From Lingula anatina (lineage: Eukaryota > Animalia > Brachiopoda): a DNA stretch of 64,000 bases. The notes beneath the pieces were generated by a model. It saw only the letters and a list, made by a program, of their open reading frames with translations. It made no database searches and was not told where the DNA came from. Shown here piece after piece: positions 1-64,000 of the stretch. Every line of letters begins with the position of its first letter. The stretch's first letter is position 1. The stretch covers positions 4,464,001 through 4,528,000 of the forward strand of contig CM120642.1 of assembly GCA_051362555.1 (NCBI GenBank). Reading direction: 5' to 3'. Position numbers and translations under genes: made by a program.

Positions 1-3000
1 TCTCATTTTGGCTAAGTATTTTTTGTCTGAGCTTGTGGCGTTCATTTTTAAGTAATTTTCAAGATCGTATGAGTTTTTTATTTTTCGATATGTACGCAGT
101 TTATTGTGGTTCTCCTTGTTCAATTCTTTCCAAAAAAGGTCTTCGATTTTTAGATTAATTTCTTTTTCTAGGTCTGATGTTTCATCCCAATGTTGAATTC
201 CCCAATTCTGTCTAAATGCCGCCACTGTTTTAGTCCAATTATCTATTTTCAGGAGTTTTTCTTCGCTAAATGTTTGTTTCAGTATTCTTGTATTCGGGAG
301 ATTTTTAAGTCTGGTGTGGTATTTTTGCATGGATTTAATTATATCTGTAAGGATTGGGTATCTACCCAATTCTGCTCTGCAGGCATTATTACTGGCAGTT
401 TTTCTCACTCCTAATACCCATTTGCACATTTTTAGGTGAATTTGCTCGAAGGACGTGTTATTGATTTTATCTAGGCTTAGTGATTTTTCTTTGAGAATTT
501 CCTGACCCCATACCTCGCTACCATATAGTAAAATTGGTTTTACAGTTTTATCAAATAGTTTCATTTGTAATAGTGGATTAGATATGTTTTGGGAGGATAA
601 AGTGCTTTTAAGCGCAAACATGGCCTTCATTGCTTTTTGTTTTAGATTGTGTATTGCTTTCTTGAGGTTACCTGTATTGGTGAAGGTGATACCTAGATAA
701 GTATATTCTGTAACGTTTTCCAGGATATTTTCATTTATTGTGAATTTTAGGTGCTGTTCTGTTTTTCCAGCTTTGTTGAAAATTAATATTTTGCACTTTT
801 TCTCGTTTACCTGGAGCTGCCATTTTTTGCAGTATTTTTCAAGGCGTGACAATGATTTTTGCAGGCCATCACTTGTTTCTGAGAGTAGTACCAGGTCATC
901 AGCATACAGTATATGAAATAGTCTTTCATCGCCATTTGGGTTTAGGGCAGTTTTCACATCATCAATAAAAATGTTAAAAAGGACTGGACTTAGATTGTCG
1001 CCTTGCTTAATTCCCAATTTAGAATAAAATGGTTCTGTGTATCCTTCCCCAACCGATATCCCTAGTTTTGTTTGACTGTACATTGCTTTGATTAATTTGT
1101 AAAATTTTCCCCCAATACCCAGTTTTAGTAGTTTGTACATTAGACCTTTGTGCCAAACAGTGTCAAAAGCCTTTTTAAAGTCAATAAAACATGCATAAAG
1201 ACGCTTGTTTTGGTTTACGTATCTATTAACTAAAGATTTTAAGGTAAAAATGTGGTCTGTTGTGCGGTATCCTGGCCTAAAACCAGCTTGCTCTTCACTG
1301 AGTAGATGTTCATTCTGCAAATAGTCAGTCAGTCTCTTACAGAGTATTGAGTTAAACAGTTTCCCCAGACAACTGGTGATGCACAGTCCTCGATAATTTG
1401 ATGGATTCATATGTTCACCACTTTTATGGATAGGTATGATGATGCCAAGGTTCCAAGTGTCGGGAATTTCAGTGGTATTGAGGATAAGATTAAAGATCTT
1501 TGTGATAACAATTGCTAGGTACTGGGTTCCTACTTTAAGCATTTCATTCTTAATTGCATCTTCCCCAGCTGCTTTCCCACTTTTAAGCTTTTTCAGGGCA
1601 TTTTTCACTTCATGACATGTTATTGCACTGTCTAGTATTGGAATACCCTCTTGTCTTTCCATCTCTTTTAACGGGGCATCGATTATGTTGTTTTCTTTTG
1701 GGGCAATCCCACAAAGCTGGTGAAAGTGTTTAAGCCAAATGTCTGGACTAATTAAGTTGTGCCTGGTTTCTTTTTCTTTCAGGTTTTTAAAAACTTCCCA
1801 GAATTCTTTAGGGTTTTTCTCTTCGTTTTCGAGTAATCTTTTAAGTAGAAAATCTTTGTGCTCCCGTTTTTTACGCTTAATTAGTTGCTTATATTTTCTA
1901 GAGGCTTCATGGTAGGTGTGGGCAACAAAGTTGTTTCCTGGGTTGTTCTGTAGCAATTTCCCAAGGTGCTTTATATTGCGCCTGATTTCGGCACATGTGC
2001 CGTCAAACCAGGGGTGTTTTTTCACTCGTTTTGTCTTATTAGTTCCATTTCTAGGAGGCTTTCTCTTTGCCAGTGATTTATTAGCCGCATTACAAAGAAT
2101 ATTTTGGAGTTCATTACAAGCTTTGTTCACTCCTTCTTTAGTGTTAGGGAAGTGGGTGCATTGGAGTTTGCTAATTTCATTGATCGATTCATCATCTTCT
2201 AGAGCGTTTAAAAATTTTTCAGGCGAGTCTGGTTTCCAAATGTACTGCTCGTTGAATCTGTGAACTGTTGTTGAGATAGCAGATTTTTGTATGACATTAG
2301 TACGTATTGATAGTTCTAGCAGGCAGTGATCAGATAAATAATCAATGGGGTGTATTGTGAAAAAATTTACATCGCTAAGCAGCCCATCACTCACAATAGC
2401 ATAGTCTACAGTGCTGCAGCCCTGTCTGTTATAACATGTAAAATAGCCTAGGGAGTTTCCTATTGTTCTCCCATTCAATATTTTCATGCTACTTGCAATA
2501 CATAAATCTACCAAAGTTCTCCCCTGGGGGTTGATAACCGAATCTAAGTTGTTTCTTTGAAGGCAGATTCTACTTGTGTTGGGCTTGTTTGGTATCATTG
2601 CACTAGGTGTATTTTCACAAACAGTAGTGTCTTGTAAATTTCCAGTCCTTGCATTGAAATCCCCTAACAAGCAAACTGTGCCAGAAGGTGCATACGCAGC
2701 TATCTCACTCTCTAAAATTTCAAAGGTACTTTCATCCAGTGCTCCGTTACTGGGCTTAACATACACGGCGCACAGGTATAAATCTTGCTGGAGTCCAAAG
2801 CTTTGGCTAGAGAGTCTTACCCACAGTATGTTTTCACTTTTGCTTTCTAACATTTCAACTGCCCCACTATATTCCTTTTTATAATAAACTACAATACCGC
2901 CAGAGGGTCTTCCCTTAACTTTTCTTTTTTTCCTCAGTTTTTGAAAGTGCCCATGTGTGCCTGTGGGTAACACTACTTTGGAACGCTCTGTGCTAAAGGT

Positions 3001-3213
3001 TTCTATACATGCAAATATATCATACTTTTGTACTATAGAGATAAAATTGTCATCTGAAAGTTTGTTTGCGAGGCCCCTGATATTTCTCATACCTATGTGT
3101 AACATATTTCTTGGTACAAGTAGGTCTCGGTGTTTGACTGACTTAATCACATGGTTGACCATATACAAAGATTCTACAATCTCATGCCAAATGTATAACA
3201 CAGGCTTTTTCAT
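1..3213 (-). CDS. LINE ORF2: apurinic-like endonuclease + reverse transcriptase (partial, open at window edge)
   Basis: The first ATG after an in-frame stop is at 3213 (others at 3162 and 3105). APE motifs RNIRGL, ACIET, GDFNAR, STVDYAIV and SDHC are present, as are RT motifs QAGFRPG, FIDFKKAFDTV, QGDNLSP, LYADDL (892-909, same frame) and YLGI. The ORF track lists no minus-strand fragments here, consistent with one unbroken frame. Confidence 0.93.
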   Translation of the reverse strand, partial: MKKPVLYIWHEIVESLYMVNHVIKSVKHRDLLVPRNMLHIGMRNIRGLANKLSDDNFISIVQKYDIFACIETFSTERSKVVLPTGTHGHFQKLRKKRKVKGRPSGGIVVYYKKEYSGAVEMLESKSENILWVRLSSQSFGLQQDLYLCAVYVKPSNGALDESTFEILESEIAAYAPSGTVCLLGDFNARTGNLQDTTVCENTPSAMIPNKPNTSRICLQRNNLDSVINPQGRTLVDLCIASSMKILNGRTIGNSLGYFTCYNRQGCSTVDYAIVSDGLLSDVNFFTIHPIDYLSDHCLLELSIRTNVIQKSAISTTVHRFNEQYIWKPDSPEKFLNALEDDESINEISKLQCTHFPNTKEGVNKACNELQNILCNAANKSLAKRKPPRNGTNKTKRVKKHPWFDGTCAEIRRNIKHLGKLLQNNPGNNFVAHTYHEASRKYKQLIKRKKREHKDFLLKRLLENEEKNPKEFWEVFKNLKEKETRHNLISPDIWLKHFHQLCGIAPKENNIIDAPLKEMERQEGIPILDSAITCHEVKNALKKLKSGKAAGEDAIKNEMLKVGTQYLAIVITKIFNLILNTTEIPDTWNLGIIIPIHKSGEHMNPSNYRGLCITSCLGKLFNSILCKRLTDYLQNEHLLSEEQAGFRPGYRTTDHIFTLKSLVNRYVNQNKRLYACFIDFKKAFDTVWHKGLMYKLLKLGIGGKFYKLIKAMYSQTKLGISVGEGYTEPFYSKLGIKQGDNLSPVLFNIFIDDVKTALNPNGDERLFHILYADDLVLLSETSDGLQKSLSRLEKYCKKWQLQVNEKKCKILIFNKAGKTEQHLKFTINENILENVTEYTYLGITFTNTGNLKKAIHNLKQKAMKAMFALKSTLSSQNISNPLLQMKLFDKTVKPILLYGSEVWGQEILKEKSLSLDKINNTSFEQIHLKMCKWVLGVRKTASNNACRAELGRYPILTDIIKSMQKYHTRLKNLPNTRILKQTFSEEKLLKIDNWTKTVAAFRQNWGIQHWDETSDLEKEINLKIEDLFWKELNKENHNKLRTYRKIKNSYDLENYLKMNATSSDKKYLAKMR

Positions 3214-3510
3214 ATGTACACGACTTTACGCAACCTTTTCAAAGGAATTACTTATTCACTGTATTTTTAATTTTCCCTATTTTCAAAGTAAGCAGTCTTT
3301 GCACTATAGGTGAGTTCAGAATACTATCTATTTTTCTCTATGAACCATATTAGGAGAGAGGTAGTTTTACTTACAGTTTTCCATTGCCTCTCATTTATTT
3401 AGTACTTAATCTTCATGGCATCAGGTATAACTTAAATTTTCTGTTACTTACATTCTGCTTGTTGTTACTTCAGCCATTTGATCATAGCATATAGCAGCAT
3501 GAGACAGTCT

Positions 3511-5700
3511 TTACCTCAATTTGCTTTGTAATTTGTTTAAGCAGTCACACAGTGTTCGTAGTTCATTTTGAATATCACTGTCTTGATTTCTGCCTGGTTG
3601 CATATAAGGTCCACGGTGTACTCCACTAGTGCCTCTTGGGGGGAGTTGGTTACGGTGGGTCCTCTGGCCATTTTGAGAGTGCTGGGGGGTCCTTGTGTGT
3701 GATGGTAGATCCCTTGGTGTTGATGTAGTTGGGGCATGTGTGTATCTGGCCTGACCAGTTACAGTTTTAATGTTACAGGCAAGTAATGTTGTGCCTTTTT
3801 GGTTAAGGTGTATTCCATCTCCCACAAAGAGGTCCCTTCTGCTGTAAATATTGTCGTTTTCCATGTATATCACATTTGCTTGGGTGGCACAATACTCCCT
3901 GATGAGTTTGTTTGTTTCCTGCGCTTTTTGGTTAAAAGCCCAGTTATTCCACCTGGGTAGAATGCTGCTGACAATAATGGTGGTATCCTTATATCTCCTG
4001 CGTGTAGTGGTGAGTAGCTCCTTGTTTATATTCAGGATATCTTGTGGCTGTTGTCCGCTGCTAACATCATTTGACCCAATTACAAAAGTAATTGTTTTTG
4101 GCTGACCAAAGTCATTCTGTGCTATGACTGTTTTGGCATCTTTGGTTTGTTTGCCTCTCATTGCGATACATTTGCTTTTCGTGCGAGGAAATAGTTTCTG
4201 AGGGACGAGTCCTTTCCCGATTGAGCCCGAGATGACTATGTTTTCCCATGTTGTATTTCGCCTCGTCTGGCTTTCATTTGGCTCATTTTCAATTGTCCCT
4301 GTGCCCCTGCTTTCTGATTCAGTCATATCCAATCTGCTGTCATATGTGTCCTGGGTAGGCTCAGGTGTGACTTCAATTGTGAGGGGTGTTACTAGGGGTC
4401 TATTGTTATCAGGTTCTGTGACTGGAATGGCACTGCTTTCTGATTCATTCATCCCCAGTCTGCTGTCGTTTGTGTCCTGGGTAGGCTCAGGTGCGACTTC
4501 AATTGTGGGGGGTGTTACTAGGGGTCTGGTGTTGTCAGGTTCTGTGACTGAAGTGGCACTGGTGATGTTGATGTTATCATCTTGGTGGTCATCCGCTGTG
4601 CACTGAGTGTTTTTATCTATTTTAACTATTGGAGATGGCTTGCACAATTCCTCATATTGTGTGCTTTTGTCTATGTTTGCAGATGAATCACATTGTACTG
4701 CCACTTCAGCGCTCCTTTTGTTAGCAGAGGACACCTGTGTGCGCAAGCTGTCCATTTCTGTTGCCAGCTTAGCTACTTGACTTGTTAACAGTGTTAATTG
4801 TTTTAACACCTCATTGTGATTTGCAGATACTATCTCCAAGACTGCCTCCTTGTTGTTGGTTTTGGTTTCCTGTCTTTTGAAGTCAGTTGTTTGTAGTAGA
4901 ATCTGAGTGTACTGGTTTTCTACCGCCTGCAATGTTTCCTGCATTCTGTTTATGTCCCTGTCTCTCCTCATCTCCTTTAAGTTTGTACAGTTTTTAGTTT
5001 TGAAGCCTTTAGGTGAGGTTTGGGAAACTCTTCTTGATTTAAACCCTAGTTTTGGTGTGGTTTGTCCTGTGTCAGGGTGCTCTGGTGTGGAGACTTTTGC
5101 TGTTTCATTGTTAGTTTCTTCACAGTACTCCATTGAAGTTTCTCTGATCTTGTTACTTGGTTGCACTGTCTTGGGTGATGAAATCAATAAAGCGATTTTT
5201 GGGTAATCATGGGCTAACCATAGGATATATCCGGCCCCCTGCACATGAATTTTCTTTGATTTGGCTGTGTGGTAGAAGGTTAAAGAAATTCCTCCTAGGT
5301 TTACTCCTTTTGGGCTGCTGTACTGGAATTTTAGCTGACGTCCAGTGCCTGCGTTCACCTCGTAGTCTTCTGATGGAATATGGTACTGACGACATGCTTC
5401 TAACCATCTCTTCACCACATTTACTGTGCTCATTGCTACTGTGGCACATTGGCTATTGTGGGTAACTGCCTCGACGTTAGGGCCAAAATACTGCTCTGAA
5501 TAGTCATAGTCACTTTCAATACCCATGTCTGAGTCATATTTCTTTCTGTTAACTGGGTTGATAAGCGTGAAATAAGCCTCACTTACTAGTTGGAGTGAAT
5601 CTTTGCCATTAGGTTCATTGATCTTTGAGATGTAGGCCTCCCTAATCTCCTCACTTTTGCAGCTTTTGTCCACTCCAAGTACAGTGTAGAGGTCCTCCAT
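3511..5700 (-). CDS. LINE ORF1p, 729 aa: J-domain-like N-terminus, coiled coil, Pro/Thr repeats, SGNH-esterase-like domain
   Basis: DLYTVLGV..SEEIREAY..SEAYFTLINPVNRKKYD is DnaJ-like. The heptad region is LKQLTLLTSQVAKLATEMDSLRTQV. SGNH blocks are ISGSI, IGSNDV, VSSILPR and DGIHLN. Confidence 0.88.
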   Translation of the reverse strand: MEDLYTVLGVDKSCKSEEIREAYISKINEPNGKDSLQLVSEAYFTLINPVNRKKYDSDMGIESDYDYSEQYFGPNVEAVTHNSQCATVAMSTVNVVKRWLEACRQYHIPSEDYEVNAGTGRQLKFQYSSPKGVNLGGISLTFYHTAKSKKIHVQGAGYILWLAHDYPKIALLISSPKTVQPSNKIRETSMEYCEETNNETAKVSTPEHPDTGQTTPKLGFKSRRVSQTSPKGFKTKNCTNLKEMRRDRDINRMQETLQAVENQYTQILLQTTDFKRQETKTNNKEAVLEIVSANHNEVLKQLTLLTSQVAKLATEMDSLRTQVSSANKRSAEVAVQCDSSANIDKSTQYEELCKPSPIVKIDKNTQCTADDHQDDNINITSATSVTEPDNTRPLVTPPTIEVAPEPTQDTNDSRLGMNESESSAIPVTEPDNNRPLVTPLTIEVTPEPTQDTYDSRLDMTESESRGTGTIENEPNESQTRRNTTWENIVISGSIGKGLVPQKLFPRTKSKCIAMRGKQTKDAKTVIAQNDFGQPKTITFVIGSNDVSSGQQPQDILNINKELLTTTRRRYKDTTIIVSSILPRWNNWAFNQKAQETNKLIREYCATQANVIYMENDNIYSRRDLFVGDGIHLNQKGTTLLACNIKTVTGQARYTHAPTTSTPRDLPSHTRTPQHSQNGQRTHRNQLPPRGTSGVHRGPYMQPGRNQDSDIQNELRTLCDCLNKLQSKLR
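4307..4552 (-). repeat. Two-copy 126-bp (42-aa) in-frame repeat inside ORF1
   Basis: VTEPDNTRPLVTPPTIEVAPEPTQDTNDSRLGMNESES versus VTEPDNNRPLVTPLTIEVTPEPTQDTYDSRLDMTESES. Confidence 0.9.
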
Positions 5701-5900
5701 ATTGTCTCTCTTTACTCTTCTATGCCTGCCACTTTATAATTCAATGTTTTCTCAGTATCCTGATTCTTTTTTGCTATGAAATATTCTCTTGGTGTTCAGT
5801 CTTACTTTAGATGGATGTTCATCCTGTTATAGTTGATCTTGCATTTATGGTAACCAGTGATTATGTGAATCAATCAGAGACCTTTAAACACATGTCCTGT

Positions 5901-5916
5901 GCCGGCGGCCATCTTT
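5901..5916 (-). promoter_or_regulatory. YY1-like motif at the putative LINE 5' end (internal promoter)
   Basis: The minus strand reads AAGATGGCCGCCGGC, close to the YY1 consensus AANATGGCGGC seen at LINE 5' termini. Confidence 0.4.
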
Positions 5917-6566
5917 TCTTTTGAAAAGCTAGATTTACTGTGATTACATAAGACGTCTTCAGTTACTGAGCGATGTTGATATTGTATGGAAAAGGGAAAG
6001 AAGGAAATGGGTTGTGAAAAGGGATTACATAAAATGACCGCAATGCCAGTTCGTAGAAGCCCAACGTCCTGGACTCAAAACCATATCACCAGTTGGCATT
6101 ATTCCTACGGCTGCATATATATTTCTCGATTAAATTCACAAATGTAGTTTTAACAAGGATACATTGTCGGGGAGCTAATGAATCCACTACTTCTACTACT
6201 GATACCATAACATTGATCGATTTGAAGTGTTAAAATTTTACTACGTGAGCATTTTTTTAATGGGAGCTACGATTGTTAGTAATACCTCGACCATGAAAAA
6301 TATTTATAAGAGAGACAAATGTATTGATTAAGACTTTGTTGCAGTTAGTGATACAGAGGCGGTCTTTTAGAGTTAAAAAATCTCAAATATTTTACTTAAA
6401 AAGACTTGTGAAACAGTTTTTTCTATTACGGACTTATATGGAATATTTCAATCCGATATATCTTAAATTGGCAGTGGAGATTTTGAACCTAAGGTACATG
6501 CAGTAACGTATAAAGTTTTAATTCATATTTTTTATTAAAATTCCTAATCCTTAATATCTTTTCCAG

Positions 6567-7888
6567 AGCGCGAGCTGAGGTATTGATCCCACACTTGGCC
6601 AACACTCAAGTATGGCAGATCGGCTGGATACAAGCCTGTGATAAAATGGAGTTCATCAACACTTACGGAGAGGATGGACAGTAAGTCGCAATTTAGCTGT
6701 CTAATTTATTTTTTCTTCCCATGGGGCGGCCCAAATCAGTCTCAATTTTTTTACACTGAGTTTCAGAGTTTTCATGGGTTGTTTAGCCGAATGGAGCGGA
6801 AGAAAAAAGGGGATCGTTTTCTCTCGCTTCTCCGCCTACATGTATATGTATAACGTTATCACTGTTATGGCAAATGTGAAATATGCCTAGGTACAAAAGT
6901 TCACCGATGCTAAAATAAATTATCGTAGAGATAATTTATATGATACATAATGTATAAATTTATATATGTTGTACTGATAGGCATACATGTATGATAGTCC
7001 GGGTGATAAATTATACAAGTTAAATCAGCAGGTCGTTTCCCAGACCTTTTTTGTCGCTGTTGTATACACAGGCATATTGATTAATTTATGAATTGATTTA
7101 TTTCGATTTGCAGTACTTCTTGGGAATTTCCAGAATTGATCTCCGGCAAACAGAAGATGATCAGTGATTCAGACGGGACCCACTACCCCTGGTACGGGTC
7201 CAGAACTGAGGTGAAAACTGTGCACGGCCCCTGCCACATGAAGCGCGTGACAGTGAGTGTCAGCGACAATTTCTACCCAAAGATCACGTGGAAAATACCG
7301 CTGTTGCCAGAAAAAAGCGCATACCTCACGCGGGTGTCACGTGACCAGAGTTTCTACACTTGGCTCGTCGCCAAAAACTTGATTGCTAACCGCATATATG
7401 TATTGAAAACCATACGATGGGAAATGTCGCTGGATATTAAAGTGGATGTTACCAAGTCCATAGGAAAGAGAGCAACATTAGTGGGCCCAATGACTCAAAA
7501 GCAGCCGGAAATTCTGGAAAATGACGTTGCTATTCCGGCGAATGCTCTCCTAGAGCCAAACGCTAACAGTGCCCAGCGGCTGGTATGGCGGGGTACGGAT
7601 GGAGGGTTTTCGGTCATTGTCCCGCCAAGGTTGAGGAACTATAAGTGCCCGCCTGACTGTCTCATCTGCTGCACTCAAGGAACGTCAACGGACAGAATTC
7701 AAACTGAAATGAAAAATAAAGCAGTTCAGATAGAGGTGGAGGAACATGCCCCTCGAGCCCCTACGAGTGATGTGAATGGCAACACGGCGCCGACAGATGT
7801 ACCAAAAATCACATCTATCCCAACTGGTGAATCGGTAAATCCGCCCAGTAAGAAGTTATCTCGATCACCTATTTCAAACAGCGGTTGA
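6567..7888 (+). CDS. FAM78: FAM78 family protein, last two coding exons (6567-6680, 7114-7888); earlier exon(s) upstream of window
   Basis: The spliced reading ..WQIGWIQACDKMEFINTYGEDG|HTSWEFPEL..ISDSDGTHYPWYG..DNFYPKITW..RDQSFYTWLVA..PNANSAQRLVWR matches FAM78A/B. Splice sites are canonical AG/GT with consistent phase 2. Confidence 0.92.
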
Positions 7889-8992
7889 TGAATTTTAATG
7901 TCAAGTTGACGAACCATTTCTTGGTATGCCGCACATAACGGATATTGACTGAGCTTTTTTAAAATGTTATCAATTGTTGCTGTGATATAAAGCGTGTTAT
8001 ACAAGAGCCATATTTATTTAAAGTGATCAGGAAAAAAGTGCCATGAATTTTGTCCCCAAGACATTGATTTATATCACAGTACTTAACATAAATTGCGACG
8101 TTTTATTGACAGTGCAAGGCCAACACAGTATTTGCATTCATTTTGGACCAAACTTACAGATATGCACAAATTTATGTATATCACCTCTTTTAGTATTTAT
8201 GTGTCAAAGGAATCGTCCCATAGTTTTATTGTACAGGCAATCACGGACTGGTCACCCAAAGATGGTTGGTTGTTGGGTGCCATTGGTTTATTTACACTGT
8301 CATACGTAAATTCCGTCAACATGCAACATTCCAATTACAATCATCGTTTTTTTACGTTTTTACATTTGCTGTTTGTATTGTCCTTAATGTGTTACAAATG
8401 TGTTTGTAATACAGAAAATATTATTACCTGTTACTAAAATCAGATCATTGTTACATGCATCAATTAAAGAGAGTTTGTGTTTTATTAGCAATTGGCAAAT
8501 ATGTTTTTTCATCAATCATGTGACTCATGCGCTGGTTTAAAGACAATCCAAAGATAATTCCAGTTTGCTTTTGGAAAGTCCTGTAGTAATTTAAGCGTGA
8601 CAACCCTCATGGAGTTGTTTCTAATTTTACATTAGCCCGTTAAAAAAGATTTAAAAAAACTATGGTTTCCATCTTTAAAAAAAATTAATCATTTTCTAAT
8701 TAGATTTCATTTATTTATTTATTTATTTATTTATTTATTTGTTTATTTATTTATTAATAAGAATGAGACAAGAAATATCAACAACGTTAGTCGAAACAAG
8801 GTTTTACCTGCATGGTATTCCAATAGATACCAGTAATGCACTTATTACCAGCTTTCAATTTCTCTCCTTTGTTATTTCAATTACTCCTGAAAATAGTTTT
8901 CTGTTCGGTGAAATGGCATACTGTTTCATTCAACCAGACATATAAAACAAAAAGTCGCGTGAATTTATATCGCCATGCATCACCGGATATAG

Positions 8993-11830
8993 CGCCATGC
9001 ATGTCCTACTGCCCTTTCATCGAAAAAAGCTATTTTCTCGTCTTGTGGGTGGAGATATTTACCAGATATGTTTTTTTTTTTTTTGGAACGATTCCCTCTT
9101 CATAGGGGCTCGCTTAAACTAAAACCGTCCCGATGTGAACCGCCTTTAATACCATTGTGCCTTTTATCGCCATAGGTGAAGCAAACAATGTCTCACTAAC
9201 TAAGTGTGATGGTAAAAAAAAGTCATCTATGTAGGAACGCTCCGTTCCAGGTTGTCAAACAAGGTCTAGTGGACATGATGAACTTCAATGTTCATGAGAT
9301 TACCATGTTCGGGGCCTGGCTTGGCTCGGAAAGAAATGCAGCACCCAGGCTATCAGTCGTAACTGCAGATATATATACGTGTACGTCCAAACTGGTCCTC
9401 TCCGTGAGAAGGTAGAAAGTTTCCATTTGATCACCTATCCGCCGACCAAGTTTACCTGGCTCCGTGGTAGCTCCGCCGACTTGGACGCAGGCAGACAATC
9501 ACACGCGGGTTCGAGTATGAGAATGCGACTACGATATTTTTTTTTCCAGAAATAATTTGCAAAAATTGCGTTTGGTTACTATAAGAGGAAACTCGTAGGT
9601 ACGGAGGGGGGCGGGTCAGTCACGGAGCAGTCGGTAGCGTGCAAGGCTCCAAAACACAAATGCAAAACCGTCAACAACCATGGTGACGTAGAGTCACGGG
9701 TTCGAATCCCAGATGACGCACATCAGTCCACCACAACATCAGCAACATCGACGTCGAACTGGCCATGTGACCGGAAGGCCACAGGAACGAATGCAGGCTA
9801 TCGTGGGTCCGCGCAAATTACCTTTTGCATCATTAATAAAATAGTTGTTGTTACAGAGATGCATCTATGAAGATCTTACGTCTTTTTTAGTAGATTTATT
9901 TCCTAACGATATATACGGTGATTTGATATGAACCTTTTGCAGAAAGAACGGCATAGTTTACAATAAGTGATCGATTTGAAATCGACTTTTTGCTGGTCAT
10001 TATCATCAAGTCTGCATCGTCAATAATACTTCCTTTCTCTTCAATTAAAAGTCCTTAAAATGATGCTGACGAGAGGAAACTCATTGATCTCTATCTTTTT
10101 CCAGGTACGTCACAGGTCAAACTTGAATTGAGTCAATTGCTGACTCGACAATACGCCATGCATGTCATACTGCCCTTTCATCGAAAAGTGCTATTTTCTG
10201 CAAGAAAAGTTTTCATTTTTTATTTAATTTTTTTATTATTATTTATTTATTTATTTATTTATTATTATTATTTTTTTTTTTTTTTTTTTTTTTGAAAAGT
10301 TTAAAAGAAGTGTTATCGCTATTGCTTTACCCATTCATACATTCTTTTCAATGCCCTTTGCTTATCAAGCCTGTTCGTACAGTGTATGGTCAAACATTCC
10401 CCGGGGCAATTCCACAGTCTACATTTCAAATGGCAAAAACTACTCAAAACTAAAATCGTCAAGGTGTGAACCGCTTTGGATCTCAATGTGTTCTATAAAT
10501 CCTCGTGTGAAGTCAAATGTGACCTCAGTGTAACACAAAATGAAAATAAAAGCATTTGAAGTCATACAGCTAGGAACCTTGCAAGCAGGCTTATCAATAA
10601 AAGCGACCGAGGTTGAAATGATTCAGTTACTTTCCCGGTATACAGTAGACCACTTCACTTCACCCGTAAACTGCATTCAACAGAAAAAGTTGTTATCTTG
10701 TGGGCGGAGTTATTTGCCAGATACGTTTTTTTTCTCAAAATTTGCATCGTCGCAATTTATAGAATGGAAAGCGCACCAGTCTTTACATATTCGAGAGGTT
10801 TTAACTATTCCCTCTTGCTTAAACTAAAACCGTCCCGGTGTGAACCGCCTTTGATACCATTGTGCCTTTTATCGCCATAGGTGAAGCAAACAATGTCTCA
10901 CTAACTGAGTGTGATGGTAAAAAAAGTCATCTATGTAGGAAAGCTCCGTTCCAGGTTGTCAAACAAGGTCTAGTGGACATGATGAACTTCAATGTTCATG
11001 AGATTACCATGTTCGGGGCCTGGCTTGGCTCGGAAAGAAATGCAGCACCCAGGCTATCGGTCGTAACTGCAGATATATATACGTGTACGTCCAAACTGGT
11101 CCTCTCCGTGAGAAGGTAGAAAGTTTCCATTTGATCACCTATCCGCCGACCAAGTTTACCTGGCTCCGTGGTAGCTCCGCCGACTTGGACGCAGGCAGAC
11201 AATCACACGCGGGTTCGAGTATGAGAATGCGACTACAATTTTTTTTTTTTCCAGAAATAATTTGCAAAAATTGCGTTTGGTTACTATAAGAGGAAACTCG
11301 TAGGTACGGAGGGTGGGCGGGTCAGTCACGGAGCAGTCGGTAGCGTGCAAGGCTCCAAAACACAAATGCAAAACCGTCAACAACCATGGTGACGTAGAGT
11401 CACGGGTTCGAATCCCAGATGACGCACATCAGTCCACCACAACATCGACGTCGAACTGGCCATGGGACCGGAAAGCCACAGGAACGAATGCAGGCTATCG
11501 TGGGTCCGCGCAAATTACCTTTTGCATCATTAATAAAATAGTTGTTGTTACAGAGATGCATCTATGAAGATCTTACGTCTTTTTTAGTAGATTTATTTCC
11601 TAACGATATATACGGCGATTTGATATGAACCTTTTGCAGAAAGAACGGCATAGTTTACAATAAGTGATCGATTTGACATCGACTTTTTGCTGGTCATTAT
11701 CATCAAGTCTGCATCGTCAATAATACTTCCTTTCTCTTCACTTAAAAGACCTCAAAATGGTGTTGACGAGGGTAAGCTCATTGAACTCTATCTTTTTCCA
11801 GGTACGTCACAGGTCAAACTTGAATTGAGC
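8993..11830. repeat. Tandem duplication: copy 1 ~8993-10135 (internally deleted), copy 2 ~10154-11830
   Basis: About 1 kb is near-identical at an offset of ~1704 bp (e.g. identical ORFs 9292-9498 and 10996-11202). The start CGCCATGCATGTC recurs at 8993 and 10154. Confidence 0.93.
9614..9719 (+). other. tRNA-derived/Pol III-box-like segment (second copy ~11320-11424)
   Basis: D-arm-like GGAGCAGTCGGTAGCG, CTCCAAA loop-like sequence and a perfect B box GGTTCGAATCCC. The cloverleaf does not close cleanly. Confidence 0.4.
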
Positions 11831-12364
11831 TGACCCTATATCACGGGATGGTTACTGGTTTCTTGTCATACCACTCGAATACAAGTCGTTTTGCATATCA
11901 TATCAGGATATTTTTCAACGCGAATACTGCCCAGTGTTTGGTATTTGGCTTAATGTTTTGAGTTTAAACACAAAAGCGAAGTGTTATCTTAAAAGTTCAA
12001 GGAAGTGTATATAAGTTGGGCTCAAGCTACAGTGTAGGGTCAGGCCCGTCGCCAGGGGGGGGGGGGGGGGTTCGGGGGATTCGAACGTTTTTGCCAGGAA
12101 AAGGTCCATTTGGGTAAAATTTTATTTAAGTACACATAGGCTTCATTGTAAAAGGTCCACTTTATTAGAAAAATAACCACCCCTTTGAATTTGCGTACGC
12201 CATCATCGTGTTTTATATATACATGCACAAGACCTTTATTCTGTGTAGAGAGGCTGTTGGGGATGGAAAGTTACATATTAAAGATCTATTCTTAAGCACT
12301 TCAAAAGATAATCTCTCTGTTTACGTACACAGTGTCACATCTGTCATAGTACCACAATCTAACA

Positions 12365-12745
12365 GTCTAAATCATGTTATCACCTAACACACGTTATTTG
12401 TCTTGATTTAGTTTAATTCCCACGTTTGCAGCTACATATCTGACATCACTGTCACACCTAACACACTCTCCTGGTCTGAATCCTCACATGTGCAGCTACA
12501 TATCTGATATCACTGTCACACCTAACACACTCTCCTGGTCTGAATCCTCACATGTGCAGCTACATATCTGATATCACTGTCACACCTAACACACTCTCCT
12601 GGTCTGAATCCTCACATGTGCAGCTACATATCTGATATCACTGTCACACCTAACACACTTAACGGGTCTTAATCCTGACATGTCTAACTACATATCTGAT
12701 GTTACTGTCACACCTAACTCACGTGACTCGTTTTAATCCCACTAA
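12365..12745. repeat. 64-bp minisatellite, ~5-6 copies
   Basis: Unit GCAGCTACATATCTGATATCACTGTCACACCTAACACACTCTCCTGGTCTGAATCCTCACATGT starts at 12428, 12492, 12556 and 12620, with degenerate flanking copies. Confidence 0.95.
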
Positions 12746-14476
12746 TCCTACACTTGTAGCTAAAGTCAGGTGGCATTATAAATCGTTGTTGTTCTGACGG
12801 CGTTCGATAGTCGCCACTTGCTGGTGACAGTGCATACAGTAACACAGTGTAAAATGATCACGGAGTTGCATTTTGTATCCATAAATATTTCTAAACCTCA
12901 GTGTAAATCCAGAACTTCAATCAGTACATTTGGAGGATCTCCTCACTGGAATGTTTCAATAAAAGACTGTCTTGTTTATTCATCTGTTTCTTCATTTATC
13001 GCTCTTGTCCATATAGCGCCACATATTTCGGTAAGGTCATCTCCCCATACTGTCTTTATATCTTCCTTGTTTTCTGATAAAGGTGATAACGAATAAACTT
13101 ATTTCATTTTTTGAAATTTAGTTAAGCGCAGGTCAGTTTTAACTGTTCATTACACTACTAAGAATATGCGCCCTGAGTTTCACGGCGGCTTGATATGGAG
13201 CTGTTTGCCACCAATGTGGACTGTCGAATTTGGAGCAGATTTCCTCATCCTAGTTGACAAACCATATTATTTGGGAGAACAGAGACTCAGGGTACAGAAT
13301 AACGTACAGTTATATGTTCTAAGAGTTCGTTTTATTAGATCTTGGAAATATAGAGTGGACGAAAATAGCCCCATGACAAAAAAGACTGATATACTCCCAG
13401 ACCTTTGGTTCATATGTTATTGTAACCGTATTTTCCTACATGTCAGAGGTATTGGTATTATTAGCAAAGGAATTATTTATAGATAACTACTCCTTCGTTA
13501 CGATATGCTCAAGATAAACTGGCCCCGGGTACCGGCTTATGCCTGTGCCATATTTAGTTAAATATGTGCGAAGAAAAGGACGGGTCAAGTGCCGGGACTT
13601 TTAATCTCTCAGTCTTTACCTACTGATAATATCGCATGGGTCATTTTAAATATATTTATGCCTCCTTGTGGCCACGCTTTGATACCCACATATGGGAATG
13701 TCTTTCATTTTGCGATGAATATCAACTAAATATCTCATCCCTTTTTTACACTCGCGCTCGCGTGCGTGCATATATCCGTGCTTGTGTAAAAAGAGGGAAA
13801 TTAAACTGAGATCCATTATACATTAACGATTTTTTCGTAAAAGTTTTAAAATAATTCAAACATTAGAAATTGCAAGTCATGTAACAATCTAAATAATTTG
13901 TACCGGCCTACTTTTTACTTTGACTTGCTTCATCTGTAATTTGTTGATTTTTTCTTGGCGGTTTACATTTCAATAGTCTTGTAATTTATTGTTTAATCCG
14001 ACTGATTTTAGTTGAAATAGCTAAATATTAGACATAATTCTGAAACAGTTATATAAATATTAGGCACCAAGCGTCTTCGAAATCTGTTCTTTATCTTCAT
14101 CTTGTTAACCTCCATTCTATATTTAATTTCATATTTTCATTCCTGGGATCCATTCACATATTTTCTCTTCTCAAATAACCAAAGCCAGTGAGTGTGAAAT
14201 TAGAAGAACATTCATGTAACTAGTCACAGAGAATATTCAAGCATTCTTTAAGGAAATGACCAAACCGCAGTCAGGACGTGACTAGCACCTAGTCCTACTC
14301 ACTGGTCTCGCCAGTCGTGAAATTACCGTAATCATCATATTATTTTAAGGGAAAAAAATAAATTATCACACACTTATATTCATAATTTCCTATATGCCGC
14401 CGTATTTAAACACAAACAACATTGCCTCTGTCTTATTTTTCATTTCAACGTCCCCGTATCTTCACTACTATACGGC

Positions 14477-17251
14477 ATGATGAGGACAATAGCGGCATCG
14501 ACGTTTCTTTTCGTTGGGATGTTCTACCATGCAATATATAAAACCCAAGGCGGCGTTCCTGTGACGACACTAAGTGAGTGTTTTACGTGGCTATTTTTTT
14601 GATTCATTATCTTTAAAATATTTTTCATGAAAAAGTTTTAAAAAGCGATCAACCACTACAGAGTTCCCGGTGCCGAAACTAACAAAATGTGACGGATAAA
14701 TGATTAACCAATGCACAACACATGGGCTTCTTTTCCTCCCCCGCCCCTTTTTTTCTTTTTCCTTTTTCCTTTTTCTTTCTTTCTTTCTTTTTTTTTTTTT
14801 TTCTATTTTATTATTTTATTATTTTTTCACAGACTTGCATTGATATCTGTAATTCGGTTACCCCACCACTAAAATATCGAATCCATATATTTCAGACGCC
14901 CTGGCAGACTGTACGAGTGCAAGCGACGACCTGGGGATAGTCTGCACCGAGGGATCGTTGTGCGCCTTCACCCCGTGGACGGTGTTCGCCCCGAGCTTTA
15001 AGACCTGCATGTGTCTACCGGGCCTCTACCCTGTCAGGGTCCCCGACACCGAGCTGGTGGTTTGTGCCCCAGGCAAGTGCTCGATTGATCGTTTGTTTGT
15101 TTGGTTGGTTTAAAGGGGGATGAGTTAAAACGGGTGTTTGGGAGCAGGTTTTCGGGCTCTTGGGTTGGTTCAAACAACATGTACAATCTATTAGAGGTTT
15201 TTGTGACATGTCGTTCCATCATCGTTGAGCTGTTTATCATATTTGCTCAGTAGAATAACTCAATCAATCATTTATTCGTTCATTCAACCGTTTCATCCAT
15301 TATCTATTCACCAATTCACCGTTCCTATTCATTCATGCATTAACTCGTTTGTTCCTTCTTCCCTTAGTTCTCAGTTCATTAATTCACTGATCATAAATTC
15401 ATTATTTATCAATTCATTTATTAATTCATACATTATCTATCTGTTCACCTTATCTTCCTAGCCACATATTTATATATGTATATTTATTTATATATCTGTC
15501 TGTTAATCATAGTAACTGGAACGACGTGCACGACTGACCAGGACTGTTTACTGCAGACTGCAGACTGCTCAGGTGTGATAGGGGCACTAATAGGTAGCGG
15601 CTTTACGGACAGGTCACTTCTCCTCCTTCTGTCACAGGTAATAACAGGTGATAAACTAGGACCCAGGAACTAGGACTAGAGGTTATTAGACTCCTGCTAA
15701 AATGTGTCTCATTTAACGCTCACTTACGGTTCTCGATCTGTCCAAGAACATAATGTTTTCCTCTTTCAATGACAAATGTTCTTAATTTGTTCTAGGACAT
15801 TCTGATGGTCTTCCCAAAAACAGTTCTCGAACTGTTACATTTATTACCGAACAACATTAGAATAGATTGAGAACCGTAAGTGAGCGTTAAATGAGACAGG
15901 GGATAGTAAATGGGTCCTAGGTCTATAGGACCAATTGAGACATCTGAGCATATTTAGAATCTTCTCTGTGCCCTTTTTGTTTACGCACACATAAAAAAGG
16001 TTTATCAACCGTGAACTAGAAATTAACATTTACACAATTGCACCCACGTTGAACAAAATATACGTGACGTTAAACTATTAAATTCAAAAATCAATTTAAA
16101 AAAGTTAACATATGAGCAACTGTATTAAATTAAATACCTGGGTATCTCATTTCTGTAGCGTACATTTCTGTGAAAATCAAACTAGTACATTGGAGATGGG
16201 ATCAGGGATGCTGACACCAAGCGTGCATTTTAATGTATTAGGCTATATTGCATTTCTGTTTACATGTACACTGTTACAAAGCACCAGTCAATTTTGATTG
16301 GGAGGATTTTCTGATTTTATTTCACCTGTCAAACGTTGGAATACATCCTAGTCAATTATTCCAACATGGCATTAATCTAAGGTTTATATGTACTAGTAGG
16401 CGTGTTTCAAGCAGTATTAACTGAGCCAACCTGCAAAAAATATTTTATTTTCATTTTATTACCAGGTTTCCTTAATTATTTGCTCGTCGACGTTTCCTGC
16501 CGAGGTAAGCAATAACGTCACCCTGGGGGACGGCTTCCCCGTGGCCTATTCCCTGGTCTACCAAATGTATCCTCTACACAGGTGCGATGAAGTCTCCGGA
16601 CAGTGTGTCCTGCCCACTACAGGTTAGTGGTGTCAGCATGCGCTGATCTAATTGAGGATCAGTCATACGAATTGTCAAAAATTTTGTTGCCAAATATTTT
16701 GGTGTTCTGTAGTACTCTTTTAATGGATATAATTTGGGGCCTTGAGTAATCTTTTAATTTTCTTTATTTTATTCTATTACACAAACGTGTAATTGGGTTT
16801 TTATTAACGACATTGCTTTTCACGATTTAAGTGTGTTACGGTGAGAAACATTCATAAATATCGCTTTTGGTAGCACGGGTTCTCATCAAAGTATTCTCGA
16901 AGCTATGTATCTTTTGACTTATAGAGAGAAATTAATTACTGCTAAATAGGTCTACAAGTCAGTTAAGTGACCAAGGACTTTCAATTAAAGGTCGAAACAT
17001 CATGCATCATATATAGACAACACGTTAAGTCTGTTTCTATCAACAAATAATTAGGTAATTCAAACTTTAAAAAATAGTGTAAAATGGGAAATGATGCATC
17101 TTTTTTACCTCCTCCAGGTCCACAGCAGGTTCCGACCATAGATTTCCTCCTCTACGTGACAGGGTCCAATTTGATCACGGCTTCGGAGGTGTTCAACCTG
17201 AGCATTCAACAAATCTTTAACCAACTTGGCTTCACCGTAAGCCTCCCTTGA
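14477..17251 (+). CDS. Uncharacterised secreted Cys-rich protein with EGF/EB-like module, ~229 aa; exons 14477-14573, 14896-15072, 15513-15637, 16466-16622, 17118-17251
   Basis: Signal-peptide-like MMRTIAASTFLFVGMFYHAIYKTQG. Exon 2 encodes CTSASDDLGIVCTEGSLC..TCMCLPGLYP..VVC. Exon phases (1,1,0,1) join to 690 nt without stops. Intron 2 uses a GC donor (AG|GCAAGT). AATAAA lies at ~17331. Confidence 0.72.
15705..15898. mobile_element. MITE-like foldback with perfect 30-bp inverted repeats
   Basis: TGTCTCATTTAACGCTCACTTACGGTTCTC (15705-15734) and its reverse complement (15869-15898). Confidence 0.65.
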
Positions 17252-19743
17252 GACTTCGGGGACCCAGACTCCTGGTTGTCATGACGACCACGCACAGCTT
17301 TGTATTCGGTCTGTTCTCTAAGACTTTTAGAATAAACAGTGCGTTGAGGGAAAGTTTTATTTCAAAATAGTTAATTAATTAATTTATTTATTTATTGCTT
17401 AACGGGACTTGGTAATGCCCTAAACACAAATGAAGCATGGTTTTTCTGGAAACAAAAACAAAGACTATCGAGATATGACTGTGCACTCTTTGACTTTATT
17501 TTATTTATTTTTTTGATAAGTTATTAATTCATCTTTTTATTTTTTTCATGTATTTATGTCGATTTTTATTTCTCGTCTTCTTTTGACATTATTTAGACAC
17601 AGAACTGATTTTGTTGCAGCTTCATCCGAACGCGGTACATATAGTAATTTAGATTATTATTTATCTTAAGATCGTCTTTTAGACACCCACGAGAGCCTTA
17701 GTATCACAACTGTTTTTGTCTCCAGTGTAGCATTTTTACCTTCTGTCCTAGCTGAAATGCGTAGTGACCAAGGCTTAGTACTCAGCTTTCATGCAAACAT
17801 GATAAATATTTTATTCATTCATATATTTATCTATTTATTTGCATTTTGTGTTGCTCTGCGTCTGTATTCATTTTTCACGATTATTGCACACCACGTGCGT
17901 ACGCTTAATGACGCTGTATAGTAATAATATATCTTGAGAAAATAGAAATGGTTTTAAGATTGTGTGTAAGTACAACATGTGCATTTCCGCTGAATTTTAC
18001 ATTTTCTGCTGACAGTATTAACGTGTAAGGTAAAGGGGGGTTAAGAAAATACCATTTTACGACTTTACAAGGAAGTCTACAACATATCATTAAAGGGATT
18101 AAGTGAAAACAGCGCATTACATATGCTTTTTTACTGCACTGAAACTAATTTCGATTATATTTTCACACATGAACACAGGAGGAAATCATTTTCAATGTCA
18201 GCACGTTTTACCAAGTTCACCTAAGATTGTGGTCACTGTGTGGTCTGAAAGATAGATCTTTAACTATATCTCGGGTAGGTGTATTATTATGCCATTTGCC
18301 TTACTTTTCGATAAGTATAATAATGGACTACAAATACTTGCGAGTCATACTTGTCAGGGTACTTGTGGTACTTGTGTATCCAGGATTATTTGAAGGGGGG
18401 TCCGTGGATGCATGCCCCCCCCCCCCCCCCTTGGCGTGGGGCTCGGGGCCTGCTGAAGGGCCCTGAAAAATGTTGGTATTTCAGAGGGTGAACGGTGCCA
18501 TTTGGTACGGTTTAGAAATTTGATTCAGCTAGTCAAAATTCTAATTTCAAGAGGGGAACAGAAATCGAAGGGGGGGGGGGGGGAGGGCCTCCTGACCCCC
18601 CCCCCCCCTAACTCAGCCACTGAGTACCTACTCCATAACTAAAGTCGTTTGTGTAAAAACAGTTTATTTTTTGAGCAAGTGTAACAAAGTGATTGCACGC
18701 CAAGTATCAAAGTTACGTCATTCACATACCGTAACATGACATTATTTACAAATACATTTATACATTTTGATTAAACTTTTGTCAACCATTTTGCGTTGGT
18801 TCAGTAAATGAAGAATTGACTCTACAGATTATCGGCCGTAAAAGAGCGCTAAATGTAGTAATGCTGCTCGCGTAAATGACTGACTGACAATATGAAAAGC
18901 GCATTTACATATTTGAAAAACTAATTTCTATCTCAATGGTAAAATGTCTCTGTTTCTAACCAATAAAAGTATAACCTGCTAATCAATAGGATTTCATCAG
19001 ATAGAATAAAATTAAATATGAGGACGTTTAATAGACCACGGTCGCAATCCTGTGTTCTGAAATTAATGAAATGCGCAGGCACTTTCTCCGTATATTTCAG
19101 TGACAGAGAAACTGTCCAAATTTGATTACAATGTCGCAAACCTGCACCTTAATAACTGACAGGTGCGTCAATTACTGATAACATTTCTTATTAGTCAAAT
19201 GTATTAAAAATATTACAATTCACGAAGACGCAACATGAAGAAACCTACCGGAAAAAGTATTACATAAGGCTTACTAATAAATCTAAACCAACTAGAAAAT
19301 GAATAAGTAACTCGACCAGGCGGTGTGTGTAGGCCTACAAGTTAAAGAAAAACGCTTTGTCAGATGTGGGCAAATTGTCTGCTATTTGAGCAATATTTAA
19401 CTGCAATCTGCATTCAAATCCGATGACTTCTGCTTGATAAAGTAGCCATTGCTGCACGATGACTCGATGATTCTTGAGGCTTTGGAGGTGCCGTAAGCCT
19501 GCTTGTAAACTGAACGTCCTTCACTGATTCCTTCTTAAAAACATGTTTCACCTGTCCTAGGCTTAAGTTCGACGCGTGCCAGGTTTCGCTTTTCCATTTT
19601 CATATCTCCTCACGCAAAAGATTATTGGTACTAGCGGGCACATATGAAAGTGCAAAAAAGAAGCCTTGGGCACGTGTCGTCCATGAAACACAGGGTAATT
19701 TCTCCAAGTATCAGTTTTTTTTCAAATCCCACATATCATTTGC

Positions 19744-19942
19744 TTAATGGCACAACGACTGCAACAGTGCAGCTCTATTGTCTCTGATCCAGGCCTCAAG
19801 ACCGCGCAGGTTCGGGTTTAGTTTCCGTGTCAGTGTGACGCTGTTGGTCTGGTCCACGCGCTTTAAGAAATCAAACATGTTGGCCCAGTCACGTGACCAC
19901 GGCTGTCCTTGGTTTAAATTTCGGAACTCTTCCACGGTGACC

Positions 19943-19977
<35 letters not shown>

Positions 19978-21340
19978 TTTAGAGTGTAAACTCTAAAGAT
20001 ATTCAATAAACTTTAAAATGTGAAATAAAGAAAAGGACAATTAAAGTAAGAAAAAACATTTTAATTATTTGCTTGCCCACTTAAAATAAAATAGCACTCC
20101 AAAACAAAACTATAACTGATGAGTAGGTGACCTTTTCACACGAGATCTATATGTCACATACAATAAATAATACTCGAAACATGTATCTTACTTGTTTGTC
20201 TATGAAGCTCTTCCCAAGCTGTCTGCCGAACATTTGTGCCATTTCTTTGATGGTTGTCTTCTCTCCGCTCAGTGATATCGTCTTGTCCATAAACTGTCCG
20301 GCATGGTTAAACAACTGGTGAACCACGGGGCCTAGATCCTCAACACTCATCATATCCAGGGGGATGTGGCCCATTGGTATCACTGAAATAAAAAAGGAAC
20401 ACGGAAATTGAGTCAGTTGTTTATTTTTAGTGAGATTCGATGTTGATTTTTATCCCCCTACGTACTTTAGGCGTAATTGAAAACATTTACGAATCGTGCA
20501 TTTACTGTAGCTGCTAGTTAAGCGCGTAAACTTGTGTTTAAATCTTTAAGATAAATTATTATGGATCACGCATTCAGTGTTAAATGCTTTCAAAAGTTGC
20601 TTCCTTTCCATTATACTACTCAGTATCAGTTTCCCACTCGACTTAAATGCTTACTATCTTCGGCATTCAATCTAAGGATGAAATTATTAATTGAAAACCA
20701 TAATGTTGTTTTACTGATAATGGAGACAAAAACATATCGACCTCTTAACTTTCATTCAAACACTAATTGTTAGAAATATGAAATGAAAATATCGAAATGT
20801 AACAAGATACCAACACTTACCTAAACTATAGTGATCATGGCCTTCTCGCATCGGTCTTAGTCTATCAAAAAACTCCTCATAATATAGCGGCATGATCACT
20901 GACGTCACAGGAAGACCACGTGACTTCATGTAGCCCTCCACTTGGGCTTTTGCCACCATATTCCGTGCGTTAATCCCAAGGACATTCATAATGTTTATCT
21001 GTGTATGGTAAACTATATGTTGGATCTTCACCTCCAGGCAGGCATCGGCTATGTTCATACCTTGCTCAACTTCAATGTCTGCACAAAAAGGGTTACTAAG
21101 ATCAGTGAACGTCGTGACGTAACAGCCATAAGCGCCCTTTAGGGCATTAACAATATTTTGCCTGTCGTTTAAATCCACTTGGACGACTTCCAGGCCTTGT
21201 GAGGCAAGTTCGCGTGCTTTTGTGCTGCTGGCGTCTCTCGTTAACGCCCTGACCTTGTAAGTTGGGTCCCTGGACAGAGTTTTGATGACGGAGGCTCCCT
21301 GGCGCCCCGTGGGGCAGAAGACGGCTATCACCTTCACCAT
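19744..21340 (-). CDS. NMRAL1-like: NmrA-like family (NMRAL1/HSCARG-like) paralogue A; exons 21340-20821, 20382-20192, 19941-19744
   Basis: VIAVFCPTGRQGASV..YKVRALTRD..GAYGCYVTT..EQGMNIADA..IPMGHIPLDMMSVEDLG..LTRKLNP. Canonical splice sites join in phase. A probable 5' UTR exon ends at the donor near 24481. Confidence 0.9.
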
Positions 21341-24300
21341 TATGTCGTCAACATCTGCTGTAAAACGTAGAAATATACAGTTATGTATGACACTCAGAGA
21401 GCAACTTATATATTATCAGGGGCACTATCAAGAACTGAACATTATCATCCTCTTTCAAAATCAAATCATTTTCTTTAGCGCGTAGCGAGCATCGGCAATT
21501 GCTCATGTACGTATTGATCTACAGCCAGCATTATATCAACAAGCCCTTAAACCATGTTTCTTTTTACTCCCCAACAAAAAAGTTCTGGCATCTTGCAGGA
21601 TTCCTACATCGTGTTGCCATGGCAGCACCAGTATAAACAAGGGTAGAATTCGCTCAAACGTCCGTCTCCTGTTTACTAGCTATATCAACTAGGTTATCAA
21701 ACTAGACAGCTATAACAAAAGTCGCCCGCATTCAAAATCAGTGTCATATGACTCTTGATCGATGGGTATTTGTTCATTATCATTCAGTGTATATCTTGAA
21801 GGTTCCTTTCTATACAATACCTTCTGATTTTAACATTCTATAGGCTTTGTTAAAATGAACGATCAAGTTAGACGTACACTTGGGACACAGAGTGGAAGCA
21901 GGTGGCAGTTGCCACGGACACCAGCTAGATGTTTGCAAAGGAGATAGCTGGTTAGGCCTATTGGGGGAGGGAGGGGGGGGTAAGGATAAAACTTCAGTAT
22001 AATGAAACAGAACGCGAGGACCATTTTGTATTTTGATATAATAAATTGTAAGCAGGGGTGAGAAAATTGGAGCTTTGTCTTGTTTCGTACGTTGTACTTT
22101 TTGGGGAGGATTGGGGAAAAGAGGGCGCTGTCTAAGGTAAGGTGGCATGTGGCAACCCCCCACCAACCCCCACCCCCATCCCAGAATCAACCTCATAGAA
22201 AAGGATGCTTTTCTGACTTTCTGAAATGTCAGTATTTTTCAGTGAAACATATAAAAGGGGGGGGGGGGTTCTGTTGAGATATGCACAATATATATAAGTT
22301 CAATGTTTTTTCTTTTAATCTGCACTTGATTTCTTGACACCTTCCCTCAATCGTTTTGTAAAAAATGCGGGTGTGTCCATAATTTACCCTAGATTTAAGT
22401 TCAAATCGATGCCTAAATTATTAAACTTCTCGGTGTGTATTTATAAGTGAAACCAATAATTGTCAAGTCACAAAGAAAAGATCATCCATTATTGCTTAAG
22501 GGTTAATTTGGTAACAATGAATTTGATTCTATGCTTTTAACGGGCACTAGCGTTTTTATCAACTAGGTGCTCATCGGGTGCGCTTTTCAGATATGATACA
22601 GTCATTTTGCATCCAAAAGTCATTACGTTTTGGGCCCCATGTTTTTAGAGTGTGCCCTCTAGCGTGTGTCACAGCACGTTTTGATTTCCATGGGGGTCGA
22701 TTCTCTCCTTTGATTTTGACGTTCATTTTCTTGTAATTGTTTTCAGATATCAATGGTTTAGAAATAGGTTGACGGTGATATCAATACGCTTATTACATCT
22801 TAATCATTATGGAGAGAGAGATCGATACTGATAAAGCGCAAGAAGAGGTCTAATAATCCCACTGTTTACATTACACACTGGGCGTTGATTACTCTACAGC
22901 TAGTTCGATGGAGAGGATTGAACTGATACACGTATACAGCAAGCAAGACAGTATACACACAGCGTTTGAAAATATGAGCAAAATTAATCATCTGATCAAT
23001 ACATAACACAATAAATGGAATCTAAAGTTTCGAAAAAAAAAAAAAGAAATTAAAAAGTTTGTTGCTGGTACTGGTAGGCTGAATGCCGCTATAATTAGTT
23101 GTTACTTGATATTCCTGTCGCACTGAGTTATATATTCCTGTCGTACTGATTCAGACTCTTGGTAACCTACATAACAAGTGAACTTCCCCTTTGACACAAG
23201 CTCGTATCACCATCGCTGCAGGAGAGGTAAACTTTCTGACTTTACCAAGTGTGGCCGAAGTGAGCAAACAGACTCATTCAACAAGAGGTGTAGCTGAGTA
23301 CAATATGCCTTCACGCCTTAATCGGTTCATAATGATATCTGCAACACTAACCAACGAATTGTTTATTAAGGCACAAGGCCCTTTCTTAGCCGTGAATACG
23401 AATCATCTGACCCAACTAAACGATTGACTGAGTTGTTGTCGAAGTGGCTTTCTGCGTCGCTTTCTTAAAGGGGAAATTATTATGAAGGGGTCACGTTGCT
23501 TTGGGTTTTTCATCACTAAAACGTCTAGACTCCCGCTGAAGTAGAATGTTAATTATTTCAATTTCTGTTTCGTGTTGTTGAGTCGTTACATATAAAGAAG
23601 AAGTATGGTGTAATATTTTAAAGATGTAACAATAAAATAACACACCTGCACCTGCCTAAACCTTTCTTAATCTCACAATAAACAACCGTTTAGTGCATGG
23701 TCGGCACGTACCTTAAGGCCTATTTCTAACGTCCCCCATCTCTCTCCGAATCGATCAATCTCCCTTCGATAGGGTTTTTCAAATTATATGATATTAAAAA
23801 GCTCGAGTGAGATCGTAAAAGACTTTTATTTATCGTTTAAATACATAACTTTGCGTCTTTTTTCGGTGTTAGCACTTGATAGGTGTGAGATTTTTTAATA
23901 AAAATCAAAGAAAATAAGGAGGAAGAGGAACAAATGATGAAACTTCTGAATGTAACTTGGTTGCGTTGAAACGTCTCACTTCGCATACTTTGTATGACGA
24001 TTTGTCTGCCACCGCATTTGGGGCCCGGCGCGTCTCCCGATCTCTTAATGAGTGAAAACGTATTTGATTAATTACATATAAGTTCTTGACAGACTGCTTA
24101 AAGGTACGTCTCTATGGAGTACCCTTCCAGTGGTATACGTCGTATCTTACCTATTTTCAGTCTTTCTTGACAGCATAAGATTTGGTATTTCCACCGCGGA
24201 GTATTTTAATCCGTAATGGCAACCTTCACTCCACTTTCCTAATAACCCAGAACTTTGTGTGAACTCAATTCTTCAAAATGGGAGCTATTCACGTACCACG

Positions 24301-27300
24301 CGCCACTGCGCACGTTCGATACAGACCTTACAGCGTCGTTTGTATATATTTCAACAGATTACGCAGCAATGGAAACATTCTCAAACAACAGTGTAACAAT
24401 TAGACTTCCAATCGATAGTTCGACCTCCCAAACGATAACACCATGAGGAAAATAGAAGAATCAGTAATATGCGCTTCTTACCTGGTTTAATGTGCGTAGG
24501 ATTCTGGAAGCACGAGAACCCACGAATGAATTAATTCTTAATATCAGGAAGAGTAATTATTAATCTCTATGACGTCATATAATTTTTTTCATTGTTAAAA
24601 AATCACAGTTCCACGGTAATTCTATGCTGTATTTAAGCTAGATGGATATTACTTTGAGCTGTATGTTATAAATATTAAGAATGAAGCTTTTAACTCATTT
24701 TGGCATCTTTTACTTCACCTGTTTAATTAGCCGGTGACGTTGAACATTTTTCCACTAGTCCTAGCGCGTGTAGCAACGCATGACTGCGCATGCTCTGGTC
24801 TTGCCCTTTTTAAATGTGTTTATTTCAACAGGTGACGGACTTGAAAATAAAAACATTTAAAATAAGTACATTGTATCCATAAAAGATCGGTCAAAACTGA
24901 AAATTAATACGCCTTCGGTCGGTTTAGATAAGCATTTCTATGTTGATATAACTCTTCACGGCATTAACGAGTCTAATTTGTTTAGAAATCTGCTGTTGTG
25001 ATGATGAAAAACGCTCGACTCTCTGTGTTGACTTTAAACGGTCTTATCATTGTGTACACTAAAGTAACGTGGCACAGTTTGGCTTGATGCCACTGAGACA
25101 TTCCTCGCAGATAGATGATATAAAAAATAAAAGATATTTCTGTCCACTTTAATGAAAAAGAAAGAATGAAAGAAAGAAAAAAGAAAAAAAATTGAAAGTA
25201 CGTGCTGCAAGCATTGAAGATATTTAAGTTAAGACTGGGATCAGCTAAAGTGGAGATATTAAATGAAAACATAAAAATCACATTCTGTCGTAATATTATG
25301 ATTTTTTCTGTCTAAGTTGCACTGTTTATAATTCGAGCAATATTGGGTATTAATGACTCTCAAACACATCTCATATCTTGGTTATCAGCAAATCTCTCTC
25401 TCTCTCTCTCTCTCTCTCATAACTATAGGTCGGTATACATGATGCTAACAAAATGCGACTCACCTGTGTCTGGTTGTGGCATGATTAAAGGTAGCAGTCA
25501 CAACTGTCGCATTTTGTATCGGCAATTGTGCATTTTGCCGTTAACACAAATGTGGAAAGAACAGCTTTCTCCTTGTCAGGCCATCATTTCAGTTCACATC
25601 GTTTCTACAAATTTAAGGTCTTGAAAACTATGATAAGTTGTCTAAGGGTGAATTTTATTCGTGAGACACCAACAGAATGCATATACTATTTAAACTGTTT
25701 GGCATATGGAAATTAGTCAATAAAATGTCATTTGTTAATAATGCTTTTTGTGAAAAACAAAGGCAGATTTATAGATCGTCATTTTTTCAACAGTTTTTGG
25801 TTGATTCCAGATTGATAAAATAACTGTGTTTTGAAGTTTCTAAGAAAATTTACTTTTTGCTATACACTCAACGGTTTCACGCTCAATGTATGCTTTAAAT
25901 CGTTGGATTTAAAAGCTAACTCTTCAAGCGTGGTATTTTTTTCCGAATGCCATTTACTGTAACGTCAGGTGCCTATTACATTTATCCAGATGACAGGGTT
26001 CTTTAATAGCTACACAGTTATTTATGGCCAATTCAGAAACAAAAAATAGATTGCAAAAGCCTGTTTAAAAGAGTTTTAGTAGAATTACGTAAAAGTAGAG
26101 TTACGTTCAGTAAATGCCTACGTAAAATGTTAGTATAAGTTATTAATTAGGGTTTTCAGTTATTTCTGGGCACTGATCATTTGATTACAGACATGGCCAA
26201 ATACCCTTGGATGAAGTCTTCCTGTGGTTTAGTCTGGAAAACTGACAGACTAGCATTGGACTATCAGACCTATGTAGATATTGAGGATGGAAAATGTTTA
26301 AAGCAGAAAGTGTAACCTGTCAAGAATGATGGCGAGAATCCAATGCGACTAGAACGTATTAATTCTTGCTTTAATCTAACTGAAAGAGGACACGAGTTTG
26401 TCCTACTCCCACTCTGAAGCAGTACTTGTCTGAACGGCACTTAAGAAAGTTCATTTCTGACCAGTTCCCATCTTTTAATTGGGATGCCGGATATATCTAA
26501 GATCTACCAATCTTGCACACCTTTGTTAATAAACTTTGAGGTCAAGTATGTGGTCATACGGGCGAGACAGGTGAGAGGAACTGACCGGATCTATCAGGAA
26601 CGGAAATTTATGTCTATATCTATAATTGAAGGTTGTTGCTTGGAAATTACAGCGAACTTTTCAAGCTGCGAATATTGTGTTTTATGTGCTATTAAATTGA
26701 AATAAAAGCACAATTATTACAATTATATTTGTCGTTTTTTTAAGCACTGAGATAGAGAAGAGAAAAAAGGTGCGTGAGTTACCCTTTACTTCCCTCCCAC
26801 TATCTTTGCTGCTTGTTTTCTGCATGTTTACTGTTAACGTTTACCATATATTGTTGATATTCCCGAATACGCTACGTTGAAAACGCTTAAAATCTGTTCA
26901 AGTTTATGAATAAGAAGGAAGCGTTCCGTAAATATTAATATTATTCTTGAAATACACATGTACCATTTCCCCCTCAACTTAAATCAAGAAGGGCTTCTAC
27001 CGCAGTGCTGGTGGGCCGATATTCCCACCTTCATAAATTTGATAATTTGACAGGAAGCCTTTTTCATCTTGCTCAGATGAAGATGTGCACATGCTAATCG
27101 TTACGTTAACTTCCATTACTGAAAATTGCGAAAACTGGAATAGTCTGGTCTGTCTAATTCACTCTGCTCAGGGTTTCGGGTTTGTCCCGCCACGGCTGGG
27201 GTCATACCCGCCCCCTATCCCGCGGGCAGAGGAGGGGTGGGGGTGGGGGTTCCTGACTGAACCTGCACACCAAAAGTCTGATGGGTAGTAAATGTATCAC

Positions 27301-29241
27301 ATCATTTCCCTGATGAGGCCGTCTGTCAGTAGACAAAATGTTGACTGGTAAATTCCACTTAATTTTTTATAGCTATTAACTTAAAAGACTATTTGATTAT
27401 CTAAAACACGCGGCTAATGAACATGTTCAACAGATTGATCGCAAAACAACAAGATGAGCTCATAGAGTGATGATCGGCACTTGTCCTTCTTTAGATAAAT
27501 TAAGCGTTTCAAAATATTTTCAAACCAAATGTTGAGCTCACAAGAGAGGCAAAGCAAGGCAGATGCGGATCAGGATCGCACCAGTCGTGCCCTGATCGAT
27601 AGCAGTGTGAACAGAACTTCCAGAATTTCACAGGTCAGGGCAGTTCATACGGCTCAAGGAACGCATTCTGACACATCCACTTGCAAGGTAATGCAAGCCA
27701 GACACGGCATTCTTGTTTACATGAGGTTTGTGTTTTACCTGCCCTCAATTGAGTTTCATCGAGTGAAATGACATACTTTTCAAACAGAATTTGCAGTTAG
27801 AAGAGAACGGGTGTGCGTCTCGCAGTTTTCACCACCACCTGGCGTAAACGAGGAGCATTTGGAAGTGTGTGAAAGAACGGACTTGTAAACAGTACGATTT
27901 CCTGGTAAGTTTATTTGAAAGTGTATATGTGAAAAGATGTCTATTACAATGTACCTAACATAAAATGCGATGGGGGAATACATGCGTTTTATTATTTTTT
28001 TCACATATGAAAATAATACCTCGCAATGGTTATTTGAAGTTTTTGTGCGCTTGTAAATCATCGCTCTACAAATTCACAAGTATATATATATAGATAGATA
28101 TAAATGTATACATTTGTCAAGGATTTAGGGTGAAAAAAAGTTTGCCAATGACAGCATGCGCAGAATTGCATAATATGCATCCTTTTGAACTTAAAAAATG
28201 CTACTAAGAATAGATTGCGTACAAACTTTCAGGACATATTTGATCAAAACATCGTTTTTAGGATTTTTAAATCGTGAGGATTAACATCGTTTCCATGTCG
28301 TTTCCATGGGGATTTTGACGGCTATCATATTATAAAATTCTTGCTTGTTACAGAGAACTTCGGAGTGTTTATTTTATTTTATTCTTTACTCCATCCTGTC
28401 AGAACCAAGCGTTCTTTTTCAGCTCATGTTTATAGCAAATAACTTTGACATTGGCATGTGTTACTTAATGTTATCTTAAGCTTGTCTTTATATGTCTTGT
28501 GGCAGGGGGTGAACCGTCCACTTTTATTGATTAACCATCATATCCCACTAAAAACTAGAGTCCGGGCCAATACAAAATGCGATGGGCTGTGCACGAAGGA
28601 AGTTTGTTGTTTATTACCTTCAAGAAAACTCGAATGATTGAAGGATTCAAAGCTAGTTTCAAAGCAGCGTACAGTATGATCTATCTCACGGAGTTCTAAT
28701 TACTTTTGTCCATGCTGCACATCTCAGTTTTGGAGGGCAAAAACGTGCAGGGCGGTTAAAAAAAATTATAGTGTTTTCTTTATTTTAGGAATGCCATTCC
28801 TCATCACTGGGTTAATGCCTCCAAGCATCTGTACAGGCGCCACAGTTAATTCACTTGAAATTCTAGGGAACTTGATTGAAAAAAAAAAACTAGAAATGCC
28901 TCTCGGAGTTCCATTCCTAGGAACTCCTCGTCTGTAAAAAGTATTAAATTGAAAATAGTGCTGATCATTGAATCCTTGACAAGAGCGTTTCCATTAACGT
29001 ATTTCATAATGATCTGCTAATATACAGCAAAATGAACATGCGTGTCTTTAAAAGGAAATATAGGACGCCGAAATGGTATTGGTCCAGAAATACACATCTC
29101 CACTGCTACTCCTCTCTTGAAAGGGGATCTTATTGATAGGGGGTTCCAGGGGGCACCGATTTAAGCACCAAAAAGAAAAAGAAAAAACTCTTTTACACAC
29201 TTAAAGAGCATTTTTTATTTCCATGTGCTAAGCTGATAAAG

Positions 29242-32200
29242 ATGCCGAACACGTGGCTGATGGTAGTATTTGGGGCCACGGGAGCGCAGGGGGGCTCCGT
29301 GGTCAACGCCTTCTTAAAGGACCACGCCTACAAGGTCCGCGCCGTAACCAGGGACGCCTCAAGTGAAAAAGCGGAGGAATTGCGGGCTAAGGGTAAGAGG
29401 ATTAGCTGGTTCAAAAGTCAGTGCACTTTTGTAGCCACATGAAGCTGGTCATCTCTAAGTACCGAAATATGATGGAATATGGTCGAAAAAGCACTCTGTC
29501 ATTGTGAACAATTATATGAATAATGATGATAATGTGTGTATTATTATACTCAGCTTGTGCCTGATTTTTGTTATATACCTAAGTCAAAGATCACACAAAC
29601 AACGAATACATATCCATGCACGTTGAAATATCATTCAATGCTATGCAAAATAAAATCAATCGGAGCCTGACAAAAACTGAAGTTGATATTTGGCTCTCCT
29701 TTCACTTTTTTACGAAAACCTCACAATTTATATGTCTTTTATAGATAAGAACAAGAACATTTCATGTGTTGCTCACCTCCTTGCGATCGTAGATGAATTC
29801 ACTGGACTCGTTCCTCTTTTTAAGGCTGTGAAGTTGTACAGGCAGATCTAGATGATGCTGCCAGCGTTCGCCAGGCGGTAGAGGGCGCTTATGCGTGCTT
29901 CGGTGTTACAAACTTCTGGGTGGACACCAAGGATCCCCCGCGCGAGATCCAACAGGTAAGGTTCCGTCGATGTCTACCCCATCTAAAGTTAATAGTATTT
30001 TATGGTATAGAATGATCATTGTGCGTATTGAATGGAATGGCTGCCTCTCATTGCTTCAAGTACCGTAAAATTCCATCCCGTAATTTTTAATGCAAATTTC
30101 TATTGGGCGGTGACACGTGACGTCATGAGCATTCCTCCACCCGGCTGCCCGGCAAAAAGAGTCCAGGGCCCCGTAAGCGTGTCGATCCCATAATTCGCCC
30201 ATACTCGCCCCATATAATACATTGTTGCCTCTGTGTGATATTGCAATGCTTTCGAGTTATGGGGCCCTGGACTCTTTTTGCCGGGTGTCGAGCCCAGGTG
30301 TCGAAAATCACATGTAAGCCAACTGAAGATGATGGGAAGGAATTACGTCAACATTCCATGACACACCTATTACAACTCATCAATTAAGCACAGCTTGCGC
30401 GAATAATATTTTATGAGTCCAAAATCACAGAAAAGGTTCTTCATGCATGCATATATCCTAACAACATATCTGCTCAAATAAAAATTCCATGACGGCATTT
30501 AAAAGGGTAACATTACCAGCTAAAACACTCGCGCAACACCTTTTAGGTTTTAGTCATCTGACCTGCTTGCGAATCGATTGATAACCTAACATTTTCATTC
30601 ATCAATTCCGCATTTCCCGTAAACATTCAAATTGATTACATCATTTGAGGTATCTCTTTCAGGGTAAGAATCTAGTCGACGCCGTGAAAGACGCTGGCGT
30701 AAAGCACTTTATCTTCAGTGGATTTGAATATATACAGAAGGTTATTGGGATAGAATGCCCACACTTTGACGCCAAAGGACAGGTAAAGTAGCACCAAATC
30801 CACTAGAACGCGTTAAGTCTCACATAAGTATTAATTACCGACACTGACTCCCAGCGTGTGCACCAAACGCCTGTGATCGTCCTTCCAGTAGGCGGAAATG
30901 GGTACTTTTGTATACTTAGTTTTATATTTTGTATTGAGGAGAGTGCACATAATCGTCCAGATTCAGGGAGTCTACCAGAACCCGATTTCGATAAAAATGC
31001 GTTTTATCTACCCTCTACCAGGGCCAGAGGTTCATTTTTCACTAGATATTCACAGCTTTTTCTCTGGCTAATTCATGACACACATCTCTGCTGGGAAAAA
31101 AGTGCACAACACGTTATCTTTGAGGCTGCTGCTACATCTCGATATTTAACCCATTTGTTTCTGAAATGCAAGACGCTTTCTCGAAATTATGTCTTCTTAT
31201 TTTTCTTACATTGGAATAGCACCAGACCTATGTAGGTCGCATTTACTTTTATACATAATAACGATAATGAAACCTGCTGGAACCTTGACACTGATTCATT
31301 GTAATATGCTACCTTATTTGATTTTTAGAAGTTGAGTTATACATACAAAATAATCTCCATTGCATGTACTTGTAATCTGTAACGGGGTTTGACGTTCTCC
31401 CTTTCAGACAAGTAAAATGTCAAAACTTTTTCAAAAAAACATGCGTAGACATGGTGTATATATCTCAGACACACACACACATGAATAAATACGTTACTCA
31501 GCTACACCTGTACCCTGTGTTGTCTAGTTTGCCAGATTTAGCTCATGTTTGATAGAGTTGGTTTATCAGTGCCATACTCACTAAGTATACTTGTACCAGT
31601 GACAATTGTTTTGGTTAGAGATTTAATGGCCCTAAACATTAAACAACATTTTCGTTGCACCAGAAATTGTAACAGTAGAGGTGAACCCCCGTCTCTCCAC
31701 GCCTCATCCCATCTACAGGCCTGTTAATACAAGCCACGGCATTAAATAAGACATAACCGCAGTACTGATAAGCAAGTTATGGTTGAAAGATCAATTAAAC
31801 TTGGAGTAATAATTCAATTTTAATATGCAATCTGGTACATGTATGGTTTGATTTGATTCAGTTCAGTTGAATTCAATTTATTTTAATTTAACTCAAACTT
31901 ATTTGATATTATTGATATTGTAGATAGAAGAATACATGCAGGAGTCGGGTGTACCCTTTACCGGTATACGAGTGTCTTTCTACTATCAAAACTTCTTGAC
32001 CTATTTTCCGCCCAGGAAGGTAGACGAAGGGAAATATGTACTCGGTAATTATGTATTTTGTGTATATGTTAAGATACCTTTATTTAAGTCGGTTTTGAGT
32101 TATGATATTCTGATGCAGCTTTGATACGTTTTTCGTGGTGAGATAATCTTAGGGCTCATTCCCCATGAAAATATCGTTCTACGGAGATCGATCCAACTCT

Positions 32201-34378
32201 GCGGGGACTCTCGCTGAATGCAATCAGATTAACAGAGAAACTTGCCTCCTACGTCGAAAACAAGAGGATGCGTGTTAATCTGTTAATCTGATTGAATTCA
32301 CTGAGAGTCCCCGTGAAGCTGAATCGATCTACGTAGAACAATAGATTCATGGGGAATGAGCCCTTATTCTTTGCAATACAAACTGCTTTCATACTGTTCA
32401 AGCCTAACACTTGGAATCACCCAAAATTACTTGGACTCCCAGCTTATTTCCTAACTCAAGCCAATAAACGTCAATAGAAACGCACACATAATATGTAACG
32501 AACTGAAGATGGAGGATTTTAAACACATGGTATTTATCGTCTACATGTTACATGTATCATAAAAACATCTTGCTATGGGGTACCAAAATGTCCTCGTAAA
32601 ATTAATTAATTTAGGAATTATGATTTGAACAGTTTACCATTTCTTTCTGGAGCTGTAGGATTTATTATATCGACGTATCCCATTTGTCAGGGGTTTTGTA
32701 CTACTTTTCTGTTGTGCAATTTGATCTTACTTCAGTCTACATACCTGTCTTATTGCAAACATACTGCGCGTACAGATGTTTTGTTGTGGCTGCGTTCACA
32801 ATCGGACAAACCAGCACCCCTGTAGTCAACCAACGCAACCAGACGCGTACAGAATTGAGGATTGCCCCCTTCCCCCCTCAACGCAGCCAAAGATCACACT
32901 TCCTATGTGAAATTTACGTCACAAAGTATTTTGGTGACGTCATATCTTGTCTGGTTAAGGTTTGCCCAGCTGTGACCACGGTATTGGGTAGTTGACTCTT
33001 GCCTTCAGAGTAATGTTCAAGTCAAATCGATATCTCCATGAGGAGATCCACGAAAGAAGTAGCTAAATTTGGTCGTGCAATCAAACTGCACTCCGCATGA
33101 TATGACATATATCCTAAATGATTTATTTCTTCGCCATATGCAATTACACAGCTGAAATCTTGTATACTCTCAGGCACATACCCTCCACAGAGCTCACGGG
33201 GAGCACTTTTTTCATATGATATTCAGATAATTGTCTAGCTGTTTATTATTGTTCTGCGATGATTTTTATTTTATCCTATTATTATTGTTACGTGTTTTTG
33301 CACAACTTCGTCATTTTATTCTAGTAAATCATTTTTTATCCTTTTATTAATTTGGATTTATGTTCATTTTTTTTCTTAACCATTTATTCTTCTTAAGTAT
33401 TTTTCTTGAGAGGTTTATTACTCGGGTGTATTAGGCCTTTCGAGGCATTTTAAAAACAGATTAAAACTCAAGCGGGGAAGAATCTAGTCTCAATTAAAAT
33501 GCTTTGCTTAGGTAGCTGTCATGTGCACCTAACGTGCTACGTGTTACATGTAAGTTCTGTTTTTCTTCATCACTGTTTTTCCAACTAATATTTTAACAAC
33601 CAAACCTAGGAATCATTCTTGGTTCAGGGGTGTGCGAGAACCCCTCACCCCTTTCCTGGATCGTATATAAACTCTATCCTCATTTTCTCTTCAGAAATCC
33701 CGATGGGTCACTCAATGATGGACGCCATTGACGTAAATGATATAGGCGAGTGTGTCCACTCTATTTTAGAGAAGCCAAAGGAGTATCTCGGCCGTTTCGT
33801 CGGTCTGAGTGGAACGTCCATGACCGTCAGTCACTATGCAGATGTTTTTTCAAAGGTTTTCGCGCCAAATCAAGTCACTGATGCTAAGGTACGGATATCC
33901 ATGCTTTTATCCTCGTTTGTTTGTTTTAATCTTTCCTTGTTCATGGTTAATTCATTCGTGCGTCATTAAATGATTAAAAAAAATGGTGTATACATTTTTT
34001 CATCTGGATTTTTGTTTAATAAGAAATAACTTTGAAGAATCGATGTGGCAGATAGCGATTGATTGCGATGCTGTAATTTTGCTATTCCACTTTATTCCCG
34101 CTTAACAAAATATTGTTCGATTTTTTTATTCTTTTTTGTCAATCATTTACCCACTTCTTCATTCACTTATTTACTTTTCGTACTAGATGACTACCGACGC
34201 TATGATGAAGAAAAGTCGCCGTATAGGAGCAATAGACCTTGCCGTTATGTTCGAGTTTTTTAAGCGGGGTCATCCAGACCGGGATAGCGTTCTGACCAGA
34301 AAACTCAACCCGAAAACATCGTCCTTTGAGGCTTGGTTGAAGGCCAACAAGGAGAAATTTAACGATGTTTTTCGCTGA
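29242..34378 (+). CDS. NMRAL1-like: NmrA-like family paralogue B; exons 29242-29392, 29825-29955, 30663-30782, 31924-32044, 33695-33888, 34187-34378
   Basis: VVFGATGAQGGSV..KVRAVTRD..GAYACFGVTNFW..QGKNLVDA..PHFDAKG..FYYQNF..IPMG..LTRKLNP. All six exons join in frame. Confidence 0.93.
30148..30285. mobile_element. Short inverted-repeat (MITE-like) element in NmrA-B intron 2
   Basis: CCCGGCAAAAAGAGTCCAGGGCCCC (30148-30172) and its perfect reverse complement (30261-30285). Confidence 0.6.
32152..32363. mobile_element. PIF/Harbinger-type MITE
   Basis: Imperfect ~85-bp TIRs GGGCTCATTCCCCATGAA.. and ..TTCATGGGGAATGAGCCC, flanked by TTA on both sides (32149-32151, 32364-32366). Confidence 0.8.
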
Positions 34379-34842
34379 AAGGAGGAAGCGTTGTGTAGCA
34401 CCTCACGATATCATGTTATAAGACGTTTTGAGCAATTGCAGTCATATTTTAAAATTCTAAGACACCTTTTTTTTCATTTTATTAGTCGACAAGACAATGT
34501 CGTCTGACACAGGAGCTTTATCCGCAGTTTTATTTTGAATGTGACGCGAACTCTAATCTAGAAAAAAACAAAAATGTATTCTAAACGCCAAGTGTAAACT
34601 CTGTAGTGTAACTACGGTTCCCAGCGGGGGTTCTAGAGGATAGGTGAGTTGGGGGGGGGGGGGGGGGGGGTAGAAGTTGTAATCATCGGTGATTAAGATA
34701 TACAGGTAGAAAATGCATAATGCAATATGATAAATGTAACCCCTTTTAATGTAATTAAATGTGCATTTAGTGCTCATTAAAATGTATTATTCCTCAACAG
34801 TCATAGTGAATTATACTTGTTTTAATATAGTGAATATAGCCA

Positions 34843-35020
34843 TCATTTGGTATGCAACCCATTACAGCACTTCGCTAAGGAATAGCGTAATAATTGCGAC
34901 ACCCCGACCGAGGAATGCGGTACCTCTCGCTTGGACATCTTTTTGTAATTATAATTGACGGGATATAGAGAGTTGCTTAACACTACGATTTCTGTATCTT
35001 TCATGGCTTTGACAATATCT
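34843..35020 (-). pseudogene. Diverged duplicate of the 3' ~57 codons of the adjacent glycosyltransferase
   Basis: DIVKAMKDTEIVVLSNSLYPVNYNYKKMSKREVPHSSVGVSQLLRYSLAKCCNGLHTK* versus DIVKTMKDTEIVVLSNSIYPVNYKKMSKREILRSSVGVSQLLRYSLAKCWNELHTK* (35520-35690). Confidence 0.85.
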
Positions 35021-35519
35021 GTTAGGGCTCCCCACAGAAAACAATATCCAAAAGGGATACATGTAAGTCTCACATTGTACGGACCGACATTGGCCTGCAC
35101 TTTCTACAAACCTATCTCTTTTGGGTTGTTTTCTGTCGGGGGGCCTTTAAAATGGTGGTATACGAGGCAAAAACTTACACTACAAAAAACTTACATGTCT
35201 GTAGGACGTATCTGTGAAGTAGGTTATTACATTTTCCTGTTAACAGAAAATGCTACTTTATCAAAAAATGGAAACATTTTGGACCACCCTGTAGAATTAA
35301 AAGAAAAATCTTAACATAGACGCACTAGTGTGCTCTTTGGAGCAAATACAGTCTTCAGTGGCGGAAGCAGAGAGTGCTGTTCATGGGTGCATGAGGTAAA
35401 CTTATGGAAATTTGACAACGTTTAAATGTAAATGAACGCACAGTCAATGCTCTGTAAAATCATTATTCTACGAAAGTCATGGGGAAGCATTCCATTTTTG
35501 GATTTAATGATATAGTGCC

Positions 35520-36758
35520 TCATTTGGTATGCAATTCATTCCAGCACTTCGCCAAGGAATAACGTAATAATTGCGACACCCCGACCGAGGAACGCAGTAT
35601 TTCCCGCTTGGACATCTTTTTGTAATTGACGGGGTATATAGAGTTACTTAACACTACGATTTCAGTATCTTTCATGGTTTTGACAATATCGGGCTTTTTA
35701 ATCAGGAGGCTTTCTGGTTTAAACTGAATCCAAGATTCTGGTCCGTTCAAAAAGTAATATTTGACGATATTATTCGATACAAGCATATCCAAAATGGGAA
35801 CCGCCATTCCTCCGCCCACTTCTGTCCATTCAAAGGGGTCTTTCTTTCTAAGATGTATCGCGTTTTTCTCGTATTTCTTATGAAGTTCTGACAACCATCG
35901 TTGTGTAAAAGGCGTTTTTGCTCGCATGGGGCCCATATTTCCAAAATGAATACTATCGACATAAGAGGACGCTCCGACAACATCGAAGGTGTCTAAATGT
36001 TCGTACAACTTCCCGATGCTTTTAACGCTGATGGTATCCGTGTCGAAGTAAACGCCGCCGAACTCGTCGAGCATTGCAGCACGAAAATAATCCGCTTTAT
36101 GTGGCAAGCTTAAGCCATCAAAACCGGGATGCACGAACGAAACAGATCTTTTGAACTCACTAATATTCATTATTCTTACGTTGTAAGTGTTTTGATTTTG
36201 ACAAATAGTAGATAGAATGCAAAGATCAACGAAGGCGGGTCGTGATCGTCCCTCCCAGAACATCCAGATAAATGGTTTTCCGTCAAATTCGTACGTTTTC
36301 GTCGTTGGATTAAGTGCAAGACGCTCCTTCTGCATAGATTCTGTATGAAGGGGAAGCATTCTTTGTAACTCTGCGACTATTTTATCCATGGTTCGAAATT
36401 GCTGTTTTGTGGTAGCTCCTGCTAGAATCTCGGGAATAAAGAAATTGACGCCAATTTCAGTCATTTTTACAGATGACTTTTTGCTTCTTTCGTATTCTTC
36501 CGCCCTATACAGTGAAGCATTAAAATCTCCCACGCTATCTGTATTGTTTGTAAAGTTTCCCTCTTTCTCTATGCCAGATAGGCCTATCTTTGTGTGTCTA
36601 CTAGTATAACTTCCGTGACTGAAGAAAAACACAGCTATTAGTATGATGATTATGCCAACCATAAAACCATGAACACATACTAGCAGACTCTTGGGAGAGA
36701 ATTGCAACTTTCTCAGAAATCGGCAACTGAGACAGCTGCAAAATACAGCCATAGCCAT
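35520..36758 (-). CDS. Type II membrane DxD glycosyltransferase (GT32 / capsular polysaccharide synthesis-like), 412 aa, uninterrupted CDS
   Basis: An N-terminal TM (GFMVGIIIILIAVFFF) and a stem with N-glycosylation sequons are followed by IWMFWEG..LCILSTI..KADYFRAAMLDEFGGVYFDTD. Confidence 0.87.
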   Translation of the reverse strand: MAMAVFCSCLSCRFLRKLQFSPKSLLVCVHGFMVGIIIILIAVFFFSHGSYTSRHTKIGLSGIEKEGNFTNNTDSVGDFNASLYRAEEYERSKKSSVKMTEIGVNFFIPEILAGATTKQQFRTMDKIVAELQRMLPLHTESMQKERLALNPTTKTYEFDGKPFIWMFWEGRSRPAFVDLCILSTICQNQNTYNVRIMNISEFKRSVSFVHPGFDGLSLPHKADYFRAAMLDEFGGVYFDTDTISVKSIGKLYEHLDTFDVVGASSYVDSIHFGNMGPMRAKTPFTQRWLSELHKKYEKNAIHLRKKDPFEWTEVGGGMAVPILDMLVSNNIVKYYFLNGPESWIQFKPESLLIKKPDIVKTMKDTEIVVLSNSIYPVNYKKMSKREILRSSVGVSQLLRYSLAKCWNELHTK

Positions 36759-37733
36759 TGTGTAGGTGTTGTTGGTAATCCACTAGAAACAAGGTCTGTG
36801 TATATAAAATCAGAGATTATTTTGTTATTCATTGAATCCCTAATAAATATTCAAACTGAGACTCGGTAAGATTGCGTAGCCTATTACAAAAGATGTGCCA
36901 CTAGTTCGAGGATAATTATTCTTGTTTAAAATAAGGTCAAACCGCAGGCATGCTCCTGATTTACAAAAAAAACTAACATGACTATACCTTTATCAAATCA
37001 AAATGTAAGTTAATGTGACTTTCGGTCAAAAAGGTTGCCCCCTGTGCTTTTGTTCACAAAAGATCACTTGACAGCTGTAAATCTTTTTAAATAGTGTTTT
37101 TATATATTCCAGGTAGGGTACCATATATAACATGAGTTAGGGTACAGAAAAACCATTAAATCTGGAGTAGAATATTGCCCCTTTCTTCTTAAAGATCTTG
37201 ACAGTCTTGTTCCAGATTATTAGGAGGTCCATTCTTTTCTGCAATCCAATTCACTCTTCAGGTGCTCACTTGAGTTAATTTTATTTCTGTTTAGAGAAAA
37301 AAAGTTATATTATTGCACAGACTCCTGTCTACATCTAGACAGCAATACAGGACGTGGAAATATAGCTTGACGAGAAATATGAAAGAACGATATCATTTTT
37401 AAACTTGTTGAATTTTAACGAATATTTAACGAAAAAAGGGGCAAATAGCTATACCGGCATATGTATATAGCTAGATATAGGCCTAAGGTGCAGGGCTAAC
37501 AACGTATAAGCAAGCAAAAGATTGGGTTAAAACAAAAATATGCCTACATATAATTGAAAAAAAAAAAAGATATAAAAATAAAATCTAAAAAAAAAAAGAA
37601 AGAAAGAAAGAAAGAAGCAGCGTCACTTTGACACTCTGGCACTTCATTGCTACAGATGAGATAACGAGCACAACAAACACAATCGCGTGTAAAGCCACGT
37701 ATTGTTAAGCTTAACACGTCACTTTCGCTCAAC

Positions 37734-40700
37734 ATGGCGACCTCCATAGGGAAGCGGACGACGATTGCTCTCCCCGTATTTTTGGGGTTATTGTTGGTAA
37801 TCTGTGTGCGATTCAGTCAACAACATGGCCATGCCCACGACCAAGGACATGGGCACAGTCATGACGAACCAGCCCATTTTAAGTATTCTAGGCAAGCCAA
37901 CGAAGCTGCAAAACAAGACGGTACAGCATTCAATTTTTAGGGTTTTTTTCGCCATGTTAGCCAGCAGCGACGCCGGCATATGCTTGTTAATCTTACAAGG
38001 CAGATAGTTTGTTAGCTAAGTTTACCTGGGAAAACTTATTGTTGATGTTTTGGTCAGTGAATTTTGTGTCCAAGTTTATGTTAACTTGGACCAAAATAGA
38101 ATATTGTCTTACTGAATATTTATTATTAGTAAATTACTGAATTTGAAATATGAAAATAGATAAAGTACTTTTCCATAAAATAACCATTCCTCTAACAATG
38201 CAGAAGTATGTAAATACTCAAGTGCAATTGAATGAGCCTCACTTTTATTTATTATTTCCTGGTTCTTTTTTAATTCTTGTAACCTCTACATAAAAATGGA
38301 AATATTGTGTTTCTACTCTGTATATATATATATCACAATGTATCATGTATTACAGGTGCTCCTGCAAATAATCATGGTCATGCACATGATCATGGGCACG
38401 GGCATGCACACGATCATGGACACGGGCATGCACATGATCACGGACATGGGCATGCACACGATCATGGACACGGGCATGCTCATGATCACGGACATGGTCA
38501 TGCACATGATCATGGACACGGGCATGCACATGGACATCAAGAACCAAAGAAATTTGAGCGCTATATTCCTCCAAAAGAGACACCCCCTCCAGAGAAGGGT
38601 GGAGCCATGTTGTGGATTCAAGCTCTGTCAGCCACGGCCATGATCAGCTGTGCTCCTGTGTTAATTTTATTCTTCATTCCTGTGGAGAATGCCCATGACT
38701 CTCACCAGGAGTTGTTGAAAGTTTTGTTAAGTTTTGCCTCAGGGGGGCTCCTGGGTGACGCATTCCTCCATCTCATTCCACATGCAGTATCACCACATTC
38801 CCATGGAGAAGGGGAGGAGCATGGAGGACATGGCCACTCCCACGATGCCAGTCATGGACATAGCCACTCCCATGACCATTCCCATGACATGGGTGTTGGT
38901 AAGTGACAAGGTTGGCTCTCAAGAATTACTTGTATTATTGTATCATTTGCTAAAAAAAAAAAAAAAAAAAACAGTCAGGCTGTCAAAATCTTTACATTTA
39001 GTCATTGATGATTTTTTTTTTCATAATTTTCATTTTACCAAAACTTGTAAATTTTTTTTCACAATTTTGGCCATTTGATTTGTAGGTCTATGGGTTCTGG
39101 CAGGGATTGTAGCTTTTCTCATGGTGGAAAAGTTTGTAAGGATAATGAAAGGGGGCCATGGTCACAGCCATAGTCATTCTGCCCCTGCACCTGAAAAGGA
39201 ATCCCCTGAGGAAGATGAAAAGAAAAAAGAGGAGGAAGAGACAAAGGAGGAAGACTCCAAACAGGGATCAAGTGATAAAGAGGAAGAAAAAGAGGAAACG
39301 TCAACAGAACTACGACAGAGGAAAAAAGAAAAAGATAATGGGGATAAAGAGGATGATGATGATGATAGAGAAAAAAAAGTAGACAAAGAAGAAAAGGGTG
39401 CTACAGGTTTGTTATTTATGGTGCATGTGTTACATAGATATGTCTGGGGCTTTGCCAACTTTATTAAAACGGTCAAGCAGTGCTTGGAGAGAGAAAGAGG
39501 GAGAGAAACTACTAAAATTAATAATTTGTTTAAAGAGTTACAACAAGAACCTTTTTTGGTACACAGAAAGAAGTCACTAATTTAACCACCTGTTATATAT
39601 ATATTACAGAAGCACCAGAAGAGGATATAAAAGTTGCAGGCTACTTGAATCTTGCAGCCGATTTTGCTCATAATTTCACAGATGGTCTTGCCATAGGTGC
39701 CTCTTTTCTGGTAGGCCAGAATGTTGGTGAGTATCTTTGCATCTGCACTTAAAGGTCAGCCAAGGGAGAAGGGGGGTAGAGAACTACACTGACACCTCTT
39801 TTAGATGGATGAATTTCTTAACTTGGGGATATACCCAATTTATCAGTAAAGAGAGACAAAAATATATTGTCAACCAAAAGGATTACAGTTGTCTTGCAAA
39901 CCAACCCAAGCATTTGATTAAAACTCTGAGGGAATTTCTCAAAGTGATTAAATTCCTTTCCCTCATGTTGACCCACAATTTTATTATTTTTTTTTTTTTT
40001 AATTTCAGTGCTGTTTTATTCTCTGCTTTTTGTCATTTTTTACTATTTTAACTACAGCAGTGACTTTATGTCTGTTATCATTCATCTTTCAGGTATTATT
40101 ACCACAATAACCATATTTCTGCATGAGATACCACATGAGATTGGAGACTTTGCTATCCTAGTGCAGTCTGGTTGTACAAAGAGAAAAGTAGGTTTTTAAA
40201 TATGTGTTATTTTAATCGGCACTATTTAATGCCCTAAGACTTTACAGCTGAATTCTCATCAAAATACTTTTAATACAAAAACTTCTAATTTGTTAAAGCT
40301 TTATTGTTTATCTATTTTTAGTGTATTAATGATTTTGAAAATGGAGTTTGGTTTCGTCAAATTTGATTAAAACTATGAGAAAGTAAGTACTTGTAATTTT
40401 GCATTTTGTTTTTTATCAATTTTTTTAAGGAAAAAATATACTCTAATGAATTATTTCAAAATGACTCTAGATGTATTTATACAATCATTTCATTTTCAGT
40501 TTGATAATTTTATTTATTTATCAGTTTTTAGAGGGGCTTTTGCCTTAAATTTCTCCATTAATACTCAGTACATTTTTTTTTTCTTTATAGGCTATGCTTC
40601 TCCAATTCTCCACAGCTATAGGCGCTATGCTGGGAACACTATGTAGTCTAATGGCGGAGGGTGCAGGTGACTACGCCACCTCGTGGATCCTCCCTTTTAC

Positions 40701-40842
40701 TGCCGGGGGCTTCATATACATTGCCACGGTGTCCGTGATACCAGAGCTACTGGAGGACACAAAGTTTTGGCAATCTGTGAAAGAAATCATTGCCTTACTG
40801 ACAGGTGTCTACATGATGGTGTTGATAGCCCAATACGAATAA
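37734..40842 (+). CDS. SLC39A7: Zinc transporter ZIP7 (catsup/Ke4); exons 37734-37920, 38356-38898, 39086-39406, 39610-39726, 40093-40187, 40591-40842
   Basis: Signal peptide, His-rich N-terminus with [65 protein letters not shown] and [23 protein letters not shown]. Confidence 0.96.
38372..38538 (+). repeat. Coding 24-bp repeat (HGHAHDHG)x~7 in ZIP7
   Basis: CATGCACAYGATCAYGGACAYGGG-type unit repeated in frame. Confidence 0.92.
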
Positions 40843-42713
40843 AGTGCTAGAGTACTAGTATTCTGTGTTCTTTAATAATGTGATGATTCTGATGTTATCA
40901 TTATATTGAGCACTAAAAACGTGCAAGGATCTATAAAGTATTGTCAGGTGTTGATATTTTGTAGTTTTTTTTTAAAGTACAGATATTGATATTCAATTAT
41001 TATTATTATTATTATTATTACCAATTTTGAAGTTAAGTAGATCAATAGGAAGAAAAAATTAGGTATTCAGTGACGTGAAGGTCAGTGGATTTTGTAAATG
41101 TCTTTTTTTTTTTTTTTTTGGCATTTGCCTGAGGACGGTTGGTAAAACATTTGTTGCTGAATTCAGAAATATGCAATGTTGGTCACTTCCCACCTTGTTA
41201 ATAAAACTCAGACCTTGAGGAATTTAAAGAAATCCATATCAGATATATTTGTTTTACTTTCTTTGTTATAAAAAGTAAAAACATCCAGATTGATGGAAGC
41301 AGGTGTTGAATATGATTCCGAACATATAAGGGTAATACTAATAATCTGAACAAGGGTTAGTGTACAAGTCTTATGTTATGTTGAATTTTTCTCAGTGGAT
41401 CTACTGAAAGTGTGTAGAAATGTATTGGCATCATAATTGTATGATGTGACCAGTTGATTACTGACATCATTCCACATTGAGCTTAAAATGCAGAGACATG
41501 CGGCTAATTTTTCATCTCAATCACAACCAAGGTGGAATTTTAGATTTGCCATTTTACAAAGCGATTGGTCTGAGATTAAATTAGGGTCCAGCTACACAAA
41601 GGCTTGAGACAAAATCTAGACATGTACCCATTTGGTGAAGCTAATATTTTCAGCATTTATCTAAAATTTGATCATAGATAAAAATATTTCGGTATTGTGA
41701 GTGCCTGTTCAGTTTACAATATGAGATAAGCATTTTTTTAATTTTTGTGTCAAAGTTTAATTTTGAATGGAGGTAGAATCCTATGTAAATGAGACCTAGG
41801 ATGTTCAATTTATAATACAAGTTGATACAGCTGACATTTTTTTTTTTTTTTGTTGTTGTTACTTTTTAAGGTTCAGCATTAAAAGATAAACAGAAGCTCA
41901 TTTCGTAGCGTGTCTACCGTTGGTATTGGAATGCTGACAATTAGTGGTAGGCACATACTAACATGAAAAGATTCACTCAATTTAGTGTTATGATACTAAA
42001 TTAGGATACTTTTTTGATGCACAGTAAGTCTAAATATTTGTGGTACTGGGGAAGTTTTGCTGTATATGCCACAGATAAGATTAAAAGGTTTATATTTTTT
42101 ACAATTTGTCATGAATGTTGTACTCATGACCATTTTCACCAAAAAGCAAAGCATGATAGGTTGTCAATATAAGATTAACAAAACACTGTCCAATATTGTT
42201 TATAAAAAATAGTTTATTTATACATCAGCCAAAGGCAAAGAATAATAAATGCATTTCAACCACTGACTGTATTTTGTTTATTTCCAGCTTGATATTAACT
42301 TTTAACTATATAATTTCATTGAAATTATAATGTTATGTGATTCAAAAGCTTCAAATATTTCCTTAAAGACTTGTGCTTTCCATAACTTCAAACAGACCTT
42401 TTCTCAAAATGAATGGACTTGTATAATGAGCAAAAGAATAAAGTACTTAGGTAAGAAGAGTCACTTCTTCTCACTGCAAATGTAATATTTTCTATTCCAA
42501 AGCTTTTTTACTGGAACAAAGATGATCTGTGTGTACTTGGTAAGAGAAGTTTGCTGTTGTCATGGAAACGTGAACCTGACGAGCCTTACTTCTATCATAA
42601 GAATTCACCCTTTTTAACATCAATATCTGACAGTCAAATGTCTGTGTTCTTGTTGCCTTACAGATTTTTCAGTAAAGCTGCAACCAAAGTGTGGCAAATT
42701 CTCTTGCTGGTAC

Positions 42714-42751
<38 letters not shown>

Positions 42752-42774
42752 AAATATAAAATAATTTATCCTTA

Positions 42775-45700
42775 TCAAAATATATCCTCTTCTGGGTCAT
42801 AAGAAACCAATTGTCTTTTATCTTTATGAAATCCTTTCTGGGAATTGTTGGCAGCTGAAATGAATGAAAAAATGAAAATTTCTTCTAAAACTTTTCACAA
42901 ATTCTACAGATTGTAATATGCCATTTCCTCTATCAGAATCTACTGAGAATAAAGACAGGAGATGGGTCTTAAATCCACGTTCAACTTGTAAGGTATTCCA
43001 ATAATGTCTAGTTTGTGGTTGTACACGTCAAAGAATTGTTAACTCTAACTGACCATCTACATTAAAGCTAACTGTCCACAAACAAAATTATGTAATAGAT
43101 ACACCATGAGTCAGGGAGAATCAGATGTATGTGATATACAGGAGTGTGAGGCACCAGTAGGTGTCACATACACCTTATTGACAGGTGGTTTACCTGACAT
43201 ATACTACAGCAGATGTGGAGATCAAGAGACCCTGTCACGACCAAACTTGCATTCATGCACGACATGCTTGTATACGTAAAACTCCACCTCTGGACTTTCA
43301 CTTCTCCACATCTGCTGTGACATAAGCACTGACCGTCATGGTAGTGCTTCTCACCTATTGTAGTCCATGTGGCATTACTCGGGTCAGCAATTTGTTCAAA
43401 AGTGGGTTGTCGCCTGGCCAGGGACACTCTGAGCTGGATCTGCTGGACCATGGTGTTGTTCATATGAGTGATGGCCTCCTCTGCAGACTCCATCTTCTCA
43501 AATGTCACAAAACCACAACTGAAAGGTAATAATTTATATTTAATATCTGTGGGATCACCATGGTTATTTTTCATAATGCTCCACATCTGGGTATATTCAT
43601 AATTGTCTTTACAGAATAAACTAGTATGTTATCAAACTACACCATTGACACTAGTGCCATCCCAAAATGCCAGTAAAAATTGAAGCACAGCATTCTGCAA
43701 GATAAATTTGGTCAGTTTGTTCAGTTACTGATCCTGTTTTGGGTCAGAAAATTCATGGGAAAACTTGGCTCATGACCATGAAGCTAAAGAGGTTTTGGCA
43801 TAAACTGTGTTATGGCTTAATGACATTGTGAATATTATTGTAAGGCACAAATAAAACTTATTTTATAAGATGCTTTTAATATGTCAAATTAATGATTTTT
43901 GACTCAGGGGGTTTTATTTGAGATTTACTTGATGTGACCCCACCTTTTTCCAACAAAAGTTTCAACTCGACAATAGATAATCTACCAGTTTTACTTACTC
44001 CCATCACAAGTGCAAACAGCTCTTCATGTTAACTTTACACGATTTTACGCCGACTGCTCCTGAATAATCGGTTGCTTTTAAAGGATATGGATGCAATATT
44101 GAAGTTACTCACTTCTTTTCAACTTCCATGTTAATATTGACCACTGTGCCAAAGTTTGCAAAAGCTTTCTTCAGCATCTCCTCAGTGATTCCCTGGCCAT
44201 ACACATAAATAGTGTTGCCTTTCTTAGGATATTCACGGTCCCGGTCTCTCTCTGGACGATCTCCCCGCTCCCTTCTAGATTCTCTGTCATGCCCTGAAAA
44301 GGAGACAAAAAATGTTAAAATATCTACATGGGCAAATTTGACTTTTGAAAATTTCAAATATTGATTGAAAATATCTGTATCCATTCTGTTCCATCCACAT
44401 GCAGAGATACAGAAGCACTGTGGAGGTATTTTCAAAATCTGACATCTACCTGAAAGTAGGTCCTATTTTGTGTGTTTGTGTGTGTGTGCATGTGTGTATG
44501 TATGTGTGTACACATATAAAATATTTTGTTGTTAGCTTACTTCCATGTTCTTTATCTGACGAACTCACAAAACTTTCATACAGGCCTTTCACTTTGGGCT
44601 TGGAAGGCTGTAAAATCCAAGATGAAGAGAAACATATAGTCATTGAGAAGAAACATAATACAAATACGATCTTCATTCCAAATGGAACAAGATGGTATGT
44701 TCATTATTTCAGAGATAAAGTAAAGTTTATAAAAATCTTATTATTGCGGCTTCAACAAGGGGTCACTCTTCAGAAAAATGTACTAGCATATGCATATAAC
44801 ATCCAAGACAACTTCCTTCTACATTCCTTTTATGATAACTGATAATCTCTACCACATTTCTTATTATTTACTAATACATTCTATTTCAAGGGAAATCTTT
44901 TAATAAAATCAGTTAATCACTTGCCTCTGGCTCTTCTGGCTGAGTGGGAGAAAATGGTTGGAAATTGTAAGATAAACTGAGTTTTTCAGGATCCTGCAAC
45001 AACATGAAATGTTCACATTTTGTTCATGTAACACAAAGGAAGTATTAAAATATGCCAACTGCAATTGTAGACTCATGGGAGAACTATGAAATTCAACATA
45101 ATTTAAATGATAAAATTTATAAAAAATATTTCAGCTATTCCAATATTTAAAGATTCTTATCACCATATACCAAGATAAAATTTATAAACCACTTTGTCAT
45201 TTAATATCAATATGGCATTATTTTGTAGTTTTAATAAACAACAAAATTTAAGTAAGAGATTAAATATATATTTAAAAATGACAGAAGATAATTACTTACC
45301 TTCAACTTCTTTTCTAAATTCCTAGACTTCTTGAAGCTATGTTTATCTTTGTATCCAGGTCCTAGTTTAATGGCCTAAAATGTGTCAAATAAAATAAAAT
45401 GAAGCAATCAATATTGGTGTTATGAGATTCTGGGGAACCTGTGAACCCTAGAGAGAATAAACTACAAGTTCAAATAAATTATTTTAAAATAATGATGATC
45501 CTTTTTTGAAAATATTTTTGAAAAATTCTAAACCCAGTTTTAAATATGGGAAGTAAAGTTTCAGCAAATGAAAACCTTAATCCATGAATCAAAATGACGA
45601 TCTTTTTAATCAGACATGTTGTGAGCTGATAGCTGCCTAATGCAATTAGAAATAGCAAAATCAACTTACTCCAGATTTCAGAAGTTTTTTAGCTTGCTCT

Positions 45701-46580
45701 TTGGCATCTACTGCTGATGCTTCAGATTGTTCTAAAACAACAGAGAAAAACAGCATGTTACATATATCTTGAACTTCTGTAATATAATACTATCTTTAGC
45801 CAATCAGAGTCAATGAATGTAATGAGAAGCAGTATAAGAGCATAACATTAACTAGAAAATCACTCAGAGAGTACAGATCACTGCCAAGGCAGCTCATATC
45901 TAATTATCAATGATCCCATGGCTGGCACTTTAAACAATAGATTAATAGCACTTGTATTCCACTTATATAGCCTGATTTCAACAATATACCAACTTCTTTT
46001 GAGAGATTCTGCCTGAGGGACTGGTGCCTCTGCCTTTGGTGCTTTTAGAGCCTGTAATACTTTTTTCTGAAAAAGAAAAGATTCAGAATGAGTCAGCACT
46101 GCCATAAATCATACATCAGTAACTTTTTTATTACTGCATGCAGTAATAACAAAAATTTACCCACATATACCAAATATCACTTTTTATCACTTTATAATCT
46201 GATCCGTTCTTGACATACATTATCAAATAAAATAAATAAAAATAAATAGGATAAAATAATCTGCACTGAAGAAGTTGATCTAAAACAACAGTTCAGCTAA
46301 GTTCTTTCTTAGGGTAAGTTGTAGAGTCTATAATAACTGAATGACAGTTGAATAACAAACAGAAATATCTATTACTAATGGGATTATGTCGTTTTCTGAG
46401 CATATACTTCTAGTTATTTATTAGTTTTTTACGATGAGTGTATTCTAATCCAAAGCAAGAAAGGAGTAAATGTAAGTGAGATCTGTGGTGAACACAAACC
46501 TTCCTCCTCAACTTAGCATATTTCTTCTGCAGTAATTCTTCCTCCTCAGTAAGTGCCGCAGGAATGTTTACGTGCACCAT
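42775..46580 (-). CDS. NELFE: Negative elongation factor E; exons 46580-46500, 46066-45994, 45731-45670, 45374-45300, 44993-44925, 44607-44541, 44293-44113, 43518-43355, 42854-42775
   Basis: LTEEEELLQKKYAKLRRKKKVLQALK, AKEQAKKLLKSGAI, SFKKSRNLEKKLKDPEK, KGLYESFV, a short RD/RE tract, the RRM KKGNTIYVYG..CGFVTFEKMESAEEAI..LRVSLARRQP and the tail HKDKRQLVSYD. Confidence 0.94.
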
Positions 46581-47594
46581 GTTTTGTGTATTTCACTGCA
46601 GGTCCCATATAATTACAAAGTTAGCCATTTGTCTTATATTAGTTTCGCACAAATAAGGTAAATTTTGTAAGATAAAATCTACATTTTATCCAATTAGATA
46701 ATACTTTAAAGTAATAAACGTAATATTATTCAATAAAATTAAATATATGTGATTGAAATGTCTTGTTTTGTACATATAAATTTTTTGAAACTATTAACTA
46801 TTTTTAATTTAACCTCTGCTTTGGCTCTTTTGGCAGTGAAGATTTGATTTCTTTAGTATTAGTGATAAACACTGGCACACGTGCCAAGCCTTCGAAGGTA
46901 ATGTTAATGTGTAAAAATAGACTTCATGGAATGTGTACATTTAACATTGTTGTTTTATGATTACATACATAAAGATGTTGTAAAGAAGTGGGAGGAAGGG
47001 AAAGGGATGCACAGTTCTAGTGTATTACACTTGAACTTGGCCTGCCTCGGGTTTCGACATTACAAGTGATGTACATGTGTAACATGTAATGTTGAGAACT
47101 GAGGCAAGGACTGGCTTTTTAGAACGACAGAATGGGAAATAATACCGTTATTTTTGTTTTGTCTCATACATGTAATCATCATCATCTTTCGCCCTTGGGT
47201 GGAAAGTCGGTATCAACATGTTCAGATTGTTTCAGCTAGTCTCATTATTCCAAAGATCTGATTTGGTTGCAGACCAATTTCATTCTTGATGGTGACTGAG
47301 AGGGTGGCATTTTGTCTGCTTCTGTTACTGTTAGCCTTTCCACCAGATTGTGTCCACAATTAAAGAGCGGAGACGGGTTGGTCTAATGTGCAGCCACAGT
47401 ACATGCATGCTGAATCAAAGAACTGATGACTAACAAATGGAAAAAAATGTTCATCTTTAAAGTGATGCAGTAGTCACTGAGTAGTAAAGTTCAGGAGTTC
47501 AAGTATAACATACCAAGTTGGATATCATAATGACTAGACTAGCTTGATTCTAGACTGGCCCCCAGAGCTATTTCTATTTATTTTTTAGTCCACT

Positions 47595-50529
47595 ATGAAG
47601 TTTGCAGTGCAAGCCACCTCCAGCACCAGCAGTGCCAGAGCAGGTGTCTTGACTGAGCTGGGGAGACTGGCAGACAGGGAAATACACACACCTGCCTGTC
47701 TCCTTTACACCACCAGTGGTATGTCAGAATATACAACCACTTAATTTCCATTTATTTTTATTGTTGTTATAATTCACAGTTGTTATTATTAATGTTTTTT
47801 TTCTTCTTCGCCATCACATGTGCACTTTCAGAGATAACACTAAATGTATATGTGGAAATCCATTTGACTTCAAACTTATAGAACCAGTAAATACTTTTGA
47901 TATGCTTTTGTGATACTTGCAGTTGCAATACATTAATACATGTGAGGATTCTTATATAGAACTGTTGGGGGCTAACTATGAGACTAGCACTTGCACCAAT
48001 AGAATTTAAATTATTTTTCAAAAGTACCACATCAAATAGTTTACAAATTAACACTTGTATTTCAGCACAGACCTATAGAGATATAACTAAGTTGTTATTT
48101 TATTTCATCACTTTTTGAGTACATGGATAAATTTACAAGTGCATGTACAGTAGTACTGAAAGACAATAATCAAATGTATACATGTTTTTACTTGTCCATA
48201 AAGCATTTTGCAGAGTTTTACCTGGTAGTCCTTCAGTAAACACATTTTTCCCCAGTTTGGACCCCTGTTAAAACTCTGTATAATGTGATGTACACTATTC
48301 ACAGGCAGTGCCCCTTACCTGACACACAGTTTGCTGGCCCAGTATATGAAAGAAGCTCCCCTTGTTGCACACCTGCCAATTGGATTTGCGTAAGTGTTTT
48401 ATTATTATTATCTTTATAATTAATGAATGTACTAATTTGAGAGGAAGTGGTGAGGAAAGGGGTTCATGTTCATGACAAGAGGAAATATGATCATATAGAC
48501 AAATATTAAAACTGGATGGAACATATTAGGTTATAATTGATACACAGTATTAAGTTAATTGAGACTAGAGATGTTTCATTACTGTGTGGGAACAACATGT
48601 ATACAGTTGAATTTCTAAGATTGGCCATACACATGATATTTAGAAAAATTCAAAATTTTCTTTTTGAGGGTAAATTGAGATTGTTCTTTTTTTTACACAT
48701 TTTTAAGGGCAGAACATCAGGAGAGTTTAGAGGCCTTTGGAAAAGGCATGGGCAAGTATTCTGTCATTGAGGTACATACTTTCTTTTTAAAATGATTGCA
48801 TTTTGTTATAAGACTGAAACTGTAACAGTTATAAATTTTAATTATTTCCAAAATGATTACACTATAAAAGTCTTTGTTCTTGGTTTAATCTTCACTGAGT
48901 TACACTGTTTATATAGTGTAAATTTTAAAATTATAAGTTAACTGTTAAGGAAAAAATATGAATAGGGGAATATTAATAATGAAAATGTTTTGGTGTTGGT
49001 GTGAACCAAAACTCCAACTGAACATTTCAGAATCGGCTAATATTTTCCACATTCCACGATTCTGCTGAAGGATTTCCGACTGGGTTTAATGACAAGAACG
49101 GAGCCTCGGTGTGGTCCAGAGGGGGGAAGATTAAGGTATCGACATATTGGATTTTTTTTTTCTTTAAACAGTTAACCAGGTAGGGACATTATCTGCTTGT
49201 ATGATTCAATTGACTGTAAGTTTACCACTGATCTAGTTGAAAAAAATACATTACTTTATTTATTCAGTGTTAATAGAAAAAGTCCAATTAGACTACGGTA
49301 AAGTCTTGAAAATTTCGTCGCTTAAAAATTAATTAATATTTTTAATTGTGTAAATCAGACTAATTTTTCAAAATTACCTCTTCCCCACTCCTGGGTATGA
49401 CGAAATTTTCAAAAATCCGGCCTTTGGGCTTTTATCCTTAGCGACTGTTATCTTTGACCTTCCTGTATGGTGGGATATTCGTTACTACTTCCTAAGTCAT
49501 TTTCTGGTGGTAAATAATAATCTATTTATTAGTGCATCTCGATTAAGTTATATTTAACTTACTGTACCCGAAAACATGTTGAGAATTATTTTCTCGGTGA
49601 GAAACACACCTCCTGATAGAGGAGAAGGATCAAGATAAGCCTAATTGCAACCTTGCATCATAACCTGGATGCGACATGTTAAAAAAAATTACGCACTTGG
49701 GAACGTTTGTTGCATGCAGGGCTTTTCCCAGGATTGAGTGTCAGGCCTTCTAAAATTACCATCTGTAACTTCCTAAAAATTTACAGGGAGTTAAAATAAT
49801 AATATTCCGTTGACGATCTTCCGCAATTTAAGTTCCTTGAACTAATATAAAAACTGCATTTTTTTATTGCTTACATCGCGAACAATCTCCCGATGAAGAT
49901 GTGAAAATTGCCTTTTCGTCTAGCAAGGATCGCGAACGATCTCCCGCTGACGATCTTCCGCGAACGAAGTTCCCTAAATCCCTTGAACTAATATGAAAAT
50001 TGCATTTCATTCTTGCTTACATCGCGGACGATCTCCCAATGATGATATGAAAATTGCCTTTTCGTCTCGCTCGGATCGCGAACGATCTCCCTCTGACGAT
50101 TTTACGCGAACAAAGTCCTGACGATAGTACGCAAACGATTCTCCGCCGAAGATATGCTGTGAGCGGGGAAGGGGGGGTTAAAGACAAAACTAAATATATG
50201 TATTATTTATAATATTCAAAGAGGGAGACGGGTTTAAAATAATGATCCCCCGCTGACGATCGTTCGCAAACTAAGTTCCTTGAACTAATATGAAAACTGC
50301 ATTTTATTATTGCTTACATCGCGAACAATCTCCCAATGAAGATATGAAAATTGCCTTTACGTCAAGCTAGGATCGCGAACGATCTCCCTCTGATATGATC
50401 TTACGCGAACAAAGTCCTAAGGATATTACGCGAACGATTCTCCGCCGAAGATATACCGTGAGCGGGGGAAGGGGGGCGGATTAAAGATCAAATGAAAATG
50501 AATATTTTTTAAAAATCCAAAGTGTGTGT

Positions 50530-50560
<31 letters not shown>

Positions 50561-53500
50561 GGGTTAAATAATCTCCCGCTGACGATCTTCCGCGAACAAA
50601 ATTCCCTAAATCCCTTGAACTAATATGAAAATTGCATTTCATTCTTGCTTACATCGCGAACGATCTCCCGATGATGATAAGAAAATTGCCTTTTCGTCTC
50701 GCTCGGATCGCGAACGATCTCCCTCTGACGATATTACGCGATCGATTCTCCGCTGAAGATATGCCGTGAGCGGGGGAAGGGGGGGTTAAAGATAAAATGA
50801 AAAATAAATATTATTTATAAAATTCAAAGGGGAAGGGGGGGGGTTAAAATAATGATCTCCTGCTGACGATCCTCCACGAACGAAGTTCCCTTGAACAAAT
50901 ATGATAAGTGCATTTTTTTCTCGCTTACATCGCGAACGATCTCCCGCTGAAGATATGAAGATTGCCTTTTCGTCTCTCTCGAATCGCATCTCCCGCTGAT
51001 GATCTTATGCGAACGGAGTCCGCTACAAATATGAAAGTTATCTTCTCGTCTCGTTTGGATCGCGAACGATCTGTTGACGATATTACGGGAACGATTCTCC
51101 GCTGAAGATATGAAAATTGCCATCTCGTCCCATTCGCATTGCGAACGATCTCCATGTACGAGCCAGGTAATCGTTAAATGGTCCTAAATTGAACATGGAC
51201 ATGAATAGAAGTGACGGGTACATTTCACTTCGAGATAATATCTTGACTTTTTCATTGTGTTATCCGGGTACATTTCACTTTGAGATAATATCTTGATTTT
51301 TTCATTGTGTCTTCCTCATTTAGGACAGCCGCCGATAACAATAACGGCGTTACAAATGACAAAGCCGCAGCCTGTGACTTCTATTTGCCGGCTTGATAAC
51401 GCACCTTAAGCCAGGTAATAGTAATGCAACTAAAGACAAAAGGCCGACGTTCCCGCAATTGAGAACGGGAATTCACATCTAAACCATCTATATTGTGAGT
51501 AACCGCTTGCAGGGGCGCACTATTGTTCCTATCTCCCATTGAGAGTGTTATCGGCAATGATATCCTGATCGTATCATTGTCTTGAATCAACTGACGCATT
51601 ACCTTCATGTTTGAGCTGGACAACGCGGCCATATTTGGTGACGAACTTTTCAAAAATTATCGAGTACCTCATTTTTAAGGTCGACGAAGTTTTCAAAGGG
51701 AAAAAAATTACGTCGGCGGCAAATCGTCTGCCGACGAAATTTTCAAGAACGACGAAATTTTCAAGACTTTACCGTAGTCTAGTGGAAATATAAGCTATTG
51801 TTGATTTTTTCCATTAGCACTTAAAATTCCTGTCTAGACTAGTAATTGTGATCTGGGATGGTAGAGTTTGGAGGCATGTTAATTAGTCCAAGTAACTAGA
51901 AAGCTAAAAATTTGAAGGTGCAGACTAATTTTTTAAGTGGCAAAAATGATCAAATCATTCGAAGGTAAACGTAATTTAATGTCTTACGCTTAGGACAAAC
52001 AAAATTGTCACATTTTACAAAATTGTCACATTTTAAATTTACATGACATTCATTGTTATTGTCTGTTGAACATTTTGATGCTAGCGTTGAGAAGACGTAG
52101 AAGTTAGCATTTCATGCTTTTACCTCTCAATGTTTCAGCTTGACGTAGAGCACTTCATAAAGCTGCAAGAGGCTATACGACCAGACTGGTACCAACCGCT
52201 CTGCGATAGTGATACAGACAGGAATTCTTCCAAGAAACGATTACAAAAAGCTGTAGACAGAACATTACATTTTCTTGACTCATGTATAGAAAAACATAGT
52301 GCATCTCAGGTCAGAGAAAAGTTTTTTATTGATCAGTTAACTCATGTTTTCATGTCATGATATTAAAACATATCAAATACATTATAGCATTAGATTAGAC
52401 AAATATCCAAAAATTGGAAGAAATGTATACTGCATGTGTGATTCCATTGCTTAATGATAATTTGATACAATATGTATAAATATTTACTTTATTATTTTCA
52501 ATCTTAAATTAGGTTCTAAAAAGTAGTGCAATATTTGGTGTGATAGAAGGTGGATATGATGTTAATGAAAGAATCAGAAGTGCCAGACAGACGTGTCTCA
52601 GGCCAGTAGAAGGTAACATTGACTTTTGGATATAAATTTGGTGTGCAATGGTGTGGTTTTATTTGGAATAAAACAATTTTATTTATTTATTTATTTGGAT
52701 TTTAGGAAGTTCTTTTTTCTTTATTTAACTTTACACCTAAAATGGATAAATATTATATAATGTGCTAGAAAGCTGTAGTGCTTAGTATAGTGCAGTGAAA
52801 ATAAGTTGTAAGTTCAGTCAATGGGTGTAAAATTTATTACAGAAATATTATTAGTTGATTAATACATCAGGTATTATGTGCTGTAATAATTTGTAATACT
52901 TTGTAACACTTCCAGGGTTTATACTGGAGGGTTTTCACAGATTTGGGCCAGAGATGGAACAGTTTCAGATCATGGATATAGAGGCAGTACTGAAGGATAC
53001 AACAGTAAGGGGAGATACCAGTGTTTTTGAATTATCATTTTATTGATGGTTACAGTTCACATAGAGTGCATGAAAATAGACTAAATGATTATTATCATTG
53101 AAAATTATTTTCACTCAATATTTTGAGCATGTCTTTCAGAAATTATGATAATATACTACTGAATACTATTATTGTACCACCAGCGTTAGCGCTGGCGGTA
53201 CACATGGTTTCGGTCTCGTCCGGATCGTTCCGCCGGCTCCGCCGGCTCCGCCGGACGGCTACCGTTACCGCTTCTCCTCCTAGACGGTAAGGCCCCCCAT
53301 ACCCATCTCATGGATTTAGGTCACCTATAATCTCAACTCGTTCCACGTAAAATTTGGGCTTTGTCGGTATTGGGGTCTGGGTGTGGCACTCATTGCAATG
53401 CACCCTTGTCCAAAAATGGCAAAATTAAATGCTAATTATCTACCCTACGGAAGGAGTTACGGGAAAATTTTCTACAGACGGCTTTCCAAAAGTCATATGT

Positions 53501-56500
53501 GTAGATTTCAAATATACCCTCGGATTTGACCTTTGACCTTTACTTCAAGGTCAAATGGGCCAAAATTTTCAAAAAAATGAAATTTTTTACGAAAAAAAAA
53601 TTTTTTGCCCTGTTATTCAGACACCACACAGACTTAACCAATAATATTATTGGAAAGTGTTACCCTTCAGGTCATCTTTCATCTCCGTGAATTTGGGGTC
53701 AATCGGTGCATTTTCACAGGAGTAGCGGCCATAAGATACCGAAACTGAAAACTGTCTCTAATTCGGGAACCGTTAATGCTAGAGACCCATTCTTTTTTGC
53801 ATTTTGTAGAGCATGTAAAGCCCAACACTGGAGGTGGTCTCGGTTTTTTTGTATTCCATACGGTTTTCGAGTTACGCTGTATCAAAAAGTACATATTGGT
53901 GGTGAAAGGAAAATGTACGGAAGCCCACTGGTGCCATATGTAGAAAAAAAAATTATCTCGAAATTTCGAGATACTGTTTTGAAATTTGAACAAAAAAATT
54001 TACCACCAGCGTTAGCGCTGGCGGTACACATGGTTTCGGTCCCATCCGTTCCGTTCCGCCGGCTCCGCCGCCATGTTACCGTTACCGCTTCTCCTCCTAG
54101 ACGGTAAGGGCCCCCGTACCCATCTCATGGATTTAGGTCACCTATAATCTCAACTCGTTCCACGTAAAATTTGGGCTTTGTCGGTATTGGGGTCTGGGTG
54201 TGGCACTCATTGCAATGCACCCTTGTCTAAAAATGGCAAAATTAAATGCTAATTATCTACCCTACAGAAGGAGTTACGGGAAAAATTTCTATAGACGGCT
54301 TTCCAAAAGTCATATGTGTAGATTTCAAATATACCCTCGGATTTGACCTTTGACCTTTACTTCAAGGTCAAATGGGTCAAAATTTTCAAAAAAATGAAAT
54401 TTTTTACGAAAAAAAATTTTTTTGCCCTGTTATTCAGACGCCACACAGACTTAACCAATAATATTATTGGAAAGTGTTACCCTTCAGGTCATCTTTCATC
54501 TCCGTGAATTTGGGGTCAATCGGTGCATTTTCACAGGAGTAGCGGCCATAAGATACCGAAACTGAAAACTGTCTCTAATTCGGGAACCGTTAATGCTAGA
54601 GACCCATTCTTTTTTGCATTTTGTAGAGCATGTAAAGCCCAACACTGGGGGTGGTCTCGGTTTTTTTGTATTCCATACGGTTTTCGAGTTACGCTGTATC
54701 AGAAAGTACATATTGGTGGTGAAAGGAAAATGTACGGAAGCCGACTGGTGCCATATGTAGAAAAAAAAATTATCTCGAAATTTCGAGATACTATTTTGAA
54801 ATTTGAACAAAAAAAATTTTTATCTCGAAATTTCGAGATAGCATTTTGAAATTTGAACAAAAAAAAAATTATCTCGAAATTTCGAGATAGCATTTTGATA
54901 TTTGAGCAAAAAAATTTATCTCGAAATTTCGAGATAGTATTTTGAAATTTGAACAAAAAAAATGCTATCTCGAAATTTCGAGATAATTTTTTTTTTCAAC
55001 ATATGGCACCAGTCGGCTTCCGTAAAAATGTGCAGTACGGTAATGGATAATAAATTTTGAACTCCGGAAAAATAAAACATAATGCTTGGCAAAGCAGACA
55101 ACTTGTGGTCAAAAATGACATTATTTTATCAAATTTAAACTTCTGCAACTTCAGAGAACCTCCCATTTCAAGAACTTTGACCAAAATGACCTTTTCTTTA
55201 TTTTAATTAATTTTTTCTGTAGGAAATTTATGGCACATTATGGTAACTCCAAAATTATAACATTTAGTCCCTTATATCTCCAAAACTGGCAGAGATAGGT
55301 CCATAGTTACTATTGAACTTGAATAGGAAGTCATATACTGGCAATCTTACTGTGACCTTGACATTGACCTTTGACCTACTTTTCACCATGAACTGAACTT
55401 TGCAAATTTTGCTTCCCTTTTATCTCCAAAACTGGCAGAGATAGATCCATAGTTACTATTGAAGTTGAATAGGAAGTCATATACTGGCAATCTTACTGTG
55501 ACCTTGAAATTGACCTTTGACCTACTTATCACCATGAACTGAACTTTGCAAATTTTGCTTCCCTTTTATCTCCAAAACTGGCAGAGATAGGTCCATAGTT
55601 ACTATTGAACTTGAATAGGAAGTCATATACTGGCAATTTTACTGTGACCTTGAAATTGACCTTTGACCTACTTTTCACCTTGAACTGAACTTTGCAAAAT
55701 TTGCTTCCCTTTTATCTCCAAAACTGGCAGAGATAGGTCCATAGTTACTATTGAACTTGCATAGGAAGTCATATACTGGCAATTTTACTGTGACCTTGAA
55801 ATTGACCTTTGACCTTCTTTTCACCATGAACTGAACTTTGCAAATTTTGCTTCCCTTTTATCTCCAAAACTGGCAGAGATAGGTCCATAGTTACTATTGA
55901 AGTTGAATAGGAAGTCATATACTGGCAATCTAAATGTGACCTTGAAATTGACCTTTGACCTACTTTTCACCATGAACTGAACTTTGCAAATTTTGCTTCC
56001 CTTTTATCTCCAAAACTGGCAGAGATAGGTCCATAGTTACTATTGAAGTTGAATAGGAAGTCATATACTGGCAATCTTACTGTGACCTTGAAATTGACCT
56101 TTGACCTACTTATCACCATGAACTGAACTTTGCAAATTTTGCTTCCCTTTTATCTCCAAAACTGGCAGAGATAGGTCCATAGTTACTATTGAACTTGAAT
56201 AGGAAGTCATATACTGGCAATTTTACTGTGACCTTGAAATTGACCTTTGACCTACTTTTCACCTTGAACTGAACTTTGCAAAATTTGCTTCCCTTTTATC
56301 TCCAAAACTGGCAGAGATAGGTCCATAGTTACTATTGAACTTGCATAGGAAGTCATATACTGGCAATTTTACTGTGACCTTGAAATTGACCTTTGACCTT
56401 CTTTTCACCATGAACTGAACTTTGCAAATTTTGCTTCCCTTTTATCTCCAAAACTGGCAGAGATAGGTCCATAGTTACTATTGAAGTTGAATAGGAAGTC

Positions 56501-57908
56501 ATATACTGGCAATCTAAATGTGACCTTGAAATTGACCTTTGACCTACTTTTCACCATGAACTGAACTTTGCAAATTTTGCTTCCCTTTTATCTCCAAAAC
56601 TGGCAGAGATAGGTCCATAGTTACTATTGAAGTTGAATAGGAAGTCATATACTGGCAATCTTACTGTGACCTTGAAATTGACCTTTGACCTACTTTTCAC
56701 CATGAACTGAACTTTGCAAATTTTGCTTCCCTTTTATCTCCAAAACTGGCAGAGATAGGTCCATAGTTACTATTGAAGTTGGATAGGAAGTCATATACTG
56801 GCAATTTACTGTGACCTTGAAATTGACCTTTGACCTACCTTACAATGAACTTAACTTTGATTGCACCATTTTTAGTTATATATATTTTTTGCATATTTTG
56901 AAAATTCTTGTTGATTGCATTTTTACAGCTTGTCAAGCACAAGACTGGTGGCTGCACCCCTTATTTTGTGTATGTGGGGGTCTATACGAATGCGCTTGCT
57001 CCAGCTGGTGGTACAATATTCGGAGGCGGTATCGCCTCTCTGATCCTCTAGTTATTATTATTATTAATATTATTATTATTATTGATTTATTGTAGTATTG
57101 AGTTTTGCTTCTTATCACTAGTTTAAAAGTAGTCATCATTTTAGATATTTCATATTGATTTAAAATGCAGGAAATTCATAATGATAAAAACAGTAATTAA
57201 AAAAGCATGAATTTATTTCCAGGCAGTCCTTCCAGACCACAAGGTACGTTACCTGCCTGGAATATGGAGTCCACAGGCTATAATAAAAGCAGTGCAGTGC
57301 GGGATAGATTTATTTGACAGCACGTATCCTTGACATTGCTTTATACCCTCGGTATTATATAGAACTTTTTATCATTGTTTCATATAAATGTTTTGTAAAA
57401 TAAGATAAAAGTTGTGTCCTTGACTGGTATCTTCAGCTATCCTTACTTACTCACAGAGAGAGGGTGTGCTCTTGTGTTTCCCTTCAAGGTTTCACCTGGT
57501 CTCACTGATGAAAATATTTGGAACAATGAAGCCTCATATCACATTGACTTGAATGATAAAAGGTAATGTTTAAGTATGGTGTATTTTTATTATTTTTATT
57601 ATTATTGTTACCTTTTTGGTAATTAATGTTGTTTCATAACATAATATAAGAGTGAGTATATACACACACAGACTTTTTCATATTTATTTAAATGTATTTG
57701 TAAAACATTGCATGTCGACTTCTTTATTTTGATTTGGCATAATGTTTATATCTATCTGTGCATTTTTTTTCAGATATTTTGATGACTTCACACCACTTTT
57801 AAAAGGTTGTGAATGTTACACCTGCCAGAATTACACCAAGGCCTACTTAAACCACCTGTGCAACACTGGGGAACTTCTCAGAGGAGTGCTGCTCATGATG
57901 TAAGTATG

Positions 57909-57939
<31 letters not shown>

Positions 57940-58441
57940 TACTCCACCTGGCCCCAAAGATTTTTTTCTCTGAATATTCACAGATACTTCACTGGCTAAT
58001 TTTGTGCACATTTCTGTACTGTACATCTAGCCAGAATTTTTGCCGGGATTGACATCATCTCACAACTAGCCTCTGGTAAAGAGAGGGAAGAAAAAGAAGG
58101 GCTTTTTGAACTTGTCAGCATTTTCTTCTGAGCCTTTTTCCCATCAATTTGTGATAATCCTGGTGGCAAAACTTCAGTGTCAGTAATAAGGGGACCACAA
58201 ATACAAGTATGAATATTTAAGTTCTAATGGTATGCATGAAAAGGCGTTAATTTATCTGTATCTGCTGGGTCTACAGTAATTATGTATTAAATATTGTTTG
58301 ACTATTTTTTATTTTCTTTACAGACACAACTTCCACCATTTTTTCTCATTCTTTGAGACCCTGAGGAAAAGCACAGAAGAAAACAAACTGGAAACTTTCA
58401 GGAAATTGGTTGAAAGAACTGAAGTGACAAAACCGTCTTGA
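47595..58441 (+). CDS. QTRT2: Queuine tRNA-ribosyltransferase accessory subunit 2; exons 47595-47718, 48305-48389, 48708-48771, 49031-49135, 52139-52309, 52513-52612, 52916-53004, 57223-57323, 57437-57562, 57774-57899, 58324-58441
   Basis: [63 protein letters not shown] and the Zn site [26 protein letters not shown]. It lacks the DSGGFQ catalytic motif of QTRT1. Confidence 0.93.
49289..51781. mobile_element. Non-autonomous TIR DNA transposon (~2.5 kb) in QTRT2 intron 4
   Basis: TAGACTACGGTAAAGTCTTGAAAATTTCGTCG (49289-49320) and its perfect reverse complement (51750-51781), TA-bounded. No transposase is evident. Confidence 0.82.
49805..51155. repeat. Complex CpG-rich tandem repeat inside the TIR element
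   Basis: Many variants of ATCGCGAACGATCTCCCGCTGA(A/C)GAT alternate with ATATGAAAATTGC. G-run blocks recur every ~300 bp (50160, 50460, 50770). Confidence 0.88.
53175..54815. repeat. ~820-bp direct duplication of the HINE 5' part
   Basis: TACCACCAGCGTTAGCGCTGGCGGTACAC starts at 53175 and 54001. ORFs 53679-53993 and 54496-54810 are near-identical. Confidence 0.93.
54733..55024. mobile_element. TA-flanked MITE with five internal 20-bp palindromes, nested in the HINE
   Basis: TIRs are TACGGAAGCCGACTGGTGCCATATGT and ACATATGGCACCAGTCGGCTTCCGTA. TATCTCGAAATTTCGAGATA occurs at 54771, 54821, 54870, 54917 and 54966. Confidence 0.8.
55272..56840. repeat. 146-bp tandem array, ~11 copies (TGACCTTGA/TGACCTTTGACC type)
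   Basis: CAAAACTGGCAGAGATAG starts at 55281, 55427, 55573, 55719 and so on to 56741, an exact 146-bp period. Confidence 0.97.
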
Positions 58442-58984
58442 TAGTACAGCTTGTTGTATTTTCTTTTCTTTGCGTGAAGGACTGCCTGTAGGCTACGACT
58501 GTAAACATTTATCCTGTAAGATTTTGGAGCTCATTCCGTACATATATGAAAAGAATGGATATAGCGCAAAAAATGAATAAAAACGGGGTGCGCAGTAGAA
58601 AGTATTTTTTAAATAAATGCATCTGTATACATATGTTCAGTTGAATAAAACACTGCGCATAGAATTATGCTTCTTTTTTTATTCCTTTGTTTTTCCACGA
58701 TTTTTCATATTTTTTTCAGTAATTTACTTCACTGTACGTTTCTCTTATTTGTGCCATGCACATACATTTCAATTATGATGGTGAAACCAGCGTTTTAGTG
58801 GATAATGGTTCACCATAGAAGCTCAGAGATAATTTGTTGTATCGTATACCACGTAGAAGAAATGCCCCCATTCGTGCACTACCCACCCTTTTCATTAGGC
58901 CTATTTTCAATAAAAAGGCTGATACCTCATAAAGTAGGTCGTCTCTTTGTTACATCGTAAACAGAAACGGATAACCCGTAGAAA

Positions 58985-59758
58985 ATGGCGTCTGTTAAAG
59001 GAAGTAAGACTTCATCTAAAGGAAACTCAGTTTTATTGAAGAACAGAGTGTTCTTAACCAAAAACTTGCACGCTGACGAGGTCATAGAGCTCTTGCTCCA
59101 GGAAAGGAAACTTGCCCGTTCTGAATATGACGACATAGTTGGTCAGACTACGCGCGAGAATAAGGTGAAGAAGTTGTTAGATATACTTGGAACGAAGGAC
59201 CATAGCGCTTATAACGTCTTTAGAAAGGGGCTGGAAGAGGGCGAATGTGACCAGCGCTTTATTATTGAGAAACTGGACAAAGCTGTGAGCCAGACGGCTG
59301 AACGTCGGCTAAAAGGTGATAAAATAGTCTACATTGTAGCTTTTTAACGTGATGCATACGTCACAACCATATCTATAGCTTATCCTATTACTGTTTAGTT
59401 CACTCTCGAGAGTTTGATTTTCTAATGATCCCTCTTTCCCTATATCTCTATTTTTAATGAGCTTGTTTCTTGTGAATGAATTGGCCGTGTTACAATATGC
59501 ACATCGAGTATAGTGACAGCACATACATGTATATATATATATAGGTAAAAGTTATGACAATCGCGAAGACGTGACAGGCCTACTTTCTAGCTGTTCGTAT
59601 TGTGTATACCCTAAATGTATATTCTCAGGTGAGTCTATTCCTCGCCTTGAGCCTGGGTGTCATTAAGAGTCACATTAAGTGACATTAAGAGTCTGCTAAA
59701 GCGATGGACTTGTGATAATGAATGTTGGTCGTATGCTTATTGTTTATCTTTAAATACT

Positions 59759-59807
<49 letters not shown>

Positions 59808-61003
59808 CATAGTAATATTCCTGGGGGCGACTGAAAGCGGAAAGACTAGTCTCTTAGACAGATACGTAGATGACAAGTTTCTAGCAAAGACCGCTCCAAC
59901 GCTAGGGCCAGATTACCGAATTAAAACTGTGAATTCTGAAGATTTTGATGAATCTGTGAAGCTACAACTTTGGGACTGTCCTGGAAAGGGGACGTATATT
60001 TCAATGTCCCGCACGTGAGTAAAATTTCGTATTCTCGTCCGTTGTCGCGCACACGCGCACGACGTTGTTATATATATTGTCTGTATATGATTGAGCAATT
60101 TTTCTGCATGGTGTACAAGTTGTAGCTCCAATTCTGTACAAACAACGATTCTTCTTTAATACATTAATATAAGATAATTGCAAACAATTGCCTTTGGTCA
60201 TTTATGCCGCCTTAGATCTAAGAGAAAATACCTACAGAATGGATCAAATCTCTGCCAGAAGACAATTTATTGATTGTAACAAATTTTGGCCGCTCGCTTT
60301 GTCTTTTTGCGTTTTGAGTTATCAAAGTTGTAGTGTGGTTCACATAAACAAATGCGCAAATAAACATATTAGACCTATCCATCAAATTTTTTTCTCTCCA
60401 TTTAATTTTCTCACAGCACTGATTATTTTTTATAATTACAGATATTACCGCGCTGTGGATGCAGTTATTTTGGTTTACGACGTAACAAGAAAAAAGACGT
60501 TTGAAGAAGTTCGGCACTTTTTACAAGACTTCTACCAGAACAGTCGAGGTTGCGACGATGCAGTGATAATGTTGATTGGCAACAAACAAGATCTGGTCCT
60601 AGAGGATAATAGAAATAAGCGCGAGGTGGAACCCATCGAGGCCTCAGAATTCGCCAGTAAGCGTCCATGAGTCAGATGCGTCAACTTAAAATAAAGATAC
60701 TAATTAATTGTTTAATTGAATATAGTTTAGCGTAAGAGAACTGTCTTTTTTTATCGATAATAAATCGTACATATTTAAAGGAAACTCCATCATATTGTCA
60801 TATTAATATCCATTTGATAACACTCTATATTCTGGATGAAGAATGTGCCCCCCCCCCCCCCCCCTGTTGCATCAGGTACTAAATCACTTTGCTGATTTTT
60901 TTCTTTTTAGAACAACATGACATTGACTTCACGCATGAGACATCTGCAAAAACGGGCGCTAATGTTGAAGCCGTGTTCAGAATCCTCATAAATGGTCGGT
61001 CCC

Positions 61004-61040
<37 letters not shown>

Positions 61041-61258
61041 CTTCTGAAATTTCATGATTATTTTTCACATTTGTAAAAAATCAGTAGTGCGTGATAATAT
61101 ATATTGCTAGAATAAGCAAGAATTAATAATGTGAAGACTTTATCGTTAATGTTTCAGAAATGTGCCAGAGAAATGAGGGCAAGGCAGATGATTCAGATAT
61201 CATACATCTCCAGTCTGACAAGCACCAGCGAGAACCATCAGTAAACTGTAAATGTTAA
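58985..61258 (+). CDS. CARD-domain / Rab-like small GTPase fusion protein, ~310 aa; exons 58985-59315, 59813-60014, 60442-60656, 60911-60994, 61158-61258
   Basis: Exon 1 is CARD-like (LLKNRVFLTKNLHADEVIELLLQERKL..ENKVKKLLDILGTKDHSAYNVFRKGL). It splices to RLK|VIFLGATESGKTSL..PTLG..KLQLWDCPGK..YYRAVDAVILVYDVT..LIGNKQD..ETSAKTGANV..CKC*. The total is 933 nt in frame. Confidence 0.85.
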
Positions 61259-62014
61259 AAGGATATATAATGTAGAGAAAAAAACCGCTTGGTTATGGAG
61301 AGCTCAGGAAAAAAGTTATTGGTATCTTAATACACCGGGTCATAACTTTCGAGTATGTGTTCCTTGAGTGTCCCCTTTTAATTATCTCGTCAGTAAGCAA
61401 TACTGTCATCTCCTTGCTGTGTTCTTGTCTTTATCATCATTGGCGGCGTACAATATTAAAGAAAAATGCATTATTGTGTTCAAGCGGTCGTTACAAGTGT
61501 GTTCCAAAAATCCCTTGAACGTCCGTTTTTGGTCCGCCCTCCTTGCGGAGATGTGTGAGGACGAAGCTAGACAGTGAATGTGCATCACCTTCTCCATATC
61601 TTGCTTTTCTCTCGGATATGTTTTTAAACTCCACGTGCAGTATTACACTGAATTAAAGAGTATAATTTCATGGGAACACTTGACACGAAAAGAGATTAAA
61701 ATTTAATAAGTATGACGTCATGAGTAGACATGATAATGCGATAAGTAACGGTGTAGATCCGCTAAATGCAAAAATTGTGCAAACAGATATTGAGATCGTG
61801 GAAGAGAAAGAGATACAGAAACAGAGATAAAGATTGTAGACTTACCTAGCTAATTGAAATGATTATTGGATATTTGATAAGCAAATGGATCTTAAATTAC
61901 ATGCGGCCTATTTCTCGCTAGCCAAAGTTTACCACTATACATCAAGGCCTTCTTATATCCGTGATAAACTGTAGATGCATGTTCTATAGCATTTTTTACA
62001 GTAAAGTCAGTACA

Positions 62015-62053
<39 letters not shown>

Positions 62054-62921
62054 TTACCTCAAAGATTGGGGGACGCTCCTGTATCTATTTATCGTGTAAT
62101 TTAATGAATAAATCTACTTATATTTGTTCATGGTCTCGTTCCAATGCATTAATTTTGTAATGGCTTAAAAACTCGTTTATGGGATTGAATATAAAAACTA
62201 CTTTAGATTCTGTATTTTCCATTTAAAAATGCAACCCGAAATATTGTACGTACTGTATCAGTATGTCTTTACAGTTGTTACCATAACTGAGAGCTCGCTT
62301 TCAAATACATATTTTTCTTTTCTCCAGCCAATTACAAAGTGTCATGTTACGATCATGACGTAACGAACAACATAGTTTGTTTTCTGAATTTACATTGTTT
62401 TCATCGGGGCGGGCGGTATGCTTATACTAGCTAGTCTTCAACGAAACTTAAACCCGCGCCAAAACACACCCACAAAAGCACTGCATATGAAAGTAAACAT
62501 TCAGAATACAATACACTTAACGCACTGCCTTTTGGATTTGCATAATATAGCTTTTATTTGCTTACAAAATCCACAATTTGAGGAATAATGACAGCATTTC
62601 AACACCTGCAATCAGCTGACAGAAAAGCACAGCGACCTACTGTATGAAAATGTCATATGTAACCGTGACTTGAAGTGGTACAGACGGTACCAGACAGAAA
62701 TCGTATCGGGTATAGTGGAAAATATACGCCCGTTATGACTGTGCCACTGAAAAAGCCATTATGTTGCTAGAAGTTGGATAAGTCGTGGAAGAGATTAAAT
62801 TCCCTTTCAGGGCACATTTTTAGACTTCACGGAAAGTACATGCAGGCAAATAAGGAGCTGCAGCGCCGGTTAAGTTCAATTTGACTGAAGCAAATAGCCC
62901 TTCAGTGCGCGCACACTTACA

Positions 62922-63751
62922 ATGAAGGAATGCTGTCTCACGTCCCTCGGTTTTCTCATATACGCTTCCTGCTATGCCGTGCCATACTTCGTGTCGTCCA
63001 AAAAGGTTGCTGACCTGTTGGTGGACGGGTCTGGACAATACGTGTACGGACTGGACGTAACCTTGGCCGTATACTGGTACATCCTTGGGGGAGTATTTGC
63101 TGGGCTGTTGATAGCGGCGGGACTTGTTTTCTGTATAGTGAAACAGTTTGGGGAAAGTATACAGACGAAAATGTGAGTACAACACCCTTTCATACAATAA
63201 GCATATAACAAAATAAGTTTCTTGTTGGAAAATATAGCAATACTTCCTTTATCCGAACAGTATATCTCTAGATCTACCCAAAACCGTTGAGAAAATTTCG
63301 TCCCATAAGCCCAATACGAGAGCGACTCAAAAATTAGAAACTCGGGACTCGGGATGTAGTTCTATAACTGTTTCTGGACATGGTGTACCTGAATGATTAA
63401 AAGGAAAAGTGCTGAATTTTTTAAATAAAACATTCTTAGTACAGTGCGCATAAATATCCAACAGCCATTGTGTGTCCTTTAGATTCTCTTTAAGGTGCAT
63501 AAATTGTAAATAAGGAAGGAATAAGGAATAAAGTCGTGTATATATTATATAAACATGTATGTGGACAGGATAACAACCAATCGAAATCTGATTCTATAAA
63601 TGTTTTGTGCAATTAAGCCATGTATCTGTTTATTCAAGATGCGTCGGGGTCGGATATTTAAGTAATCTCTTTTTCCAGACGCCTTCCCATTCTGCTCTAC
63701 TGGATTTTCTCCGTGCTCCCGTCTGTTATATTACTGGTCTTGTCATACAAG
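62922..63751 (+). CDS. Start of an uncharacterised multipass membrane protein; exons 62922-63172 and 63679-63751, continues beyond window
   Basis: Hydrophobic segments LTSLGFLIYASCYAVPYFV, VTLAVYWYILGGVFAGLLIAAGLVFCIV and, after a phase-2 splice, IRLPILLYWIFSVLPSVILLVLSYK. Donors are GTGAGT and GTGAGA. Confidence 0.6.
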
Positions 63752-64000
63752 GTGAGAGATCACTCAAATGTAATATTTTTTCTTATCCTAGATACGTCAT
63801 CCTATTTTTTATTTTTATTTTATTTATTTATTTTTATTTTTTGGAAGTGTTTTTCACAAAGTCTGACGTAATCGATGCCGTGAACACCTTCCAAAGGTTT
63901 TCGTCAAACAACCTGAAGTTTTCAGCAGCTGCTCAAGATAAGTGGAGTTCGCACTACATACATTTTCTTCATTTTTTTTATTAAATTAAGGTCTACGGTA

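Follow-up and report, generated by a model that had tools for sequence, protein, structure and literature searches.

A J-like domain without HPD in a Lingula anatina LINE ORF1 protein and its HPD-bearing relatives

The ORF1 protein of a LINE in the Lingula anatina genome begins with a J-like domain in which the HPD motif is missing. The main interest of this domain is the family to which it leads, ORF1 proteins of LINE type whose J-domains are well conserved. Within that family, the HPD-less copy is a derived form and probably inactive. The element lies at the start of a 64,000-nucleotide stretch of contig CM120642.1 (assembly GCA_051362555.1, positions 4,464,001 to 4,528,000, forward strand), which we refer to as the window. 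Its features are collected in Table 1.

Table 1. Features of the LINE in the window, in ORF1-to-ORF2 order (window coordinates)
Feature	Coordinates	Strand	Remarks
5' UTR	5701..5915	-	Element 5' end at ~5914-5915, from loose contig ends at 5914/5915
ORF1	3511..5700	-	729 aa; ATG at 5700, end at 3511
J-like domain	5527..5700	-	Residues 1-58; four predicted helices, without HPD; PF00226, model, fold match
Shortened helix II-III junction	5599..5631	-	Residues 24-34; ~8 residues including HPD missing; exact gap position depends on alignment
Unnamed conserved alpha/beta domain (domain 2)	5185..5478	-	Residues 75-172; predicted TBP/KA1-like fold; common to 45/68 matches
Predicted coiled coil	4696..4968	-	~Residues 245-335; sub-threshold coiled-coil Pfam matches
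Two in-frame 126-nt tandem copies	4302..4553	-	42 codons each; 88-89% alike; in low-complexity ORF1 linker
SGNH/GDSL esterase	3772..4248	-	Residues 485-643; Ser, Gly, Asn, and Asp-x-x-His motifs present
ORF2	1..3225	-	APE endonuclease and reverse transcriptase; 1075 codons from preceding stop; open to window edge

The window element, its 5' end, and its copies

The window element is an APE-type non-LTR retrotransposon (LINE), with ORF1 followed by an APE-RT ORF2 (Pfam matches RVT_1, 146.7 bits, and Exo_endo_phos, 30.9 bits). Contigs from sequencing runs define its 5' end. Element-side contigs in runs X2 and X10 pass beyond 5914/5915 into differing flanks, and flank-side contigs in X1, X2, and X5 pass into non-element sequence, as at an empty site. 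These are dispersed insertions with a common 5' end, as in APE-type non-LTR retrotransposons. The ATG of ORF1 lies ~215 nt inside this contig-defined end, which makes the J domain a part of the element. This bears out a first-pass annotation, made from the letters of the DNA, in its claim of a captured J fold in a LINE. A chance fusion with a host DnaJ exon was ruled out, as the frame starts inside the element 5' end and the same build recurs in the family. The first element bases (5904-5915, minus strand) presumably correspond to the YY1-type initiator motif of the human L1 5' end; a short upstream ATG frame begins at these same bases.

Contigs of X2, X4, X5, and X10 cover the J region without gaps and carry the same HPD-less segment, so the segment that the first-pass annotation proposed looking for in other copies is present there. 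These runs come from four studies, one of them possibly the source of the window itself. Differences to the window numbered 2 in X2 (over 5000-5915), 0 in X4, 4 in X5, and 7 in X10 (over 5558-5707). Assembly error as the origin of the deletion was ruled out by these gap-free contigs. One further X10 contig is missing 61 nt of the J region. Summed depth over ORF1, which is not a copy number, was ~3 to 4 times that of the flank in X1 and X10, and in X2 and X5 it was about the same as the flank. Within the same species, a diverged family agrees with 5500-5559 at 49 of 60 nt, with the HPD region outside the visible part. Among the 13 of the listed ORF1 variants that were tested, those in the J region comprised 3 synonymous and 3 nonsynonymous changes, too few to speak to selection. 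In three RNA runs, of which 6 to 25% each was read, only 30, 4, and 64 reads fell within 6.5 kb, and the J region had none in the part read.

Beyond the element, the plus strand of the window holds sequences at 6569-6684 and 7113-7888 that we take to be probable host exons resembling FAM78; they had no Pfam or NCBIfam match. The LINE lies upstream of them on the opposite strand. A ~0.9-kb duplication (9109-10042 and 10814-11739) has copies 96 to 99% identical and 1.7 kb apart, and a tandem array at 55268-56859 consists of 10.9 copies of a 146-nt unit that are 96% alike.

Domains of the ORF1 protein

Translation from the ATG at 5700 confirmed the first 60 residues as they had been written in the first-pass annotation, which described them as an HPD-less J-like module opening the protein. 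That description agrees with the profile and fold evidence. The PF00226 (DnaJ) match spans residues 3-56 and the whole profile (positions 1-63 of 63), with 29.2 bits in the whole protein and 37.6 bits for the segment alone (cut-off, 27.8). A profile of 20 HPD-bearing J segments from outside the family scored the real 60-mer at 54.9 bits, compared to at most 13.6 for 2000 shuffles; the 54.9 bits are inflated, as the 20 segments were themselves matches of the query. In an AlphaFold2 model of the first two domains (41-row alignment), helices span residues 4-8, 16-27, 33-47, and 49-58, the mean pLDDT is 90.6 (85-95 across residues 1-60), and the pTM of 0.80 is compatible with a fixed packing of the J-like domain against domain 2. 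In structure, residues 1-62 match a J-domain protein best (Z 10.4, rmsd 2.0, 62 aligned), with the next J-domain at Z 9.2. A two-copy complex prediction for residues 1-175 scored 0.11 against a mark of 0.42.

The window J region comprises 55 residues, ~8 fewer than the ~63 of its relatives. It thus reads as a deletion that removes the end of helix II together with HPD, rather than as a swapped loop. The earlier description, an HPD loop replaced by a shorter ISKINEPNGKD, was correct as to shortening and loss of HPD but not as to replacement. At the positions of K/R26 and Phe47, the window has Ile and Leu, and the net charge is -1; the reading of K26 depends on where the gap is placed. The Arg 11 residues before the HPD His is kept. 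With a four-helix J fold and no HPD, the domain is a J-like protein domain as PMC3196505 uses that term.

Domain 2 was modeled alone with a pLDDT of 95.3. Its best fold matches were KA1 (Z 8.2, rmsd 3.3, 91 aligned) and BamC, followed by the N-terminal domain of RNase H3 (Z 7.5, rmsd 2.6, 69 aligned), with the METTL16 VCR next at Z 7.4. The fold label thus stands on tied rows at Z 7-8, which are near background and tied with unrelated rows. No Pfam family was above cut-off; the RnlA N-domain appeared in 5 of 25 members (best E, 0.018) and DUF3378 in 1. There was also no PDB sequence match, and Foldseek searches of PDB and BFVD gave nothing at E <= 0.001. Several folds resembling domain 2 bind nucleic acid or membranes, and an RNA-binding role for it would be a guess by analogy.

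Farther along the protein, the heptad a/d positions of the coiled coil are hydrophobic in 9 of 10 cases (from residues 288-302). The esterase scored 39.1 bits with PF00657 and 37.1 bits with PF13472, and the GDSL/SGNH match covers residues 515-641. An SGNH domain with its catalytic motifs thus stands behind a coiled coil, as in an esterase-type (type IV) ORF1p.

The layout is that of the type IV ORF1p of CR1/L2 and RTEX elements (ZfL2-1, RTEX-n_BF, RTEX-1_SK; PMC3905857, PMC4120745), in which a coiled coil and then an SGNH esterase lie upstream of an APE-RT ORF2. According to Table S1 of PMC3905857, the RTEX_BF/SK ORF1 coils lie at ~270-460 and the esterases at ~470-720, leaving the first ~270 residues without an assigned domain. 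By position, these are close to the coil and esterase of the window (245-335 and 485-643) and of its amphioxus relatives. As far as their available text goes, the CR1/L2/RTEX papers give the N-terminal part no domain, whereas that of the window is a J-domain plus a TBP/KA1-like domain. The term "DnaJ" gave no relevant match in the accessible text of PMC3905857 (including the supplement file searched), PMC4120745, PMC11203168, PMC13343379, or PMC9004415, and PMC3753637 and PMC8616336, in the portions available, speak of host J-proteins only. A full-text literature search, with subscription journals and Repbase Reports outside its scope, returned no J-domain ORF1p in the accessible text. Repbase probably holds ORF1s of such a build, and existing families there may well share the same architecture.

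J-bearing relatives and their HPD motif

Searching residues 1-180 against 1.84 billion representatives gave 68 matches. Those with domain 2 number 45, and the other 23 are unrelated J-proteins. PF00226 was found in 35 of the 45. A profile of domain 2 alone picked out 14 proteins among 7980 candidates scored, 13 with PF00226 and the last with a cut J piece; 8 of these 14 were already known, and the profile had been built from J-linked members. Since both searches were seeded with such members, the coupling of J-domain and domain 2 may be overstated.

Long members have a common build of J-domain, domain 2, an optional PHD or PHD-like finger, coiled coil, and SGNH esterase. An SGNH-like domain is present in 18 of the 21 family proteins of at least 600 aa (5 of them had seeded the profile). 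The only taxon names that the sources give for relatives are Branchiostoma belcheri and B. floridae. Near-identical sets occur on different large contigs (8 members at >=90% on 8 contigs for P0085, 9 for P0035), as expected of repeats; separate assemblies could also explain them. Several relatives are annotated just as hypothetical or uncharacterized, and two are labeled CbpA. The family J profile scored bacterial and eukaryotic J-domains alike and so singled out no J donor. One member, P0036, has at residues 704-839 a NADAR-like domain ahead of the esterase (E 3e-7, under the Pfam cut-off).

Other searches were narrower in yield. A word-indexed search with residues 1-180 returned 361 candidates, none at E <= 0.001, and a search for very long fusions returned 1 J-bearing protein, which was unrelated. 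Scanning metagenome, viral, and prokaryote contigs with alignment A3 turned up no relative, nor did viral contigs yield one with P0002 as the query. A second metagenome contig scan gave two loci, L001 and L002, of which L002 matches the J part only.

Locus L001 encodes P0002, with a J-domain bearing HPE, domain 2, an esterase, and two zinc knuckles, and an APE-RT frame follows immediately. From ORF2 motifs, we take the ORF2 of the window to be RTEX-like and that of L001 to belong to the CR1/L2 group. The two ORF2s are 25% identical over 534 residues. Identity between L001 and the window is 31.5% in the RT core, 40% in the J-domain, 31% in domain 2, and 31% in the esterase. ORF1 normally diverges much faster than RT, so an exchange of ORF1 is the likely reading of these values. 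This suggests that ORF1 moved between distant LINE clades, a kind of exchange that has been described (PMC4120745). In the amphioxus gene model P0088, a short terminal piece resembles the window APE (13/23 identical, E 3e-5, pairwise comparison); the pairwise comparison of P0088 with the L001 ORF2 showed no such APE match. BLAST of both ORF2s against all proteins collected gave nothing at E <= 0.001. ORF1-ORF2 adjacency was thus read at two loci, the window (HPD-less) and L001 (HPE), and the 30 HPD-bearing relatives are known as proteins, which leaves their association with an ORF2 indirect.

We compared the J-domains in an alignment of 53 rows. Ten rows without a complete J region were left out of the tree, leaving 42 relatives and the window. 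HPD is intact in 30 relatives, a one-residue variant is found in 4, and the motif is absent from 8, as it is from the window. The first-pass annotation had proposed looking for HPD in related elements, and its emphasis on the HPD-less state gives way here to the finding that this is a minority state. With 30 of 42 keeping HPD, the captured J-domain was most likely a working one. The HPD-bearing set includes near-copies, and its pairwise identity in domain 2 has a median of 40% (range, 26 to 99%).

Around the motif, the HPD members keep K/R at His-7 (23/30), K/R at His-11 (28/30), K/R after HPD (30/30), and the helix-III Phe (30/30). Helix II Arg26, HPD, and Phe47 have been reported to matter for J function and Hsp70 interaction (PMC1906734), so the residues kept are at positions reported as needed for that interaction. 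Helix II and the loop together carry a net positive charge in 29 of the 30 HPD members and a net negative charge in each of the 9 HPD-less members, the window included; all 9 keep the hydrophobic core residues. Loss of the basic surface together with retention of the core speaks for a retained scaffold rather than an Hsp70 decoy. Two HPD-bearing members, P0020 and P0029, have esterase catalytic motifs that look degenerate; the HPD-less window keeps its own.

Loss of HPD took more than one form. Six amphioxus proteins (P0014, P0041, P0042, P0050, P0088, and P0096) have a longer helix II-III segment in place of HPD and no deletion. Placing all 13 non-HPD rows in one clade was rejected (p-AU 0.009), while a single clade of the 9 fully HPD-less rows was not (p-AU 0.246). 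The window branch is very long in the tree (3.26). In the esterase tree (19 rows), the window groups with HPD-bearing members (support, 82/88), apart from the amphioxus group. Decay of HPD at least twice is supported by these trees. An ancestral HPD rests on its being the general state of J-domains, the tree being unrooted.

Proposed role of the J-domain and alternatives

Selfish elements with J-domains of their own are known. Polyomavirus T antigens and Rki/057w of phage RB43 (PMC3486835) redirect host Hsp70 in this way. Those J-domains are viral and have tested, HPD-dependent activity; that of the window belongs to a non-LTR retrotransposon, lacks HPD, and is known from its sequence. J folds without HPD are found in Pam16/Tim16 and in Arabidopsis CJD1/ARC6 (PMC3196505), and CJD1 is described there as an interaction module, not an Hsp70 co-chaperone. 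These are host organelle proteins from an unrelated context, whereas the window has lost HPD by outright deletion and has homologues of like build that retain the motif.

We therefore considered what the window domain may be doing. It very probably does not stimulate Hsp70. Its conserved core suggests that it has probably been kept as a structural or interaction module. It could instead be a vestige: a J-domain that was active in the past, is now in decay, and survives just because the ORF1 start codon precedes it. We consider this unlikely. A vestige would account for the very long window branch, for the joint loss of HPD and of the K26 and F47 equivalents, for the 3 of 6 J-region variants that alter a residue, and for the X10 contig with its 61 missing nucleotides; it sits poorly with core residues kept in 9 of 9 HPD-less members, with a model that is confident throughout residues 1-60, and with a diverged same-species family that still matches 5500-5559.

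The first-pass annotation had named an Hsp70 decoy as one possibility, and this is more doubtful still. Such a domain would bind host Hsp70 or, in the manner of Tim16 with Tim14, a J-domain of the host; it would not stimulate its partner and would shield the particle from chaperone-driven disassembly. The helix-II surface that contacts Hsp70 is net negative in every HPD-less member, and in the window this surface and the helix-III Phe were lost along with HPD, which weakens the proposal. An HPD-less J-like domain also neither bound Hsp70 in a two-hybrid assay nor complemented (PMC3196505), even though the same source describes binding of J-like domains to J or J-like partners (Tim16-Tim14, CJD1-ARC6) and the window does keep its Arg at His-11. 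That most relatives are ordinary host J-proteins, with a few LINEs having picked up or adjoining such a gene, is very improbable, given the esterase, the coil, and in many cases the PHD that they have in common with LINE ORF1s, the near-identical sets on many contigs, the ORF1-ORF2 layout of L001, and the position of the window J frame inside the element's defined 5' end, although the HPD-bearing relatives are known from proteins rather than loci and several bear uninformative annotations.

Taken together, we favor an explanation in which the window J-domain, having lost HPD along with its basic surface, is likely a scaffold, in a family whose HPD-bearing relatives likely recruit Hsp70; as a whole, we hold this to be reasonably likely. 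The J-domain match, the deletion, the place of ORF1 upstream of an APE-RT ORF2 in two elements, and the pattern of conservation in the family are what the data show, and the steps that follow are inferred in turn. In this scaffold model, an ancestral esterase-type ORF1 would have acquired a working J-domain and, with it, the TBP/KA1-like domain. ORF1p, multimerized on its own RNA via the coiled coil, would present J-domains, and these would set off ATP hydrolysis by the host's Hsc70 on the retrotransposon particle. Hsc70 might then fold or activate ORF2p in cis or remodel the ORF1p coat. The ORF1 module would have moved between distant ORF2 clades, and HPD would have decayed at least twice, in lineages where the helical core stayed on as a cap, with a structural or partner-binding role. 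In the window lineage, this scaffold would sit on the neighboring domain 2.

That the HPD-intact relatives are LINE ORF1s with working J-domains we judge slightly more probable than the opposite. The broader proposal is evenly balanced, namely, that they represent a widespread, undescribed invertebrate class of LINE ORF1, in at least two distant clades, whose own working J-domain would recruit Hsp70 to build, activate, or uncoat the particle as a counterpart of the T-antigen J-domain. If true, the J-domain and the unnamed TBP/KA1-like domain would join the list of ORF1p modules, and some of the "DnaJ genes" tallied in invertebrate genomes and in metagenomes would be transposon ORF1s. With a LINE family that brings an HPD-intact J-domain of its own, Hsp70 would be linked directly to retrotransposition, and natural HPD-loss lineages such as that of the window would be its built-in controls.

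Follow-up and report, generated by a model that had tools for sequence, protein, structure and literature searches.

A CARD on a Rab-type small GTPase in the brachiopod Lingula anatina

In the large Rabs (Rab44, Rab45/RASEF and Rab46/CRACR2A-L), the Rab domain is C-terminal and is preceded by a module for interactions (PMC8303950), and the same arrangement is found in a gene, here called CARD-Rab, on the 64,000-nucleotide stretch of Lingula anatina DNA analysed in this work (the window: assembly GCA_051362555.1, contig CM120642.1, positions 4,464,001 to 4,528,000 of the forward strand). The N-termini of the CARD-Rab proteins have no EF-hand or coiled coil; at E under 0.001 these proteins match CARD and G-domain families only. 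A GTPase and a CARD share one chain in zebrafish Gbp4, which is reported to act in inflammasome-dependent defence (PMC4932187). Gbp4 is, however, a dynamin-like GBP with a C-terminal CARD and a need for GTPase activity, whereas in CARD-Rab the CARD lies N-terminal to a small Rab that bears a lipid-anchor motif. In DAP kinase, an AP-GTPase (a Ras-like G domain) is found together with a death-fold domain (PMC8195603). An Atlas cluster of 54 mollusc proteins (COR-A in 63%, CARD in 46%, Death in 13%) is ROCO-like, and its CARD fold resembles that of CARD-Rab.

Taken separately, the two domains also have known relatives. The G domain has a fold like that of the Rab11 family (Rab11a/b, Rab25, Ypt31/32, RabA), and CARD-Rab introns 1, 2 and 4 are common to two Rab11-family genes; compared with this family, CARD-Rab has the additional N-terminal CARD, an identity of about 34%, altered RabF1 and RabF3 motifs and, in the window copy, a lysine for the catalytic glutamine. 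The nearest CARD structures are those of CRADD/RAIDD and initiator caspases, although CARD-Rab has neither a death domain nor a caspase domain. By its sequence CARD-Rab is Rab-derived and falls outside the large Rabs, GBPs and ROCO proteins, having no EF-hand, GBP domain or COR. Death-fold domains are widely shuffled in marine invertebrates and GTPase–CARD chains are known (Gbp4, ROCO); a CARD on a small Rab with a predicted lipid anchor was met in no other organism among those searched. No description of the architecture was found in the open-access papers searched, and the available text of PMC2575513 makes no mention of Ras or of a GTPase. RefSeq already lists the three proteins of the family, with automatically assigned Rab names, and databases give their CARD plus Ras make-up in precomputed form; what appears new is the recognition of a three-member CARD-Rab family with a likely Rab11-like parent, a degenerate window copy and a possible tail-less allele.

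Gene structure, transcription and range

CARD-Rab occupies positions 58985-61258 of the plus strand in five exons, with an open frame of 310 codons and a stop; its four introns are all GT-AG, in phases 1, 2, 1 and 1, and an in-frame TAG at 58979-58981, just 5' of the ATG, closes the 5' end of the frame. Exon 1 (58985-59315) encodes the start codon, a 15-residue leader, the CARD (59030-59245), a short linker and the lysine that opens Rab strand beta1, and ends in a phase-1 donor; read depth begins at about 58960 and continues up to 59315, where 33 spliced reads leave the exon. Intron 1 (59316-59812, 497 nt, phase 1) lies in the codon after this lysine and contains a run of 43 T and an unused donor at 59628/59629. 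Exon 2 (59813-60014) supplies beta1, G1, switch I, the interswitch, G3 and the start of switch II (PF00071, E 9.7e-12), and exon 3 (60442-60656) supplies YYR (RabF4), LVYDVT (RabF5) and the G4 motif NKQD at 60581-60592 (PF00071, E 5.8e-13). Exon 4 (60911-60994; joint 60656>60911) encodes the G5 motif SAK at 60943-60951 and helix 5, and the coding part of exon 5 (61158-61258) encodes the hypervariable tail, a CIM-like Ile-His-Leu (61202-61210), CKC (61247-61255) and the stop. A 3' UTR is placed, with a provisional end, at 61259-62046 of the same strand by sense-strand depth, which in run X1 reaches the 61840-62046 bin; an AATAAA lies near 62107. The 310-residue model is identical to RefSeq XP_013418820.1, a Lingula anatina 'ras-related protein RabC-like', and XP_013420368.1 is a 98% allele of it.

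The initial annotation of this locus had proposed that the CARD exon is joined to the GTPase exons by a phase-1 splice after Arg-Leu-Lys. Both the joining and its phase are borne out by RNA reads, with the correction that the splice divides the codon of Val111. In all four RNA runs mapped on 58560-59745, reads that fit exon 1 as far as 59315 carry on with the opening 30 bases of exon 2 (15 in X7, 6 in X8, 7 in X9 and 5 in X2; 33 reads, median overhang 33-96 letters), and run X1 adds three more. Mean depth immediately beyond the exon-1 donor (59320-59359) is 0, 0.1, 0 and 0 in the four runs, so that spliced RNA does not reach the stop at 59345-59347. Termination of exon 1 at that stop and a Rab-only transcript starting from the strong-looking donor at 59628/59629 were both rejected for want of read depth, and a mis-joined model of two neighbouring genes was rejected on the splice reads and on the presence of the same architecture in three paralogues. 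Junction 2 is crossed by eight reads (X7) and junction 3 by five (X1); junction 4, where a CT repeat (60998-61045) is masked, has no joint reads and is placed by exon-5 depth and by identity to XP_013418820.1. Depth on the gene is seen in six of seven RNA runs (none in X5, about 1 in X4); expression is low in these runs. The window contains six kappaB-type sites against 5.6 expected, none of them within 3 kb upstream of the CARD-Rab start.

Lingula anatina is very polymorphic at exon 1, where 27 variant rows were found in 331 bases over four runs. Some sites have three alleles, and some of the RNA runs are therefore likely to be pools. Counted by hand, the 27 rows comprise 13 synonymous changes, 14 missense changes that are mostly conservative, and no stop or indel, with missense changes about three times below the expectation under neutral drift; this synonymous excess and freedom from stops make purifying selection on the CARD exon likely.

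The same CARD plus Ras layout occurs in two paralogues, B (XP_013420366.1, P0123; partial copy XP_013418808.1) and C (XP_013420367.1, P0003), which are 48% and 43% identical to the window copy (58% and 47% over the CARD part) and have a CARD-to-Rab linker about nine residues longer. The three genes bear consecutive accessions (XP_013420366-368) on one 1.55-Mb contig, which suggests a tandem trio. In a tree of 34 rows, labelled by Rab motifs, the four CARD-Rab G domains form one clade (support 98/95) in which the window copy has the longest branch, 0.67, and this single clade points to one fusion followed by duplication.

Searches beyond the family returned the fusion from Lingula alone. A profile of the trio run against 1.84 billion representatives placed the three Lingula proteins at the top (613, 532 and 471 bits); the rest of the best 150 matches, which extend to 148 bits, are tandem Rabs and ordinary Rabs, and none of them matched this CARD. 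No CARD or Death domain was found at E 1e-6 in any of 48 long or multi-domain matches scanned (147 non-self rows in all), and PF00619 was present in two of 120 matches listed, both from Lingula. A CARD profile run against 268 collected proteins matched five Lingula sequences only, the CARD was covered by none of 24 metagenome loci, and none of the Atlas clusters shown combines CARD with Ras. The lineage-specific character suggested for this architecture at the outset agrees with every search run, and in these searches the architecture is, by sequence, restricted to Lingula. An orthologue would rank high in them; an independent fusion of a distant CARD with a distant Rab could score too low to be listed, and sampling of other brachiopods is poor. 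CARD-only searches for a donor gene gave the Lingula trio only (368 and 7987 candidates scored by a weak, word-based method), and tblastn found no second CARD-Rab copy or other CARD within the 64-kb window.

The two domains and their probable origin

The reading of exon 1 as a death-fold CARD is supported by Pfam, by sequence matches in the PDB and by structure comparison in the Atlas. PF00619 matches residues 16-87 with 39 bits and an E of 8e-10 (gathering cut-off 23.9), and the paralogue CARDs score 47 and 36 bits. The PDB sequence matches are the CARDs of cIAP1 (best), RAIDD (E 1e-4), NOD1 and BCL10, and the ESM Atlas model has a TM of 0.87 to the CRADD and caspase-2 CARDs and of 0.76-0.87 to CARD clusters. 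Six CARD helices, extending to about residue 104, are predicted in our own AlphaFold model of CARD-Rab, built on a three-row alignment; the model is of low confidence (pLDDT 55) and says nothing about where the CARD lies relative to the G domain.

The G domain is nearest to Rabs in both fold and sequence. All of its top Foldseek matches are Rabs, exons 2 and 3 both match PF00071, and the whole protein scores 138 bits for Ras and 82 for Roc. A ROCO identity was rejected, as none of four proteins scanned has a COR, Ras exceeds Roc by 56 bits and the tail is that of a Rab. The initial annotation had credited the protein with all of the G1-G5 boxes; these are recognisable but not canonical. The nucleotide-binding boxes are present as G1 GATESGKT (59824-59847), with Glu at the position of Ras G13 and Ser at that of V14, G2 Thr140 followed by a RabF1-like LGPDY (59899-59916), G4 NKQD and G5 SAK, where the paralogues read GTAGVGKT and GESGVGKT in G1. 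In G3 (59974-59988), DCPG is followed by Lys169, which in an alignment to a Rab11 takes the place of the catalytic Gln, so that the window copy does not carry the DxxG-Gln signature, whereas B and C keep DTAGQ. Lys169 is found in both alleles (P0001 and P0122), and no variant is listed at 59986-59988 (depth 7 at 59979). Among 123 collected proteins, 82 read TAGQE, and CPGKG is confined to the two alleles of the window gene. In these motifs the window copy is degenerate in G1 and G3 relative to its paralogues. Since some accepted Rabs also lack the catalytic Gln, its loss lowers the case for a cycling Rab and not the case for Rab descent. TBC GAPs are reported to provide a Gln in trans (PMC5902227), and the change from Gln to Lys need not, for that reason, lock the switch.

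The Rab family motifs have changed unevenly. RabF2 (KLQLW), RabF4 (YYRAV) and RabF5 (LVYDVT) are near consensus, RabF1 (LGPDY/F) and RabF3 (TYISMS) have diverged, and Trp164 and Tyr179 of the hydrophobic triad are kept. Tyr145, within the RabF1-like motif, reads Phe in all six X7 reads (variant 59915 A>T, read by hand).

The parent of this G domain very probably belonged to the Rab2/4/11/14 group and was probably of Rab11 type. The top PDB matches of paralogue B are Rab11 and Ypt31 at 117.8 bits (best Rab2, 113), and that of paralogue C is Rab2 at 120.5 bits, followed by Rab11 at 117.7; the window copy, whose own top matches (Rab12, 3, 2, 18 and 35) lie within 3 bits, is too diverged to be placed alone. 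A Rab phylogeny had been proposed as the way to find the parent subfamily. The tree recovered the single CARD-Rab clade but joined it, at an unsupported node, to long Rab6/7/32 branches and not to Rab11.

The gene structure offers a second comparison, made by eye on eight of the 24 metagenome loci, which were chosen for broken matches. In two protist loci (L015 and L018), introns 1, 2 and 4 agree with those of CARD-Rab in codon and phase; the switch-I exons of these loci match Rab11-family chains only (30 of 30 and 1 of 1 matches), and their last exons match Rab2 first. A clear Rab11 gene (L021) shares intron 2, has an intron five bases off intron 3 and has no intron 4. None of the four introns is shared by a Rab2 gene (L016), and none, where the records cover them, by three Rab11-like loci (L019, L022 and L024); the remaining locus (L023) is a broken Ras. 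All four positions presumably coincide with introns of human RAB11A, for whose exon boundaries no literature support was found. Because the position of intron 1 is an old one among Rabs, the CARD was probably acquired within exon 1 and not as an exon of its own. CARD sequence would have come to lie in exon 1 of a duplicated gene of Rab11 type, the last codons of the old exon and its phase-1 donor being kept, and the fused gene would then have triplicated. The locus would be a clean, datable case in which the opening exon of a Rab gene took up a CARD, and a likely Rab11-like parent points to recycling endosomes rather than to any vesicle.

Membrane anchoring and possible functions

CARD-Rab ends in VNCKC, and a CIM-like Ile-His-Leu, of the aliphatic-x-aliphatic form of that motif, lies 12 residues before Cys308. 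XXCXC is among the six Rab geranylgeranylation motifs listed in PMC5902227, with a minimum of nine residues between CIM and Cys, and the terminal CKC, which had been taken for such a signal from the start, agrees with this listed type. From this sequence, geranylgeranylation of the window copy on its CKC end is likely. The tails of B and C have a basic stretch and a CxC followed by six residues; these are outside the six listed motifs, and the two paralogues may be anchored differently. Near the same end, four X7 reads depart from the window sequence at 61224, with a median of 113 letters absent from the window, and three reads run through. Over the 30 letters displayed for them, the departing reads contain no codon for Cys, and there may be an allele of the window copy that lacks the CKC tail, possibly by insertion.

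Lingula is reported to be without APAF-1 and caspase-2 and to have six caspase-Y genes and CRADD (PMC11463336), and a CARD-NLR, a CARD caspase and GSDME have also been reported from it (PMC11508797). Candidate partners for a membrane-borne CARD therefore exist, and these reported absences raise the question of how the six caspase-Y enzymes become active. We favour, tentatively, the reading that CARD-Rab is an activating scaffold, that is, a membrane-anchored, likely geranylgeranylated protein of probably slow GTP hydrolysis that would gather CARD partners, these being immune or cell-death proteins. REP and RabGGT would recognise the G domain and the CIM and then add the lipid. CARD-Rab, slow in GTP turnover, would sit on endosomal or phagosomal membranes, where membrane-bound copies would cluster their CARDs and seed the assembly of a partner CARD, likely that of caspase-Y, CRADD or a CARD-NLR. 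Support comes from the three paralogues, which by sequence have been kept after triplication at 43-48% identity, and, on the modelled fold, from the closest structural neighbours of the CARD, which are adaptor and initiator-caspase CARDs. Against it, REP is reported to prefer GDP-bound Rabs and to read RabF1-F4 (PMC5902227), so that degenerate RabF1 and RabF3 motifs together with a GTP-biased state would hinder REP-dependent prenylation. The unlisted tails of B and C, the possible tail-less allele, the Gln that TBC GAPs can provide, the lack of a kappaB-type site near the start and the low expression, absent in X5, also weigh against it. If the scaffold reading is true, it would describe a new route to initiator-caspase activation in Lingula; a protein of 310 residues in which lipid site and switch mutation are both clear, and for which two paralogues serve as natural controls, would make the question of caspase-Y activation testable in cultured cells.

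The same anchored CARD could instead act as a brake that holds the CARDs of caspase-Y or CRADD at vesicles, or caps their filaments, and so damps signalling, for which mammalian CARD-only proteins provide a precedent. Beyond its one CARD the protein lacks any effector domain, oligomerising or catalytic, and the best PDB sequence match of that CARD is cIAP1. However, clustering a CARD at membranes usually promotes nucleation, and we consider an inhibitor unlikely, even though the six caspase-Y paralogues (PMC11463336) may need paralogue-specific brakes.

The divergence of the G domain bears on a third account, which we regard as improbable, in which the Rab domain mimics Rab11 or Rab2 as bait for microbial Rab-modifying effectors and the CARD alerts caspases. 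Bacterial Rab GAPs have been reported (PMC5902227). The switch regions diverge fast between the paralogues and the CARD is better kept (58%/47% against 48%/43% overall), the branch of the window copy is the longest and its catalytic residues are degenerate, and a tandem trio would fit diversifying baits. A good bait should nonetheless stay near the surface of a real Rab, and the identity to a Rab11 is about 34%. We give similarly little credence to the more specific proposal that all three paralogues serve on vacuoles as sensors or baits, in which the nucleotide state or a microbial modification exposes the CARD and starts caspase-Y without an apoptosome. If the decoy reading were true, no integrated-decoy receptor with a Rab as its base would have preceded this one in animals.

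The retained Rab features (G4, G5, the G2 Thr, Trp164, Tyr179, the CIM-like motif, XXCXC and, in the paralogues, DTAGQ) would suit a trafficking Rab that carries its own cargo adaptor, directs CARD proteins to vesicles of the recycling or secretory route and has no direct part in signalling, and large Rabs whose N-terminal domains couple vesicles to partners are an established design (PMC8303950). RabF3 and switch II nevertheless differ strongly from Rab11, which makes binding of the usual Rab11 effectors unlikely, and the window copy is without the Gln on which a normal cycle depends; this account, too, is quite improbable. That the window copy is a decaying duplicate while B and C do the work is very improbable, as the long branch (0.67), the degenerate G1 and G3 and the possible tail-less allele stand against a frame open in two database alleles, expression in six of seven runs, the synonymous excess in exon 1, and intact splice sites and CKC.

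Genes and repeats around CARD-Rab

The neighbours of CARD-Rab in the window do not form an immune-gene cluster. Upstream on the same strand lie the last exons of a queuine tRNA-ribosyltransferase (TGT) family gene (PF01702, 57400-58441, plus strand), likely an accessory subunit, with its stop 544 bases 5' of the CARD-Rab start and a 3' UTR reaching about 58900. The TGT-family transcript fades before 58920, and CARD-Rab reads start near 58960. A tandem array at 55268-56859 (146-bp unit, 10.9 copies, 96% matches) likely lies in an intron of the TGT-family gene. Downstream of CARD-Rab, exons at 62898-63173 and 63660-63752 (both plus strand) belong to a predicted gene for a small membrane protein, with no Pfam match and no depth in four runs.

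Further away in the window are an NmrA-like gene (20756-21412, minus strand), a DXD glycosyltransferase (35520-36782, minus strand), a His-rich ZIP zinc transporter (38283-39585, plus strand) and an RRM protein (43164-43628, minus strand). An intronless frame of 740 codons at 3511-5733 (minus strand) encodes DnaJ and GDSL/SGNH-like domains, and is presumably similar to ORF1-type proteins found in certain LINE elements.
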